A stretch of DNA of 64,000 bases from an uncultured virus (IMG/VR IMGVR_UViG_3300028377_000003). Taxonomy: Duplodnaviria; Heunggongvirae; Uroviricota; Caudoviricetes. Each line of letters begins with the position of its first letter. Positions within the stretch are counted from its first letter, which is position 1. The notes beneath the pieces are model-generated. The model was not told the DNA's origin, ran no database searches, and worked only from the letters and a program-made list of their open reading frames with translations. Made by a program: the position numbers and the translations under genes. Where the stretch lies: positions 1-64,000 of IMG/VR virus record IMGVR_UViG_3300028377_000003, one strand, 5' to 3'. This document shows positions 1 to 64,000 of this stretch, one piece after another.

Positions 1-116
1 TAACACGCTCATCGCTAACACGCTCATCGCTAACACGCTCATCGCTAACACGCTCATCGCTAACACGCTCATCGCTAACACGCTCATCGCTAACACGCTC
101 ATCGCTAACACGCTCA
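1..116. repeat. 15-bp tandem repeat (TAACACGCTCATCGC)n, at least 7.7 copies, running off the window
   Basis: Perfect copies at 1-105 plus a partial copy to 116; on the minus strand it encodes (ERVSD)n in frame with the ORF starting at 358. Confidence 0.97.
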
Positions 117-358
117 CCGACCAGATTGAAAGCGTTGTAACCTAGCTTCTCACCGGTGACGACATGGAGGGCGTGACGTTTAGCATCGGCGGGGAGATAG
201 GTACGACATTTGCGGCATTTGCGGCAACGGGTAGCGGCGTGAGCGTTGTTATACATTTCGCCACAGGCGCATTCCCAAGCGTAACCGTCCTTGACGTTTT
301 CTTGCATGTACTCGGGAAGGTCAGCGAGTTGGGCTTCGGTGTAGTCGGCGTCGCTCAT
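1..358 (-). CDS. Hypothetical Cys-rich protein with C-terminal ERVSD repeats (3' end outside window)
   Basis: Own translation MSDADYTEAQLADLPEY...WECACGE...CRKCRKCR...GERVSDERVSD; GGAG RBS; promoter copy at 414-450; missing from ORF track because no stop lies in the window. Confidence 0.75.
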   Translation of the reverse strand, partial: MSDADYTEAQLADLPEYMQENVKDGYAWECACGEMYNNAHAATRCRKCRKCRTYLPADAKRHALHVVTGEKLGYNAFNLVGERVSDERVSDERVSDERVSDERVSDERVSDERVSDERV

Positions 359-413
359 TGTTTTAATCTCCGTGATCGGATAGTCGTGATCATGTGATCG
401 CCTGATCTCCTTG

Positions 414-450
414 CACTTACTTATACCCTAGTAACCGTACCCTGTCAAAA
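414..450 (-). promoter_or_regulatory. Conserved phage early-type promoter copy
   Basis: TTTTGAC-N18-TATAAG with CTAGGG before the -10. Confidence 0.8.
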
Positions 451-465
451 CTATTTAGACATGCG

Positions 466-1380
466 TCAGCGCGACATGTCTTTAGTGATCACACGTGCGA
501 TGGCGGATTTAGGTATATGGGTGTAAGTGAAGACAGCACCGTCCGTGGGGTAAGCAGTATCCTCGTGGAACTTGGTACCCGGACGTAGTTCTGTGAGGTC
601 GATCATGAAGATGGATACGTGGGGTGTGCGGGTAAGAGTAATGCCGCCCATGTTTTCGCCTTCGAAAGTAGGGACGAAATCTTTGAGGGCATGTGTCAAG
701 TCCTGTCGCTTTTTGAAAAGGTAAACACGGTCCGGGTAACTGAAAGGGTGCTTTGGATCGTCGCCCCCACCAGACGAACGAGGGGTAAGGCCCTTGCTCT
801 TGATGCTGGAGGCGTTGGCAGAGTCGGTCAGGTGGTAGAGGTAAGGCATACCCTCGTTGATCAGCTTGGCAGGGGTCCAGTGGTCCTTGGGGTAGAACGG
901 CTGGAACTCAATCCACAGGGCTTGGGTAAAGAAAGCGTCGGGAGCTATTTTGCTTTGCGAAACGTCGTGGACCTTGAAACGGCGTACCCAACTCTCCAGA
1001 TCGTAAAGGGCGACATAGTAGCCACGGGCTTTAGCGAATTTGTCGAGCCTACGTTGTAGGGATCCGTTGATCTTACTGAGGGTAGCTTTATCAAAAGCCC
1101 GCTGTTGTTTGTCGGCATGTCCCTCAATGACGTGTTTCTTGGGGTCTGGAACAGCGGTGTAGAGTACAGAGTTGCCCCGATCACGGATATCAAAGCTACT
1201 GAAGGTGAGGTCTGAGAATTCTTTTTGCAACGCGCCGGTGATAGCTTGGGGGTCGGTGCTTTGTGGGCGTTTAGCGACCCTCTGTGAAGCGCTGAGGTGG
1301 TCGAGGATAGGTCGAAGGTGTCCTTGAAGGTTAGGCTGGCGGGCACCCAGACGGATAAGCTGTTCTTTGATGTTGGACAT
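466..1380 (-). CDS. ADP-ribosyltransferase-fold (Tpt1/KptA/DarT-like) domain protein with N-terminal 'QLIRLG' peptide
   Basis: YLYHLT...SIKSKGLTP...RVYLF...IFMIDL...THIP pattern typical of the ART/Tpt1 fold; start placed at ATG 1380 (AGGTG RBS). Confidence 0.6.
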   Translation of the reverse strand: MSNIKEQLIRLGARQPNLQGHLRPILDHLSASQRVAKRPQSTDPQAITGALQKEFSDLTFSSFDIRDRGNSVLYTAVPDPKKHVIEGHADKQQRAFDKATLSKINGSLQRRLDKFAKARGYYVALYDLESWVRRFKVHDVSQSKIAPDAFFTQALWIEFQPFYPKDHWTPAKLINEGMPYLYHLTDSANASSIKSKGLTPRSSGGGDDPKHPFSYPDRVYLFKKRQDLTHALKDFVPTFEGENMGGITLTRTPHVSIFMIDLTELRPGTKFHEDTAYPTDGAVFTYTHIPKSAIARVITKDMSR

Positions 1381-1434
1381 AATACCGGCACCTGTAGAGT
1401 GTAGATTCAACAGGTACCGGTATTTACAAAAGGA

Positions 1435-2248
1435 TTAGGAAGCTCGCACTTCGAAAGACACGAAATCAATCTCACCGTTGCTGGGGTGGAACCAGCCTTG
1501 GGCGCTGAAGCTGCCCTCTACCTCGTGGGTCTGGTCGTCACCCTGCAAGATAAACAGCATGGGCATATGTGGGCTTTTCCGACCTCACTGTCACAGCGGG
1601 TTTCGATGTTGTCGGGATCCGCGCTGAATTCGATGAGCTTGTCCCGGCTCGTATAGCGGAAAGGGGAGCGGTAAGCGTCTTTATCGAACATAGCGTCCAC
1701 ATCCAAGACCTCATATGTCTTGGTTTCACCGGTTGCCGTATCTTCGAGGTGGAAAGTCACGGTCGAAGCAGGCGTCTTCGTTGACGTAGTACCCCGTGGG
1801 TTCGGACTGGAACGTAGCGTCTACGCCGGTAACGATCCACGTGCGATACTTGACGGGTTCGAAGTAATCGTTGCGGATATCGAGGATCTCACCCTCTTTG
1901 GTCTGACGCACCCAATCAACCTCGTTGCCTTGGAACCAATTGGCAATTGCAGCCTGTGCTTCGTTGGCGTTCCAGCCTTCACCGGCTTCGATAGCGCCCA
2001 AGAGTTCGGTATTCGGTAGCAGCCTCTTGGATAGCCTCTTGAAGGGTGCCGACGACCTCGGTGTAGTCTTCGAAGTCGGAGTTCATTACGTAGTGGTACA
2101 TGCGAATGCCCAGCCACTTGTTTTTCCACTCGGGATACCAATCATCCTCTGAGCCTTCCAGATAGGACTCCAGCATATCCCGGACTTCAACCGGTTCGCA
2201 GTCCTCTACTTTCGCTTGCGTATCGTAAATCGTGTCTTCCCAACCCAT
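1435..2248 (-). pseudogene. Hypothetical protein interrupted by three small insertions
   Basis: Removing the TTCGGTA duplication (2005-2018), one base near 1761 and an AT duplication near 1566 gives one frame: MGWEDT...EAATELLGAIE...FDVTFHLE...AHMPMLFILQG...FEVRAS*. Confidence 0.6.
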
Positions 2249-2298
2249 TGCATCCTCCGTCGTAAATTAAGTGGGGACCCGAAGGCCCCCGTTACCAA

Positions 2299-2337
2299 TA
2301 ACCTATACCCTAGCCTAGTCGTGCTGATCCGTCAAAA
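2299..2337 (-). promoter_or_regulatory. Promoter copy with a 5-nt CCTAG duplication lengthening the spacer
   Basis: taacctataccctagcctag...gtcaaaa; spacer is 23 nt instead of 18. Confidence 0.65.
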
Positions 2338-2365
2338 AAGCCCCGATCCACTTAGGGACCGGGGC
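2334..2365 (-). terminator. Intrinsic terminator
   Basis: GCCCCGGTCC/GGATCGGGGC stem followed by T6 on the minus strand, just after the stop of the 2374 ORF. Confidence 0.75.
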
Positions 2366-2373
2366 CGTCCTAC

Positions 2374-2769
2374 TCAGTTGGTGTAGGATTCCTCGACTTC
2401 CGGGTTGACCCGGACGTCGCCGTTACCCTTGTGCTTGTTCTTGCGGCACGTGCGGCACCACGACTGCATGTAGACTTTGCCGCGATACTTGCGAAGGCCG
2501 AAGTCCGACTTGATTTCGTCGACGCCCACAACCTCGTGGCTGCAATTCGGGCACTCGTGAACCACCGTCTCCCAAGGCTTCAGGCGGCCAACCATGCCCC
2601 GGTGTCCACCACGGGTGACGTGCGGGAACTCCGTTTGAAGGCGATCATACAACGTCGAGGCTTGCTTGTCCGTGAAGCTCGGGTTGGCGTGTACCCAACA
2701 TATGAAGTCTTTTCGCAGGCTGACGTCGTTGTTGGCTTTGCGATCGTTGGCTTTAGTCGACTTGTTCAT
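2374..2769 (-). CDS. RGGHR-family Zn-finger protein, paralog A
   Basis: RKDFI...LYD...RGGHR...CPNC...FGLRK...QSWCRTCR; start at ATG 2769 with GGAG RBS. Confidence 0.8.
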   Translation of the reverse strand: MNKSTKANDRKANNDVSLRKDFICWVHANPSFTDKQASTLYDRLQTEFPHVTRGGHRGMVGRLKPWETVVHECPNCSHEVVGVDEIKSDFGLRKYRGKVYMQSWCRTCRKNKHKGNGDVRVNPEVEESYTN

Positions 2770-2831
2770 TTGAAGCTCCTTTCGTCTATCGTATTTGGTG
2801 TGTCGTCTCGGGGCGACCATCGCCCCCTCTA

Positions 2832-2868
2832 CACTAACCTATACCCTAGTGATCTAACTCCGTCAAAA
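2832..2868 (-). promoter_or_regulatory. Conserved promoter copy
   Basis: TTTTGAC-N12-CTAGGGTATAGGTTAGTG. Confidence 0.85.
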
Positions 2869-2945
2869 CTTTCTGAGAAAAAGATCAAAAACTTTTCAAG
2901 TCGACCTGTGAGGCGCCTCCAAGGGGGTTTGGAGGCACCCTTTTG

Positions 2946-3313
2946 TTACTGGATCTTGTCGAGGCTCTTGATAGCATCGCTGGTGTGGGGGTAAACCAGA
3001 CCCGACCGTGCCCCGGCACCGGCTTCGATAGCCTTGGCAATGTCACGCAAGGCGTCCCGAAGGTGCAGGGTATTCATCTGTTGCTCACCGGGTGCCAACT
3101 GAAGGTCGTAGTCATCCGGTACGCTGAATGTGACGCCACCCGCAACCACTTCACGGTTCGTATCGAAAACACACGGCTTATCTTTGACCTCTGTGACCGT
3201 GAAGGGGGTATCCTCTTCGAGTTCGCGCCGTTGGGAGCCGTTGTCATAAACGACACAACCCGCTGGCATGGCAAGACGATTGTGATTCCGGGGGTGAGTT
3301 CTTCGACTTTCAT
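2946..3313 (-). pseudogene. Hypothetical protein frameshifted by a 5-nt duplication
   Basis: TGCCA x2 at 3264-3273; removing one copy joins MKVEELTPGITIVLP to AGCVVYDNG...SLDKIQ*. Confidence 0.7.
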
Positions 3314-3342
3314 AGCAATACCTCCCTTCGTAAGGGTAATTA

Positions 3343-3549
3343 TTACAGGCGCTTGATTTTGATGTGAACAACCGGGGCATCCAGCCGCCCATCGTCACGG
3401 ATGGTGGAGGTTTCCCACCGGACACCCGTGACCTCGTGGGGGTAGCCGTCAATAGCGAGGGTCTGCCCTTCTTGGGGGACACTAGACCAGTGGCCTTCGT
3501 AATACTCCGCCCGGTCCGGCTCTTCGAACTTGATATGCGTGGTGCTCAT
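3343..3549 (-). CDS. Hypothetical protein
   Basis: 68-aa ORF with RBS, co-oriented in the cassette. Confidence 0.6.
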   Translation of the reverse strand: MSTTHIKFEEPDRAEYYEGHWSSVPQEGQTLAIDGYPHEVTGVRWETSTIRDDGRLDAPVVHIKIKRL

Positions 3550-3561
3550 AGCGTTACCTTC

Positions 3562-4020
3562 CTAGTTACGGTCGATGGTGTAGGGTTCCAACACTTCAGC
3601 CAGCTTGCGTACAGTTGCTTGGATGCTCTTGCGCTTGGCGCGGTATGCGAATTCGATCTGTGCATCCGTCGCTTCATAGTCGAATTCCAGCGGGTCGATA
3701 TCAACATCGGCGTCCGTACCTTCAAGGCGTTCCCACGTGGACAGTAGAATGTCCACAGGGGCCTCCACATACGTCTTACCGTACTCGCAGACCTCTTCGG
3801 GGATACCAGCACCCTCACAGTACAAAGCGTTCGCCCAATAGATGTGGTCGATCTGAGCCTCCGTGAGGTTGCGTACCCTCACAGATTCACCACGTTTCCA
3901 CTTCTTGACGAGGTTGGCCCGCATCGCTTCGACTTTGGCCTCGCTATCCCAATAGCAACGCCACTCTACCCCTGCCGGGCTAGTGCCGATGTATGTGCCT
4001 TTTTCTAATCGCGTTGCCAT
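3562..4020 (-). CDS. Hypothetical protein
   Basis: 152-aa ORF, GGAG RBS, promoter at 4052-4088. Confidence 0.8.
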   Translation of the reverse strand: MATRLEKGTYIGTSPAGVEWRCYWDSEAKVEAMRANLVKKWKRGESVRVRNLTEAQIDHIYWANALYCEGAGIPEEVCEYGKTYVEAPVDILLSTWERLEGTDADVDIDPLEFDYEATDAQIEFAYRAKRKSIQATVRKLAEVLEPYTIDRN

Positions 4021-4051
4021 GTCGTCGTCGTCTCCGTGTTCGGTTCGGGTT

Positions 4052-4088
4052 CACTAGTATATACCCTAATGATCCCGGTCCGTCAAAA
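4052..4088 (-). promoter_or_regulatory. Conserved promoter copy
   Basis: TTTTGAC-N18-TATATA, then CTAGTGAA. Confidence 0.75.
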
Positions 4089-4454
4089 GGAATTTGTGTC
4101 ATAGGTAGGCAGTGCCCTGTTCAGCCAGCAATGTCTTAGAAGGTAGAGAGTTGACTGGGGACCCGACTGGGACCCTAAACCCTTGGCAAAGCATCGGAGT
4201 TCTAGGGTTAAGTGCATTCTGTAGACAGCCCCCGTTGCGTGACGCCGTGAAATATGATATGGGGGCCTGGGGGCCTGAGGGCCTGAGGGCCTGTGATCAC
4301 GTGAATTCTTGTATCTGGCCGTGAATTGTGAGCACAAAAGGGGTGGGTGCGTGAAAAACCGTTCCAAGAAATAGGTCCGCCCCCTTGGACCCGTGCTAAG
4401 GGGTAAGCATCCAAGGGGGCGGCCTGTCATTATATCTTTTAGGTGTAGTTACAT

Positions 4455-4600
4455 ATACTGCTTGTCGTTTTAGAACGCCGTATCTCTAGCAATTCGATGG
4501 GGTCGTGACCCTCGGAAGGGGTGCCCATCGGGCCTACCGTATCATGTGACGCTAGGGGGATGCGGAACAAGTAAGCTACCCGTCAGATAGGCCAGCATGT
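4455..4600 (+). ncRNA. Candidate structured (pseudoknotted) non-coding RNA
   Basis: Nested stems 4459-65/4567-73, 4478-90/4551-65 and 4495-4501/4524-30, plus crossing pairs 4531-36/4588-93 and 4547-51/4581-85; G-U pairs favour the + strand; no credible ORF. Confidence 0.4.
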
Positions 4601-4688
4601 GTAGTAGAATCAACATAGGTCGTATCGTATTCGTTTCGTAGTGACTAAGCAAGGGGTGGGGGCCGAAGCCCCCTAGCACCCGTCTGGC

Positions 4689-5072
4689 TTAGTTGGTGAA
4701 CGCTGCCTCGACGTCGGTCGGGTTGATGCGGGTGTGCTTGACACCGTTGCGCTTGTTACGGCGGCAACACTTGCACCAGCTTTGGACGTAAATCTTGCCA
4801 CGGTACTTACGCAGGCCGAAGTCGTGCTTGACGGCTTCGATACCGTGGACCGTCTTGTCGCACTTGGGGCACTGGTGCTCGATGTTTTCCCAAGGCTGCA
4901 TCCGACCGACCATGCCCCGGTGTCCACCACGGGTCATGTTCGGGAACTGACGCTCCATGCGGTCGTACAGCGCCGACGCTTGCTCTTGGGTGAACTCCGG
5001 GTTCGCGTGAACCCAGCAACGGATGAAATCTTTTCGGGTCGAAAGGTCGTTAGCTTTGGTCGCGGTCGTCAT
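4689..5072 (-). CDS. RGGHR-family Zn-finger protein, paralog B
   Basis: Aligns by eye along its length with paralog A; AAGGAG RBS; ATG at 5072. Confidence 0.85.
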   Translation of the reverse strand: MTTATKANDLSTRKDFIRCWVHANPEFTQEQASALYDRMERQFPNMTRGGHRGMVGRMQPWENIEHQCPKCDKTVHGIEAVKHDFGLRKYRGKIYVQSWCKCCRRNKRNGVKHTRINPTDVEAAFTN

Positions 5073-5132
5073 GGTCAATCTCCTTGATCGTCGTAGTAAG
5101 TTCGTCGTCTCTAGGGGATCCAATGTCCCCAT

Positions 5133-5172
5133 CTTCACTAACCTATACCCTAACCTTGGGAACCCGTCAAAA
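5133..5172 (-). promoter_or_regulatory. Conserved promoter copy followed by a GGGGAC/TCCCC leader hairpin
   Basis: TTTTGAC...TTAGGGTATAGGTTAGTGAAG; leader nearly identical to that at 5500-5564. Confidence 0.85.
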
Positions 5173-5233
5173 CTTTCTTCAAAAAGATTTCGACACGCTA
5201 CGTTAGGGTACCGTAGGACCCGACTAACAAAAG

Positions 5234-5479
5234 CTAAAGATCGCGTAGCGCAGTTCCGGCGCATCGTTTCATTTGCAGACTGTCGAGCATATCAATCTCA
5301 GAGTCCGTCATTTCGACACGATCTCCAGCTTCAAATGCGCATGGGAGGCGGTCAGAGTACGCACCGCCTGTCAACCCTAGCCCATCCTTAATAGCACACT
5401 TGTACGCAGTTCGGACGGAAGTGTGTCGATGTGTGCAAGCCCCACGAACATTTCCAACAGCTTTGTAATAGCGTTTCAT
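5234..5479 (-). CDS. Hypothetical protein
   Basis: MKRYYKAVG... lies downstream of promoter 5525-5564. Confidence 0.65.
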   Translation of the reverse strand: MKRYYKAVGNVRGACTHRHTSVRTAYKCAIKDGLGLTGGAYSDRLPCAFEAGDRVEMTDSEIDMLDSLQMKRCAGTALRDL

Positions 5480-5524
5480 ATCAGTCCCTAAGTTGAAAGT
5501 CTCTAGGGGATACAATGTCCCCAT

Positions 5525-5564
5525 CTTCACTAACCTATACCCTAGTGGTGGGAACCCGTCAAAA
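5525..5564 (-). promoter_or_regulatory. Conserved promoter copy
   Basis: TTTTGAC-N12-CTAGGGTATAGGTTAGTGAAG. Confidence 0.85.
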
Positions 5565-5568
5565 CTAT

Positions 5569-5736
5569 TTAGTAAATCTCTTCGGTAGCGTGTTTCAACA
5601 GGGCATAGACTTTCTTGGTAGCCACTCTGACGGGGATACCCGCATCAATCATGGTATTCAGGAGGTCTTCAGCCTTATCACATGAACAGTTCAGATCCTC
5701 ATAGATCGCGTTCATAGTCTTTTTGAGGGTTTTCAT
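5569..5736 (-). CDS. Small hypothetical protein (55 aa)
   Basis: MKTLKKTMNAIYEDLNC...EEIY*; GGAGG RBS; below the ORF-track length cutoff. Confidence 0.65.
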   Translation of the reverse strand: MKTLKKTMNAIYEDLNCSCDKAEDLLNTMIDAGIPVRVATKKVYALLKHATEEIY

Positions 5737-5779
5737 AGCTGCCTCCGTAGGGGGCGGGGGCCGAAGCCCCCTAGCCGCT

Positions 5780-6073
5780 TCACATATTGCGAAGCATTTC
5801 TTCGACGTCCGAAAGTGTCCACTCGTCGCGCTTCAGGGTCGGGCGAAAGCCTTTGTCACTCTTGTAGCAATCGCTGTACGATTGCAGCGCCATTTCGAAC
5901 TCGTACTCATAGACGTTTTCGAACCGATCTGCGATGCCTTCGCTGGTCGTGAAACAGCACTGCCAACCTTCCGCCTTAGCGCGGGCCTTGCGCTGGGCAT
6001 TCTCTTCACGAATGTGCGAAAGCACGTCCGTGTCGTTTTGCATGGCGATTTCTTTTTCAGTCAGCGTCGTCAT
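5780..6073 (-). CDS. Hypothetical protein
   Basis: 97 aa, RBS, promoter at 6118-6157. Confidence 0.75.
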   Translation of the reverse strand: MTTLTEKEIAMQNDTDVLSHIREENAQRKARAKAEGWQCCFTTSEGIADRFENVYEYEFEMALQSYSDCYKSDKGFRPTLKRDEWTLSDVEEMLRNM

Positions 6074-6117
6074 CGTGATCTCCGTTTAGGCTCTGGCGTC
6101 GGGCCAATCCCTCCCGC

Positions 6118-6157
6118 CTTCACTAATTTATACCCTAGTGGTCGGGATCCGTCAAAA
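6118..6157 (-). promoter_or_regulatory. Conserved promoter copy
   Basis: TTTTGAC-N12-CTAGGGTATAAATTAGTGAAG. Confidence 0.85.
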
Positions 6158-6163
6158 GAAACT

Positions 6164-6475
6164 TTAGAAACTCAGGTACAGGCCGGTGTTCTTTTCGAAT
6201 GTGTCGACCAACTGGTCAGCGTAAACGTCGTTTGCTTCCGCTTTGACCTTAACGCTGGTGCCGTGGATCTTGATGAACTCCAGATCGTACAGGTCTTTAC
6301 CGTTCAGGCGGATACGCACATAGTTGATCTTGCGGTTGCCACTAAACTTAAACGTCACACCACCACCCGGCAGCATCAGGTAATCACGCCCCTTTACAAA
6401 GGCGCTCAGGCGGCGCTGCCCACCAAGCTGGCTCAAGATCGTTTCGGCAATTTGCTTTTCAGTCGCTTTGTCCAT
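6164..6475 (-). CDS. Hypothetical phage protein
   Basis: 103 aa (ILSQLGG...DLYDLEF...TGLY), promoter upstream. Confidence 0.8.
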   Translation of the reverse strand: MDKATEKQIAETILSQLGGQRRLSAFVKGRDYLMLPGGGVTFKFSGNRKINYVRIRLNGKDLYDLEFIKIHGTSVKVKAEANDVYADQLVDTFEKNTGLYLSF

Positions 6476-6517
6476 TGTCCCTGTCTCCGTCTAGCTTTGA
6501 GTTAGTCTCCGTCCTTC

Positions 6518-6554
6518 CACTAACCTATACCCTAGTGATCTCCGCCTGTCAAAA
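6518..6554 (-). promoter_or_regulatory. Conserved promoter copy
   Basis: TTTTGAC-N12-CTAGGGTATAGGTTAGTG. Confidence 0.85.
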
Positions 6555-6572
6555 TTATTTAGTCCAAAGGGG

Positions 6573-6779
6573 CTATTTCTTTCGACCTTCTTCGAAGTAC
6601 CAATCGGTATGGAGCTTGTTCAACTCCGACGATTTCTTTTTGCACGCATCCTCATCAGAGAGTAGGTAGCAGTATCCTGTATCAGCACCAAACACCCCGT
6701 AATCGCTGTACCCCTCGTCAAACTCCACATAGAAACCTACCTTGCGATCCTTTTCCAGTGCTTCAGTCATGGTCGTCAT
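6573..6779 (-). CDS. Hypothetical protein
   Basis: 68 aa, GGAGG RBS, promoter at 6826-6862. Confidence 0.7.
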   Translation of the reverse strand: MTTMTEALEKDRKVGFYVEFDEGYSDYGVFGADTGYCYLLSDEDACKKKSSELNKLHTDWYFEEGRKK

Positions 6780-6825
6780 TGCTGCCTCCTCGCTGTGTCC
6801 GGGAAAGCCAACCCTTCCCGTCTTA

Positions 6826-6862
6826 CACTACCTTATACCCTAGCGATCACCATCCGTCAAAA
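6826..6862 (-). promoter_or_regulatory. Conserved promoter copy
   Basis: TTTTGAC-N12-CTAGGGTATAAGGTAGTG. Confidence 0.85.
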
Positions 6863-6866
6863 GTAT

Positions 6867-7100
6867 TTAGTCACTCTCACCAATGCGGCCTAGCATGTTC
6901 CCGTCTATCACCACTGACGACAGTACCTCCGCTTGGTCCGACCATGATGCGGTACTAGGGTCTACCAGCACCAACTGTACCTCTACGTGGCCCTCAGTGC
7001 CGTTCATGCCCCAAGAGTCCCCCTCTTCCACCCTCAACTGTAGGCGCTCACGTATGACCTCTAGTACACGTGCCTCTATGTCTTGCGATGCATCAGCCAT
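6867..7100 (-). CDS. Hypothetical protein
   Basis: 77-aa ORF with GGAG RBS. Confidence 0.6.
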   Translation of the reverse strand: MADASQDIEARVLEVIRERLQLRVEEGDSWGMNGTEGHVEVQLVLVDPSTASWSDQAEVLSSVVIDGNMLGRIGESD

Positions 7101-7110
7101 TGCTTGTCTC

Positions 7111-7533
7111 CTAGACGTTTGTGCGCCGTCCCTTTGCCTTCAACCAAATCTTGTTGTCTTCGAAGCGCACCAGACCTTTCCTAGCCAGATCCCTGTAGAT
7201 TTTCCCCACAAGGGAGGCAGTCGACCCTACACGGTCTCCCAACTCTTGGCAGGTCTGTCCCGTGTTCTTTTGCAGGGCACGCAGTACGGCAGCCTGTTTG
7301 TCTGTCAGGTCCGGGTCCAGTTCATCTTGCATCTCACGCAGCTTGGCAGCCGCTGCCTCCAGACGTTCAGCCATGTCCCCAAGCTGGTCAGCTTCCGGTG
7401 GATACATGGAGGCCAACATCCCTCCTACCTCTTCATCCAAGGAACCGTACATGCCGTTGGCAGTCTTGAGCACATCACGCAAGCGGTCGTCGATCTTGTT
7501 GTGGTCGTCCGGGTCAATCGTAGAGAAACTCAT
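7111..7533 (-). CDS. Protein with C-terminal winged helix-turn-helix
   Basis: LTDKQAAVLRAL...TCQELGDRVGSTASLVGKIYRDLARKGLV resembles a MarR-type wHTH. Confidence 0.7.
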   Translation of the reverse strand: MSFSTIDPDDHNKIDDRLRDVLKTANGMYGSLDEEVGGMLASMYPPEADQLGDMAERLEAAAAKLREMQDELDPDLTDKQAAVLRALQKNTGQTCQELGDRVGSTASLVGKIYRDLARKGLVRFEDNKIWLKAKGRRTNV

Positions 7534-7587
7534 GGTCCTAGTCTCCGTAGCTATGGGGGCAGGGGGTAGGCCCTCACCCCTAGTAGA

Positions 7588-7700
7588 TTAGTTTTTCGGC
7601 GCACGACATTTCTTGCACATGGTCTGCACGAACTCCGTGCCGTTGAGCTTGCGGGTGCCGAACACATGTCTCCGGGCGCTTGGCCCATTTACCACACATG
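7588..7700 (-). pseudogene. Truncated remnant of an RGGHR-family gene
   Basis: Only the C-terminal FGTRK...VQTMCKKCR remains; it has the same 21-nt leader and its own promoter. Confidence 0.55.
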
Positions 7701-7779
7701 TGTCGTTTGTTGTCCGCGTTCTCGATCGTCGTAGTAAGTTCGTCGTCTCCTTGCTCGTGTTGGGGATCATCTCCATCGT

Positions 7780-7816
7780 CACTATCTTATACCCTAGTGT
7801 CCCTCACCTGTCAAAA
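7780..7816 (-). promoter_or_regulatory. Conserved promoter copy
   Basis: TTTTGAC-N12-CTAGGGTATAAGATAGTG. Confidence 0.8.
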
Positions 7817-7921
7817 AGAATTTGTGTGATCGGTGAGGCCCTGCGAAAATCTGTGATCTGGGTCTCGGAGATCAGGCGATCACATGATCACAGAAAAAGT
7901 TGGGGGTGGGGGGGTGCGAAG

Positions 7922-8014
7922 AAACCGCTTGCTTAACTCGCCGGGGTCCCTGAAAAATCCAAAAAAGGCGAATTAGGTCTGCAGTAAAAATGTGGCTGAA
8001 AAAGGGTCAAAAAT
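7922..8014. repeat. About 90-bp A-tract-rich element, copy 1 (copy 2 at 35259-35350)
   Basis: Shared AAACCGCTTGCTTAACT...AAAAAA..CGAATT.GGTCTGCA..AAAAAT.TGGCTGA...TCAAAA. Confidence 0.75.
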
Positions 8015-8151
8015 CCCAGAGAATGCCGCAGCCCCCTATAATCCGTTTGTTTCGCGGGTCCAATACAACTAATCAACAAAATTTATCCCCACAATCCCAT
8101 ACCCACGACCCTCCGCTATGTATTTATGACCCCGAACACATAGGAGACGGT

Positions 8152-9063
8152 ATGTCCGATCTCAACGTCTTGCAATTTGTCGAATCGCCCCTTGGTCTTG
8201 GGTGCGACACCCTTTATCCCGTCCAACGCATCGTCCTGAAGCTCATCTATGGGCTTTCACTCGACGACCATGATCCCATCCCCATCCGAATCGACCATAC
8301 CGGCACGACCCGTGACTTCACCGAATTCGAATATGCCGAATGGCTCAAGGCCGAAGGTCGCTTTAGGGGAAAGGCCGGGTCGGAACAGGTGAACCTCGTC
8401 ATGTGTCGGCGAGGAGGCAAAACATTTATGTCGCATTTGATCCTCGCATACGAAACGTACCTTACGCTGGCGGCCAACCGAAACCAGTTGACGGATTTGG
8501 TCAGGGTCACGGTCAATAAGGATCTGGCCCTTCACCACCACACCGATTTGGATAACACCTGCAACAAGTGCCATTACCTCAAGGGCCAGTGTCATACGCA
8601 AACGCGCACGTCGCTTTATTTCAGTGACGATGATCGCAAAGACAAGGCCCGAGTGACCTCCTGTTCAATCCGATCGGCCCCCAACACGATCCGGGGACGC
8701 TGGCTCCGCACCGCTGTCCTCGACGAAGCCGCTTACATGAACGAGGAGGCCCTCCGCAAGACCATCACCACGGTTCGTCAAGCGTATTTCGCGTCCCCCG
8801 AAAGGCGTATGATCTTAACGTCCAGCCCCTCCTACGCCGAGGGTACGTTCTACGAGCATCACACAGGATATGCGGGACTTGCGCTACGAATTCCCACATG
8901 GGAAGCCAACGCGGATGTCGACAATGCGTTTTTGATCAAACAGCACGAAAAGGCCCCAGAAAATTTTGCCGTCGAGTATGGTGCCGAATTCAAAAAGCCC
9001 GAGCCAAAGCCCAACGCCTCAGAACCCTGCCCCACATGCGGGTGTGGTGGTTGCGCCAAATAA
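8152..9063 (+). CDS. Terminase large-subunit-like ATPase domain protein (no nuclease domain)
   Basis: Walker A CRRGGKT, Walker B AVLDEAAYM, motif III LTSSP, then IPTWEAN and EYGAEF; ends in CPTCGCGGC; ATG at 8152 with AGGAG RBS. Confidence 0.75.
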   Translation: MSDLNVLQFVESPLGLGCDTLYPVQRIVLKLIYGLSLDDHDPIPIRIDHTGTTRDFTEFEYAEWLKAEGRFRGKAGSEQVNLVMCRRGGKTFMSHLILAYETYLTLAANRNQLTDLVRVTVNKDLALHHHTDLDNTCNKCHYLKGQCHTQTRTSLYFSDDDRKDKARVTSCSIRSAPNTIRGRWLRTAVLDEAAYMNEEALRKTITTVRQAYFASPERRMILTSSPSYAEGTFYEHHTGYAGLALRIPTWEANADVDNAFLIKQHEKAPENFAVEYGAEFKKPEPKPNASEPCPTCGCGGCAK

Positions 9064-9096
9064 ACCTTCCCCCTGAAAAGACCCCCTTCGCTGAGG

Positions 9097-9128
9097 AGGC
9101 CCCCTTTCGTGAGGAGGGGGGCCTTTTT
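9097..9128 (+). terminator. Intrinsic terminator between convergent genes
   Basis: AGGCCCCCT/GGGGGGCCT stem followed by a T run. Confidence 0.6.
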
Positions 9129-9540
9129 AGGAAAGCCCTAATATATCGCGGACTTTCTGTGCCACATCGCCATTGTGGCCGTAACCCGATCGTGTGTCAG
9201 ACCCGTAGCCTGTTTCCAGCCACCACCCATCCTTTTGAATGCGCAGGAATCGGGACACCCAGAGGTCGAGATCAACGCTTTCAGCATGTTCGGCTTGGCA
9301 ATAGTCGCTCATCGAAAAGGTCACGTCCCCCTCGTACCCGAGCGTAACTTCCAGCCCCAAGAAAAGGCCCGGCCACGTGTCGTCAGGTGGGCAATCGGGG
9401 ACTTCCCATTCCCAAAACACCCATTTCATTTCGATTTCGCCACAACGTTCGTGGTTTATGAGTTTCGAAGGCGGAGGTATGTCCAAACGCCCTGTGACCG
9501 CGTACATATAATCGAGTTCATTGAGCATGTTCCTAAGCAT
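9127..9540 (-). CDS. Hypothetical protein (MLRN tandem paralog 1)
   Basis: MLRNMLNELDYM...TGRLDIPPP, similar to the upstream neighbour. Confidence 0.75.
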   Translation of the reverse strand: MLRNMLNELDYMYAVTGRLDIPPPSKLINHERCGEIEMKWVFWEWEVPDCPPDDTWPGLFLGLEVTLGYEGDVTFSMSDYCQAEHAESVDLDLWVSRFLRIQKDGWWLETGYGSDTRSGYGHNGDVAQKVRDILGLS

Positions 9541-9945
9541 TACAACCCCAGCAAGTTACGGATACCTGCAATCAAATCATCGGGATCCTTGAAACCACCA
9601 CCCCTTCCCACCCAGCCATAATTGTGCTCGACCCGATGCTCACTTTGCGTGTTCACAAAATCTTCAATCCATTGATCTTTGTCGACCCTGTAATCAACAT
9701 GGCGGTCCCTCATGTTCAGCACCCACCGCGTATCCTGTGTCTTCGACAGGTATAGGCGGAAGGTGCGTATTCTTTTCGGGTAAGAGGGGTCATCCTCAAA
9801 GTTTTTTTTGCGGTTCGTCTTTCCAGACCGTCCACGACAGTATGAAACCGTGTTCATCTCCAGTGATCTGTGTGGGCGGAGGTATGTCCATACGCCCGGT
9901 CAAATGGTGCATGTACTCAATTTCCCAGAGCATGTTTCTAAGCAT
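9540..9945 (-). pseudogene. MLRN tandem paralog 2, frameshifted at an A8 run
   Basis: MLRNMLWEIEYMHHLTGRMDIPPP...DEPQK; an A7 run at 9802-9809 would continue into NFEDDPSY...RNLLGL*. Confidence 0.7.
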
Positions 9946-10336
9946 AGGAAGTGACCCCTATCGTTGGTTTCTGGTCGAGCACCCAAAGCAATTGCTGGAC
10001 CAGAACCGAAGCCGTAAAGCCTCCATACCTTGCTGTGCCTTCGCGGGGGCTTTCGAGTTCGAGTGTGTTTTGGTATTTCAGGTGTTTGTCTTTCCAGTCC
10101 GATAGCGGAACGGATCTTTCGGTGAACATCGATGAACGCATGAAGCACGTTAAATGGCCGTCATGGTCTAGGTACGCTACCAAAACGATTGGCAAAATAC
10201 GCTTTCCCGGAGGCCACCAATACCATTCCATCTTGATGCTTCCCGGTCTTAGCTGCAGGGTCGTAGGGATATCTTGCCAGTCTTCGCCCAAAAGACTGCG
10301 CAACAGCACGTGTTCGTTGAAATGATTAGATAGCAT
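9938..10336 (-). CDS. Hypothetical protein (MLSN tandem paralog 3)
   Basis: MLSNHF...DIPT...IKMEWYWW, weakly similar to its neighbours. Confidence 0.65.
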   Translation of the reverse strand: MLSNHFNEHVLLRSLLGEDWQDIPTTLQLRPGSIKMEWYWWPPGKRILPIVLVAYLDHDGHLTCFMRSSMFTERSVPLSDWKDKHLKYQNTLELESPREGTARYGGFTASVLVQQLLWVLDQKPTIGVTSYA

Positions 10337-10513
10337 AGGAGTTCCACGCATCAAAGCCGTTACGTATCGTACCCAAGCAGGACGCCAGCGTCAAGCTAAG
10401 GCCAATGATTCATTTATATACCGTTGCGTGTGTATCGAACCTTTCGATTCGGTAGGGGCTTTCTCAGGACTTCCACCTCCGAGTTAAGACATTTCAGATA
10501 AACAGGACGCCAC

Positions 10514-11563
10514 ATGCGACGTTTGATCAAGGAAAAGGACATGCGTAAATGGGCCGCTACAGACGGACGCCAGCTTTACCGTGAGTTCCGTGATCATTGG
10601 GAGAAGGTACAGCGGAAGGTGGAGGATCTCGATGAAAGTAAAAGGGGTTCCGCGAAAGCCGTCAGTCAGTACGTCTTGGTCCCTTTCATCAACAGGGGTA
10701 TTGAGCTTTCGCGGTTCGTGCTGGAAAACAAAGCGGTGCCGTCCAACAAGGCCAAGAGCCTAGAAATGGCCACGCGGGCTTTCCTTTCCGTTAGGAGGGC
10801 ACCCCGAAAGCCTAAGACGTGGGTCGAAAAGAAACGGCGTCGCGTCGAATTCCTCCTGAAGACCGAAGATTTCCCCGAAAAACAGATGGGCGGCGAACAA
10901 CTCTTCGAACTAGGCCCCTTTAAGATCCACAATACGGTAGGGGCCGAAGGCAAAGAGCTAGAACTCATTAAGGATCTCATCCGCAAGGCCACCAAGTTCA
11001 TCGGCAAGACCGACGTCCCCGAAGCGAAATCCCTCCTGTACGGCGATATCTATCTGGTCGGGCGGTTGCAACAGGCCCATACAATGGCTTGGTACAACAG
11101 GCGCAAGGACAATATTAGCCTCCGGGTGCGCAAAAACATCGGATCGGACGCCGTGCATTATTTGATCCATGAATTCGGGCACCGCCTCTGGGACAAGTCC
11201 CTCGATAAATCGAAAAAACAAAACTGGTCCCGCTGGCACGGTCGCTGTCAATACGGCTCGGACGATATGCCATTGCCCGATGTAGGTGATCCCCTCGGTT
11301 TCGATCTCAAAGGTCTGAAAGATCCCGTCATTCAAAAAATCGAAGGGCTTAAATTCTACGTCACAGACGACGGTTACCTGACCCTTCAACAGATCCGTGA
11401 CGCCTATGTTCAGGAGTTTGCTTACCCTTCCCAATACGCTGCAACCGATAGGGAAGAGCACTTCTGCGAAGCGTTCGGCATGTATGCGATGGGCGTCTTG
11501 GGTTCCGACCACGAACAGATGTTCACTAAGCTCATCGTCCGTGGTCAGGATATCGACGACTAA
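10514..11563 (+). CDS. Zincin-like metallopeptidase domain protein
   Basis: HEFGH (HExxH) and downstream SQYAATDREEHFCEAF. Confidence 0.75.
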   Translation: MRRLIKEKDMRKWAATDGRQLYREFRDHWEKVQRKVEDLDESKRGSAKAVSQYVLVPFINRGIELSRFVLENKAVPSNKAKSLEMATRAFLSVRRAPRKPKTWVEKKRRRVEFLLKTEDFPEKQMGGEQLFELGPFKIHNTVGAEGKELELIKDLIRKATKFIGKTDVPEAKSLLYGDIYLVGRLQQAHTMAWYNRRKDNISLRVRKNIGSDAVHYLIHEFGHRLWDKSLDKSKKQNWSRWHGRCQYGSDDMPLPDVGDPLGFDLKGLKDPVIQKIEGLKFYVTDDGYLTLQQIRDAYVQEFAYPSQYAATDREEHFCEAFGMYAMGVLGSDHEQMFTKLIVRGQDIDD

Positions 11564-11566
11564 GCC

Positions 11567-11830
11567 CTAAGCACCGATGTGGTGGTAATAGCCCAGCGAT
11601 TCGATCTTGACCATTCCGTCGTCGAGCAATTCGACGTTATCGACGCCGCCGACGAAAAACGTGATAGCGTTCACCATTGCTTCAGATTCGTCCTGTTCGA
11701 CGACCACACGCACCGGCATTTTCCAGTTGTTTTTCCGGCTGTAAAGGCCGCCTTCACCTTGGAAACCACACCGTTTGAAAAGTTTGGTGTTGCGTTCGTG
11801 AGTCTCGTCTCTGTATTCGATCTGGCTCAT
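11567..11830 (-). CDS. Hypothetical protein
   Basis: MSQIEYRD...GYYHHIGA, AAGGA RBS. Confidence 0.65.
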   Translation of the reverse strand: MSQIEYRDETHERNTKLFKRCGFQGEGGLYSRKNNWKMPVRVVVEQDESEAMVNAITFFVGGVDNVELLDDGMVKIESLGYYHHIGA

Positions 11831-11873
11831 AGCGTTGGTCCTTTCCGTATCGTAAATTAGGTTAGTGCTGCGC

Positions 11874-12164
11874 TCATGCGTCGTTTTCGTAATTTTCGTT
11901 GAAATCGTCAATGTAATTGCGGGTTCGCTCGTTCGTATATTGCTTCACGAAATGGACAGCCTCGATGCTGGCCCCTAAGATCCCACCCGTCAAAGCCGTA
12001 AGGCCCGTGACGTCATAGCCGAAGAGGTGGTCGAGAAACAGGCCGCCAAGGGCAAACACGCCTACCCACAGGGCTAAAGTAAGGCCCCACAAAAGGATCC
12101 CACGCACAATTGTAGCTTTCCCACGGTACTTTTCGTTCGTGCGCTTGTCGTATCGGCTGTTCAT
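11874..12164 (-). CDS. Small membrane protein
   Basis: Two hydrophobic segments; promoter at 12198-12234. Confidence 0.65.
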   Translation of the reverse strand: MNSRYDKRTNEKYRGKATIVRGILLWGLTLALWVGVFALGGLFLDHLFGYDVTGLTALTGGILGASIEAVHFVKQYTNERTRNYIDDFNENYENDA

Positions 12165-12197
12165 GGCACCCTCTTTATTCAGTAGTAACCTCGTCCT

Positions 12198-12234
12198 CAC
12201 TAACCTATACCCTAGCGATCTCGGTGTGTCAAAA
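12198..12234 (-). promoter_or_regulatory. Conserved promoter copy
   Basis: TTTTGAC-N12-CTAGGGTATAGGTTAGTG. Confidence 0.85.
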
Positions 12235-12254
12235 TAAAATTTGGCCTTGGGTAC

Positions 12255-12296
12255 AAAAAAACAACCCCGGATGGCCGGGGGGGGACCATCCGGGGC
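12255..12296 (-). terminator. Intrinsic terminator
   Basis: CCCCGGATGG/CCATCCGGGG stem followed by TTGTTTTTTT on the minus strand. Confidence 0.8.
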
Positions 12297-12373
12297 TTAC
12301 GTACCCACATAGCGCTGGAAACTACGCAGGGACGATCCTTGGAAGACCGTCTATGTCGTGGGGCGGCTAGCCG

Positions 12374-12955
12374 TTACCCGGCAACCACAGCGTGGAGGCG
12401 CTCGGCCAACTCGGGCTTGTTGCCACCCACCTTGAGATCCAAGGCGTCGAGCTTGGCCTTGAGTTCCTTCTTGGTGAACTGGTCTTGGAGTTCGGCGACC
12501 GTCATTTCGGTCACCGATTTCTCTTCGACCGGCTTCTCGGCCTTTTTGGCCTTGGCCTTCTTCGCTTTCTTCTTCGGCTTGGCCTTGGCTTTCTCAGCCT
12601 TCGCCTCGGCTTTGGCCTTCTTCTTCCGACGCTTGCGGGCGTCCTCTTTGCGGCACTGACGGCACCACGACTGGACACGGCGCTTGCCATCCGACATGTT
12701 GCGGAAACCGAACGTAGCGTCGATCGCCTCCAGCCCCTGTGCCTCCACTTCGCACTTCGGGCAGGCATGGGTGCGTTCCCACGGGCGCTCCGCCTCGTCC
12801 AACTCACGGTACACCAGCGAACGGTGTCCACCACGGCTGACGTCAGGCCATTCCTTTTCGAGGGCATCGTACAACCCACCCGCTTCGCAGGTGGGGTGCT
12901 GTTTGATGAATGACTGAATGAAGTCTTTACGCGCTTCGAGGTTTCCGTTTGCCAT
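12374..12955 (-). CDS. RGGHR-family Zn-finger protein with Lys/Ala-rich linker and C-terminal SAP domain
   Basis: RKDFI...RGGHR...CPKC...QSWCRQCR, KAKAK repeats, and ELKAKLDALDLKVGGNKPELAERL matching the SAP consensus. Confidence 0.8.
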   Translation of the reverse strand: MANGNLEARKDFIQSFIKQHPTCEAGGLYDALEKEWPDVSRGGHRSLVYRELDEAERPWERTHACPKCEVEAQGLEAIDATFGFRNMSDGKRRVQSWCRQCRKEDARKRRKKKAKAEAKAEKAKAKPKKKAKKAKAKKAEKPVEEKSVTEMTVAELQDQFTKKELKAKLDALDLKVGGNKPELAERLHAVVAG

Positions 12956-13021
12956 TTGCTTTTCTCCGTTTCGTATTCGTAGTAAGTTCGTCGTCTCGGG
13001 AACGTCCTTGTTCCAACATCT

Positions 13022-13058
13022 GTACCCTTTATACCCTACCGGATCCACCCTGTCAAAA
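13022..13058 (-). promoter_or_regulatory. Conserved promoter copy
   Basis: TTTTGAC-N18-TATAAA with TAGGG. Confidence 0.75.
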
Positions 13059-13441
13059 GGTTTTTTAAGAAACGATCCAAATATCTCGGGTTCAGAACCT
13101 CAGACGATCCCCGAATCTCGCAAAATCTAATGTGTTCACGCGGGGTTGGGGTCAAATGATTCAGGACTTTACGAACGTTCGAATCCGCTCAAAGTCTTCG
13201 GCCAACCCATAGGTGATGTTCATTACGCACAGGGTCAGGCCCCATTTCACACCGAAATAAACAGCCCCCACTACAGGGGCTCCCGCCAAGATGATGAGTC
13301 CTACAAGCAGCCGGAACACAACGGCACCGGCGACGTAAGGGACAGCGACAAGGGCTTTGAGGAAAGGCATGTCAGGCTCCTAGTGTGGGGTTCATGGTTC
13401 ACTAGGTAAACGTTTGCGACCCGGAACTGGTGAAATTTTTT

Positions 13442-13885
13442 TTACGGGCCGTCGTAAAACACACCTTCCTGTCCTGTCGCTTCCAAGTAACGGTGAAGGT
13501 CTGCCACTGTATAATGGATGGTGCTTTCGTCGGGTTTGGGGTGGGAATAATAAGCCCGAAACAAGCAGCGTTCGATTGCCCTCAGCGTATGATCATCGTC
13601 CCGTAGCCAATCGGCTTGGACTTTGTGTTCATAGTTCGGCCCGTTGAACCGAACATCTTCGTATGCGATGCGGTCATCTTCGAGGTACCACGCGGCTACG
13701 ATTTCGTCGTATGCCCAACTCACATAGGCATCGCCTTCGTACATGAAACGCCATTTGATCTCGACCAAAAGCCCCGCCTCATAGAAATGCACGACGTTCG
13801 GCTTTCGAATCGCCGTCAGGATCTGCAGCTCTTCAGGCATGGCACCCCACAAGACCCCGAACACGCTGTGGTTGTGGATGGGCAT
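13442..13885 (-). CDS. Hypothetical protein
   Basis: 147 aa, tightly packed in the minus-strand run. Confidence 0.7.
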   Translation of the reverse strand: MPIHNHSVFGVLWGAMPEELQILTAIRKPNVVHFYEAGLLVEIKWRFMYEGDAYVSWAYDEIVAAWYLEDDRIAYEDVRFNGPNYEHKVQADWLRDDDHTLRAIERCLFRAYYSHPKPDESTIHYTVADLHRYLEATGQEGVFYDGP

Positions 13886-13892
13886 GTGGATC

Positions 13893-14462
13893 CTACTTGG
13901 GGTTCAAAAGCTGTTTCAGGATTTCGAAATGTTCATCGTCAAGCGAAAAGGAGCCTAGCCTTTCGGCATTACCGAACCGGTTAGGTCCGGCTGTGTTACG
14001 TGTCATGAGTTTGACGATCCGATGTCCCTTAGAATTCCGCCTGCCCGTATCTTCGAGCACGAAAGGCGTCGGTACCTTCGGTTCAGGTAGGTCTTTTGGT
14101 TCCCAATCGTAAGGGCCTAAGCGGGTCACGAGGTAATTTTTGGGGTCATCGACCGCTTCGATAAGCTCTTCGCTACTGTCGTAAGCGGCCACCAGCACAC
14201 CGGTATCCAGCGCTATCCATTTCCCGGCGTACTTAGGATCATCGGCGTGTTCCTTGAGCCATTCGCTATTTTTTCGTATGGCGTCACGTCTCTCATCGTT
14301 TGTTTCTACGACTTCCACAGTGGAACCTTTAGATCGCACACCCGAATGACACAAAGGGCATTTCCACGAGCCGCCCATCCAATTATCTGTGTAACGACTG
14401 CGCTGGGAAGTCTCGGAATCCCAATCGCAGTCGTCATTCATGCAGTAGAAAACGTAGGACAT
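13893..14462 (-). CDS. Zn-ribbon plus DUF5678-like protein
   Basis: CxxxxC...CPLC; KYAGKWIALDTGVLVAAYDS. Confidence 0.6.
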   Translation of the reverse strand: MSYVFYCMNDDCDWDSETSQRSRYTDNWMGGSWKCPLCHSGVRSKGSTVEVVETNDERRDAIRKNSEWLKEHADDPKYAGKWIALDTGVLVAAYDSSEELIEAVDDPKNYLVTRLGPYDWEPKDLPEPKVPTPFVLEDTGRRNSKGHRIVKLMTRNTAGPNRFGNAERLGSFSLDDEHFEILKQLLNPK

Positions 14463-14463
14463 A

Positions 14464-14799
14464 TCAGTTCAGGATGGGTTGGTCATAAGGTTTCCCGAAA
14501 TTGCGCCAGAACTTGTCGCATTGGGATTCAATATCCCCGATGGATTCATTCTCCGCAGAGCATCGGATCGTACTTACCATGTCCCCCTCACCGAACTCGA
14601 CGAAAGGAGAAACGGACAATCCAGTTGGGGTTTCGTACACGTCGATGATAATCGTGTAGCGCAAGCCATACGAATCTTTGACGTCCCGGAGGTACGATGA
14701 TTTGTATTCCGGTATCGCAATGTCGTCGAGCCTCCGCATCGCTTCGTAGCGGTTATTTTGGCGCAACTGTTCGACTAAGATCCTCGGGTCAAGGCTCAT
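14464..14799 (-). CDS. Hypothetical protein
   Basis: 111 aa, GAGG RBS. Confidence 0.7.
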   Translation of the reverse strand: MSLDPRILVEQLRQNNRYEAMRRLDDIAIPEYKSSYLRDVKDSYGLRYTIIIDVYETPTGLSVSPFVEFGEGDMVSTIRCSAENESIGDIESQCDKFWRNFGKPYDQPILN

Positions 14800-15198
14800 G
14801 TGACTTCCTCATGTTATATATGTAACTTATGAATGTAACATTTGTTACTCGGGTCCTGTATCCAACGCTTTCAGGTAAGCCCGCAATGCGTCTTCGGCTT
14901 TTAGCAAACGTGCCAACCGTTTCCGGTCGTCGGAAAATAGATGGCCACCAGCAGGCCCCGGTCCCGAAAAGAACAACTCGGCGCTTTCGTCACGCACCCT
15001 TTTCAGAAGGGACTCTGCCCGCTGGCGGCTCATTCGGCCCCCGCCCACTTCCCCTCCACTTTGCAAATCTTCGCTCATTGTGACTTCTATCGAGCGTGGT
15101 GTCTACACCCAAAAACCAATTTTACCCTAAGCCCGCTACGCGGGCGAACGAACTATCTTTGTCACTACCCCATACCACAGGGTATAGAGTTCGTCAAG

Positions 15199-15558
15199 TT
15201 ACCAAGGTGTCTTCTCGGGCTTACGGCTCTTCCCGCTATAGTGGCGCTGGCATTTCCACTGGTCACTTTCTTTTCCGATAGCCCAGCCCTTGCAATCGGG
15301 TTTACAGCAAAGGTACTCGACGATGCGATCCGCGTCTTTCGTGACGGCACCGCCTGTTACCGCAGACCGTCGCCAGCCGAACGCTTTGCATTCGGTGCAT
15401 CGGTAACGCCCATGCCAACCGGGTCGAGGTTCCCACTTATGTACGTGGTCGCTGTACTTGGCCTTCTGTTCAACGATCACGGACCGGTCGATTTCGTTGC
15501 CTTGGGCCAGCCATTCTTCGACCGTGGAGGCACCTTTCTTTTCTGGTTCGTCAGCCAT
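15199..15558 (-). CDS. Cys/His-rich hypothetical protein
   Basis: HVH...CTEC...CCKPDC...CQRH. Confidence 0.65.
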   Translation of the reverse strand: MADEPEKKGASTVEEWLAQGNEIDRSVIVEQKAKYSDHVHKWEPRPGWHGRYRCTECKAFGWRRSAVTGGAVTKDADRIVEYLCCKPDCKGWAIGKESDQWKCQRHYSGKSRKPEKTPW

Positions 15559-15567
15559 GCGGCCCTC

Positions 15568-16059
15568 TTACAGGTAATAGACCGTCCAGTCCAGCCCACT
15601 GGCTTCGTACAACGGCTTTACGTCCGCTTCCCAATCCAACCCACCAAGGCCACAGCCGACTTGTACCGTGACGAACCCCCACCTATCGGCCCGGTCCCCT
15701 AACGTGCGCTCGATACCGGCCAGCGCCTCTTCGATAGCCTCGACGTCGGCTTGAGCTTTTTCCCGACTCCAGAACTCTTGGGTTAGGGCGTTGGCGATGT
15801 AAAGCGGGGGCGTACCCTCTTCCAGCTTTGGACTGGTGGGCGAGATCACGACACCTCCTAGAGTGACCTCCCCACCGGCTTTGCCGTCACAGAAATTCTT
15901 GTAGGTGTCAAAGACGTAGGGCCACTTGTCCTTGATGACCTTGGCGATGCCACTCCCCATGTGGCCCTGCATGTTGCACCCGTGCATAAGGAGTGTCGGT
16001 TGGGTACGCTCTTCCAGCGCCGCGAAAACGTCGCCTTGGATTTCGTTAGAGATCGTCAT
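15568..16059 (-). CDS. Macrodomain (ADP-ribose hydrolase, TARG1/DarG-like)
   Basis: GDVF...HGCNMQGHMGSGIAKVIK...GCGLGGLDW signature. Confidence 0.9.
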   Translation of the reverse strand: MTISNEIQGDVFAALEERTQPTLLMHGCNMQGHMGSGIAKVIKDKWPYVFDTYKNFCDGKAGGEVTLGGVVISPTSPKLEEGTPPLYIANALTQEFWSREKAQADVEAIEEALAGIERTLGDRADRWGFVTVQVGCGLGGLDWEADVKPLYEASGLDWTVYYL

Positions 16060-16891
16060 TACATTCCCTCTTCAACCATCATAGTTTCCCATTCGTCTAC
16101 GTCGTCATCCGGTTCGAAATGGAACCGGGTCCATTCGAAATTGCCTTCGACCGTGGTGATGGTTCGGTCACATCGCCCGCAACGGAATTCCCGTTGACGA
16201 TGATATTGTTGCCTTGGACCGATACGTTATTGACCGACCCTTCGATTTCGATTGTCTTACCGTTAACGGTTATTTTCGTGCTCATATCTCAGGTGCTCCT
16301 CGCTACCGTAAATTACCCAATCATCGGCCAACAGTTCTTCGGGATCGTTGACCAGTTTCCATGCCATATCCCGGCTCTTGATAAAGAACCGGCTGCATTT
16401 CAAAAGACGCACGGAGGCTCGCGTTATCTTGTGGCCCTTATCCAGTTCACGTATGGCCTTGTCGAAAGTCATTGCGCACACTGTCTTTCAACTCGGAAAA
16501 AGGTATGGACGTTTTAGCTCCCCAATTCCCTTTGAATACGTAAGAGGGTTGCTTGCACGAGTCATCTTGCCATACGAACCAATAGGTTGCAAGGCGCGGA
16601 CCCGCGTTAAACATCGCAACGGCTTGATACCGAAAGGGTTATCGTCGTTTGGCTCACCTTCCGGGGACGGAGCCGCGTCACGAATGTTGCCGGGCACCCC
16701 AAACATACCCATGAGACCCTGCAACAGGTCTAAGCATTCTTCTCGGTTATCTTTTGCACGCTCAAGTTCGCACAAGTCTTCGCAAAAGTAACCGTAGGCC
16801 CGCTTCAAGGTCTTGGTAGGTTTCCCACACACAGAGCATTCAGGAAAGTCTTTATCTTCGATTTCGTAAGTGCCGTCTTCATTGTATTTCA

Positions 16892-18187
16892 TCAGACCTT
16901 GTATTTGCGAGTTTCACCAGATGTACCTTCGTCGCCACCCCGGAGGTGGGGTTCAATCCAGATGCGTTCGTACCTCGGATCGTCTCGGGGACCATAAGGT
17001 TGCTTACGCCAGTGTCCACGTACCCAATGTGCTTTGCGTGAAACGCCTCCAGAGCCATTTCTAGCTCCTACATGGGCGCTGGGGTACAGAACACGACGGA
17101 TAGGCGTGTAGTCCAACTCAGCACGCCTACGAGACTTTTTGCGGCCCTTGCCTCTGTTGGTTTTACGCCCTTCGGACTTTACCTCGGGGCTACGGGTCGC
17201 CAGATACAGGCTCAGGTTGCACACCAAGTTAAACGCCTCTTCACAAGCCTGCGCGGAATCCGGGTGGTTTTTCCAGAACCCCTCGGGCAAACAGTCCCAG
17301 AGATCGCCCAAGGTCTTAGTGTCTTCGTCTTGCTTGAGGTGGACGCAACCGTATTCGACGTTATCGAAAATCCAAAGTGACCTTCCTGACGTCGCCGGGA
17401 TGTGCGTAAAGAACACCGTCCGGTCTTCAGTCATTAGCTGGAAAGCCGAATAGGGCAGGTCAATAGCGTCGATTTCGATTTTCAGGAGATCGGTTTTCAG
17501 GAACATCTCCCGAAGCGTGTCCGATATGACGAAGGCGTTGTTGCCTGTCGCAAACAACTCCGTCATGGTCGTAGCCCGGATGCGTTCGGTTTCAGGGTCT
17601 TGCGGAACCATTTGCTCGGCGGGCAAGGCTTTACAGATGGCGTACCGGTCAAGGGTGGTTTTGGCTACCCTGTTCACGCAACGGTAAATGGTCTGAAACC
17701 GTGACTGCTCGGTGGATAGAAACCGGAACACAGGTTCGTTTTCATAGGGTGCGTTACGGTTGCCACTCGACCCCGTGAAAAGAAACGCCGTTTCGAAAAG
17801 CATCCCCAACCGGTAAGTGAAATCCGCAACGGTAATCAGAGGCAAAGCCTCCATCGTATGCAAGGGTTTGTTCTCGTCGAAAAGGACTTCCTTTGCGCGT
17901 TCCCATCGGCTATCGAATTCAGCGGGGTCCTGCGGCCAGCCCACTTTAGGGACCAGTTCTTCATACAGGTCGATGACCGCCTTGCCGTAGTCCGTCTGGT
18001 AAAAGTCTTCGACGCCCAATTCATTTTGCGTCAAGAGATCGGCCACTGCGACGAGAGTCTGGTCGAAGGCGGTACCGTTATAAGGCCCTTCCAGAGATCT
18101 CCAGAACAACGGACGCAAAGCCGCCTTGAACTCGGCGGGACTCTGGCGTTGGGACTTACGGCGTTTTCGTCGTCGTTTCTTACCCAT
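16892..18187 (-). CDS. Hypothetical protein with C-terminal HWVRGHWR motif
   Basis: 431-aa ORF with a basic C-terminus. Confidence 0.85.
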   Translation of the reverse strand: MGKKRRRKRRKSQRQSPAEFKAALRPLFWRSLEGPYNGTAFDQTLVAVADLLTQNELGVEDFYQTDYGKAVIDLYEELVPKVGWPQDPAEFDSRWERAKEVLFDENKPLHTMEALPLITVADFTYRLGMLFETAFLFTGSSGNRNAPYENEPVFRFLSTEQSRFQTIYRCVNRVAKTTLDRYAICKALPAEQMVPQDPETERIRATTMTELFATGNNAFVISDTLREMFLKTDLLKIEIDAIDLPYSAFQLMTEDRTVFFTHIPATSGRSLWIFDNVEYGCVHLKQDEDTKTLGDLWDCLPEGFWKNHPDSAQACEEAFNLVCNLSLYLATRSPEVKSEGRKTNRGKGRKKSRRRAELDYTPIRRVLYPSAHVGARNGSGGVSRKAHWVRGHWRKQPYGPRDDPRYERIWIEPHLRGGDEGTSGETRKYKV

Positions 18188-18196
18188 AGTTGGTTT

Positions 18197-18571
18197 TTAG
18201 ACGTCGTAGCCTTGTGAGATTGCTTTGCGGCCACACTCAGGGCAATGGGCCATACCTTCGTCGTCGTAATCCGGGGTGCCGCCGTCCGTGCCCTGCATCC
18301 AACCACAGTAAGCGTCTGAATCTCGAACCGCCTTGATATGCTTGCAATAGCGGTCTTGCTTCGGGTTGGGGCCACACCGGTATTCATAGGACGGACACGT
18401 ACACGACCAATCGAACTCTACCTCGTCCGTATACTTGTGGCTGTGAAGGTCACGCCGCACAGTGTACGTCTTGTCGCTGCTGCTTGATTCTACGACCTTG
18501 TGAAAGGCTTCCACGCTTGCACAGTGCCAATAGTATTCGGTGGTCAAATCGGGCATATCTTTTCCCAACAA
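18197..18571 (-). CDS. SWIM zinc-finger protein
   Basis: CTCPSY...YCKH SWIM motif plus C-terminal CPEC. Confidence 0.8.
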   Translation of the reverse strand: MLGKDMPDLTTEYYWHCASVEAFHKVVESSSSDKTYTVRRDLHSHKYTDEVEFDWSCTCPSYEYRCGPNPKQDRYCKHIKAVRDSDAYCGWMQGTDGGTPDYDDEGMAHCPECGRKAISQGYDV

Positions 18572-18577
18572 AGGGGG

Positions 18578-18856
18578 TTACATGAACAGGGTCAAAAATC
18601 CACCCAAGGCCCACGTCAACGTGACCGATATGAACATCGCGGCCAGTGACGTTAGCACCCATGCAGGGTCTTGGGTATCCTTTGAACCCATCGAACGGTT
18701 AAGGGTAGTGGCCATGAGCGTCATGCCTACAGCCACCACGTAAGGCAGCTCTTGTACCTCAAACGTAGGGACGAGGTACCAACCCCAAAGTTCCATGAAC
18801 ACAAAGGCCGCGTAAAACCTAAGCACGTAGGCCGCGCCTAGAAAAACCAAACTCAA
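18578..18856 (-). CDS. Small membrane protein
   Basis: Three hydrophobic segments. Confidence 0.6.
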   Translation of the reverse strand: MSLVFLGAAYVLRFYAAFVFMELWGWYLVPTFEVQELPYVVAVGMTLMATTLNRSMGSKDTQDPAWVLTSLAAMFISVTLTWALGGFLTLFM

Positions 18857-18918
18857 GGCGCATCCCGCCTCATCCTTTTTTCACTCTGATAATCCAACAT
18901 GTTACCACTTTTTGAAGA

Positions 18919-19191
18919 TCAGTAAATTTGAATGGTCCATTCGTAGTCGGGTGCGCCTTGTATGAATAAAATCGAAATGACCCAGCCCCCTTCCCCGTAC
19001 TCGTCTCTGAGCCACTGACGAACGAACTCGGGCATGTACCCTTTGTATTCAATCCGAACCGGGGAATATTCGTTCAAGTCGTCGGGGTCGTATCTACCAA
19101 GGCTGGAGTCAATTTCCGATTCCAGTTCCTCGAACAGGCTGCGGTGCCTTTCCTTGGCTTTATCGTTTATGTCGTCTCGGCTCAATACCAT
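18919..19191 (-). CDS. Hypothetical protein
   Basis: 90 aa; variant promoter TTGAC-N18-TATAAA at 19222-19251. Confidence 0.7.
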   Translation of the reverse strand: MVLSRDDINDKAKERHRSLFEELESEIDSSLGRYDPDDLNEYSPVRIEYKGYMPEFVRQWLRDEYGEGGWVISILFIQGAPDYEWTIQIY

Positions 19192-19257
19192 CGTAACTTC
19201 CCTTTTTGGAATCCTCGACCTTTATACCACACTATATAAGCACCGTCAAAAGGCTTT

Positions 19258-19581
19258 CTAGTCTACACCCAGCGCTTTGCGCTCTTCGGGGGTCAGCTTG
19301 TTCAACGCCCTCTGACGAAGTGATGGTGGAACGTGAACACTGCCTCCGACATACCAGTGTTCATCTTCGCCGAACACCGCCACAGTTTCGTGGTAAGATC
19401 CCTCGGAACCATACCACCCATCCTTTTTGGCGGCTTCAGCTTTGGCCCGTTCCTCGTCGTCCGTGATAAGTGTGAATTCCATCGACCGCTCGCCCGTGGC
19501 TTTGCTTACTTTCCACACGGGACGTATTTCACCGGGCCTGTCAGAGTCTTCGATTTCGATCTTAGGGGTGCTGTTACTCAT
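19258..19581 (-). CDS. Hypothetical protein
   Basis: 107 aa ending ALNKLTPEERKALG. Confidence 0.75.
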   Translation of the reverse strand: MSNSTPKIEIEDSDRPGEIRPVWKVSKATGERSMEFTLITDDEERAKAEAAKKDGWYGSEGSYHETVAVFGEDEHWYVGGSVHVPPSLRQRALNKLTPEERKALGVD

Positions 19582-19651
19582 AGGGTACCTCGCTGGCTAT
19601 GGAATCTACAACCGAAGGGCAGGGTCTACCTAACCCCTGCCCTTCGGAACT

Positions 19652-20155
19652 TTAACTCTTGACGATCGTTTCGAGCAACTCTTCGAACTTGTCGAAATTC
19701 ATCGACACCTTACCGGTGCCGTAGCGGTGGCTGATATCGAGGTTGACACCACGGGGGACTTTATCCCCGTTGTAATTGGTGCGCATTTCGAGGCCCAATT
19801 CCTGAAGGTTGGAAGCGATCCGCTTGGCTTGGGCCTCGCTATCTTCCCGCTTGGACTGGAGTTCCTCAGCACGGCGCTTGCTGGCCTCTTTCTCTTTGCG
19901 CTGTTTCTCAGCGTAAGCGGCCCACGGCTCGATGATTTCTTGCGCATCGAGCACAGACTCGCCACCCTCGCTACCATCGCTGCGGATGTAGACCGCTTTC
20001 ACACGGCGGCGACGTGCTTTGCCCCAATTCCGACGCCCATGAGGCTTCTTGAACTTGTCGATAGCGACAACACGCCTACGATCGTATGTCCCGTACTTTT
20101 GGTTCGGGCTACCACAGGCGTATTCTTCTCCGATTTCGATCTCTTTGAGCTTCAT
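19652..20155 (-). CDS. Hypothetical protein
   Basis: 167 aa; promoter at 20203-20232. Confidence 0.8.
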   Translation of the reverse strand: MKLKEIEIGEEYACGSPNQKYGTYDRRRVVAIDKFKKPHGRRNWGKARRRRVKAVYIRSDGSEGGESVLDAQEIIEPWAAYAEKQRKEKEASKRRAEELQSKREDSEAQAKRIASNLQELGLEMRTNYNGDKVPRGVNLDISHRYGTGKVSMNFDKFEELLETIVKS

Positions 20156-20202
20156 GATGTATCCTTGTCGTTTGCAAAAGGGTTATCGTCGTCGTCAATG
20201 CC

Positions 20203-20232
20203 TTATACCCTAGTTGTACCAGAGTGTCAAAA
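20203..20232 (-). promoter_or_regulatory. Conserved promoter copy
   Basis: TTTTGAC-N12-CTAGGGTATAAG. Confidence 0.8.
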
Positions 20233-20308
20233 AACTTCGGTATTGCTTTTGTAACCCGTTAAAGTGATCGGGTGAACTCGATAACCTTTTGCGGTTTCAC
20301 AAGGAAAA

Positions 20309-20719
20309 ATGATGGATGCTAACGCTATGCTTAATCGTATGCGCAGACTTGCGCAAGATCCAGAGCGCCGAAAGGAGCTTATGCCTTTGATCAAACAGGC
20401 GTTGAAAAAGACTGCGGCTTCCGTGGTTAACGTCGAGGTTGTTCGAATGGCAGGGACTTCGGGACTGGAAGTAACTATTGATCCAAGTCTTGCCATGTAT
20501 GACGGCAAGCTACCGGTAGAGGGGATCAATCTGGCAGCCAAGCGGGCAAAGAAAGCTGTGCGAAAAACCGCTGAAAGGCTCATGCGTGATCGCCTACTTG
20601 CTTCGGAAATGTCCGTTGATTTCGAACCCAAGACTCACCACATTGTGATCATCATCGAAGTTTCGAACCCCACCGAGGATGATGCTGAGGCTTTCAAAAA
20701 GAACCTTCGTGTTGGATGA
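20309..20719 (+). CDS. Hypothetical protein with leader-like N-terminus
   Basis: MRRLAQDPERRKELMPLIKQALKKTA resembles the shared LIKL peptide. Confidence 0.7.
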   Translation: MMDANAMLNRMRRLAQDPERRKELMPLIKQALKKTAASVVNVEVVRMAGTSGLEVTIDPSLAMYDGKLPVEGINLAAKRAKKAVRKTAERLMRDRLLASEMSVDFEPKTHHIVIIIEVSNPTEDDAEAFKKNLRVG

Positions 20720-20737
20720 TCCACAGGGACGTCTATT

Positions 20738-21490
20738 ATGAGTGATCCACTACATGTACGGCTTGCGGGTGTTGCAAAGCGGCTAAAGAGATTTGCCGGT
20801 CAAAGCCAATATCTCGATGACACGCTGCGGAAAGTCCTTCAGGCTTCTGAGGATGGCCGTTTCTTATCCGAGCACTACAGACCTATCTCGAAGCTCACCA
20901 AGAGGTTTTTCGGTCCTGATATGGTGGTCTATGGGTCCAAGACCTATGAAAAGGGCGGCCATCGTCGGTTCGATTGGTATATCGCCGACGCCCCGAGCAA
21001 ATTAGATTTCACTGTTCGGATGCTTCGGGACGAAGACACTCAAGAATATGCCCTGCAGGTAGTTCACGGGGACCGTCGCACTACGATCCCCAAAGGCAGC
21101 ACGTTGGCATGGTTTGAAGATCCCGCCTATGCCTTTAAGCGACTTGATGACTACCTCAAACAGTACAAGCGCCAAGCCTCCCGTCGCCAATATGCTGCGG
21201 ACCGTCGCCAATATGCTGCGGATACCAAAGGCATCGAACGGGCTATCAAAAAGGCTTTGGAATGGGGTGGAGCCGAAGAGTTCGATGATCTCTTCACCTA
21301 TCCCGGTGGCCAGACAGTCGTAGGGATTGCCTTTATCCCTGCCGATGAAGTCAACACGTATTCCATCGAGCGCCGGGCCAAAAAGGAACTCCGCCGTTAC
21401 ATGGATTCCATCGACGAGATTTTCGTGGAAACCGCACCTTCACACCGAAGCGGGTACCACGACACTTCGATCACAGTAGAGTTAAAATGA
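20738..21490 (+). CDS. Hypothetical two-domain protein
   Basis: 250 aa; in-frame 21-nt duplication (RRQYAAD x2) at 21181-21222 in the linker. Confidence 0.8.
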   Translation: MSDPLHVRLAGVAKRLKRFAGQSQYLDDTLRKVLQASEDGRFLSEHYRPISKLTKRFFGPDMVVYGSKTYEKGGHRRFDWYIADAPSKLDFTVRMLRDEDTQEYALQVVHGDRRTTIPKGSTLAWFEDPAYAFKRLDDYLKQYKRQASRRQYAADRRQYAADTKGIERAIKKALEWGGAEEFDDLFTYPGGQTVVGIAFIPADEVNTYSIERRAKKELRRYMDSIDEIFVETAPSHRSGYHDTSITVELK

Positions 21491-21978
21491 GTGACGTAAT
21501 TGACAACGAATACCGCACGATTGGAAGGGCCGGTTTCCATACCGGAAACAGCGGCCTTTACATGACCATCTTGGACAAGGGCTTTGGTCCTACCCTGAGA
21601 TGGACCGTCAGTTCCATGAGCTTGACCTCGTGTTCATTCGAGATCAACGTAGACCCCAGCGTCTTTGAACAGTTGATGTGGCTCTCGATTGGGGCCGCCA
21701 CCAACCCTAAAGACTACCCGGACAATATTCTGGACCCTCCCGGTGCTGACGTGAGCTTTGGCAACCGCGAAGCCGCTTTGCTTTACGACCAAATGTCTGT
21801 GATCAGCCCTACAGGGAAAGTCGTTATTGGCTACAAAGCAGATCCCAACCTTCAGTTTTACATCGAAGGAAAGTCGCACGGGGTCCCCAGCTTCGAAGCA
21901 CACATCAAAACGACCCGCATGGCTTTCGTTGATCTAGCCCAGCTTTTCTGGATAGGGCCAATCATGGCCCGGCCTTAG
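21487..21978 (+). CDS. Hypothetical protein
   Basis: ATGA overlap with the upstream gene. Confidence 0.7.
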   Translation: MSDVIDNEYRTIGRAGFHTGNSGLYMTILDKGFGPTLRWTVSSMSLTSCSFEINVDPSVFEQLMWLSIGAATNPKDYPDNILDPPGADVSFGNREAALLYDQMSVISPTGKVVIGYKADPNLQFYIEGKSHGVPSFEAHIKTTRMAFVDLAQLFWIGPIMARP

Positions 21979-22079
21979 CACCACTTGAAAAGCAAAGCGA
22001 TAGCGATCATCACCAAGCAAGTTTTTTAAGAATCTGGAAGTCCGCTTTTCATACCACTTTTCGTTGAAGTGATTGCGTA

Positions 22080-22706
22080 TCATTCTGCGGCGTCGGCGGG
22101 TTCTTCGATCACTTCGGATTCTTCATCTACGCCAAGCACTTCATCGAGCGTGTATAGCGAATGGCAACTCAACCCATTCGCTTCCAAAAGTTCGGGACCG
22201 CCTTGCTGTCGATCAACCACGCATAAGGTCGCCGGAACATGATAGCCTGCATCCCGAATCCTTTGAACCGCTTTGAGCGTCGAATTGCCTGTTGTTATCA
22301 CATCGTCAACCACAAGAATCGAATCCTGACCCGGTTGGATTTCGCCCCCGACCTCCAGCCAGTTCATGGTCCCGTGATCTTTAGGTTTCTTACGTACCAG
22401 AATGCCAGCTAAGGAACCGTGGGCTAGCGCATGAGCCGCGAACAAGGTCGACGAGACGATGGGGTCAGCGCCTAACGTAAGGCCGCCAACTCCACGGCAC
22501 CCCGGAAACTGTTCTTGGATATAGGCTATGATCGCAGAGCCAATCAGGTACGACCCCCGCGAATCAAGGGCCACCTTGCGCACGTCCAGATACGTATCGC
22601 TTTGTTCACCCGAAGCTAGAATGAAATTGCCCTTTTGAAGCGCCACCGTTTGCAATAGGTGCAGAAGTGAAGCGCGTTGCGATACGTTAAGCTGGTGTGT
22701 ATTCAA
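22080..22706 (-). CDS. pyrE: Orotate phosphoribosyltransferase
   Basis: GNFILASG..SDTYLD, GLTLGADPI, VRKKPKDHG, PRPP-binding LVVDDVITTGNS. Confidence 0.93.
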   Translation of the reverse strand: MNTHQLNVSQRASLLHLLQTVALQKGNFILASGEQSDTYLDVRKVALDSRGSYLIGSAIIAYIQEQFPGCRGVGGLTLGADPIVSSTLFAAHALAHGSLAGILVRKKPKDHGTMNWLEVGGEIQPGQDSILVVDDVITTGNSTLKAVQRIRDAGYHVPATLCVVDRQQGGPELLEANGLSCHSLYTLDEVLGVDEESEVIEEPADAAE

Positions 22707-22935
22707 GGCCAGTAATCCTTCGTTATGGGCTCTTCGCCAAGGATATCTTCTTCCGGGATCGATAGTGTTTGATAGTACATTTCGCCCGGAACGTCAACCT
22801 GAATATCAAAATGATCATAGCACGTATCGTAACTCCACGAACCCACACTGGCCTCGTCGCCATATTCCTCTTGGGCTTTCGCTTCCAGTAAGGACTCTAC
22901 CGTTTTGAAAGCCAGTCGTAACATGGCTTGGCTGC

Positions 22936-23334
22936 TCATATCCATACCCTCGATTCGTAGAAGTCAGGTTCGTGTGGTAGCTCCATGTACTCCTCGATGG
23001 CTTTGACCATCTCGACCCCATCTTTCGGGGCCGTCGAAGAGCGGGCTTGTCCCAGCGTCTCGTAATAACAGTAGAAGATAAGGGCCGCGTGGTTGCCCAT
23101 CTTGCCCGTCTCATCACCACCGGGGCAGTTGGCCTTGGAAAAATCAACCACCCACTCAGTGCCGCCGAACGTGACCTCAGCGTACAGCGCACCATCGTCG
23201 ATGTAATCGATATCGAAATAGGAAAAGCCGATCGTATCAGCCCTATCTTCCATCTCGTGGATCAAAGCCTCGGCCTGTTCCCAGCCGTCGACTTTGAAGT
23301 CCACGATTTCAGCGTCTTGCCAAGTATTACTCAT
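22936..23334 (-). CDS. Acidic hypothetical protein
   Basis: 132 aa, ATGA-coupled to its neighbour. Confidence 0.7.
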   Translation of the reverse strand: MSNTWQDAEIVDFKVDGWEQAEALIHEMEDRADTIGFSYFDIDYIDDGALYAEVTFGGTEWVVDFSKANCPGGDETGKMGNHAALIFYCYYETLGQARSSTAPKDGVEMVKAIEEYMELPHEPDFYESRVWI

Positions 23335-23585
23335 GCGTCGTCCCCTCTAAGCCACGCCTCTACCTTTTCGGGGCTACCGTAACACCCAGCGGGAAGCTCC
23401 ATCGTGATGTAGCGCAGCGTGTCGTACAGAGCTTGCTGGTGTGCCTTATCCGCAAAGGGTAGGGCCTCGTGAACCTTATTTTTCAAAAGCAACTGTGTGA
23501 AGCGCCCCGGAGCCAGCCGACGCTCGACGTACCGGTCCAGAGTCGCTTTCATGTTGGGCGGCAGGTAGTAGCCTTGGTTGCTCAT
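23331..23585 (-). CDS. Hypothetical phage protein
   Basis: MSNQGYYLPPNMK...PGRF...LPAGCYGSPEKVEAWL. Confidence 0.65.
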   Translation of the reverse strand: MSNQGYYLPPNMKATLDRYVERRLAPGRFTQLLLKNKVHEALPFADKAHQQALYDTLRYITMELPAGCYGSPEKVEAWLRGDDA

Positions 23586-24652
23586 AGGGGAAGACCTCAG
23601 TAGCTCGTTGTGTGGATCGTTCGTAGATGCGAAGACGGATATCCAATCGCCCCGTCTTTTCATGCAACAGGTGTAGGATCGGCCAAAACCTCGTCCGACT
23701 GTCACAGGTACCTTCGGCATAGAGACGGTCTTTGGCGTCATATGCCCGGAACCGCCAAGGGTGTTCCACCGAATCGAAATTTGCGCCTTCCTTTAGGATT
23801 CCATCGCCCAACAGATTGGCGGTCTGCAAAAAGAGATCGAAACCTTTATGCTGCACTGGCAAGGCGTTCGGGTGCTTCTTCACGGGATACATCCTTACGT
23901 CGTAGTAGCTTGATTTCTGTAGCGTCGTATTTGCGGGGCTTGTTGCCGAAACCCGTCCATTCGGAAGTATCAACCACGAACCCGGCCCATTCCAAGGATC
24001 CCACTGCAGTCAGGGTATCGTCCACCGGGACCACGACGGTTTTGATAACGCCGGTGCCCGTGGTTTCCACAGCCACGACCGGCACTTCTACGGCGTCCAT
24101 CAATGACGAAAGCTCTTCCCATTTCATTGTGTACCCTTGTGCTTGTTCGTCATTCATAGTCTTAGCCTCGTATCGTGTGGTCAAAAACTTATACCACAGA
24201 ACTAGCACAGCGTCAAAAGGAATCCTTGGTCAATACGGCCAATTCATCGAAAGGCTCCAGCGTCTTTTCGTCGTGGTCAACCACTACCCAATCCAATCCG
24301 CAACGACATTCGATAAGCGTACCGTGGCTGTGCTGTCCAAGGCTGTGAAGTTCACCACAGGCGCAGTCGTCGGTCACGCCTTGCCGTTGTGTCTGCTCGA
24401 TTGCGACTTCGAGCATGTGGTTAAGATCAGAGGTTCTATCTTCGGTGAGGTATTTGGCTTGGCCTACATTAGCAGACCGTCGATACAAAAAGGGGTTAAG
24501 CGGACCGGGTGTTTCAGCCATAACGTCCCTAGTGTTCAAGTAGTGTTACGTATTGCTCTGGAAACCAGATTGCCCTGTGCTGGGGGTTGCAAGCCAAGGC
24601 CCAGCCGGGCTCTTTTCTGAGTTAGAGGGCCAGCCCACCCTGTAACTCTACT

Positions 24653-25138
24653 CTAAGTCCCCTCGGAGGGGCCTCGGTCTTGGTCCTCATCTTGGAGGGC
24701 GTCGAGGGCCTCAAAGCCCTCTTTCCACGGCCCGATGTCGTAAAAGTCTTTTGCCGACGTGACCGAAGTGTAGCACCCCGTCTCGAACATGTTGTTGGTG
24801 ACGTCCTCGTAGCTGTAACCTATAGATTTCAGGTACGTCGGCGGCACTTCCCGGTCCGGGGCCAAGGTCAAATCCAACAGTTCACCCTTGTAAGTCAGCC
24901 AAGCGTGCTCAAAGGGGATAATCGCATGGACCCAGCCTTCACGGTATTCGAGGTCCAGACCAAACGAACGTCGTTCGTTTTCGATGAACAACAATTGGCT
25001 GTTGTAAAAACAGCCCTTGAGCTGCGGGCGGAAACCAATGGCCCGAATCAATTCCTTGACCGGCTCCGGGTGATGCGCCCAAGGTACGGGGCACCACCCG
25101 TGCTTCACGTAATGGCTGAAGCGGTCTTCGCTGTTCAT
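24653..25138 (-). CDS. Hypothetical protein, possibly transglutaminase/papain-like
   Basis: GCFYNSQ...YREGW...HAWL...LLDLT (Cys-His-Asp order). Confidence 0.65.
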   Translation of the reverse strand: MNSEDRFSHYVKHGWCPVPWAHHPEPVKELIRAIGFRPQLKGCFYNSQLLFIENERRSFGLDLEYREGWVHAIIPFEHAWLTYKGELLDLTLAPDREVPPTYLKSIGYSYEDVTNNMFETGCYTSVTSAKDFYDIGPWKEGFEALDALQDEDQDRGPSEGT

Positions 25139-25518
25139 CGGGCGTCCCCTCGGAGGGCCTCCTCAACGGCCATGTGTGCCCTCTGAGTCGCTTCCCATTG
25201 GGCAAGGTTGTTGCCCACGGCGTCGACAACACCCACGTTCAACCCTTCGTTTTCAAGGTACTCGACAAGCGCTTGCATATCTTCGTAGCTGTTGCCGCCC
25301 ACATTGAAACTGAAAAGACGGTCGGTATTTTCGGAGGGATGCGTCCACTTGCTGTAGATGGTGGCGAAATGGCCGTCATCGTCTTCGAGTTGGTACCAGT
25401 CCATGTACTGGTCATCGCAGAAACCATTAGGGTCGCCGAACAGTGCTTTCAGTTGGGCAGGGACCAGTTCTACATATCCCTGAAGGTGGCCGCCGTAGTT
25501 ATCAGTCTTTTTGAACAT
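25135..25518 (-). CDS. Hypothetical protein
   Basis: 127 aa; promoter at 25562-25598. Confidence 0.75.
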   Translation of the reverse strand: MFKKTDNYGGHLQGYVELVPAQLKALFGDPNGFCDDQYMDWYQLEDDDGHFATIYSKWTHPSENTDRLFSFNVGGNSYEDMQALVEYLENEGLNVGVVDAVGNNLAQWEATQRAHMAVEEALRGDAR

Positions 25519-25561
25519 GCCGTGTCTCCTGTCGTTGTCAAGGGTTAGTCGTCGTCTCTTG

Positions 25562-25598
25562 CACTAACCTATACCCTAACAACGGGGAGTCGTCAAAA
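25562..25598 (-). promoter_or_regulatory. Conserved promoter copy
   Basis: TTTTGAC...TTAGGGTATAGGTTAGTG. Confidence 0.85.
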
Positions 25599-25659
25599 GA
25601 AATCTCTGCAGAGGGCCTACAGGGGGAACGCCGGGCGGACTGGAGTGGAGTTAGAGGGT

Positions 25660-26037
25660 TTAGATGCGTTCAAACTCTCGTTTATCCCAATAATCGAGGT
25701 AATGCTGGACCTGTCCCTCGACGTCTAGGGACTTACCGTTTTTGTGCCGCCAATACGATAGCAGTACGATACCAGACATGTCATCCGCGTGGGTTATGCC
25801 ATAGTCGACAAACCACTCATACAAGGGGCCTTCCTTTTCCCAAAATTTCCACGTGTTCCGAAGCCACCCTCCCATCCGGTAAGATTGTGCCCGCCACATT
25901 TCTTCTGAGTATTCAAGCACAAGATCACGCTCGTCCGGGAAAATGATTTCATCGAGGACGTCGAAGGCTTCTTCCAGCGTAGTCGGAATAGGGGCTTCTT
26001 CAAACTCCCCATCTTTGAATCGGTTTATGATAGGCAT
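25660..26037 (-). CDS. Hypothetical protein (GxWLRNxW / HADDMS motif)
   Basis: GGWLRNTW...GITHADDMSGIVL. Confidence 0.75.
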   Translation of the reverse strand: MPIINRFKDGEFEEAPIPTTLEEAFDVLDEIIFPDERDLVLEYSEEMWRAQSYRMGGWLRNTWKFWEKEGPLYEWFVDYGITHADDMSGIVLLSYWRHKNGKSLDVEGQVQHYLDYWDKREFERI

Positions 26038-26038
26038 A

Positions 26039-26770
26039 TCACGTTTCCAGCACTGCGTAATCGTACTTCCCGTTCCCGCGCACCATGTCGATACACTGCC
26101 ACTTGCAACCGTCGATTTCCCCGGACCAATTGAAATGGTAATGCCCGAAGTACCAGCGCTCAGGTTTTACGACCGTGCGTACATGCTCTAGGAACTTCCG
26201 ATTGTTGTCGAAATTCTCTTTGGCACCCGACCCGTTGTGAATCCGTAAAGGCTTTGCCATGCTGAATCCAGCCGGACAATCGTGGCTGATCACGGTATGA
26301 ATGTTCTCGGCTCCCACCTCTTCGATGGTATCCATCACCCGTTCTTCGTCCTCGTAAGATATGTTTTCGCCGGGCCACCAATCTTTTCCAGCGGTGCGCC
26401 AGATTCGATCGATAGACGATGCCCCTCCGATGAACAGGATGCCGTCTTCGAAAGCACCACGCTCTTTGTACTCCCACCGTTTCAGGAAATCTTGCCATTC
26501 ACGAGGCCACAGGACATGGTACGGATCGTACCCAAAATTAGGATCGCCCCGATTAGAAAGCATCTCGTGGTTATCGTGATTGCCGTCGATAAACCAGAGG
26601 ATTTCTTCGTACTTGGTTTTCCACGGCTTGACGCCCGCAAAACCAAAGCCCATGTCACCTAGCTGAATGATTCGATCAAAAGGACCCTCCTTGCGGCGGG
26701 CGTGATCAATCAGGTCATCAGCGCTTCCCCATGCACTGTGTACGTCTGGTAGTAGCAATGAACGTGTCAC
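26039..26770 (-). CDS. Calcineurin-like metallophosphoesterase
   Basis: DVH, GDMG, GNHD, SHDCP and GHYH motifs. Confidence 0.92.
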   Translation of the reverse strand: MTRSLLLPDVHSAWGSADDLIDHARRKEGPFDRIIQLGDMGFGFAGVKPWKTKYEEILWFIDGNHDNHEMLSNRGDPNFGYDPYHVLWPREWQDFLKRWEYKERGAFEDGILFIGGASSIDRIWRTAGKDWWPGENISYEDEERVMDTIEEVGAENIHTVISHDCPAGFSMAKPLRIHNGSGAKENFDNNRKFLEHVRTVVKPERWYFGHYHFNWSGEIDGCKWQCIDMVRGNGKYDYAVLET

Positions 26771-27044
26771 TTAAACACCTAAATCTTTGATTTCTTGCAA
26801 CATGTGGTCGAGAATTTCCGGTCCCCCACTCATTTGGTACTGAACGAGTTCATACAGATCACCCAACTGTTGCTTTTCTTGATCTGTTTCCGGTTGGTAA
26901 ATGTACGTAACCCCTGCATAGAGTGCTTGGATGCGTACAACAGGTTCTGGGACCTTGACATCGTTAACCTCAAGCAAGATAACGAGGTTAGATCCGTCTA
27001 AAGAAGGAGGTCTTGTGGTGAATGACATGCTTAAGGAGCCTTGG

Positions 27045-30000
27045 TTAATCTGAAAATTGCGTTCTCAAGAAAGCACTTGGTAACCCTCCATACGCGGCCA
27101 CCACGTCGTCCACCCGGTCCATAAGGGCAATTGTTTCTTCAATGCGGCTTATTACGTCTATAAGGTGATCGGTGTCGCCAGCGGTGAGTTCTCTGTCGTC
27201 ACGTTTGCGGTAGTAAAGCCAGCGGCTCAGCACCTGGTGCCCACCCACATGAAACTCCCACACTTCTTTTGAAACGTCCGCGATATATGTTGAGTCGTTT
27301 ATGTACAGACGTCCCATGCCTTCACCTTCTTGGATGTACTTATTTCGTTCTGTTACTAAAAGGCTTTTCCCATGCTTGAAGCGCGCTTTCGTAGTTGGTG
27401 GCGCAGTCTTGCCTAGATGTAGGACAAAGAGGTGCTCGCCAAGGATTACCAACTCTTCAAAGAGGTCCTTTCTAAGAGCTGGTGGAATCCTCGGAAAGTC
27501 CAACTTGAGAGCCTCGAAATAGGCTTCTCTGTATGTGGGGGAGTGAAGGACGGCATAAATATAGTGCAGGCAGTCTAACGCCGGAACGTTCCAGCTTGAG
27601 GGCACAATATCATCCTGTGAAAGATTGCATGCTTTCTCTCGCGACTGATCGCCACCTTCCTTTGCCAAATGCAGTGGAAATGCATAACAATTTGTGCCTC
27701 TGCTCGGCGAAAGAAAGATGACATCCATGAATGTTTCGCTGATAAACGCATGAGCAAAGCTCTGATCACGAATGATTTTGGATGCTAATAATACAGGCCC
27801 TCTGCCGATATGTCCGTGTAACGCTGTAACACCCCTAGTCCAAAGATTGTTGTCGTAGTATGTCCATCTTAGATCAAATGGGCGATAAGCGTACTCGACT
27901 ACTTTCGCTGGGTCGAATTGGTAATCGACTGGATACTCAGCAAGATTACGTTCTGCTTCCGTGAGATTGAGTTCTTTGTCCTCTTGCGCAGCTTTAAGCT
28001 TTTGCCTCTCGATCTTCTGCCGGTGGGCCGCTAGTTTCGGAATTACATCTTCCCGGTTATAGCTGATCAACAAAGAGTCTTTCCCCGGCTTTCCAGCTAC
28101 GTTAGAGAATTTAAAAAGATCGTCGAGTTTCACAAAGGACTCATATACTTCTTCGTGATTAGCAACATAATCTTCGTCACGTGGAATGAACAACCAGTAG
28201 GGTGCGCGAAGGTCCAAATCGAAACTGGTGACTCCGTCAACATTTGAGCGGAGTAATGAGTACTTGGCTTCGCGTGTCCCAGTAATAGCGCGATAGTGAA
28301 CCGATGTACGAGATGAATCACCACCTGTTTTTACCGCAAGCGTTACAGAAGTAGCCTCAGTAATAGGGGGGAAGACATTGTCATCAGGCTGAACTCCATC
28401 TGTAGTGGCAGTTGTGAGTTTGCCGGTCTCTTGAAGGTCTAAGCAGTCTATGAAGTCAAATGTATCAAGATGATGTCGGCGGATCCCTCGGTGGATACGT
28501 CCAGAATAGAAAGTGTTATTACTCACTAAGGCCGCAATTCCGAGGTTGGTCAGCTCTATCCAGTGTTCAGCTATCCGCCAAAATTTTATGTAGTCGTCAT
28601 CTAGCGGCTGGATGTTACCTTCATGAGCACGGACGGGATCTTTATAAGCGGCAACGAGGGCATCGATGTGGGGGTTTTTGTTCTTTGTACTGCGGCTATA
28701 TGGAGGATTACCTACAATCACAGTGAGAGCTGTTTCCCCTTTGACTTTACTGGCCTCGCGAGATTCGTCCGTTAGATTAACTATCCTCGTCCAGTCAAGC
28801 TGAGGCGTGCTGGTCAGTGGGGCCTCTAGCGCATTCGTCAGGAATACATTTATACGGCTATCGTCGGTAGGTTCATATCCCGTTGCTTGCAGAGTAAGTG
28901 CGAGCTTGATGTGACATACGGCATATGGAGCAACCATTAGCTCGAAACCGTGGAGGCGAGGCAGTAGTGAGTCCTCCACGTATTGCGACCAGCTATCAGC
29001 TTCGAGCTTTTTGGTGGTGTCCTTCGATGCAGTACAGAATTCATGATGGATTACCTCAATCACATGCTTGAGGAATGTTCCCGTTCCCGCAGCTGGATCA
29101 AGGATTTGAACCAGAGGCGAATCCGGGTCTGCGACTGGAGGAATGGAGATTTTGGGGTGGCGTTCGACGTACTCCGCCCAGGTGGTGGTGTCAGCAAGCC
29201 CAAGAGGGAGGTGGAGGTTCTCTTTTAAGTGCTGATTTACGGACTCGACGATGTGATGGACCAGCGGATCAGGGGTATAGTATACGCCCCGTTCCTTTCT
29301 CGTTACTGGATCGTACTCCTGCAAAAATGGTTCATAAAAGTGTATCACTGGGTCGGTAGAGATCGTTGGTTCGCCATCTTTGTGGCCGAATATCTGCTCT
29401 ATTTGAATGCGATCAAGGAAGTTGGCGATATCCTCCAATAGCCATTTCTGCTTGGGATCGAAGTTCTCTTGCAGCACGGTCTGAAAGAAACTTCTGAGGA
29501 ATGGGCTGGTAGTCGGCATGTGGTCGAGAGCTGTCTCACGCGTAAAGCGATCCCCCGATACTTGAAATTGGTCTTTTGATATCCACCGAGCTGATAGAAG
29601 CCCATAGGCAAGTGTTTGCGCGTACGCATCGGCAAACTCCTCCTCTGTTTGGTTGTGGATAAGCGCAGCTGTAAATGCTTCATATAGCTTGCACATAGGT
29701 CCATCTTCTTTCTCCGCTTTAAGCTGACGGATAGCTAGGCGTCGAAGATAACGGGCCCTATACGCCAGTTCTTGAGCTAACTCGGTCTGGTTTTCCACCT
29801 CTGCCCGGCTTACCATAAAGAACCGCGAAAGCATGGAGATTAGCCGCGCCGGCCCGATGTAATTGGCTCCTTTCTTTAACAGCTTACCCCGGAGCTCTCG
29901 GTCCCCTTGCCAGAGACCGACCTCGAGCGATGTCTCATCCTTTTGGTCAGTGGTCGGGTAGATAACCAAGACGTTGTGGAAGCGATTGTACTTTTGAAGT

Positions 30001-31100
30001 CTATCGCGAAGTGTATCCGCATCTTCGCCATTTTGGGGCAGGTACACTATGTAACCGAGGAGTCTGTTGGCGACATCATGAATCAAAAAGCCCTTGAGTG
30101 GGTTTTCAAATCCATCCGGCAAGTTCCGGTCCGGATCGATCCCAATATCATGATCACTTAGCAAGTGTCTCCGCGTGACTCGTGCTTGATGGTCATCTGC
30201 TTCGAGACCAAAACTCAGAGCGATTTCCTCGAGGAGATTCGTTATCACATCTTCAAACGATTCTTCAGTCGCTTGACCGCTCAGGACATCCAGGAGCTTT
30301 CTAGCTTCGCGGCGCTCTTCTTCGCGCGCGAACGCCTGTGACCACTTGCCTTCTTGAAGCGGGGCTACGAATCGATGAAAGAGTTGTAGCGTGTAGTCCT
30401 GCTTTAGCTGTGGCTCCCAGGTCACAGCCTCTTGACGTACAGAAAAGCTCTCCATCGGTGGGTGGTCGATCTCAGAAGAGCCCTGAGCGTCCTCCCCTTG
30501 CCGCACGAAATGGACGAGGTGTGCGATGCGCTCGTCGGAAGCACGGTCGTCACGAACCGATAGAACAATCATCGTTTGTTCAGGTCTTCCTACGGGGACG
30601 TACTCTCCGCGTTTGTCCGCGAACGCTTTCTGCTCGTATTTGGCGAATCCCTTCAGTGCCGCTTGGCCAAAGCGATCGAGGGCGTCCTCAATTAGATCCA
30701 ACTTCGCTGCTTGAGGAAAGAGTCGCTTTGATTCCTGCAGCAACTCGCGGCCGGTGGAATCAAATTCGATGATGAGAGTGTGGAAATCGCGACCGTTATC
30801 CGACGGTGCTATATAGTGAACCTTTTCCGGCAGATATTGTAAGGCGCGGTGGTCGGCCTTTAACACCTTATCGCGAGGCCAACCGCTAGGTTCTGCACCT
30901 AGAAGTCGTCGTAGCAAATGACGCGCAAAACTGATCGAGTCCGCGCTGAGGTGCGAACCTCCATCGTTCCGCACCGGCTTGGCCCCTGGGCGTGCGAACT
31001 GTGTTGAGGATCGTGTTGGCCCATCTTCCTCATCTGGCGCAGGTGCGCCAGCGTCGGCAGTAGGATTCTCGAAAAATTGACGAAATTCTTGGAGGTTCAT
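27045..31100 (-). CDS. Large N6-adenine DNA methyltransferase with Type ISP-like C-terminal specificity region
   Basis: GVYYTP, LDPAAGTGTF (motif I), GNPPY (motif IV), YAYRPFD, DFPRIP, VWEFHVGGHQVL; no helicase motifs seen. Confidence 0.88.
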   Translation of the reverse strand: MNLQEFRQFFENPTADAGAPAPDEEDGPTRSSTQFARPGAKPVRNDGGSHLSADSISFARHLLRRLLGAEPSGWPRDKVLKADHRALQYLPEKVHYIAPSDNGRDFHTLIIEFDSTGRELLQESKRLFPQAAKLDLIEDALDRFGQAALKGFAKYEQKAFADKRGEYVPVGRPEQTMIVLSVRDDRASDERIAHLVHFVRQGEDAQGSSEIDHPPMESFSVRQEAVTWEPQLKQDYTLQLFHRFVAPLQEGKWSQAFAREEERREARKLLDVLSGQATEESFEDVITNLLEEIALSFGLEADDHQARVTRRHLLSDHDIGIDPDRNLPDGFENPLKGFLIHDVANRLLGYIVYLPQNGEDADTLRDRLQKYNRFHNVLVIYPTTDQKDETSLEVGLWQGDRELRGKLLKKGANYIGPARLISMLSRFFMVSRAEVENQTELAQELAYRARYLRRLAIRQLKAEKEDGPMCKLYEAFTAALIHNQTEEEFADAYAQTLAYGLLSARWISKDQFQVSGDRFTRETALDHMPTTSPFLRSFFQTVLQENFDPKQKWLLEDIANFLDRIQIEQIFGHKDGEPTISTDPVIHFYEPFLQEYDPVTRKERGVYYTPDPLVHHIVESVNQHLKENLHLPLGLADTTTWAEYVERHPKISIPPVADPDSPLVQILDPAAGTGTFLKHVIEVIHHEFCTASKDTTKKLEADSWSQYVEDSLLPRLHGFELMVAPYAVCHIKLALTLQATGYEPTDDSRINVFLTNALEAPLTSTPQLDWTRIVNLTDESREASKVKGETALTVIVGNPPYSRSTKNKNPHIDALVAAYKDPVRAHEGNIQPLDDDYIKFWRIAEHWIELTNLGIAALVSNNTFYSGRIHRGIRRHHLDTFDFIDCLDLQETGKLTTATTDGVQPDDNVFPPITEATSVTLAVKTGGDSSRTSVHYRAITGTREAKYSLLRSNVDGVTSFDLDLRAPYWLFIPRDEDYVANHEEVYESFVKLDDLFKFSNVAGKPGKDSLLISYNREDVIPKLAAHRQKIERQKLKAAQEDKELNLTEAERNLAEYPVDYQFDPAKVVEYAYRPFDLRWTYYDNNLWTRGVTALHGHIGRGPVLLASKIIRDQSFAHAFISETFMDVIFLSPSRGTNCYAFPLHLAKEGGDQSREKACNLSQDDIVPSSWNVPALDCLHYIYAVLHSPTYREAYFEALKLDFPRIPPALRKDLFEELVILGEHLFVLHLGKTAPPTTKARFKHGKSLLVTERNKYIQEGEGMGRLYINDSTYIADVSKEVWEFHVGGHQVLSRWLYYRKRDDRELTAGDTDHLIDVISRIEETIALMDRVDDVVAAYGGLPSAFLRTQFSD

Positions 31101-31257
31101 ATCACATCCTGAGTGAAGCAATTATCGAGCGTCGTACTGCTTATTGATTAGGAGTCGTTACATCGGCAGCGACGACACCAAGGCTGCGGAACTTTACCAG
31201 CTCAGTCACCGCTCCATATTCCATACGTACCATAGAGCAAGGGGGCCGTCAAGTCTA

Positions 31258-31689
31258 TTACGATGCGTTCCGCATCAGTTTTGCCATCCGGTTGTTGCGT
31301 TTTTTCTCGACCTTGGCATGTTGACGGGCCTCAATAGACTCCCGGATCGAAGCTACCAGTGGGCTCTCCTCGTAGTAATCGCCCGCTGTAGATAATGCCC
31401 GGCCAATGCCAACGTGGCCTTCTCGTGTGCCAAGCACCCGTCTCCAGTGATCGTCTGCCGCCATAATAACGGCTTGGTCCAGCTTGAAGAGAAAGCGGTC
31501 TTTGACGAAATGATCAGAGTCAATATGAGTACCCACACTGATATTTATAGCCTCCTCAGGATATTCCCACGGTCGAAAGCTGATAGATACGGCAGGTTTC
31601 ACTTGGGCATCATTCCGTAAGTAGAGCACCTTCTCGACAATATCAAACAGGAGCTGTTGGATCTCTTGGTTGGCTTCTTCTTTAGTCAT
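31258..31689 (-). CDS. Hypothetical protein
   Basis: MTKEEAN... coupled to the upstream ORF. Confidence 0.65.
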   Translation of the reverse strand: MTKEEANQEIQQLLFDIVEKVLYLRNDAQVKPAVSISFRPWEYPEEAINISVGTHIDSDHFVKDRFLFKLDQAVIMAADDHWRRVLGTREGHVGIGRALSTAGDYYEESPLVASIRESIEARQHAKVEKKRNNRMAKLMRNAS

Positions 31690-32585
31690 TTTCGTACTCC
31701 ACGAAAATCCAGTAGCCACCACGGGGCCGCTGTCCGTTGAAAGAGGGGGATAGATTCTTTCTCTCTACCTTCCCACATAAATTGCAGACCCGGTGCCGTA
31801 CGTCGGCACTGAACTCCTCATTTTCAAGCCTACGCTTTTGGGTCTTCCTCTGCTCGGGGGTACCTGTGATCACAGAAGGCATGTGTGCCCTCTTGTAATG
31901 ACAAAGCCGATACTCATACCTCCAGCTATGGAAGTGGAGGCGTCGATAAAGCCACTGTTTGATCTCTTTCCACATATAGAATCTCCTTGTATCGGAGGTA
32001 GGACCTAACTTACCTTACGGAGCATGGATCTTTGGAACTAACAAGCTGTTGTGAAACGTGTCGTTGATGCAGATACCATTGACGTTGATCTCGACTGCGG
32101 ATTCCGCATTTACTTGAACCTACGGCTCCGACAAGTAACGCTGCAGCCTGTTCGAAGTGATAGCACGACCACGACGACCCCTCAAGGTCCACTGTATGTT
32201 GGTCAACCGTTAGCACGACCCCCACCTCATCGTGCGTGTAGGTGTAGATACGGTCGCCGTACTCATCCTTGCTCGATTTCCGCTGGTAATCGTACCTGCG
32301 GAGTATCTTGTTGAATTCTTTGCGATCCATCTCGGCCTCTCAGACGCCTCCAGAGACGTCGCAGTAGGGAAGGCTTACGTTCGGTCACGTACAGGGTTAC
32401 GAAACAGTCTAGGGCCTCTGGCTGGTCGCTGTACGTCCACATACGTTCGACCACGCGGTACGGATTAGCTTTACCGGGAACCCGGATGAAATCACCCCGG
32501 TCGGGTAGGGTGTTGGGGATTTTGTTGTATCCCCGTATTTCCAAAGTTGGTCCCCCGACCCGTTCGATATAAACTGCGCAAACTG

Positions 32586-33077
32586 TCACTGGTTATCCAT
32601 CATGTGGTGTTCGCAAATCTCGTCGTACATTTCACGGGGAATCCGTTCCCGCACGGCGGTATCCAGCCGTCGCATATTTGAATACGCCAAATTCCAGTGG
32701 CCGTCACGGGCATTCGTGAGGACGTATTCCAGACTGTCCGCATCATCCTCGTACATCTCAGCCAAGTCCGGGTCCTTTTCCTTTTCCCGGACGTCGTGGG
32801 CTTGTTTACGGAAATGCGTAACCACCTGTTCGAATTCGCGGAAAATATCTTCCAGCGGAACCGCCTCTTTGCGGTACGGACGCCACGGGATATCGTCGAC
32901 GGCTTCATCTTCTTCGAAGAACAACTGCGGGCTTGCATCGCGGTCGGTACTCACCGCATTGAAAAATACCCATTCGTTGCCCTCATTGTTCCAGAACTTC
33001 GACTTGGGGATGCGACGATAGCGGTGGCCATCCTTAACGAAAATGCCGTTTTTAACAACGTTGCCGAATGTGTACAT
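32586..33077 (-). CDS. Hypothetical protein
   Basis: 163 aa; promoter copy at 33111-33145. Confidence 0.75.
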   Translation of the reverse strand: MYTFGNVVKNGIFVKDGHRYRRIPKSKFWNNEGNEWVFFNAVSTDRDASPQLFFEEDEAVDDIPWRPYRKEAVPLEDIFREFEQVVTHFRKQAHDVREKEKDPDLAEMYEDDADSLEYVLTNARDGHWNLAYSNMRRLDTAVRERIPREMYDEICEHHMMDNQ

Positions 33078-33230
33078 GGTCGAATCTCCGTGTGTCTTAT
33101 GTGTTACCAGTAACCTATACCCTAAGTGTACCTACTCCGTCAAAAGTCCTAGAGAGCAAGTAGGCTTCGGAGCGCTGGAGGTCAAGGTCGAATAGCCCCA
33201 CTACTGTGGGGCATTCGAAGGGGCCTTGAT

Positions 33231-34088
33231 TTAGCGCTTCGCGGATCTGTGCGGCTGGTACTTCACGTTTTTGGCACGGTAGCCAGCAACCAACTGGTCG
33301 TAGGCGTCTTCGCCCATGAAGTGTCGCACAAGGTCAAGGTAGATGGCGCAAAACAGACGACCGTGGCCAGCGTGCGGCTTCGGAACCAAGGCGTGCGTCA
33401 GTTCGTGAATCAGGATGCGTTCGCACATGTGGTTTTTGGTGCTGAGGCGGATGCTACCGTTGCTGTAGCAAGCGCTGCCGCTACCTCGGCCCGGTCGAAG
33501 CGTGACGTTCGGGTTGTTGAAACGGCGGTTGAACCATGCCGAATTCAACATCTTGTCCAAGTAGCGCTCCGCCTGACGGAAAGTTTTGAACTCGGTGCCA
33601 CGGGTGCATTTCTTTTCAGCATCGTACAGCTTCTGGCGCTGACCATCATACTCATCGCCACGCTTACGGATCGTGGTGCCGTCCAAATAGCGCCTCGACG
33701 CTTTGATGTACGTGGGCGGGTTGCTCAGGTCACAAGCGGCTTTCAACACATCAGCGGACCGGCCAGCGGCTTCCCTCGCCCGTCTGTTTCGAACCTCTTT
33801 GTTGTTGGACCGGTACGAATAGCTGGTGGTGGTTTTGATTTTCACCCGGCTGGCCTTCGGCTGCGGGGCCGATTGGCGGCTAGGCTCGGCACTCGGGGCC
33901 GGTTTGCAAAGCGAAGGCGGCACGTTCCATCGGCCACCCTTGCGATGCGTCTTTTTGGTACCGCGCACTTCCAGCGTCTCTACTTTGAAATTTTTGCGGT
34001 TGATTTTGACGATCTTGCCGAGGGTTTTCTCACCGCTGCCTCGACCGAACAGCACTTTCATTCCAACTTTTCCATCACTTTTAAGCAT
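33231..34088 (-). CDS. SprT-like/zincin metallopeptidase domain protein
   Basis: ILIHELTHAL...HGRLF; ATG at 34088 with GGAG RBS. Confidence 0.75.
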   Translation of the reverse strand: MLKSDGKVGMKVLFGRGSGEKTLGKIVKINRKNFKVETLEVRGTKKTHRKGGRWNVPPSLCKPAPSAEPSRQSAPQPKASRVKIKTTTSYSYRSNNKEVRNRRAREAAGRSADVLKAACDLSNPPTYIKASRRYLDGTTIRKRGDEYDGQRQKLYDAEKKCTRGTEFKTFRQAERYLDKMLNSAWFNRRFNNPNVTLRPGRGSGSACYSNGSIRLSTKNHMCERILIHELTHALVPKPHAGHGRLFCAIYLDLVRHFMGEDAYDQLVAGYRAKNVKYQPHRSAKR

Positions 34089-34127
34089 CGTCGTCTCCGT
34101 TTGGTTCGTAGTAGGTGTCGTCCCTTG

Positions 34128-34210
34128 CTTCACTAACCTATACCCTAGTGTCATAGGTCTGTCAAAAGTTTCTTTGAGTTTTGACAGAAGGCGTAACCCT
34201 ACGGTATAGG
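34128..34210. promoter_or_regulatory. Back-to-back divergent promoter copies
   Basis: Minus copy at 34128-34167 (CTAGGGTATAGGTTAGTGAAG); plus copy TTTTGAC-N19-TATAGG at 34179-34210. Confidence 0.8.
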
Positions 34211-34244
34211 GGAGTAGAACATAACGTGACTGTAGGAGATCGAA

Positions 34245-34736
34245 ATGCTACTGATTAAAGCTGTCCAATTCGCCAGTGAAAAACACAAGGGTCAAACCCG
34301 CAAGGTGTCTGGGTTGCCTTACGTTATCCACCCCATCACGGTGGCGTTTCTGTTGGCGGACAACAAAGAGTCCAAGCGGCTTGAAGAATTGATGGTCGCC
34401 TGCCTCCTGCACGACACGCTGGAAGATACGGACACAACCTTCGAAGAGTTAGCCAGTGAATTCACGCCGCTGGTAGCGTCGTTGGTTCACGAACTGACGT
34501 CGGACGACGATGAGATTGAGCGTATCGGCAAAAACGAATATCTCACCAAGAAAATGACCGGCATGTCTAGCTATGCGTTGGTCATCAAACTTGCCGATCG
34601 TCTGTCAAACATCATGGACAGTCCGACTGAATCGTACCGTGAAGATACTGCGGATATGCTGAACACGTTGGAAACGAAACGCAATCTATCCGGGAGCCAA
34701 GTCAAGATCGTCGGTGAGATTCGCAAACTGCTGTAG
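34245..34736 (+). CDS. Small alarmone hydrolase-like HD protein ((p)ppGpp hydrolase/Mesh1 family)
   Basis: HKGQTRK..GLPYVIHP, LHDTLEDT, IKLADRLSNI. Confidence 0.88.
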   Translation: MLLIKAVQFASEKHKGQTRKVSGLPYVIHPITVAFLLADNKESKRLEELMVACLLHDTLEDTDTTFEELASEFTPLVASLVHELTSDDDEIERIGKNEYLTKKMTGMSSYALVIKLADRLSNIMDSPTESYREDTADMLNTLETKRNLSGSQVKIVGEIRKLL

Positions 34737-34744
34737 GGTCGGAC

Positions 34745-35293
34745 ATGATTTTATTCATACAAGGCGCACCGGGGGTGGGTAAAACCACCCTCGCACATAG
34801 CTTGCTAGAACACTTCAGGGATAGCGTGGTGATCGAGGTCGATCACATCCGCCAAGCATTGCCAGAAAACGACTGGACAGACGACTGGCAACATACCGAA
34901 GCTATCCAACAGGCTCTTGTGGGCGCTTTAGAGCGTCAAGGGCGTGATCTGGTGATGCTTGTGGACACGTTTTACCAAGGCAAGATCGTCGCCCCCGTGG
35001 ACGTTATGAAAGAGGAGGGGGTGACGCATAGGGTAGTGTCTCTGGTTGCGAACCGGGAAGCGCTACAGGCCCGTATGGCCCGTATGGACCGTCGTGACCA
35101 CGGGTTCACAGACATTGATGCGGCGGTTGAGGTCAATGCCGATATCTGGGAGTTCCGGTGTGATAGCGAGATATGTATTCACACAGGGGATCTGGATGCA
35201 GATCAAGTGTTCAACATGGTGGCGGGGATGCTTGAGCGGGGGTTCGGCCTGATCCCTAAAACCGCTTGCTTAACTTCCGAAGCCCCCGAATGA
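34745..35293 (+). CDS. P-loop small-molecule/nucleotide kinase-like protein
   Basis: GAPGVGKTT Walker A, EVDHIR, lid ARMAR. Confidence 0.8.
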   Translation: MILFIQGAPGVGKTTLAHSLLEHFRDSVVIEVDHIRQALPENDWTDDWQHTEAIQQALVGALERQGRDLVMLVDTFYQGKIVAPVDVMKEEGVTHRVVSLVANREALQARMARMDRRDHGFTDIDAAVEVNADIWEFRCDSEICIHTGDLDADQVFNMVAGMLERGFGLIPKTACLTSEAPE

Positions 35294-35350
35294 AATCAAA
35301 AAAATCGAATTTGGTCTGCACCAAAAATTTGGCTGATTTACCCTCAAAAT
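35259..35350. repeat. About 90-bp A-tract-rich element, copy 2
   Basis: Matches 7922-8014 (17-bp identical core plus collinear blocks). Confidence 0.75.
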
Positions 35351-35357
35351 GAGGGCC

Positions 35358-35954
35358 TCATTCGTCTTCCATAAGCTCATTCAACTTCGCCCACATCCCA
35401 TTGCGCTCTATGCCTGCAAGGAATTCTTCCTCTGCGGACTTAACATACCCCGCGTCCCTGTGCGACATTTCTAACGACGCACGCCCTTCCACCCCTCTTA
35501 GCAACTCAGCTACTTGCGTCCTCCGGTCACGCCGAACCGAAGGCGATGAATAACCGTCACCATCGAGGTCGAGGCCCTCCATAGATTTCAATTGGGGTTC
35601 CTCGGGTTCCATAGGTTCCTTCCCCTCGGCGCGGTCGTCGTGATCACGGGCCATTTGCATGATTACGGACCGGTTCACATGGAAATCCTCTTCCACCTCT
35701 TCCACCTCATCCTCAGTACGCCCCAGCTTGACGAATTCGCTCAAGAGAAGGCGGGATTGGACAGAGGTGAGCGTCCTATCTTTAAGGGTTTCTACGTTAA
35801 CCTCGATTCTGATCTCTTCGCCTTCGATAGACACTTGATTGAGGCTATACACATACATCCCCTTAAAGAGGATATCTTCGTTGATAAGCTCCGCCACTTG
35901 ATCCTGTAACTTGGTCTGTAAAGACGATAGCCATTTGAGTTCGCGCAGGTTCAT
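35358..35954 (-). CDS. Acidic hypothetical protein
   Basis: 198 aa, ATGA-coupled. Confidence 0.75.
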   Translation of the reverse strand: MNLRELKWLSSLQTKLQDQVAELINEDILFKGMYVYSLNQVSIEGEEIRIEVNVETLKDRTLTSVQSRLLLSEFVKLGRTEDEVEEVEEDFHVNRSVIMQMARDHDDRAEGKEPMEPEEPQLKSMEGLDLDGDGYSSPSVRRDRRTQVAELLRGVEGRASLEMSHRDAGYVKSAEEEFLAGIERNGMWAKLNELMEDE

Positions 35955-36661
35955 GTAAGTTCCGTTCCGTTTTTTCGAAGCAGGTAATCGTCGCTGACGC
36001 TTTTGAGTTGGACCCGGCCAATCAGGAGATCACGCCGCTCCTCTGTAGGTCTAACTACGACCCCTTCCCGGATATGCGCCTCTTCACCACTGACTGTTTC
36101 AGCGCCGGTAGTTAGTTGAAGCATTTTGGCTTTCGAAAAGGGGCCACGGTAAAGTACCGGCACCCGTTCGAATCCGCGCTCTTCACAAAACTGCGTGAGT
36201 TCGTCGTCGTTGAGGTACCGACCGTGTTGAGGTTGACCCTCGTACACATCGAACACGCGGAAACCTAACGTCTCATCCGATTTTGTGTGTGCCCCGTAAC
36301 CCAAATCTTGGACCCCTGAGCCAAACACCTCGCCAATAACGAAGATCGGCACCTCGTAATCGGCCAACCTTTCCAGTGCGTTGAGGTGCCGGGCTACCCG
36401 AAGGTACAGGTTGTTTGCGTTCTGTTCGGCCTCCGGTTTGAAAGCCAGCCCTTTCGACCCCAGCCCTTTCGAACATACGACGAGACGCCCGTAATCTTGG
36501 TAGGTCAACTGCTGAGGGATCACACCAATCTGGCACCATGAGTTATGAACTAACACACCATTGGCGAAAAAATTATGATTCCCACGGACCTGTAAGTCAT
36601 ATCGATCCGAATCATGACTTTCCAGTTTTCTGATACTCTTGATCTTGACCTTTTTAGGCAT
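35951..36661 (-). CDS. Split intein C-fragment (40 aa) fused to the C-terminal half of an RNA ligase
   Basis: YDLQVRGNHNFFANGVLVHN|S (blocks F/G); then ligase motifs IGEVFG, FRVFDV, REGVVV, LKSVS. Confidence 0.93.
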   Translation of the reverse strand: MPKKVKIKSIRKLESHDSDRYDLQVRGNHNFFANGVLVHNSWCQIGVIPQQLTYQDYGRLVVCSKGLGSKGLAFKPEAEQNANNLYLRVARHLNALERLADYEVPIFVIGEVFGSGVQDLGYGAHTKSDETLGFRVFDVYEGQPQHGRYLNDDELTQFCEERGFERVPVLYRGPFSKAKMLQLTTGAETVSGEEAHIREGVVVRPTEERRDLLIGRVQLKSVSDDYLLRKNGTELT

Positions 36662-37556
36662 CTTTTACTCCTATATATTCATCTAACTTATCGCAACAAT
36701 CTTCCCAATCTTCGTTAATAATATCCTTCTCCCACAAAACCAGAACGTCGAATCCAGCTTCGTTTGCTAAAGTTACACGTTCGGCATCATAATCCCATTT
36801 CTCTTGAGCAGTCATACTCTCTTGAGGGTAATTAAAAACATCATCCGCATTGTAAATTTCAGGGTTGGCGTGCCAATAATCACCATGCACCTCTATCAAC
36901 TTGGTAGTTCCTTCTACATGGATGTCGAAAAACGCCTTTTTATCGCCATCTTTATCTAAGTGAAACTCCACGGAACAAGGGATTCCTATTTTACTCAAGT
37001 ATTGGTACACTTGTTGGTGGATGGAAGAGAATACCATTGACTGAGCAATCTTGGAGCGATACCAGTCTAGAGTCCATAAGTTCCTAGTACCATACCTTTC
37101 TTCATAAGATTGCTTAATCTTCTCCTTAACGCTTTCCCTTTGAAAAACATTGGTAATACCCTCTTCTTCTAGCAGCCTTGCCTCCCACTCGTGTCTAGAA
37201 GGGTGATCAGCACAAAAATTATGAGGGGAACCATATTTATCCAAGTGTGTGTCTTTAGCCCTCTGCCTAGCTTTAGGCATCTTTTTAGCTGCGGAGATGG
37301 ATCTGGTTTCGATCCCAAATTCTTTCATTTTCCTATTAATAGTAGCCACTGAAGATAATCCCAATTCTTGCGCAATGTGTGACATGGCTTTCCCTTGTTG
37401 AACATAATGTGCGTAAAGGAATTCTTCGGTTAGGGTGGAGTCTCGCCACTCCTTCCAAGCTGAACATCTAGATAAATGTCCACTTTTTGTGTATTTGCTT
37501 TTTAGAGGTAAGGTAGTATTACAATAAGGACAATTCCAATCTTCATAGTCTGACAT
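36654..37556 (-). CDS. Free-standing Vsr-like (EDxHD/DUF559-type) homing endonuclease
   Basis: VEF...FDI...IEVHGDYWH...YD...GFDVLVLWE; N-terminal Zn finger/HTH and KYG-type repeats; AT-rich. Confidence 0.82.
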   Translation of the reverse strand: MSDYEDWNCPYCNTTLPLKSKYTKSGHLSRCSAWKEWRDSTLTEEFLYAHYVQQGKAMSHIAQELGLSSVATINRKMKEFGIETRSISAAKKMPKARQRAKDTHLDKYGSPHNFCADHPSRHEWEARLLEEEGITNVFQRESVKEKIKQSYEERYGTRNLWTLDWYRSKIAQSMVFSSIHQQVYQYLSKIGIPCSVEFHLDKDGDKKAFFDIHVEGTTKLIEVHGDYWHANPEIYNADDVFNYPQESMTAQEKWDYDAERVTLANEAGFDVLVLWEKDIINEDWEDCCDKLDEYIGVKDA

Positions 37557-37621
37557 GGTTCCCTTTTCCTGTAGTCAATGAACTACAGAGAAAATCCACA
37601 AAAGGATAACCATGCGTCTTT

Positions 37622-38407
37622 TCAGTCCCGATCAAGCAAGCAAATCTCATCCCCTTTTAATTGATCAACTCGACGGTAGCATTTCAACTCAGGCAACCAC
37701 ACAGGATGATTCCCCGTTAAAACCACAACAGCATCTTCCATCTCCAATTCATACCAATCACCCTCATTAGGATCTTGAGAGTAACCCTCAACAGACTCAA
37801 AAGAGATATCTCCGGTCTTCACATTCATACTTTTAACATGACAAGGGATCTTGTTTTCTACAATCTCTGAGATAGTTAGAGTTCCATGTTCCAACGTCTC
37901 TATTTCGGTGTCCTTGTCCGCACATCCGTGGATCTTCTCCGTGATCACGACTTCTTCACCCTCTTTGAGGACACCGGGATACCGTTTGATATTTTCGATA
38001 TCGTATTTCATGCACCGGCGTCCACCCGCAGCATAGACTTCACCCGACATGGAGGCGGGGATAGGCGGCTCATATTTCGTGATACCCAAATCTTCGGTCA
38101 CGTCGTCGCCCTCTTCCCAACCGTCCTTTGCCGGGTAACAGATACCTTGCGACAGGACGCCTCGGAGTCGGATAGCTTTGACGCGGTTGTGATCTGAACC
38201 GGCAAGGCGGCCCTCAAGTCCTAGCTCCTTCAGTATGTCTTGCGGCACCAAAGATGCTTCCGGGATGTAGGCAGCCAGATCACCCGTTTCGAACTGGTCT
38301 TTCATCACGATGGACTGGTAATCCCCCACCTGCGCTACCTCCAGACGATCCGCATCAGGATGTTGTTGGATGGTTAATCGTTCTACGAGTACTTTGTGCT
38401 CAGACAT
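37622..38407 (-). CDS. RNA ligase (Rnl5/DRB0094 family) N-terminal half fused to a split intein N-fragment (100 aa)
   Basis: HPDADRLEVA, IRLRGVLSQG, TEKIHG|CADKDT (block A), LTGNHPVW (block B). Confidence 0.93.
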   Translation of the reverse strand: MSEHKVLVERLTIQQHPDADRLEVAQVGDYQSIVMKDQFETGDLAAYIPEASLVPQDILKELGLEGRLAGSDHNRVKAIRLRGVLSQGICYPAKDGWEEGDDVTEDLGITKYEPPIPASMSGEVYAAGGRRCMKYDIENIKRYPGVLKEGEEVVITEKIHGCADKDTEIETLEHGTLTISEIVENKIPCHVKSMNVKTGDISFESVEGYSQDPNEGDWYELEMEDAVVVLTGNHPVWLPELKCYRRVDQLKGDEICLLDRD

Positions 38408-38477
38408 ACGGCCTCCATTTTATCAATACGTACCAATCTTAATTGGTACCGTAAGACCTAAGAGGCTGTCAAGGGTG

Positions 38478-38801
38478 CTACTTTTCGATAAGGTAAGCGA
38501 AGCGGTCGGAAGGGGACTGAATCTTTAGGGGCTTGTAAACGACGCTGATACTGCACGTGGAAAGGCTTTCCCACACACGTGAAGCCTCGCGTCCAATGAG
38601 GTCTTCGATGCCCCCAGCGCCCATATACGTAATGTAATCGCACACGTCGTCGCCGGTTGGTTCAGACGGGAACCGCTCTTTGTGGTAGGAACGTAAGCAA
38701 GACAGAGCATCCTTGTAATGGACGTCATATTCGTAGACGCCGCCACTGTCCCGCAGCATCTTGATCACGACCCTGTGGGGTATCTTACTCTTCGTCGACA
38801 T
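38478..38801 (-). CDS. Hypothetical protein
   Basis: 107 aa in the minus-strand run. Confidence 0.6.
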   Translation of the reverse strand: MSTKSKIPHRVVIKMLRDSGGVYEYDVHYKDALSCLRSYHKERFPSEPTGDDVCDYITYMGAGGIEDLIGREASRVWESLSTCSISVVYKPLKIQSPSDRFAYLIEK

Positions 38802-39108
38802 CTGAAAACTCCGATATCTCGACTTCAGATATATCTTCGAACAACGTCTTGATAGGCCCTAGCTGTTTTTCGATACGGTCGAGGCTTGCATCAGCAGCGC
38901 TTTGCAACGCTTCTAAGTCGTTCTGAAACGACCCTTGCAAGAGGTCCAACTGAACGTCCCTCATGGTTGTGTGCAAGCTACGGATGTATTTCAGGAGGGC
39001 GATCAATTCTTTGGTAGATAGCTTCAGCGCCTTTTTGCCCGATTCATGGGCCTTCAGGGCGCGAGCTAATATCTGATCACATTTCTGAAGCGATAATCGG
39101 TCCGACAC
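38785..39108 (-). CDS. Coiled-coil hypothetical protein
   Basis: 107 aa, helical pattern. Confidence 0.6.
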   Translation of the reverse strand: MSDRLSLQKCDQILARALKAHESGKKALKLSTKELIALLKYIRSLHTTMRDVQLDLLQGSFQNDLEALQSAADASLDRIEKQLGPIKTLFEDISEVEISEFSDVDEE

Positions 39109-39150
39109 CGTACAGCCCTCGCTTGGGGTAGGCGTCGATTATGCCTCGGG

Positions 39151-39453
39151 TCACGTATCGTAGTCAACTCCCCTCCGTAACACGACCAGTAACAGCCCAC
39201 TAGCTACGGGCACTGCCTCATCGGATACGGGGTAAGTGTCCCGGATTATTTGCCGGATGCGTTCGATATCAGCACCTTCTACTTTGGTATCCAACCGACC
39301 AAAACCTTCGTTGTACACATCATACAGGTCTTGGTCGTCAGATGCTTCCCAAACCTCGTAAACCATCCCGGAACCCGCTAGGTTCCATCTGGCGGTCACT
39401 AGCAGGTCCGTTTCGGGGTGAGTCCTCTTGAGTGTCTTGCCTTCCGTGGCCAT
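39151..39453 (-). CDS. Hypothetical protein
   Basis: AGGAG RBS. Confidence 0.65.
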   Translation of the reverse strand: MATEGKTLKRTHPETDLLVTARWNLAGSGMVYEVWEASDDQDLYDVYNEGFGRLDTKVEGADIERIRQIIRDTYPVSDEAVPVASGLLLVVLRRGVDYDT

Positions 39454-39463
39454 CGCACTGCTC

Positions 39464-39787
39464 CTAGCTGTACATCATTTCGAAAAAGTTGTCGGGCGAC
39501 ATGCCCTTGGGTCCCACTTGTTCTTCACCGGTCAATACATTGACCAACACGGGGCGCTTTTCTTCTTGTTCTTCGAGAAGCTCTTTGACCCGACGAAAAA
39601 CAGCACCTTCAAGGTGGGGGCGGCTGTATTCCAGAACGCCCGGAATCTTGGCGGCGCAAAAATCGAATTCGTAAATGAGATCCATGTGCCCCTCAACATG
39701 ACTCCGACTCAATTGGCGGGAGGTCACATCTTGGATGTCCACAAACTTGTTTGCAATCTCTTCGATGATTTCTTGTCGCCTTGTCAT
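39464..39787 (-). CDS. Hypothetical protein
   Basis: AGGAG RBS; promoter at 39830-39866. Confidence 0.7.
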   Translation of the reverse strand: MTRRQEIIEEIANKFVDIQDVTSRQLSRSHVEGHMDLIYEFDFCAAKIPGVLEYSRPHLEGAVFRRVKELLEEQEEKRPVLVNVLTGEEQVGPKGMSPDNFFEMMYS

Positions 39788-39829
39788 GGTGTCTCCTGCA
39801 GATCAAAGGAATTAGGACTATCGCCGCCT

Positions 39830-39866
39830 CACTAACTTATACCCTAGCGGGGCGGCGGTGTCAAAA
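39830..39866 (-). promoter_or_regulatory. Conserved promoter copy
   Basis: TTTTGAC-N12-CTAGGGTATAAGTTAGTG. Confidence 0.85.
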
Positions 39867-40184
39867 TTACTTTTGCAATTTGGGGTGGACATTGTAGAAA
39901 CGGCGACTTGGGTCCGGGAATTGGTGGTCTTTCGACACGCTGTGGTCGAAAACGATGCCCGGCTTTTCCCCTTCCGGGACGTCCTTTTCACGGAGGTAGT
40001 TGAAACCCGAATAGACGCCAGCCCCGTGTAAAGCCGATTCCAACAGGGAGTTCCAGCCCTCACGAACTTCGGGAGCGACTTTCGAATTGCGGTTGCGGTA
40101 ATTGACAGTCTCGATAAGACTTGTCAGGTCAATCGTTTTGCGGGCCACCAGTGCCTCCAAGGTCGTAGGGTCTTGTCCTCGTCT

Positions 40185-40222
40185 CACCAACCTATACCCT
40201 AAGATTTAGGAGCCGTCAAAAA
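40185..40222 (-). promoter_or_regulatory. Conserved promoter copy
   Basis: TTTTGAC...TTAGGGTATAGGTTGGTG. Confidence 0.8.
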
Positions 40223-40586
40223 TCTCTTGGAGGTCCGACAGGGTGTATCGCTGGGGGCCGTGGATGGATAGCAAAGCTAAAATCCCAAATTCATCCGCCT
40301 GCATCCACCGCATATTGTAATAGCCGGAGTCCAGCATCTCGTACTTGAACATGTCGGTTTCAGGGTACCAGTAACCCGCTATGATCACCTTTTGGAGGTG
40401 TTCATCTACAGTATCTCGGACGGAGTAGAGGATACAAATAGAGTGTTCATCATCTTTGGCGGGTTCAGCCCTGTAGAAAGCATTCGAACCGGTCCCGAAA
40501 ATTTCGGCGGGGAAGGGTAAAGACATGCCGGTATCCTGCCGGAAAGCCCCCCAAATCAGCCCTACAACTGTTTTGTCGATAATCAT
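40206..40586 (-). CDS. Hypothetical protein
   Basis: MIIDKTVVG... open to 40206. Confidence 0.55.
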   Translation of the reverse strand: MIIDKTVVGLIWGAFRQDTGMSLPFPAEIFGTGSNAFYRAEPAKDDEHSICILYSVRDTVDEHLQKVIIAGYWYPETDMFKYEMLDSGYYNMRWMQADEFGILALLSIHGPQRYTLSDLQEIFDGS

Positions 40587-40730
40587 GGTGGAAAGCCGGG
40601 GTGGGTCAGCAACACTCTTATGGGTACCGGAAAGGTGTTTTAGGTGCAACGGGAATTTGGTACGGCTACCGTTTGTATGTACTGATACGAAATGCAACCT
40701 ACCTCACACGTACCAAACCCTGTTTTATGT

Positions 40731-40759
40731 TTGACGGGGGAGGTGTCCTGTGGTAAAGG
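40731..40759 (+). promoter_or_regulatory. Promoter for tmRNA
   Basis: TTGAC-N18-TAAAGG, 14 nt before the tmRNA 5' end. Confidence 0.7.
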
Positions 40760-40773
40760 TGGTTGTACCATTT

Positions 40774-41180
40774 GGGGACGCACTGGTTTCGACCGGAGCT
40801 GACGAAAATGGACGTCGCGTTCTGGCGGGTGTATGTGACCGCCACAAACAAAGACATACTCGTTCAACTGACGAAACTCAGTACGCAGCGGCAGCATAGC
40901 CGTTCGTCCCACCTCGGACTCCGATAAAAGGACCGGGACGTAAATGGTCGGAGATCCCGCTTTACCCTTCGGTGACTAGGGTACCTCATAGAAGCCAGTC
41001 TATAGGTGGAGGTTGTAATCACTAACCCCTTGAGGGTAGTAGACTAGAGGCAAGCAAAGACGACCGCTCGACTTGCCATCAAATCCCTTCGCAGGGTAAT
41101 AGAGCAAATGGTCGCTATGTACGTAAGACGACGTTTGTGAGTAGAGTTCCGACACGAGGGTTCGACTCCCTCCGTCTCCA
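40774..41180 (+). ncRNA. ssrA: tmRNA; tag (A)DETQYAAAA*
   Basis: 5' GGGGACG...GGTTTCGAC; acceptor stem GGGGACG/CGTCTCC with G3-U; T-arm GAGGG-TTCGACT-CCCTC; tag frame 40870-40899 after AACT; CCA not encoded. Confidence 0.93.
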
Positions 41181-41181
41181 T

Positions 41182-41230
41182 AATCCCCTTGTAGAGCTTC
41201 TCTTGTAGAGGTTCTACAAGGGGATTTTTT
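41182..41230 (+). terminator. Intrinsic terminator after tmRNA
   Basis: AATCCCCTTGTAGAGC/GTTCTACAAGGGGATT stem followed by a T run. Confidence 0.85.
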
Positions 41231-41783
41231 GTGTCCGAAGTATCTGTAAAATGTGATCATTGTGGCGAGGAGTTCCTCCGGCGCTTGGGGGAGCATAACC
41301 GCGCAGTGAAACGGGGATACCAACAGTTCTGTTCTAAGCCCCGCTCCAATAAAGGGAAAGATCCCGTAACCAACCTAAAAGGCAAGCCGGAGAACCTGAA
41401 AGTAGGCTCCCAGCGGGACGAGTATTCTCCTTTTAGGTACTTCACTGCAGCTATACGCAGACGCCATAAGTCCAAGGGCCATAAAGTGTCCTCGCAAGAT
41501 AAAGCTGTAGACCTTCCCTACCTCAAAGCCTTATGGGAAGACCAAGAGGGGAAGTGTGCGATTTCTGGCGTTGAACTTTACCTCCCTGCATCAACAACAG
41601 AATGGGAGGGTAGGGAGATCACCCCTCGCACAGCCAGCCTTGACCGAATCGACTCAAATAAGCCAGCCCTACGTACAGTCAAATGTAAGGTACGTGAGCT
41701 ATATAGCTAACATATGCCGCAATAAGTTCACAGACACAGATGTAATAGCCTTCTGTAAGGCCGTTGCTACGTATCAGACTTGA
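41231..41783 (+). pseudogene. HNH-like endonuclease, frameshifted by an AGCC duplication
   Basis: CAISG...ASLDRIDSNK; removing one AGCC (41661-41668) restores PYVQSNVRYVSYIANICRN... Confidence 0.78.
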
Positions 41784-41894
41784 CAGGACACACAAAGTCA
41801 GTAAAATAGCCACTGGTCTGGGGGTGTGTCCTTCAGCTTAGCCTGAGGACCACCCCTAGACTCATTTTAATTTACTACGAGCTACACTACGATC

Positions 41895-42257
41895 ATGAAC
41901 CTGTTTATCCCCACCATTGGAACCAAGCTCCGTCTTACCCAAGACTGGAGTCTTCGCGTACAAAACGAGCGCCGGAATAAAAACCTGATCGAAGGGGCAA
42001 TGGACGTCCCTTACGACAAAAGGTACGGTAAAGGCATCAAATATGACCTCACCCTGCCTGAAGGGACGGTGTTGACCGTCGACCGGATCTACATCCGCCA
42101 AAAAGCCGGGGACTACGATTCTGTCACCTTCTTGATTGACTCATGCCCGGATGAAAATTACGAATCAAACCGCCACCTCTTCGGTAAAAGAGGCTATCGG
42201 TTCTGGGCCGAACTCGAAGACGTCAACACAATCGAATGCGATGTGGTGGATGAGTGA
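41895..42257 (+). CDS. Hypothetical phage protein
   Basis: LFIPTIG...VDRIYIRQ...RFWA. Confidence 0.8.
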   Translation: MNLFIPTIGTKLRLTQDWSLRVQNERRNKNLIEGAMDVPYDKRYGKGIKYDLTLPEGTVLTVDRIYIRQKAGDYDSVTFLIDSCPDENYESNRHLFGKRGYRFWAELEDVNTIECDVVDE

Positions 42258-42788
42258 TGAATCCCAAAATCATCAAAGAAGCAGCCCGTCAGAAACGACT
42301 AAAAGAGGAAACCCGTTTCCAACGGTGGCGTCGGGTCAGTAAGGAGTACGCTATCAAAGCCTTGCGCAAAGTTGTTACGGTTTTTTGATGATCTGCGGTA
42401 TCATCTTGGGGGCATTCCTCAACGCATTTGACTGGACCAAAGATCAAGTCAAAGAACTCTGGGAAACCGGTACGGGTCGGGTAGTGCTCATTTCTGTGGG
42501 GTGCTGCATCATCATGTGGTCCACTTTATTTGGTCTTCAAGAGGCTGGGGTCGTTTCGTCTGAACCAGAAAGCGCTCTTGTAATTTCAGGGGACCGGTGC
42601 TGGCTCCTGTATGGTCAAGAGACGGTTATTAGTAGCTCGAACCGCCTCATGTTCGATGTGGAAGACACCGAACTGTGGGTTGATAATTGGGATGTGATCG
42701 AATTTAAGGGGTCCGATTGGGAAAAAGCAAAAAACACGATTGGCCGCGCAAACCTCGACCTCGATAGTTGCATAAAAGACGGAAAGGT

Positions 42789-42820
42789 TTTTGACGAATA
42801 CGAGCATTAAGGGTATAAGG
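42789..42820 (+). promoter_or_regulatory. Phage promoter copy upstream of the NAD operon
   Basis: TTTTGAC-N18-TATAAG with TAAGGG, 36 nt before the pncB ATG. Confidence 0.8.
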
Positions 42821-42855
42821 GACCAGTACGAAAGCTAACCCATACGAAGGACGTC

Positions 42856-44340
42856 ATGTATCTGAGTAAGCTCTACGGTCATTCGCTTACGCTCCTAACC
42901 GACCTTTACCAACTCACGATGGCCTATGGCTATTGGAAACAAGGGCGGCAACACGACGAAGCGGTCTTCCATCAGTTTTTCCGACAGAACCCTTTCGGGG
43001 GAGGTTACGCAATCGCTGCCGGGCTAGGCACGCTCGTCGAATACATGCGTGATTTCCATTTCGATTCCGAAGACCTCGAATACCTGTCGAGCCTTCAAGG
43101 GAACGACGGCAAGCCCCTGTTCGAACAGGGATTCCTCGATTACCTCAAACACCTCACTTTCACCTGTGACGTTGACGCCGTACCAGAAGGTTCGGTCGTT
43201 TTCCCACACGAACCTCTGGTCCGCATTCGTGGCCCGCTCATTCAGTGTCAGTTGTTGGAATCGGCCCTCCTGAACATTATCAATTTCCAAACGCTTATCG
43301 CCACCAAATCAGCCCGCATCTGTGAGGCCGCCAAAGGTGAGCCGGTGCTGGAGTTTGGGTTGCGTAGGGCGCAGGGGATTGACGGATCCATCATGGCGTC
43401 GAGGGCAGCTTATATCGGAGGCTGCTCTGCTACGTCCAACGTACTCGCTGGAAAGCTACTGGATATTCCGGTCAAAGGGACACACGCTCATTCGTGGATT
43501 ATGTCCTACGACTCGGAAATGGAAGCCTTCGAAGAGTACGCTGAGGCCATGCCCAACAATTGCGTGTTCCTTGTGGACACTTACGACACGATCGAAGGTG
43601 TCAAAAACGCTGTGAAAGTGGGCAAGAAGCTCCGTGAACGCGGCCATGAAATGGTCGGTATCCGGTTGGATTCCGGGGACTTGGCCTACCTCAGTATCGC
43701 GGCTCGTCGCATCTTGAATAATGCCGGGTTCGAAAACGCTAAAATCGTGGCGTCGAATGGATTGGATGAGCACACTATCAAGTCGCTCAAGTCACAGGGC
43801 GCTTTGATTCGCCTCTGGGGTGTAGGCACCAACCTCGTCACAGCGAAGGGACAACCGGCGTTGGGTGGTGTGTATAAGCTATCCGCTATCAAGCGGGAAG
43901 GGGGCGAATGGGAACCCCGCATCAAGCTGAGTGAACAACGTATCAAAATCAGCAATCCCGGTTACTTGCAAGTGCGTCGGTTTTTCGACGGCAATGAGTA
44001 CCGGGGCGACATGATTTACAACGAGCACCAAGGCGATCCCGGTACGACTATCGTCGATCCGATGGATAACACTCGCCGCACGAAATTGGATTTCGACCAA
44101 TCCATAGACATGCTACAGTCGGTCTTTAGAGGCGGCTTGGGCGATTCTGTGGTTGAAACGTACCAAGAAGAACCGTTGGATGCTATCAAGCAACGTGCCC
44201 AGCGTGAAAAGGCGCGTTTCCACGGTGGTGTCCGCCGTTTCACCAACCCGCACCAATACCCGGTCGGTCTGTCTAAGCCGCTCGACGAATTGCGTACCCA
44301 ACTTATTCTTGAAGCCCGTGGTCACGGAGACGACGAATGA
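42856..44340 (+). CDS. pncB: Nicotinate phosphoribosyltransferase
   Basis: [53 protein letters not shown]. Confidence 0.95.
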
Positions 44341-46283
44341 AGTACGTCCGTATAGGAGCCGCTTCCCTCAACCAGACACCTCTGGATTGGGAAGGAAATA
44401 TCGACCGAATCATCAAAGCCACGGAAGAAGCCTCCGCCAAAGGCGTCCAGATGCTGTGCCTCCCTGAGCTTTGCATCACGGGCTATGGTTGTGAGGATAT
44501 GTTCTTATCCCCCCACGTCCATCAACGAGCACTTAAAGCCTTGGATAAACTCAAGGATCTCGGGGACTTCGGGATGCTTACGGTGGTGGGTCTTCCGGTC
44601 GTCTACGGCAACGGGATCTACAACTGCATGGCCGTGATACAAAATGGCCGCATCGAAGGTCTTGTCCCCAAGCAAAATCTCGCCAAGGATGGTGTGCATT
44701 ATGAGCATCGCTGGTTCAAGCCGTGGCCTCCGGGGCAAATAGGTTCTGTTTACATCCCCCAAATAGGGAAAGTTCCTATCGGGGATTTCGTATTCGAAAC
44801 GCGGAACGGGATTCGGCTTGGCTTTGAAATTTGTGAAGACGCATGGGTCGCTGACCGGCCCGGATCCCACCTTGCTCAAAGAGGTGTGGATGTGATTTTC
44901 AGCCCGTCTGCTTCCCACTTTGCTTTCGGCAAACAAAAAGTGCGGAGGCAATTCGTGGTTGAAGGTTCGAGGGCCTTTAGTTCGGCCTACGTCTATGCCA
45001 ACCTCCTTGGCAACGAATCCGGGAGGCTAGTATTCGACGGTTCCACTTTCATCGCATCGGGTGGTGAGGTGCTTGTGGAAGGTGAGCGGTTCTCGTTTCG
45101 GGACCACACTACCGTATGCGCAGATGTGGATCTTGACACACTCCACATGCAACGTTTCAGCCGGGAAGGTTTTAGGCCCGAGGATGAAGACGAACGCAAC
45201 GTTTTGTCGATCGGAGGTACGACCACCGAAAAACTCCGACAAAAGGCGCAGCCTGCTGTCCCCCAGAACCTGTCCAAGTTCGAAGAATTCAGCCGCGCCG
45301 TGACCTTGGGTATGTTCGATTATTACCGCAAGTCCGGCGTCCGGGGCTACGTCGTATCCCTGTCCGGTGGTGCTGATTCTTCGGCGGCTGCCGTACTGGT
45401 ATACCTCATGAGTAAGTACGCAAAAGAGGCATACACCAAAGAGGAACTTGCCGCCAAGCTGGCGCATAACGGCTATACAGGCATGTGGCCCGAGCGTCTT
45501 TTGACATGCGTCTATCAAGCAACACACAACTCCTCGGAAACAACCCGTGAAGCCGCTGAGATGGTCGCTAAGGCTATCAACGCCAAGTACGTAGAGCTTG
45601 ATGTAGACCCTATTGCTATGGCTTACGAGGAGCTAATAGGGGACGCCTTGGGTATCGAATGGGAATGGGAAAAGCACGATGTGGTTCTCCAGAACATTCA
45701 AGCGCGCACCCGGAGTCCCTCAGCGTGGATGATAGCCAATGCCGAAGGCAAGATTCTGTTGGCGACCTCCAATCGTTCGGAAGCGGCGGTCGGATATGCT
45801 ACGATGGACGGAGATACTTCGGGCGGCCTGTCACCTCTCGGAGGCATTGACAAAGCCTTCTTGCTTGAATGGCTGCAGGAAATGGAAAAAGAAATCCCGG
45901 AACTTAGGTACGTCAACAACCAAAAACCTACGGCGGAACTCAAGCCGGAAGAGTACGACCAGACTGACGAAAGCGACCTCATGCCTTACGAGGTGCTGGA
46001 CCTTATCGAAAAGCGAGCTATCCGGGACAAGCTAAGTCCGGTGGAAATTTTCGAATGGTTCCAGTACAACACGGAACACGAAGCGGTGAAGCTCGTGGAA
46101 TGGATCGAAAGATTCTTTCGACTGTGGTGCCGCAACCAATGGAAACGCGAACGCTACGCACCGTCGTTCCATTTGGACGACGAAAACTTGGACCCCAAGA
46201 CGTGGTGCCGTTTCCCTATTTTGTCAAGTGGTTTCGAAGAAGAACTAGAAGCCCTTCGATCGAAAATCAAAACCTCTGATTAG
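44337..46283 (+). CDS. nadE: Glutamine-dependent NAD+ synthetase
   Basis: Nitrilase-like domain ([18 protein letters not shown]) plus [27 protein letters not shown]. Confidence 0.95.
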
Positions 46284-46292
46284 GAACGCCCC

Positions 46293-46916
46293 ATGAATGC
46301 ACTCATCGTAGTCGACATGCAAAACGATTTTATGGATGACGGTGCCTTAGCGGTTCCGGGATCTCGTGACTTGGTAGAAACCATCAACGAATTGATGGAA
46401 AGCCCCGTTTTCGATCTCGTCGTTGCCACCCAAGATTGGCACCCCGCTGACCACGGCTCCTTCGCTTCGAACCACGAGGGTAAGGAACCGGGGCAAGTTA
46501 TCGAACTCGACGGTCTGGAACAGATTCTCTGGCCCACCCACTGTGTTCAGGGTTCGGAGGGTGCGGAATTCGTCGATGGTTTGAATACCGACCGGTTCGA
46601 TACCGTGTTCGAAAAGGGTATGAATCCGCTGGTCGACTCGTACAGCGGTTTCTACGACAACGGGCACCGTGAAGACACCGGCCTTGCGGACTACCTCCGT
46701 GAGCAAGATATCAAATCGGTCTACGTCTGTGGCGTAGCAACCGACTACTGCGTCAAGTTCACGGTATTGGACGCTTGCAAAGAGGGCTTCAACACGAAGC
46801 TCATTTGGGATGCCACCGAAGGCGTCGAGTTAAACGAAGGCGACGTCGGTGTTGCCTTGTCACAGATGCTGGACGCCGGGTCCGGGATCGTCAAGAAAAA
46901 GCTGGTATTCAAATAA
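46293..46916 (+). CDS. pncA: Nicotinamidase
   Basis: VVDMQNDF, QDWHP.DH.SF, WPTHCVQG, DSYSGF, GVATDYCV. Confidence 0.95.
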   Translation: MNALIVVDMQNDFMDDGALAVPGSRDLVETINELMESPVFDLVVATQDWHPADHGSFASNHEGKEPGQVIELDGLEQILWPTHCVQGSEGAEFVDGLNTDRFDTVFEKGMNPLVDSYSGFYDNGHREDTGLADYLREQDIKSVYVCGVATDYCVKFTVLDACKEGFNTKLIWDATEGVELNEGDVGVALSQMLDAGSGIVKKKLVFK

Positions 46917-47596
46917 TGGAACACGTCAACGACGAAAACCACATTTTGAAATGGGTGGATATCGATCCCGATGAACGGGTTGGAATCGTCGGAACAGCGA
47001 GACGAAAGGGTCATCGGGTTGGGATTTACGGTGGCAGTTTCAACCCCCCGCACATGGGGCACGTCTATATGCTGTTGAGCGTGCTTCAGACGCAAGATTT
47101 GGACCAGCTATGGATTTTGCCGTGTGCTGACCACCCGTTCAAAGACCACCTTGCTCCGTTCGAGCAGCGGGTCGAGATGTGTCGTCTGGCGTTCGAACAT
47201 TTGAATGGCGTTCATGTCCTCACCGTCGAAGAGAAACTCCCACAACCCAACTACACGGTTCAGACGCTCACCGCGCTCAAAGAGGCGTGTCCCGAGGTGG
47301 ACTTTTCTTACATCATCGGTGGGGATCTGGTAGAGGAAATCCCCGAATGGAACAATGCGGAGGGTCTGTGTGACTTGGCTCAAATCATCGTGGTTCCACG
47401 ACAAGGGCATCCGGTGGTTGATGCACCCGACATTCTCGGGGACTATACCGAAGTGGATCTCGGCTTTCAGTTGCCTGCTATTTCGTCGTCAAGGATCATC
47501 AAAATGATGCGGCGAAAGGCTTCAGTGGCGGGGTTCCTCGACAAGATGGTGCTGGGATACATCAATTATTACGGTGTGTACGATGATTCGAAATAG
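46916..47596 (+). CDS. nadD: Nicotinate-nucleotide adenylyltransferase
   Basis: GGSFNPPHMGH (HxGH), YTVQTL, IIGGD, ISSS; TAATG overlap with pncA. Confidence 0.93.
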   Translation: MEHVNDENHILKWVDIDPDERVGIVGTARRKGHRVGIYGGSFNPPHMGHVYMLLSVLQTQDLDQLWILPCADHPFKDHLAPFEQRVEMCRLAFEHLNGVHVLTVEEKLPQPNYTVQTLTALKEACPEVDFSYIIGGDLVEEIPEWNNAEGLCDLAQIIVVPRQGHPVVDAPDILGDYTEVDLGFQLPAISSSRIIKMMRRKASVAGFLDKMVLGYINYYGVYDDSK

Positions 47597-47978
47597 GGCG
47601 CTCACAGGACACTTTTTGGGCCGCCTATCCAAGCAAGTACATATAGTGGCAAAACGGATAGGCGGCCCTACTTCTATTCGTCGATCTGGATACGACATCC
47701 AGATCATATTCAAATACGAGCGACCTTTTGTAAGCATCTACGGGGATATGAGGACCCACGAACGTGATCTGATTGTGAAATGTTCCCCGATAGGAAGTGT
47801 AGAAAGTATCGAACTCCGTGAAGGTACGAATCTCACTAACTATACCAGTCTTTTCAAGCTCATAAAAATTGGGGAAAATGCAGCCAATTACGGTTGGCGG
47901 CGTGTACCCGGCAAGGGCATGAGCTATCAGTTCTACAAGAAACTGGTAGAAGGGTTAACCTCTTTGTGCTCAGTCTGA
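47583..47978 (+). CDS. Hypothetical protein
   Basis: MIRNRAL... overlapping the nadD end. Confidence 0.55.
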   Translation: MIRNRALTGHFLGRLSKQVHIVAKRIGGPTSIRRSGYDIQIIFKYERPFVSIYGDMRTHERDLIVKCSPIGSVESIELREGTNLTNYTSLFKLIKIGENAANYGWRRVPGKGMSYQFYKKLVEGLTSLCSV

Positions 47979-47982
47979 GCCT

Positions 47983-48951
47983 TTATTTCTTGCCCTTGAC
48001 GTCATCCTCAAAATCACCGGCTGTTTTCAACAGGGGCAAAAGGTGGGGACGTAATTCGGGTTTGTTATACGCCAGTTTGATCAAGTCGTCTCTGAGTTTT
48101 TTGTCCATAGCTCTTACATTGCGGGGGTTGATTTTGGAACGGTCCACTTCACCATCAAGGTCATAATTGTCTGGAACGGCTTCACCACTCTTGACGGAAA
48201 TCAAGAAATGCTTGGTAAGCTCGGTGGCGACGTTTTTAATCTCGTCGACACTGAACATGTCTTTCCACGACTTGGGGGCGTACTCTTTGAAATAACCCTT
48301 CGCTGCCGTTTCAACTACGGGAAGCATCAGCCGGGCGCTGGGTTGCTTGCCTTCAAGGAGGGCTTTCATCAAATCCTTCTCCTGTTCTCGAACCGCCTTG
48401 TGAAGATCGTAGTTGTTTTCAATATGCAACAGCAGGCTATTAGCCTCGGGGGTGTCCGGGCGTGCAGTCTTGACCGAAGCAACGCGCTCAAATCCAACCT
48501 GATCAACCATGTAAAGCTGGTTGCCGAACTGAATCACATCACCCACATTCATGCTGGTATGATTCAGCTTTTTGGACCGGATCAACGAATTAGCTTGGCC
48601 TCTAGGACTCCAGATTGTCCCTTGCATCATCTGGAAAACCTCGTCCGGGTTGCCCTCGCCCACTTCACCAAGAAGGACATGCGTCTCTTTCAAGTCTTGG
48701 AGGGACGAAGGGATCAACTCCGGCATGTTTTTAGACAGCCAATCATGCCCCATCGTAATGTCTCGACTGTAATCCCGCTTGTAATACCAGATTTTAGCAC
48801 CACGACCACCGTAACGGGGATCCCCGGTTACCTCGGTAGCATCAGCTATTGTGCGGTAGCCATCCATCGCCTTTTTCACAAAGGCTTTGAGTTGGCTTTG
48901 ACCTTTGGCGGTCCGATAGGCGCGGTCAATTAAGCGGTCGTATTTGGACAT
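47983..48951 (-). CDS. Multi-domain protein with a YodL-like domain and C-terminal LIKL peptide
   Basis: HTSMNVGDVIQ...YMVDQVGF (YodL-like); LRDDLIKLAYNKPELRPHLLPLLKTA. Confidence 0.7.
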   Translation of the reverse strand: MSKYDRLIDRAYRTAKGQSQLKAFVKKAMDGYRTIADATEVTGDPRYGGRGAKIWYYKRDYSRDITMGHDWLSKNMPELIPSSLQDLKETHVLLGEVGEGNPDEVFQMMQGTIWSPRGQANSLIRSKKLNHTSMNVGDVIQFGNQLYMVDQVGFERVASVKTARPDTPEANSLLLHIENNYDLHKAVREQEKDLMKALLEGKQPSARLMLPVVETAAKGYFKEYAPKSWKDMFSVDEIKNVATELTKHFLISVKSGEAVPDNYDLDGEVDRSKINPRNVRAMDKKLRDDLIKLAYNKPELRPHLLPLLKTAGDFEDDVKGKK

Positions 48952-49027
48952 GGAAATTACCTGTACAGTATCCAACGGGACATTTTTGATTCACATTCTC
49001 ATGCACTATCAAAGGAATACCGCCCTC

Positions 49028-49056
49028 TTGACGGAAAGGTGACGTTAGGGTATAAG
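49028..49056 (+). promoter_or_regulatory. Conserved promoter copy
   Basis: TTGAC-N18-TATAAG with TTAGGG. Confidence 0.8.
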
Positions 49057-49077
49057 GAAGTATACTAAGGAGGAACT

Positions 49078-49425
49078 ATGAAATTCGATCTGAAAAAACC
49101 GTGCAAAGAGTGCCCGTTCCGCAACGACAAATCAGCGTATTTGCGCAAAGGCCGGGTTCGTTCGTTGCAAGAAACTCTGCAGGCCGATAAATTTTCTACG
49201 TTTAGCTGCCACAAAACCGTGGACTACAGCGAAGAGGATGGCCGCAACACCGAAGACACCCAGCACTGTGCCGGGGCGCTCATCCTTATGGAAAAGCTCG
49301 AAACACCCACTAACTCAATCCGGGTCGCCGAACGGTTAGGGATGTACGACCGCCGTGAACTCGACATGGATTCGCCGGTGTTCGATTCGTGGGAAGAGAT
49401 GGAGGACGCCTGCAATGGGGAATGA
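49078..49425 (+). CDS. Cys-rich metal-binding hypothetical protein
   Basis: PCKECPF...FSCHKT...HCAG; GGAGG RBS. Confidence 0.8.
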   Translation: MKFDLKKPCKECPFRNDKSAYLRKGRVRSLQETLQADKFSTFSCHKTVDYSEEDGRNTEDTQHCAGALILMEKLETPTNSIRVAERLGMYDRRELDMDSPVFDSWEEMEDACNGE

Positions 49426-49789
49426 AGACCTTGTGGTCATTCGGTATCCGATAGGTGACTTGGATGACCACCGGCACCACCAGATACGTGATGATGAGGG
49501 TGATGTTCTGGCTTACGCCGTCATCTTACCCGACACACCGGAAAAAGGATTCACATATCTTGTTGGGTTGTACGTAGAGCCGGAACACCGTCAGAAAGGG
49601 ATGGCGAAGGCCATCCTACAGAGCGTTGAAAAGGACTTTGAAGGGTATACGATTATTCTTCAAGCACATCCCTATACTGATTGTCCGCTGTCGGAAAAGG
49701 AACTCCAGCACATGTACGAGCGCTGGGGCTTCCGAATCTATGACGAAGATGGATGGATGAAAAAGGATCTAGGAGAAAACTATGAGTAG
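49415..49789 (+). CDS. GNAT acetyltransferase
   Basis: LYVEPEHRQKGMA (motif A), MYERWGF. Confidence 0.85.
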   Translation: MGNEDLVVIRYPIGDLDDHRHHQIRDDEGDVLAYAVILPDTPEKGFTYLVGLYVEPEHRQKGMAKAILQSVEKDFEGYTIILQAHPYTDCPLSEKELQHMYERWGFRIYDEDGWMKKDLGENYE

Positions 49790-50099
49790 CGGGCGGATTC
49801 ATAAAGTGCGTAGCTACCAACGCCGCGTTCCTGTTGCTAATCCCGAGCATTACTGCATCGTGGCACCTGCACAGGATCGGCGGCGAGACATTCGGGAGGG
49901 CGTACCATCCGAACAAACGGAGCCGGATGGGTGCCTCATCCTGTATGTGGTGCAATGGTTTTATGAGGGTGGGGTCTTGCTGATATCGCTCTGGTTGTCC
50001 GAGACGACGACGATATGGAACTAGAACGCCACTATCCGCCCGGTACGCCGTTCGATTATCTTGTCCGTCTCATCAATGGGGTTGCTATTTTGGACCGCC

Positions 50100-50777
50100 C
50101 TACGTTTCTTCAGCTAGGTCTGGCTGGGTATCACTGACTTGGATGGCCAGTTGCAGTTGGGCAGGTGAACAACATCTTTCCGTGCGATCCCGGAGGTCTT
50201 TTGGAGGGTTGGTATCACACGATAGCCCTTCCGGTTCTCTGATATCTACTTTCCCGTCAGCCACCACGAATTCCACAAGTGGTCTGCATTTGTGCGCTAG
50301 CTCCACCGGTTTGTTTAGTATCTGTGACCGCAACTTGAGGTAAGGGAAGGTCTTGGCGATCAGGATCCAATCGGCCATGAGGTCCCCAGCGGACACCCTA
50401 TCCAGATTGTAACTGTTGCACCCGACTGTCCCGTCCCAACCACACCAGCCCCTAGACCCTTCCCAACAGGGCGACATGATTCGGTAATTGTGCAAGACCT
50501 TCAGGTCTAGGATCTGGTACCGTTCATGAAACTCAGTTTCGTAAACATCCCAAGGTGGTTGTCGCTGATAGCGTCTATTCCGCTCGGGCCGCCTTGTGTA
50601 AAGGTGATTCTGAATAGTTTCGACCCAATCAGTGTCGTTACACCACGTCTCGAAATCGGAGGTTCTGAAAAGGATCTCCGCCCGTTGTAATTCGGTGACG
50701 GGTTCCCCTTTTACGAGGAACCCGGCCCACATAGGAAAGGACTGTAAAACGCCTTCGATTTGTCTGTTGCGAATCAT
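50100..50777 (-). CDS. Hypothetical protein
   Basis: 225 aa, ATGA-coupled. Confidence 0.75.
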   Translation of the reverse strand: MIRNRQIEGVLQSFPMWAGFLVKGEPVTELQRAEILFRTSDFETWCNDTDWVETIQNHLYTRRPERNRRYQRQPPWDVYETEFHERYQILDLKVLHNYRIMSPCWEGSRGWCGWDGTVGCNSYNLDRVSAGDLMADWILIAKTFPYLKLRSQILNKPVELAHKCRPLVEFVVADGKVDIREPEGLSCDTNPPKDLRDRTERCCSPAQLQLAIQVSDTQPDLAEET

Positions 50778-51295
50778 GCGTTTTCGTCTTCCGGCTTGAC
50801 CCTGAAATCGTACTTACGACCTTTCGCTTTAGAAAGGCGACGTTCGAGGTTGTAGCGGTTTTTGACTTTCCCGGCAGCCATATTATGGACGTAGCCGGTC
50901 GACAAGTCCAGTACGTCCGCAAGCTCGTTGGCTGATTGCCATTGGTACTTGGCAGGGTCGTCACGCTCGGTGATGATTGCCCGCGCCTTGGGTTGCGTAG
51001 CGCCGCCTTCTCGAATCCCTTCGGATTCCCGCACCAGATTACGATACCGGCCCACGGTATGCTCCAGCACGTTGAGTTGGTTCTGGAGGTTCTCGACTTG
51101 GGTTTCCAGACGCCCCTCATACTCCATGCGGCTTTTCAGGATTTCCACGGTTTTGATTAACCGGGGCACCGCCACTTTCGTCATTTCCTTGGTAGGTGGA
51201 CAGCCCGCATTAACCCATTGACCATAAAGGGTCTTGACCAGTTCGAGTTCCTCAGCCGTCAGTGAACCGCTTTTTCTCAGGGTCGTGATATTCAT
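50774..51295 (-). CDS. Coiled-coil plus HTH-like protein
   Basis: SANELADVLDLSTGYVHNM; promoter copy at 51332-51362. Confidence 0.7.
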   Translation of the reverse strand: MNITTLRKSGSLTAEELELVKTLYGQWVNAGCPPTKEMTKVAVPRLIKTVEILKSRMEYEGRLETQVENLQNQLNVLEHTVGRYRNLVRESEGIREGGATQPKARAIITERDDPAKYQWQSANELADVLDLSTGYVHNMAAGKVKNRYNLERRLSKAKGRKYDFRVKPEDENA

Positions 51296-51537
51296 AGTCG
51301 TATCCTCGGAGTAGTTAGTTGATACTACCCATTTATACCCTACTTACGTCCTCACGTCAAAACATTTTATTGTGCAGAGGGTATGACACAAAAGTCAGAG
51401 GTGTTTTAGAGCACAGGTTGGAGGAGAGTCCCAGAGAGATCTGGGCTAGAATCAGGGATATAAACGTCACGAGACTAATTTATTTTATAAAATCCGGCGA
51501 ACATCGAGATCACGAATCTCTCTAAGTGCTCTCTAAG

Positions 51538-51915
51538 TCACGAGTACTTAGCCTGCACCCTATCCCACAGGTGCCGCAGGAGGTTTTCCGGTAAGGTCGT
51601 GTCGCCGTCTGAAATCCACGGACCCTTGCCTTGCACCTTTTGAAACTCGGATATCCACTTGGCCGCCTTGCACGGGGAACCTTCATGGTAAGTCTGGATC
51701 TGATCGGTGTCGACATACCACCGCAAGCCAAAGGTCGTGGTCCCCGCCCAATCATTCAATTGGTAAACCCATTTCACATGGACGTTTTCCCCGTGGTTGT
51801 ACACTTTGAATTCCCGTGGCAAGGGGAAGTGTGTTTTGGTGAGGAAATCTGAAACGCCCCCTGTCGGAGGTAGGATTTCTAGGAACATTCGGTCTGCAAA
51901 CCGGTTGATGATCAT
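51538..51915 (-). CDS. Hypothetical protein
   Basis: MIINRF..., 125 aa. Confidence 0.65.
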   Translation of the reverse strand: MIINRFADRMFLEILPPTGGVSDFLTKTHFPLPREFKVYNHGENVHVKWVYQLNDWAGTTTFGLRWYVDTDQIQTYHEGSPCKAAKWISEFQKVQGKGPWISDGDTTLPENLLRHLWDRVQAKYS

Positions 51916-52621
51916 AGCCTAGCCCTCACCTTTCAATGATGTTCTTGAACCTTTTAGCCAGACGGCGAACCTTTCCGCTGTCTTCATCGGGGTTTTTAGG
52001 TGCGGGTTGGTTGGGGGCCTCGACGACCGTAGCACCGGCCCAATCATTAACCCAATCGTAGGTATAGATGCTGTCTTGAAAGGGCCACACGGGATACTCA
52101 GACCCCTCTTGACCTTCGAACTCCACCTTGATGCAAAGTTCCTTAGCTTCGGGACGGTTCAGGACAGTAGACTCTGTGTCCTCACCTGTCACGGACTCGA
52201 ACACTTTCAAGATGGTGGCCCGGTGAATCATCGCCGACTGTTTCATGAGCCTCACCAGTACCGCGTCACCTTCCCGGACCATCTGACCTTCCGGCATGAT
52301 GTTGGGCAGATAGACAGCGAGATCATGCATTGTCATTTCTTCATGATTCATGTTCGGCCTCCCATACAGCGATCCGGTCACGGAGCAATTCCTTGTCCGC
52401 TTCCAGTGTACCATAATCTTTCCACATACCCATAACAATTCGGGCGGCAAAAATGACTCCCAACACGTGAAGCCCCTGCAGACTCTCCGCCCGGTAAAGG
52501 TCGGATAGGACCAGCAAGGGTAACACCACCGTTATGGCTATTGATTGAACCTGCATCCTCTTGGCACTGCGAAGCAGATACCGGAGGTCTTGTAGGTTCA
52601 TATTTTTGATTTTCGTGGGCG

Positions 52622-53473
52622 TTAGGCGCTCCATGCTAATGCGTACCTCGACGGGTCGTCTTGCTTGAGCACATATTCGATCGTCTCAACCACGATTTCC
52701 AGTGCGTGAATGTACCAGTCGAAAGAGGTTTCGTCACCTTCCGCCACCTCATTTTTGTACACGACGTAAGTCATCGGGTCCCCGGTCATTTCGCTGCGAC
52801 CTTCGATGAAACCGTGAACCGTGACGCCCTCTTGCAAAAAGAAATGGCCCCGGTGGTTCATATAAGGGCCGCCGTGGATGCTGTTGGCTTGTCTCTTTTG
52901 CTCTTCCGCGAACACTTCGAGGGCGATCTTTTCGTTTGTGACGTCTTCCTCTTCGATGTTTTTGAAAGGGTTGTACTCCATCTTCATCACGTTGAAATCA
53001 CCCTTCGTCTCGATGTCTTTTTTGAAGTCATCAAGAAGTGCTTTGGCCTTGGGGAGCACGGTTTCCCAATCCACCTCGACGTAATAGTCACTTTCCTTTT
53101 CGAACACGTCGTACAGGTCCCGCCCAATACGCCGTTGGAGCGCTTGGTTCAGGCCGCCGCTGTTGTAGCTTGACCTCCAGTACCCAATCTTAAACATGTG
53201 GTCCGGGTAAAGCTCAGAATCCTCGGTGATTTCTATGCGGCTGTCTTCCAAGGGGTTACCGTATTCGTCAACCACATACTCTTCACGCAATGCGGTTAGC
53301 TGGTCGTCCAATTCGGCTTTCATGCCAAGGGGCAAATCCCGCCGCTTTGAAACACCGGCTTTTTTGAAAAAGGTGGACAACAGCCCATCTTCCGCTTCGG
53401 TAAAGGAACGCCTTCGGCCTTTGAATTCGCTAATTGGTTCGGTGAACCGGTACAGGTATACGTCGAGTCCCAT
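52622..53473 (-). CDS. Hypothetical phage protein
   Basis: MGLDVYLY...IGYWRSSYN; GGAG RBS; promoter near 53526-53555. Confidence 0.8.
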   Translation of the reverse strand: MGLDVYLYRFTEPISEFKGRRRSFTEAEDGLLSTFFKKAGVSKRRDLPLGMKAELDDQLTALREEYVVDEYGNPLEDSRIEITEDSELYPDHMFKIGYWRSSYNSGGLNQALQRRIGRDLYDVFEKESDYYVEVDWETVLPKAKALLDDFKKDIETKGDFNVMKMEYNPFKNIEEEDVTNEKIALEVFAEEQKRQANSIHGGPYMNHRGHFFLQEGVTVHGFIEGRSEMTGDPMTYVVYKNEVAEGDETSFDWYIHALEIVVETIEYVLKQDDPSRYALAWSA

Positions 53474-53651
53474 TTGGACCACTCCAATTCGTAAGTTAAT
53501 GCTACGTATCAATAGTCACTACCACCTTTTACCCTAACTATCCCCTTTGTCAAAAGACTTTGACGTAGGGAACACTGGATGTTACGTTATATATAGTGGT
53601 AATCCACATGGCTATCGCTACCAAAACAACTCATAATGAGGTTATATACCG

Positions 53652-53963
53652 ATGTTCATGACGGAAATTGAATCTGACAAAATCACCGATCTGATGATTG
53701 AAGATTACTTCAACAATGTCCGGTCCTTTTGTACGCAAGACCTTTCCAAAAAGGAACTGGACACCGTTGAACGGACCGGCATCTTGTTGATGCAAACGAT
53801 GGTACAGGCAATCCTCCAGTCGGCGACGCCCGACAGACAGGTTGAGATTTTCCATCGTATCCAGATGCGGTTCATGATGGTCCTTCAGGACTATAACCGC
53901 GATTGGATCTGGGCAATTTTCAGTGAGTTCTCGGACCGGCTGCCCGAAAAGATGCTCAACTAG
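53652..53963 (+). CDS. Hypothetical protein
   Basis: GAGG RBS; divergent from the upstream gene. Confidence 0.65.
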   Translation: MFMTEIESDKITDLMIEDYFNNVRSFCTQDLSKKELDTVERTGILLMQTMVQAILQSATPDRQVEIFHRIQMRFMMVLQDYNRDWIWAIFSEFSDRLPEKMLN

Positions 53964-54678
53964 AACTGTAGTTGTCGTCGTCTTCCAAAAACTCAAGCGG
54001 AACCCCTAAGCTCCTATACATCTCTTCTTCGACAAAGCCTATTTCTCCGCAGGGGTTCCGCAAGGTGCTTGGCCCCATCAAAGATTCCGTCTGTAAGCTA
54101 CTGAAAGCCCGGTTCATTGAAGACATAGCGTCCGCTGTGTCTTCAATCGCTACACCTACCCGCCGCATTTGATTGGTCAATTGGCTACGAATTTCGAAAA
54201 AGGTGTTGTTGTTCCGGGGATGTCCGACGAAATGTTCAACTAGTTGGTGGACGCTACGGCCAACCTCCAAAGCGCTTCCGCCACCCCGCATCGCCCTTTC
54301 GACAATTTTATCGACGGGTATGAACTCCAGATCACCATGACCTTCCACCCAGAAACCTTCTCCGTTCAACTTCAGCCGGTTGTTGTATAGTCGGCCCAAC
54401 ACAGTATCAAGCGCCTTAGCGAAGCTCTCAGGCGTCCAGCGACTAAACTGCAGATGAGAACCGAGGATAGGAATCCGGGCCATATAAATGCCCCGGTCCA
54501 TGTTCACATCGGCTTTGGGGTTGCAGTATATTTCAACGTCCCAATCGCCAAATTTGCAAAAGATGTTCGTGGCGGACGTCCACATCTCACCTTCGCCTTG
54601 ATCATAAATGTGAAGGACACCCTCGAAAGCCTCTTCGATGATAATTTTCGGGGGGAGCGTAAAGTAATTACGGATCAT
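53956..54678 (-). CDS. Hypothetical protein
   Basis: MIRNYF..., 240 aa. Confidence 0.75.
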   Translation of the reverse strand: MIRNYFTLPPKIIIEEAFEGVLHIYDQGEGEMWTSATNIFCKFGDWDVEIYCNPKADVNMDRGIYMARIPILGSHLQFSRWTPESFAKALDTVLGRLYNNRLKLNGEGFWVEGHGDLEFIPVDKIVERAMRGGGSALEVGRSVHQLVEHFVGHPRNNNTFFEIRSQLTNQMRRVGVAIEDTADAMSSMNRAFSSLQTESLMGPSTLRNPCGEIGFVEEEMYRSLGVPLEFLEDDDNYSSS

Positions 54679-55259
54679 CCTTCACCTCGGAAAATCATGG
54701 CCACAGCCTTGCGCGTTTTTGAGGTAACACCCCACAAAGTGAGATCCTCTATCTTCACGACCCCGGAGGGGCTAGCAAGGCGCATCTTGAAAGATTCCTT
54801 GTCCGCAGGCCGGTAAGCGATAACCGCTTTCACAAGACCACCTATCAAAAGCTGTGCGACCTTTTTGTTATTGTCCCGCTTCACCACGTCCACAGTGTGA
54901 TAAGTGTAAGGTGTCTTGAACGTGTTAGCGACGATGTACGTCACGTAATTCAGGAAAATCTCATCTTCGAAATGGTTGATCCCATGTTCCACCGCATCCA
55001 GCAAGGTGTCGGCGTTAAAATAAGGGAGCACTGTCCGTTCGAAACCATATTGCATCGGGAACACGACGCGGAACGCATCATAAGCGGGGTTGTATTCAGC
55101 CCGATATCGGAAACCACGGACGGTAAACTCAATCCCCCGGACTTTCCGGCTGGCCTCGTCACGAGGCATCGAGACCTCGGAAACTTGTACGGCGGGTTCT
55201 AGAGTCTTGAGGTGCTCAGGATGAAAGCGGATAGTTTCGTGAAAGTAGTTTTTGATCAT
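54675..55259 (-). CDS. Hypothetical protein
   Basis: MIKNYF..., 194 aa. Confidence 0.75.
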   Translation of the reverse strand: MIKNYFHETIRFHPEHLKTLEPAVQVSEVSMPRDEASRKVRGIEFTVRGFRYRAEYNPAYDAFRVVFPMQYGFERTVLPYFNADTLLDAVEHGINHFEDEIFLNYVTYIVANTFKTPYTYHTVDVVKRDNNKKVAQLLIGGLVKAVIAYRPADKESFKMRLASPSGVVKIEDLTLWGVTSKTRKAVAMIFRGEG

Positions 55260-55274
55260 CGTAATACCTTATTT

Positions 55275-55715
55275 TCACTCCTCGGCGGTTTCGAAACGCT
55301 GCAGAAAATCGTCGAAATTGTTTTCGATGTAGCTATCAAGGAATTTGATCCTTGACCTCACGCATTCCCAACCCCCGTGATCCAGAAGGGTTCGGATTTC
55401 GATGAACCAAGTCATATCGTTGAGGTGTCTCTTGTTCGAACTCGAACTACGTCCCGTCCGTTTCGAGAGGTAATACTTCAGTGTACCCTCGACCGTATCC
55501 CATACTACAACAAAAGACTGTTCGCCCCTAGAGCGTCCGTTTTCTTGAAACCGAAATTGAAACTCCACCTGATCATTGATCTGATCCTTGCGTATCCCCG
55601 TGATTCGTGTCGGCGTACATCGATGTTCGAACAGGGTCTTACGCAAAGGACTTTCGGGTATCAGGCTGAGAAACAACCCGAGGTGGTATAGAGGGATGAT
55701 CTTCGAATCAGACAT
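55275..55715 (-). CDS. Hypothetical protein
   Basis: 146 aa with RBS. Confidence 0.65.
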   Translation of the reverse strand: MSDSKIIPLYHLGLFLSLIPESPLRKTLFEHRCTPTRITGIRKDQINDQVEFQFRFQENGRSRGEQSFVVVWDTVEGTLKYYLSKRTGRSSSSNKRHLNDMTWFIEIRTLLDHGGWECVRSRIKFLDSYIENNFDDFLQRFETAEE

Positions 55716-55834
55716 AGCACACCTAGTATACGTGTAAAATACCCCCTTACCATACCGATCGAAAGTCGCAATAGCAAGGAGAAGAAAAGCCCCAGCAACA
55801 TAGCCGGGGCCTTCTTAGTGGTCTGGAAAATGCG

Positions 55835-56605
55835 TCACTCGTCGGAATCGTCCAAGTTCGATATATCCGAAGGCGCATTGATAGTAGGGGATGACCCACT
55901 AAGGTCACGTACTCGGGTTTCCGTATGAACAGGGCCGCTAGCCCGAACACCGATAGGCGCTTGGTGTTGCTTCGGGAAAGGATGCTTCGGTTGAAGCTGT
56001 CGGATTTTATCCATATCAGCGCTTGAAGCCATATACTCCCGTACCTTCTCAATCGCCTCTTCGATCAAGTGGCCCGTCTTTTCTGCCGCAGGGACGCCTG
56101 ATACGAACACACGTGAAAAGACGTAATAGGCTTGGAAACGTGTGAGGTCGTTTTCCTCTTGGATGATATCAAGGAGGGCTAAGGCCGAATCCTTGACTTC
56201 CAGAGACTCTTTGGTGGGCGGCGTCGGGTTATCAAACGCATCGTCCACCATCGCCTTGGTCATTTTCTCTTCTTTGCGTACCTGTGGGCCTACGTCAAAA
56301 AGGTCTTCGAGCGCATCATCAATGCTACGGCCCTTTAGGGTCGTGATCTCAAAATAAGCGTCATCGACGGCTTTGCGAAGAGCTTTGACATTCGACGGGT
56401 ACTTGTAACTTGCCGTGTACGTCTTTTTCAGGAAAGGGACGGACAAACGGACAAGGTTTTCATTCTCCGTGTAGCTGTGCTCGGTCAAGTCCAAACTCAG
56501 TGAATCGTTATCTGTGCGGCGTCGTGTCCGCTTACTGAAACGCTTGGTGAACACGTTACGGTAAACAGCGTCGCCAACTTTCTTGATCTGATCTCGTAAA
56601 AACAT
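55835..56605 (-). CDS. Hypothetical protein
   Basis: 256 aa, GGAGG RBS. Confidence 0.8.
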   Translation of the reverse strand: MFLRDQIKKVGDAVYRNVFTKRFSKRTRRRTDNDSLSLDLTEHSYTENENLVRLSVPFLKKTYTASYKYPSNVKALRKAVDDAYFEITTLKGRSIDDALEDLFDVGPQVRKEEKMTKAMVDDAFDNPTPPTKESLEVKDSALALLDIIQEENDLTRFQAYYVFSRVFVSGVPAAEKTGHLIEEAIEKVREYMASSADMDKIRQLQPKHPFPKQHQAPIGVRASGPVHTETRVRDLSGSSPTINAPSDISNLDDSDE

Positions 56606-56616
56606 ATAACCTCCAG

Positions 56617-56649
56617 AAAATAGCCCCCGGTCAAAGCGACCGGGGGCTT
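56617..56649 (-). terminator. Terminator after the TROVE gene
   Basis: AGCCCCCGGTC/GACCGGGGGCT stem followed by ATTTT. Confidence 0.75.
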
Positions 56650-56656
56650 GATGGGT

Positions 56657-58279
56657 TTACAGATTCCCGTTGATGAACTCGTTGAGCAATGTAGGCACCG
56701 AAGTGTTACATCCCACGATATCAATCATACCGGGATCCTTGGGGTCTGCGATGGTGTTGCGGCTGGCTTCCATCGCCACAACAGCTACCCGTGACCCATT
56801 GTTCCGGGACTGCCGGTACTGATCAAGCGCCTGCTTGGGGTGGATATCCCCATACCACGTTTCGCTATCCGTGTAAATAACGAAAGCGTCGAAGTCCTTT
56901 GCCGTCCGCTTTGCCCATACCATCGGAAGGGCACAGTCGGTACGTCCGAAAGGAATGCCAGAGATGCTTTTGATCACATCGTCCAGTCGCTGACGGGGCG
57001 AAATGTTCAGAGGGATGAAATCGTGGGAAAAGCCCATGATTTCATAGTTCTCTTCGGTCCGCATCACCGTCATCGCCATCGCGGCACTTACTTCACGGGG
57101 CGTCAGACCTTCCAGTCCTGCCACCGATCCCATACCCATCGAACCGGACACGTCGAGAGCAAGGCAAATGTTCTTGCCGGTAGGCTCCACGAAATCGAAA
57201 GCGGCGTAGAACGCATCGTCCAGAGCATCCGTGATCTTCGGAACCGGATTCCATGTCAACGAACCCCGGAAACCTCGGCCCCTAGCGTAAGTACGCTGGG
57301 CATTCAAAAGATTGAGAGGGTGAACCCGCGCACGCTTGAGGTATTCCCGGTCCGTTAATCGCTCGACAACAATTTTCGTAGCATCCGACGTGTTCGTCAG
57401 GAGGCCCAAAGAGGTCATCTTGGACAGGTTACGGATCGTCGCCCACAGAGGCATTTTCTGTAGGAGTTGCTCCCAGACTTTGACGTCGTTGAGGAACTCC
57501 GTGGGGATGCACTCACGAGGCAAATTATGGTTTTCAATCAAACCGATAAGCTGCTCGACCGAACCCGCTTGCTTCGCACGTTCGAAAGCCCACACCCTTT
57601 TGAGGACTTCATCGGATTCCGCGTCGGAAACCAGTGTCCCCTGTGCCGCCCAATGATATAGGGCGTCACGGGTATCGTTTTCCGGCTTGACATGCGCCTT
57701 GAGCAACATGTCACGGTGTGACCAACCATTGCGGTTCTGATATTTGATCATCTGATAGGCCACGTCATCGTCAGACTTAGCCTTGTACCAGTTCTCAAAC
57801 GCCCGCATCGTGACACGTCCCCACCCGCCAAATGGCTTGATGAACTCTGCCAGTTGCGTGAGGTGGTAAAAAGTACGGCACACTTGTGGGACTGCTTGGG
57901 CCGCAGCACGCCGGGTTTCAACGGATTGCTCCGTGCCGTCATTGAACTTCAGCGCCAAAGCCAGTGCAAAGATGGCCGGATCGTTTCGGACAGCGCGACC
58001 GCTATCGGAAATATCGACGATGCGTTGTACCGTTGCGGGGCCAGCTACCCGGAGGCAATCGTTCACGGCTTTCGCATTGTCCACCGTCAGGTTGCGCTCG
58101 GTGACGTAATACGACCCACCTTCGGAACCGAGAATCAAAAACCGATCAAGTCGCTGCTGCATGTCGACTTCGTAACCAAAGCCTCCAGCATTGTTCTTGA
58201 TCTGGTCTGCGCTAATCGGCTCATCTTGGGGAGTCGCACCCGTCTTCTGGTCTGTCTTGAAATGCTTCGAATAATCCAT
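56657..58279 (-). CDS. rsr: TROVE-domain Ro60/Rsr ribonucleoprotein
   Basis: NNAGG..Y, RFLILGSEGGSYY, KYQNRNGWSHRD, vWA LALDVSGSM, GRTDCALPM, YTDSETW. Confidence 0.93.
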   Translation of the reverse strand: MDYSKHFKTDQKTGATPQDEPISADQIKNNAGGFGYEVDMQQRLDRFLILGSEGGSYYVTERNLTVDNAKAVNDCLRVAGPATVQRIVDISDSGRAVRNDPAIFALALALKFNDGTEQSVETRRAAAQAVPQVCRTFYHLTQLAEFIKPFGGWGRVTMRAFENWYKAKSDDDVAYQMIKYQNRNGWSHRDMLLKAHVKPENDTRDALYHWAAQGTLVSDAESDEVLKRVWAFERAKQAGSVEQLIGLIENHNLPRECIPTEFLNDVKVWEQLLQKMPLWATIRNLSKMTSLGLLTNTSDATKIVVERLTDREYLKRARVHPLNLLNAQRTYARGRGFRGSLTWNPVPKITDALDDAFYAAFDFVEPTGKNICLALDVSGSMGMGSVAGLEGLTPREVSAAMAMTVMRTEENYEIMGFSHDFIPLNISPRQRLDDVIKSISGIPFGRTDCALPMVWAKRTAKDFDAFVIYTDSETWYGDIHPKQALDQYRQSRNNGSRVAVVAMEASRNTIADPKDPGMIDIVGCNTSVPTLLNEFINGNL

Positions 58280-58288
58280 GAAACACCT

Positions 58289-58396
58289 CCATTGTTGGGT
58301 GCGGACTTACAAACGAGCAAGTCCAATGAGTTACGTAACGGCTCGTATAGGTACGAGCGAAGATACGTAGTAGCACCCAACAATGGGAAGTGTCAA
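58289..58396 (-). promoter_or_regulatory. Structured leader and promoter upstream of TROVE
   Basis: 14-bp inverted repeat 58289-58302/58373-58386 enclosing two hairpins and a palindrome; TTGACA-N18-TACTAC. Confidence 0.6.
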
Positions 58397-58405
58397 ACGT
58401 ATTCC

Positions 58406-58996
58406 TTACCAGTAGAACCCTTCAATGTCGCCTTTGTAGATTTTATCGCGGGTTTTTTCGAGGATGCTTCTGATTTTGCTAGGGAAAGGGAACATCCAAA
58501 AATACATCCCACCCGTGAATTTTTTGGCGATAAACGAAATCATCCATTCCGGGATGTTCCCGTTGAGTTCATAGTGGGCTACCATCGTCGCCGTGTAACC
58601 GCGAAGCTCCCAATAGGCCCGCATCGTAAAAATGACGGGCAACACACAAATGAAACTCAAAGGGAACCAGATAGGATGCTTTCGTTGGTCGAGCAAGTGC
58701 ATCACTTCATGCCGCACGATTTTGTATACGTTGGCGTCCGTCCAATCACCGTAAGTGGATCGGCTCGGCAATACGAGGGTGTTCCCTTGCAAGCCGTTCG
58801 AATAGCGTTCGTTGAACTTTTTCTTGAAAGAGGCGACGAAAAACCCCACGAAACCAACAAAGAGCCACGCAACAAACGTACTGAAATTCGTCTTGTGCCA
58901 GCCCGGTTCGTCTTTGTAAACCACTTTGAAATCAGGGATTTCCCGATCAATAAAGTCGCGAAGTTCTTGGACCTTTTCTAACGGTACCTTTGACAT
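58406..58996 (-). CDS. Membrane HExxH metallopeptidase-like protein
   Basis: RHEVMH...WELRGY with hydrophobic segments. Confidence 0.75.
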   Translation of the reverse strand: MSKVPLEKVQELRDFIDREIPDFKVVYKDEPGWHKTNFSTFVAWLFVGFVGFFVASFKKKFNERYSNGLQGNTLVLPSRSTYGDWTDANVYKIVRHEVMHLLDQRKHPIWFPLSFICVLPVIFTMRAYWELRGYTATMVAHYELNGNIPEWMISFIAKKFTGGMYFWMFPFPSKIRSILEKTRDKIYKGDIEGFYW

Positions 58997-59051
58997 ACGT
59001 ATCTCCGTGTGCGAAAATTATCTGGTACGTACCACGACAGGTAAAACGACC

Positions 59052-59429
59052 ATGCTACGCAACTATTTCCTATTACATGGCGCTTATAAGCGGATAACCC
59101 ACACGAAAAAGGTGGAAATAGGGGATTGGGTCCTCATCAAAACCCGTGGTAAAAAGAGCCCTAGCACCACCATCTATGTGGGTCAGGTGCTAAACACCAC
59201 GAAAAGCGATTCGGTCGATTTGCAAGTCGGTGAAGAAGACGTCTATCTGGTGGACACCGAAGGTTTGCTCAAGGTGCCTCGTACCAAAGCGGGCAAAATG
59301 AGGGCGAGGGTCAAAGACCCCGGAACACAGGCTTATCTCTGGCAATCCCAATGGAGGCTTTTCCGGGAATCTGACAGGCCCAAACTCACCGAAACGGTTT
59401 TGTATTTCATTTTCACGGCCCTCAACTGA
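59052..59429 (+). CDS. Hypothetical protein
   Basis: MLRNYF... Confidence 0.65.
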   Translation: MLRNYFLLHGAYKRITHTKKVEIGDWVLIKTRGKKSPSTTIYVGQVLNTTKSDSVDLQVGEEDVYLVDTEGLLKVPRTKAGKMRARVKDPGTQAYLWQSQWRLFRESDRPKLTETVLYFIFTALN

Positions 59430-59431
59430 AC

Positions 59432-59866
59432 ATGCCCCTATTTATCAAAAACCCACGACCCCGGCCCGGTGATCTTTTACTATTCCGCGCTGATAGATTC
59501 TATTTTCCGGCTGAGGACACGAATTTAGCGCTTGAATTCAACATCTATGTTCCTGAGATCGTGCTAGCTTTGGGGACGTATGAGTCTTTCAAAAAACAGA
59601 GCGAAGCGAAAATTAGACTGTACTATGACGTTGAATACCAAGCCAACCAAATTCAGCCGCGTAAAAGTGCCCATTTCCTCGGTGAATTCGCCCGGACAAA
59701 AGGCTGGGTAGTTCCTGAACACTTGGACCATCTGTATAAGTTGGCCGGAAGTGTAGTTGGACGCCTTAACCTCACCGATGAACATGAGGTCTGGCAATAT
59801 TTGACGCAATGTGCCCGGTCACTTAAACACATGGAACGGGTGTCGAGATACCATTCAAAGGATTGA
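59432..59866 (+). CDS. Hypothetical protein (tandem paralog)
   Basis: Shares MPLF...GDL and VVGRLN...YL..CA with the next gene. Confidence 0.75.
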   Translation: MPLFIKNPRPRPGDLLLFRADRFYFPAEDTNLALEFNIYVPEIVLALGTYESFKKQSEAKIRLYYDVEYQANQIQPRKSAHFLGEFARTKGWVVPEHLDHLYKLAGSVVGRLNLTDEHEVWQYLTQCARSLKHMERVSRYHSKD

Positions 59867-59872
59867 TCCCCC

Positions 59873-60283
59873 ATGCCTCTGTTTGCGCGAAAAAAGCGCT
59901 ACACGGAAGGCGATCTGGTTGTAGTATCCCAAATATCACTACTTGAATTTTCATCACGATTTTCATACCTCAACCGGCTCAACCTGTTCGTGGGCCACTA
60001 TGAACCCCTCCGGGAATACAAAACCAACCGAAAACTCCCGGCCTTCGTCCCTTACTGGCAACTTTGCTGTTACCTCAACAGCAGTTTTTCGTTCTACGAC
60101 GTGTATGACACCGCTGAGTTTATCCTAGAAGACCATCGAGAAACGATTGAAGGCGTCGTAGTGGGTAGACTGAACGTCAACGACCGCTACGATGTACGCT
60201 CTTACTTGAAGCTGTGTGCCAAGCGTCTGACTCCGTACTACCGGGATCAAGTATTCAGTCATGCCGTTTCCCGTATCGGTTGA
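59873..60283 (+). CDS. Hypothetical protein (tandem paralog)
   Basis: Paralog of 59432-59866. Confidence 0.75.
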   Translation: MPLFARKKRYTEGDLVVVSQISLLEFSSRFSYLNRLNLFVGHYEPLREYKTNRKLPAFVPYWQLCCYLNSSFSFYDVYDTAEFILEDHRETIEGVVVGRLNVNDRYDVRSYLKLCAKRLTPYYRDQVFSHAVSRIG

Positions 60284-60357
60284 TCGGACTGGCATGAGAT
60301 CGCAAAATACTTTACTATGTATGAAATGAATTTGGACGAACCCAAATAGGAGATCAC

Positions 60358-60909
60358 ATGAAAAGACTGACAGTTGCATTCGTAGCCCTCACCGCCTTAG
60401 TAGCCTGTGAAAATGAGGAGTTACTTGAAACCCAATCCCAACTGGCGGACGCCCGCCAAGAGATCAGTGACCAAGAAACTACCATTGCCTTGTGCGAAGA
60501 CACGGCTCAGAAAAAGCAAGCCGAACTTTGCGAAAAACTGAAAACGGTCGTCGAAACGTACCATGTCCAATACTTTGAAGTTGGTGACGAAGATGTAGAC
60601 GTTCCGTGCAATCCTGCTGGCGGGGATTTCAGCGTGCGGGTACACAAAGACGACACCCAACGAGGATGGGCGTACCTTCGTTACGATATCAATGGCAACA
60701 CCCGTTTCAGTGACCGACTCGTCTATGCGGTCAATGGTGGGACGGCGAACTACGACGGGAAAGCAGATCGAAACTCCCTCCGTGTGATCGACCCCACATT
60801 CAGCGATTCGGTTTTGCTGTCCGTTGAAAGCTGTGACGCCGACACGGATACTTGCTCACTTAGCTGCCGAGTCCTTGCAAACCACCACGAAACGACATGC
60901 ACGCAATGA
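60358..60909 (+). CDS. Predicted lipoprotein
   Basis: MKRL + hydrophobic stretch + LVAC lipobox; Cys-rich body. Confidence 0.8.
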   Translation: MKRLTVAFVALTALVACENEELLETQSQLADARQEISDQETTIALCEDTAQKKQAELCEKLKTVVETYHVQYFEVGDEDVDVPCNPAGGDFSVRVHKDDTQRGWAYLRYDINGNTRFSDRLVYAVNGGTANYDGKADRNSLRVIDPTFSDSVLLSVESCDADTDTCSLSCRVLANHHETTCTQ

Positions 60910-61424
60910 ACGGCCTTGATCTTACAAAGCACTACGAAGACGTAGTTCGAATCGTTTACGCTAAATTCGGAGCCGAGGCCGAAGACCCCGACGACTTGGT
61001 GCATGACGTGTGCGAAAAGATCCTCAAGCTCAACCAAGGGTCCAGCCCGTATGTAGCTTCGAGGTGTGCGCCCTCGACCTACATCTATATGGTGGCGAGG
61101 GGTGTCCTGATCAAGCAACTGAACCGGGACAAAGTTCCCGAAGGCGCGGATACTGCGTCTTTAATTCCTAGATCCGGGCACCGAAAAGTGTGCTTGCTTG
61201 AATGGAATGAAGAGTTGCTCAAAGGCTTCGAACAGCACCTGAAAGATTCACTCACTTTCGAAGATACGCTACCACGGCGTGTGTTCCTTTTGCTTCGCAT
61301 GGGCTACACACGAAAGGAGATTTGCAAACTCCTTGACGAAACCCTCTACCAAGTCAAGAAGCAAAAGGGGAGGCTTCGGGACCTTGCTGAGGACTTCATC
61401 GACGACCTGCATCCGTCCCGATGA
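60906..61424 (+). CDS. ECF-type sigma-70-like factor
   Basis: Region-2-like DDLVHDVCEKIL...STYIYMVAR; region-4-like RVFLL...GYTRKEICKLL. Confidence 0.65.
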   Translation: MNGLDLTKHYEDVVRIVYAKFGAEAEDPDDLVHDVCEKILKLNQGSSPYVASRCAPSTYIYMVARGVLIKQLNRDKVPEGADTASLIPRSGHRKVCLLEWNEELLKGFEQHLKDSLTFEDTLPRRVFLLLRMGYTRKEICKLLDETLYQVKKQKGRLRDLAEDFIDDLHPSR

Positions 61425-61707
61425 AAGGGAGCACAACCAACACTTGATGCTTGCAGGGGATGTCCCGGTAATTGTGGTGGGCCGGGCAAGAGCACTTCCG
61501 GGTTCGCTCTTTCATGTCGATCTCGACATAATAAGGTTCCGGTGCTGTCCCCTGCACCCTCGCTTTCAGTACACCTTCGCCCGTGATATTGAGCGACTTG
61601 ATGCGGTCTTCGGAAAAGTAACCCTTGGCCCGCATCCGTATCCGGTCTGGAGCTTGCTTGTACAAGGCCCGCATAACTTTACTGTAGTCGTAATGGCCCA
61701 TAGGCAC
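61396..61707 (-). CDS. SWIM zinc-finger protein
   Basis: ARVQGT...CSCPAH...PCKH; promoter variant at 61756-61785. Confidence 0.75.
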   Translation of the reverse strand: MPMGHYDYSKVMRALYKQAPDRIRMRAKGYFSEDRIKSLNITGEGVLKARVQGTAPEPYYVEIDMKERTRKCSCPAHHNYRDIPCKHQVLVVLPFIGTDAGRR

Positions 61708-61769
61708 CTCGTCGTCGTCGTAATGGAATCGTAGTAGGTTCGTGCCTGCAGTCTCTTATACCTTATATA

Positions 61770-62183
61770 CTATTCACCGTCAAAATGTTTTTCCAGCACT
61801 GACTCAAGCTGTTGAGCGAACTTTTCGGTAATGGACGGGGTGCTCTTGCTTTTGCGTTGGACCTTGGCGATTTGCCGCTTGTAATAGGCGGCCCACATGA
61901 GCGTGTGGTTTCCGGGGTTCTTGTCGTAACCGTCTAGCACTTCGATCAGCCCTTCCTTGCGCCACATCCACAGATACGACCGTATCGACTCCCACTTGTA
62001 ATAGTAACGCCCCGGCCTCAAATCCTGTAGCTCATCGTGGATTTCCCGGACATCCTGATACGTGAAAGGGGTGGACTTGATGTACGTATCTCGGATCCAC
62101 AACACATACCGTGCCACGTTCGGGAAAACAGGTTCCCCGGAAGCAGTAAGGCCCTCCTCGTATTCAACAATTGGGGGGAACAT
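61770..62183 (-). CDS. Hypothetical protein (possible wHTH)
   Basis: SIRSYLWMWRKEGLIEV. Confidence 0.6.
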   Translation of the reverse strand: MFPPIVEYEEGLTASGEPVFPNVARYVLWIRDTYIKSTPFTYQDVREIHDELQDLRPGRYYYKWESIRSYLWMWRKEGLIEVLDGYDKNPGNHTLMWAAYYKRQIAKVQRKSKSTPSITEKFAQQLESVLEKHFDGE

Positions 62184-62256
62184 AGCAATAAACTTTTTAT
62201 ATGGTGGTTGAAGTGAATCCTTTTGATCTCACGTCAGACATAATTAGGGTAACTCC

Positions 62257-62970
62257 ATGTCGCTAAAAAAGCAACTGATCAAATTGGGCAAGGTGCGCAA
62301 AAACCTTCGTCCCCATATCCGACCGGTTTTGGCTGAACTGAAAAAGCTGGCGTCCGTCACCGTAACTCCGAAAAGGGGTTTGCCGGATTCGCCACGCTTT
62401 GCCCAGCACCTGTCTGGCCTCAAGAGTGATCACCACTCTTTTCAGTTGGTTGAGATATCGACGGAAAGCAAAACAGTTGAGGCCGCATGGGTCACATCCA
62501 CACGTCCCGGAAGACTGGATGTAGCGATGGGAGGCATGGTCTACCAATTTGAAGGCCGCAGCCCTGAAGATGCAGCTAAAGATTGGGCCAGAAAATATGC
62601 CACGACCCGGAAACAGGCAAACAACGGCCTGTATGAAAAAGCATCGGAGCTTGCCCGCAAGCATGTCGGGGCGATTGAGCAAGGGTTCGAAAAGCTCCTG
62701 AAAGACGCCAAGAAAAGCCTTGCGAAACAAGACCTAGAGATCAACATCTTTGGGCGCAACACATCATGGCTGAGTTATCGTAACCACGGTAGCGACGGGC
62801 TTCTTGTCGGCGGGCAACTCAAGATCACAGATAATGCGGAATATCCCCGGTCCAAAGAGGAGATCGGCGATGCTGTAGTAGCCTCCGGTGTCACTGATTG
62901 GGCTTATGTCCGACGTGGGAAAGGGGCAGGACAATGGATCGTGGAAATCGGCAATTCCGACCGTATCTAA
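62257..62970 (+). CDS. Hypothetical protein with N-terminal QLIKLG peptide
   Basis: MSLKKQLIKLGKVRKNLRPHIRPVL. Confidence 0.8.
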   Translation: MSLKKQLIKLGKVRKNLRPHIRPVLAELKKLASVTVTPKRGLPDSPRFAQHLSGLKSDHHSFQLVEISTESKTVEAAWVTSTRPGRLDVAMGGMVYQFEGRSPEDAAKDWARKYATTRKQANNGLYEKASELARKHVGAIEQGFEKLLKDAKKSLAKQDLEINIFGRNTSWLSYRNHGSDGLLVGGQLKITDNAEYPRSKEEIGDAVVASGVTDWAYVRRGKGAGQWIVEIGNSDRI

Positions 62971-62990
62971 TCATTTCGTAGGAGATCACA

Positions 62991-63413
62991 ATGGATTTGA
63001 AAGACCAACTCATCAAGCTAGGCTCCGATAACAAGAGCCTTCGAAAGCATATCAAACCGGTACTCGCTACCTTGTACAAGGTGGACGGTGATTCCCTTGC
63101 GGCAGTCGTAGGGGACGCCAAGCGTAAGTTTGCTACGGATCTAGCGGGCTTGATGGAAGAGAGGATCAAGCGAGAATTCGACGTCAATACAGGTCGTTCT
63201 AGGGACGGCGGTCGCATCGACACTGACGGTGGCTGGTCGGTTACCATCACCCTTGATCCAAGAAATAAGGGCAACGGTATTATTGCCTACCTCGAAGATA
63301 TCGACGGTAGAAATATCAGCACGGTGACTTTTGCCTCTACCGACCTCAAGCGAAAAATCATGAAAAAGGTGGTAGCGGAAATCAGAGACAATATCACGGA
63401 TTACTACCTCTAA
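62991..63413 (+). CDS. Hypothetical protein with N-terminal QLIKLG peptide
   Basis: MDLKDQLIKLGSDNKSLRKHIKPVL; AGGAG RBS. Confidence 0.8.
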   Translation: MDLKDQLIKLGSDNKSLRKHIKPVLATLYKVDGDSLAAVVGDAKRKFATDLAGLMEERIKREFDVNTGRSRDGGRIDTDGGWSVTITLDPRNKGNGIIAYLEDIDGRNISTVTFASTDLKRKIMKKVVAEIRDNITDYYL

Positions 63414-63423
63414 GGGTTAGATT

Positions 63424-64000
63424 ATGAGTCTTTCAGACTGGCACAACAAGTTCGGGGGCCGCTCTTGGCGGATCACATCCGAGGGTATCGAAACAAAGGA
63501 CGAGGGACTTCTTCGTAGCCGTGGTGAGCCTATCACCATGAAAACCTTGTGGGAAGATTTCGGTGACGAGATCTATTACGCCTCAAAAGAGCTTGAAGTC
63601 CCGGCTGATATGATTGCGGCGATGATTCCCATCGAAGCTGTTCGAAAAAGTGACGGGCATTACGACCCGAAGTCAATTCGCGAAGAGCCGGGCTACACTT
63701 CCGATGAGGAAACACCTCACCGGGTATCTCCGGGCCTCATGCAGACATTGATTTCAACCGCGAAGTCAATGGCTTCCAAATACGACCTAGTGCCCGAAAA
63801 TGAGGTCGACCGCGAATTTCTGTTCGACCCGCACTACAGCATTTTGTTAGGCGCGGCCTACATGGCTCACCAGATCGAAAAATACGGGGTAGATCCACCT
63901 CTTATTTGTTCAGGATATAATGCGGGATCAGTGCGAAAAACCACACGAAATAGTTGGCACTTGATCGCCTATGGTAAAACTCGAATTGACCGGTATGTAT
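63424..64000 (+). CDS. SLT-family lytic transglycosylase (3' end outside window)
   Basis: Own translation: ...AAMIPIEA...SPGLMQ...LFDP..SILLGAAY...GYNAG. Confidence 0.85.
   Translation, partial: MSLSDWHNKFGGRSWRITSEGIETKDEGLLRSRGEPITMKTLWEDFGDEIYYASKELEVPADMIAAMIPIEAVRKSDGHYDPKSIREEPGYTSDEETPHRVSPGLMQTLISTAKSMASKYDLVPENEVDREFLFDPHYSILLGAAYMAHQIEKYGVDPPLICSGYNAGSVRKTTRNSWHLIAYGKTRIDRYV

Follow-up and report, generated by a model that had tools for sequence, protein, structure and literature searches.

How is an RNA ligase to be made when it is encoded by two genes and a cassette interrupts its active site? This is the arrangement at a locus of an uncultured lake phage, within the 64,000 nt stretch of DNA analysed (the window). 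The explanation considered highly probable is that a selfish cassette splits the ligase, that trans-splicing restores it and that an endonuclease spreads the cassette. All parts (N-gene, endonuclease ORF and C-gene) are on the minus strand:

38407-37622, minus strand: N-gene, 261 aa, comprising an extein of 161 aa with TEKIHG at its end and an N-intein of 100 aa closed by a stop
37556-36654, minus strand: endonuclease ORF, 300 aa
36661-35951, minus strand: C-gene, 236 aa, a 40-aa C-intein ending HN, then the 196-aa extein beginning with Ser
37925..38407, minus strand: N-extein, Rnl5-type ligase residues 1-161, with the OB-fold module and motif I TEKIHG (Lys158)
37622..37924, minus strand: N-intein, 100 aa and stop, with Cys1 and block B Thr70/His73; net charge −14
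37553..37615, minus strand: hairpin in the 65-bp spacer (37621-37557), pairing the endonuclease ribosome-binding site and start codon
36654..37556, minus strand: predicted Vsr-like (EDxHD-like) free-standing endonuclease, 300 aa, with Asp211, Glu222, His229 and Asp257 and a helical N-terminal region
36542..36661, minus strand: C-intein, 40 aa, with terminal His-Asn; net charge +4; intein_Cterm E 2e-8
35951..36541, minus strand: C-extein, 196 aa and stop, with +1 Ser and ligase motifs Ia, III, IIIa, IV and V

The cassette is 1.38 kb, and its site is three residues past the catalytic lysine. A first-pass annotation had described a fractured gene with a free-standing endonuclease, a reading borne out by profile matches, by conservation and fold, and by numerous related loci; its N-gene stop at 37622 and its lengths for the two exteins and the two intein halves are confirmed. 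It had also found the insert more AT-rich than the exteins, and indeed both exteins have a G+C of 0.54, against 0.38-0.43 for the intein halves, spacer and endonuclease, the drop being limited to the cassette. Elsewhere in the window there are Ro60/TROVE, tmRNA and NAD salvage genes.

Are the stops real, and might the halves be joined before translation? An assembly error or a pseudogene could mimic a fractured gene, and the evidence consists of contigs rather than raw reads; an intron or translational bypass could join the halves at the RNA level, and Vsr-like endonucleases are found in group I introns too (PMC2677866). Against the first of these, the stops, earlier taken to be genuine, are present in other assemblies. 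An IMG/VR contig has 100% identity over 35300-39000 (possibly the same data), a 200-kb metagenome contig of 99.87% identity, differing by 2 SNPs and a 3-nt in-frame deletion, shares the stops, and the N-gene protein is recorded from 6 contigs of four sources. As the stops recur in separate assemblies, judged on assembled contigs, they are not a one-off error. A stop also closes 69 of 70 related junctions, the remaining one reaching its contig end (the counts omit 10 of 80 locus rows without a detectable KxxG-to-Cys junction, because the contig ended, the junction was offset or the host was unrelated), and the exteins are undecayed. Against RNA-level joining, positions 35000-39500 match no Rfam family at E values up to 1, and the C-gene has its own start and a GGAG ribosome-binding site, the latter within the endonuclease gene. 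No joint bypassing the cassette was seen in the contigs of four runs, data of a kind that cannot prove absence, and no RNA dataset carrying the locus was listed. Promoter and terminator scans were at about chance level (7 versus 4.4, and 4 versus 3.3). RNA-level joining, assembly error and pseudogene formation are together extremely improbable, and largely refuted.

What ligase is interrupted? By profiles and conservation the host is classed as an Rnl5-type RNA ligase, in agreement with its first assignment. The TIGR02306 profile extends over both genes, with its positions 2-171 on the N-gene (E 1e-43) and 178-341 on the C-gene (E 5e-30), and is covered to position 341 of 341 with no C-terminal domain; the genes score 149.4 and 104.5 bits, each alone against a whole-protein cut-off of 151.15. 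The N-extein matches the N-terminal OB module PF21189 (E 4e-13; 50 bits, cut-off 27) and Naegleria RNA ligase structures (E 2e-13), and the C-extein matches PF09414 (E 2e-20). Motif I is represented in the N-gene by T156, K158, H160 and G161, and the other motif residues, mapped by eye, are S64, K65, E111, F175, E199 and K220 in C-gene numbering. Ten residues are essential in Deinococcus Rnl (PMC1807946); by eye, the N-gene carries four of their counterparts and the C-gene the other six, and with the essential residues so divided neither half should be able to work alone. In alignment with intact homologues the ligase halves abut with no well-occupied column lost, and the exteins retain 95 of the 97 columns conserved across 147 intact homologues. 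The two exceptions are the +1 residue, where Ser replaces Thr, and a single Leu-to-Ile change, and no decay is visible. The empty site had been expected to read KIHG followed by Ser; this did not hold for natural empty alleles, as KxHG is followed by Thr in 143 of the 147.

Joining the exteins, 161 and 196 aa, would give the 357-aa ligase earlier predicted. It has the N-terminal OB module, the TEKxHG motif I and motifs Ia-V of the Rnl5 ligases Deinococcus DraRnl (DRB0094, TIGR02306) and Naegleria NgrRnl (PDB 5cot), and like them it ends soon after motif V, at about 357 aa once spliced. Unlike them it spans two genes and would need protein splicing, and unlike its close relatives, which usually have Thr after motif I, it has Ser. 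DraRnl and NgrRnl seal 3′-OH RNA nicks in duplexes, and the joined protein is a putative nick-sealing RNA ligase.

Can the halves be joined as proteins? Every splicing residue is present: Cys1 and a TGNH block B (T70, H73) in the N-intein, H39-N40 in the C-intein, and the +1 Ser. The lengths of the two halves are inside the fractured-gene ranges of 88-105 and 33-54 aa. The intein_Cterm profile passes its cut-off (34 versus 15.6 bits) and the intein_Nterm match is weak, below its cut-off (16.9 versus 24.5 bits, E 0.0096). Profile matches of the N-intein are to NrdJ-1 (E 4e-11) and DnaE inteins. The earlier proposal of a candidate new orthogonal split intein is qualified by the likeness of the N-half to solved N-inteins of DnaE (E 6e-5; by eye, about 26 of 74 positions identical) and of the C-half to a DNA-ligase C-intein listed in 2009. 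The halves are, as wholes, oppositely charged, with an acidic-N/basic-C polarity that the window intein has in common with DnaE. A modelled complex of the two scores 0.93, the best control reaching 0.02 (the mark used is attained by 116 of 157 solved pairs and 2 of 215 mismatched pairs), with runs agreeing in at least 98% of contacts and a partner pLDDT of at least 89; since similar intein complexes are already solved, the model shows likeness only. Very probably, the halves would splice in trans to give the joined ligase.

Were the intein halves instead to bring the ligase pieces together non-covalently, or merely to cleave, as with the Aeh1 nrdA fragments, no peptide bond would form. Complementation free of an intein has a precedent cited in PMC2677866, and in a related subclade the block-B His is replaced by Asn (7 of 38 cassettes; by a rough pattern, 45 of 150 representatives). 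The window copy, however, has its full set of splicing residues. All 150 relatives have Cys1, and all 29 aligned C-inteins have His-Asn. The break falls within motif I, and an intein left in place there would be expected to block the active site. Non-covalent assembly is considered quite improbable.

What is the protein encoded between the halves? Profiles, fold and related loci point to a Vsr-like endonuclease, as originally proposed. It matches a PHROG homing endonuclease (E 4e-10), and Vsr (1cw0) and I-Bth0305I (3r3p) are matched both by profile and by fold, Vsr-fold structures being the top four in the fold search (1cw0 E 7e-4, 3r3p E 4e-3); a PDB search with the single sequence as query gave no match. 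In an alignment of 27 endonucleases, where the closest five are all from KxHG-type hosts, Asp211, Glu222, His229 and Asp257 are conserved. D211, H229 and D257 are the equivalents of Vsr Asp51, His69 and Asp97, and E222 is a Glu at the Phe62 position. Most relatives have Glu in a further column, which lines up with the first-helix Glu of Vsr. In the window endonuclease this position is His180; we take the column to be that of the first E of the EDxHD motif. With the first Glu of the strict motif (that of I-Bth0305I) absent, the enzyme is classed as EDxHD-like only. Near relatives also carry His or Asn at this column, so decay is not implied, yet activity is not assured. In the N-terminal region HTH_50 is below its cut-off (E 0.003) and DUF7487 is at its cut-off. 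The C-terminal Vsr fold, catalytic Asp/His/Asp and N-terminal helical region are as in I-Bth0305I and other EDxHD endonucleases and E. coli Vsr (3r3p, 1cw0; PMC3239194). Unlike I-Bth0305I, which is in a group I intron, the window endonuclease is between split-intein halves; unlike I-Bth0305I and Vsr, it has His180 in the first-helix Glu column, and NUMOD2 repeats are not shown.

The locus is assigned to the class of fractured genes described by Dassa et al. 2009 (PMC2677866), whose hosts include gp41-1, gp41-8, NrdJ-1, NrdA-2, IMPDH-1, DnaE, DNA ligase and terminase. It shares with them three same-strand genes, halves of the same size, a Vsr-like endonuclease, a 5′ hairpin, an overlap and opposite charges. 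Its host, an Rnl5-type RNA ligase, is outside those listed. The 2009 spacers are 27-51 nt and the overlaps between endonuclease and C-intein 6-69 bp; here the overlap is 8 bp (36654-36661), whereas the spacer is 65 nt and lacks the TATAAATA element, which is in 10 of the 2009 hairpins and is not universal there (PMC2677866). The hairpin has a z of −2.24, with 2 of 200 shuffles equally stable, and a z of −4.1 on a 72-nt segment; z is below −2 in 16 of 26 loci folded.

Does the cassette move? The same intein halves are carried by alleles whose exteins are 70-80% identical: the N-intein is identical at 100 of 100 residues in P0004 and in P0005, whose exteins match at 128 of 161 and 94 of 126, and the C-intein at 40 of 40 in P0125, whose extein matches at 148 of 196. 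A search for intact alleles, as first suggested, found them, including P0330, the near-twin of a filled allele. Intact P0330 and fractured P0125 are equal at 195 of 196 C-extein residues, the lone difference being the +1 residue (Ser with the cassette, Thr without), and on the N side P0330 and P0004 are equal at every residue from 40 to 161 (122 residues); P0004 and P0125, each recorded from a single contig of 44,427 bp, were on that ground taken as probably one locus and compared as proteins. From the identical intein halves in diverged exteins and the empty/filled pair, the cassette looks recently mobile, and the matching uncut copy suggests that it is still jumping. A degenerate pattern for an identical N-intein matched only the near-identical contig in IMG/VR.

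The anatomy, conserved residues, recurrence and empty/filled pair are read from sequence, and the following course of events is proposed. The N-gene and C-gene precursors would be translated separately, and the acidic N-intein and basic C-intein would co-fold and trans-splice via Cys1, the block-B His, the C-terminal His-Asn and the +1 Ser, yielding a ligase of 357 aa whose motif I is whole again. The hairpin would hold endonuclease translation low. In co-infecting phages, ligase alleles lacking the cassette would be cut by the endonuclease at the KxHG-Thr site or close to it, and repair would copy the whole cassette, its own Ser codon included, into the cut allele. Such endonuclease-driven homing is likely.

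Splicing could occur as described with the cassette spread by ordinary recombination, and the endonuclease inactive or cutting elsewhere. The alleles are mosaic, so ordinary recombination is common and could move the cassette too: P0330 has identity to the window N-extein over residues 1-55, and P0124 departs from the window solely in residues 45-109. (P0124 was considered as a separate insertion and dropped, being a recombinant patch of a window-type allele.) A contig of run X4 has the cassette, leaves the window sequence 20 nt into the C-extein and, by hand reading, continues as the P0124 allele. His180 is where Glu is common, and the gap between the halves is just 102-502 bp in 9 of 38 cassettes, so the endonuclease is often lost. 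What distinguishes homing is that the filled and empty alleles differ at the +1 codon only on the C side and are identical over the 122 residues on the N side; so precise a swap is the outcome given by site-directed homing. In addition the four conserved endonuclease residues, the ORF, the hairpin and the overlap are intact. Spread by recombination alone is unlikely, if by no means negligible.

A split intein might alternatively be domesticated as a conditional switch, activating RNA repair in response to stress or at a fixed point in infection. Split forms without the endonuclease persist (L010, L012 and L067), and the Ro60/TROVE, tmRNA and NAD salvage genes of the window would fit. Intact alleles nevertheless predominate (99 among 120 listed close homologues), and the empty allele is near-identical to the filled one, as with a parasite; domestication is improbable.

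How widespread is the cassette? Among the 120 listed N-gene homologues, 21 continue from KxHG with Cys and stop 85-138 aa further on, and 148 of the best 150 relatives end at most 15 residues from the end of the N-half. Profile hits number 3,236. The intein family is split at motif I in Rnl5-like, Rnl1-like and DNA ligases, and its DNA-ligase loci have +1 Cys. Of 38 distinct complete cassettes, 35 have halves of opposite net charge, with the polarity reversed on both halves in 3. A tree of 40 N-inteins has no root and good support for 11 of its 37 branches, so that no direction of host switches is claimed; L057, labelled Rnl5-like in it, has a C-extein matching another RNA ligase family, phrog_548. 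Contiguous relatives, sought at the suggestion of the first-pass annotation, were absent from all 77 candidates (longer proteins searched with residues 150-261), which is weak evidence. No N-intein match was found in 50,697 cultured phage records, and the ligase queries met single-piece ligases throughout the matches listed (25 and 60). With two Microbacterium phage ligases as queries, no actinophage ligase intein was found among the best 60 of 379 and 60 of 341. In prokaryote genomes a complete cassette was found once, on a MAG contig of 15 kb that may be viral; a second match, of 14 residues only, was rejected as chance. The lone DNA-ligase C-intein of 2009, for which only the C-half was listed (PMC2677866), looks like a member of the same family, 22 of 37 positions matching the window C-intein by eye, and it shares +1 Cys with the family's DNA-ligase loci. 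The balance leans towards a large, solely split intein family, a three-part homing cassette specialised for motif I of ATP-dependent ligases that switches host between Rnl5-like, Rnl1-like and DNA ligases at one position.

In the literature searched, with subscription journals and InBase outside its scope, no paper described an ATP-dependent RNA ligase with a split intein. IPR021122 is presumably the Rnl2/REL ligase domain, in which case an ATP-dependent RNA ligase with an intein may have been published before. It is for 'RtcB-like RNA ligase (IPR021122)' that an actinobacteriophage survey lists inteins (bioRxiv 10.1101/2025.01.02.630785); it also describes antisense Vsr-like endonucleases within inteins, and the sole split intein named in its passages is in a nucleotidyltransferase.

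The finding extends natural split inteins to RNA-repair ligases, and the empty allele and its filled twin, one residue apart beside the insertion, offer a direct test of joint homing. While Dassa et al. framed their loci as gene-fission intermediates (PMC2677866), the large family and the empty/filled pair point to movement of the whole cassette. Four fractured-gene inteins splice fast in vitro and are among the fastest splicing tools (PMC7090010), so a broad family of varied +1 residue and polarity is a practical source of candidates. If the family is as proposed, there would be a pool of well over 100 natural split inteins, with +1 Ser, Thr or Cys, reversed-charge pairs and His-less variants, and fractured genes would be stable, actively spreading elements rather than passing stages of gene fission.

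The fractured RNA ligase locus is real, well supported and of known architecture. The three reading frames proposed by the first-pass annotation, an N-gene (N-extein and N-intein), a free-standing endonuclease gene and a C-gene (C-intein and C-extein), are all in place on the minus strand. The Rnl5-type host that had been suggested is recognised in both ligase genes by TIGR02306, a DRB0094-type RNA ligase profile.

38407-37622, minus strand: N-gene, matching TIGR02306 positions 2-171
36661-35951, minus strand: C-gene, matching TIGR02306 positions 178-341

Among solved structures, those of Naegleria RNA ligase come closest to the N-gene (E 2e-13). Behind TEKIHG, the 100 residues of the N-intein open with Cys and contain TGNH, and residues 1-40 of the C-gene close with HN before a Ser. 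The 1.38-kb insert is AT-rich, as had been noticed, with a G+C of 0.38-0.43 against 0.54 in both exteins. The contig carrying the window is 129,690 bp and matches an IMG/VR viral contig; the identical N-gene protein is on record from contigs of up to 230,823 bp, so the source is probably a large phage genome. That genome holds only one ligase of Rnl5 type and only one intein of this family, and the runs containing the N-gene sequence are labelled lake water metagenome.

If the stops were errors, the region would be a single reading frame. On assembled contigs, rather than raw reads, the same stops recur in a near-identical strain, on a contig of 200 kb; its differences are 2 SNPs plus 3 nt missing in frame from the endonuclease. 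Metagenome run X2, whose data and those of that strain may be one and the same, has contigs across the whole stretch, and both stop codons are also found on pieces in run X4. As to joining at the RNA level, nothing in Rfam, introns included, matched the region up to E 1.

The interrupted ligase seems otherwise whole. When the exteins were aligned separately to 147 intact homologues they abutted, with no well-occupied column between them, and retained 95 of the 97 columns conserved at ≥95%; no decay was seen in this comparison. The two exceptions are a Leu to Ile change and the first residue after the C-intein (+1), which is Ser here and Thr in 143 of the 147. Counterparts of the ten residues described as essential in Deinococcus Rnl (in the portion of PMC1807946 that treats them), mapped by eye, are present, the N-gene holding four of them and the C-gene six; going by sequence, neither product could be active alone. 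Rnl5-family ligases are described as sealing RNA nicks, and by family this one would do so.

Related loci were gathered by N-intein alignments (38 viral, 39 metagenome and 2 genome) and, with L005, gave 80 rows. A KxxG|Cys junction is present in 70 of these, 69 closed by a stop and one running off its contig. Among the 38 distinct complete cassettes (N-intein to C-intein), the gap is ≥750 bp in 29 and 102-502 bp in nine. Hosts are Rnl5-like (PF09414, phrog_968), Rnl1-like (PF09511, phrog_562) and ATP-dependent DNA ligases (PF01068, phrog_114), all three interrupted at one place, after motif I. The contiguous relatives for which a search had been proposed appeared at none of the 70 junctions. 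When 1.84 billion representatives were searched with a profile, 3,236 matched; in the best 150 of these Cys always opens the intein, 132 have the intein directly behind KxDG or KxHG, and 148 stop ≤15 residues past the intein (maximum 25), though a profile made from split halves is biased to such halves, and contiguous relatives may stand lower among the 3,236. By our own count among the 146 newly listed relatives in these best 150, 49 have an Rnl5 OB module and six a T4 Rnl1 domain. In a tree of 40 N-inteins those of DNA ligases form one supported clade (96/92), nested with most Rnl5-like hosts in a larger group that is itself supported (95/95). Rnl5-like hosts as a whole require at least 4 changes; being unrooted, the tree gives no direction of host switches.

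Several variants were met along the way. In L005 (3740-6353) and L006 this intein family breaks a T4 Rnl1-type ligase at KRDG|C, and the Vsr-like endonuclease lies on the opposite strand. Split cassettes without an endonuclease (L010, L012, L067 and L068; gaps 86-167 bp) correspond to step III of the fractured-gene model put forward in 2009. The gap of L055 (about 3825-5533) is 1.7 kb with an additional ORF, and that of L070 (3881-4540) has a 220-aa ORF lacking the Vsr-like motif. The block-B His, kept in the window's intein, is replaced by Asn in a subclade, seen in seven of the 38 cassettes (L050, L054, L055, L057, L060, L061 and L067; +1 Thr in six of the seven) and, by a rough pattern, in about 45 of the best 150 representatives. 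The Rnl5 site is also taken by a second split intein, only 22-26% identical to the first (L039 3039-5360, L041 3036-4853; P0019, P0020, P0034, P0039, P0052, P0105); its +1 residue is the native Thr, and both its halves are net acidic in L039 and L041.

The sequence evidence for recent movement of the cassette appears unusually direct. The intact alleles worth seeking according to the first-pass annotation exist: 99 of the 120 listed N-gene homologues are intein-free, and in the other 21 a Cys follows KxHG and the protein stops 85-138 residues further on. Two of the homologues, P0004 and P0005, have an N-intein identical to the window's at 100 of 100 residues, with exteins matching the window's at 128/161 and 94/126 and each other at 88/126; similarly, P0125 has the identical C-intein and a 148/196 extein. 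P0330, an intact 357-aa protein in the same cluster as P0125, is identical to the P0004 extein throughout residues 40-161 and to the P0125 extein at 195 of 196. Judged by these identities, P0330 and P0004/P0125 are an empty/filled allele pair, P0004 and P0125 being taken as one locus because both come from equal-sized contigs. Since the sole difference between P0330 and P0125 is at +1 (Thr and Ser, respectively), the pair shows the Ser codon to travel with the cassette. Mosaicism of the alleles counts against a simple mobility reading: residues 1-55 of P0330 are the same as in the window, and P0124 carries a recombined patch. In an X4 allele, which by hand reads as P0124, window 36336-36522 (C-extein) is swapped for a divergent patch beginning 20 nt past the insertion site.

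The most likely course of events is that empty alleles are cut by the endonuclease in co-infection and that the cassette is then copied in. This is proposed by analogy with I-Bth0305I, whose own element is an intron and which cuts the empty allele for it (in the relevant part of PMC3239194). The Vsr-like assignment made at first pass agrees with both profile matches, to Vsr (1cw0, E 7e-4) and I-Bth0305I (3r3p, E 3e-3), and the fold model (pLDDT 87.5, pTM 0.48), whose top four matches are these two again. Among 27 aligned intervening ORFs, Asp211, Glu222, Gly225 and His229 are invariant and Asp257 nearly so; the enzyme is termed EDxHD-like because His180 stands where Vsr and most relatives have Glu. 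A predicted hairpin in the 65-nt spacer pairs the endonuclease ribosome-binding site and start codon, and at its place z < -2 in 16 of the 26 loci folded. The last endonuclease codons run 8 bp into the start of the C-intein and provide a GGAG site. Hairpin, overlap and GGAG agree with fractured-gene control features in the available portions of PMC2677866.

The two precursors would associate via the opposite charges of the intein halves, -14 and +4 in the window. Charges are opposite in 35 of the 38 cassettes, and both halves are reversed in three. Reversed polarity, with a slightly basic N-half and an acidic C-half, makes L021, L035 and L054 candidate orthogonal pairs. Splicing would follow the class 1 route, which is established intein chemistry. 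A complex model of the halves reached 0.93 against 0.02 for the best control (contacts agreeing ≥98%, partner pLDDT ≥89), the mark for a complex being attained by 116/157 solved and 2/215 mismatched pairs; because solved split inteins exist, it shows likeness only. Identities of the N-half with solved DnaE N-inteins are about 26/74 by eye.

Other genes in the window include Ro60/TROVE, tmRNA, P-loop kinase and NAD salvage genes, a set that would suit a general kit for repair and counter-defence. No tRNA genes were found in the contig.

15568-16059: Macro domain
27045-31121, minus strand: type ISP-like methyltransferase/specificity protein, 1358 aa
34245-35293, plus strand: HD-domain protein and AAA_33 P-loop kinase, adjoining the ligase on the opposite strand; end-healing or alarmone-removing functions are possible
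40774-41180, plus strand: tmRNA, tag DETQYAAAA, 2.4 kb from the ligase
42856-47596, plus strand: NAD salvage cluster (nicotinate phosphoribosyltransferase, glutamine-dependent NAD synthase, isochorismatase-family protein, cytidylyltransferase-like protein)
56657-58279, minus strand: Ro60/TROVE protein

Several unannotated ORFs, at 466-1410, 62257-62970 and elsewhere in the contig, share a start resembling L..QLI(R/K)LG.

Every sequence-testable feature of the fractured-gene class defined in 2009 is found here, and the locus is therefore a new member of that class. No split intein reported in an ATP-dependent RNA ligase was found in the literature searched. IPR021122 is presumably the Rnl2/REL domain. 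An intein host is listed under IPR021122 in part of a 2025 preprint (bioRxiv 10.1101/2025.01.02.630785). The available portions of PMC2677866 have no RNA ligase among the 2009 hosts; the supplement, as far as available, lists a lone DNA-ligase C-intein. This is alike to the window's at 22/37 positions by eye, so the family was probably glimpsed already in 2009. The ligase host and the breadth of the family are apparently undescribed, and what the locus adds is an empty/filled allele pair and one intein family seen across three ligase types.
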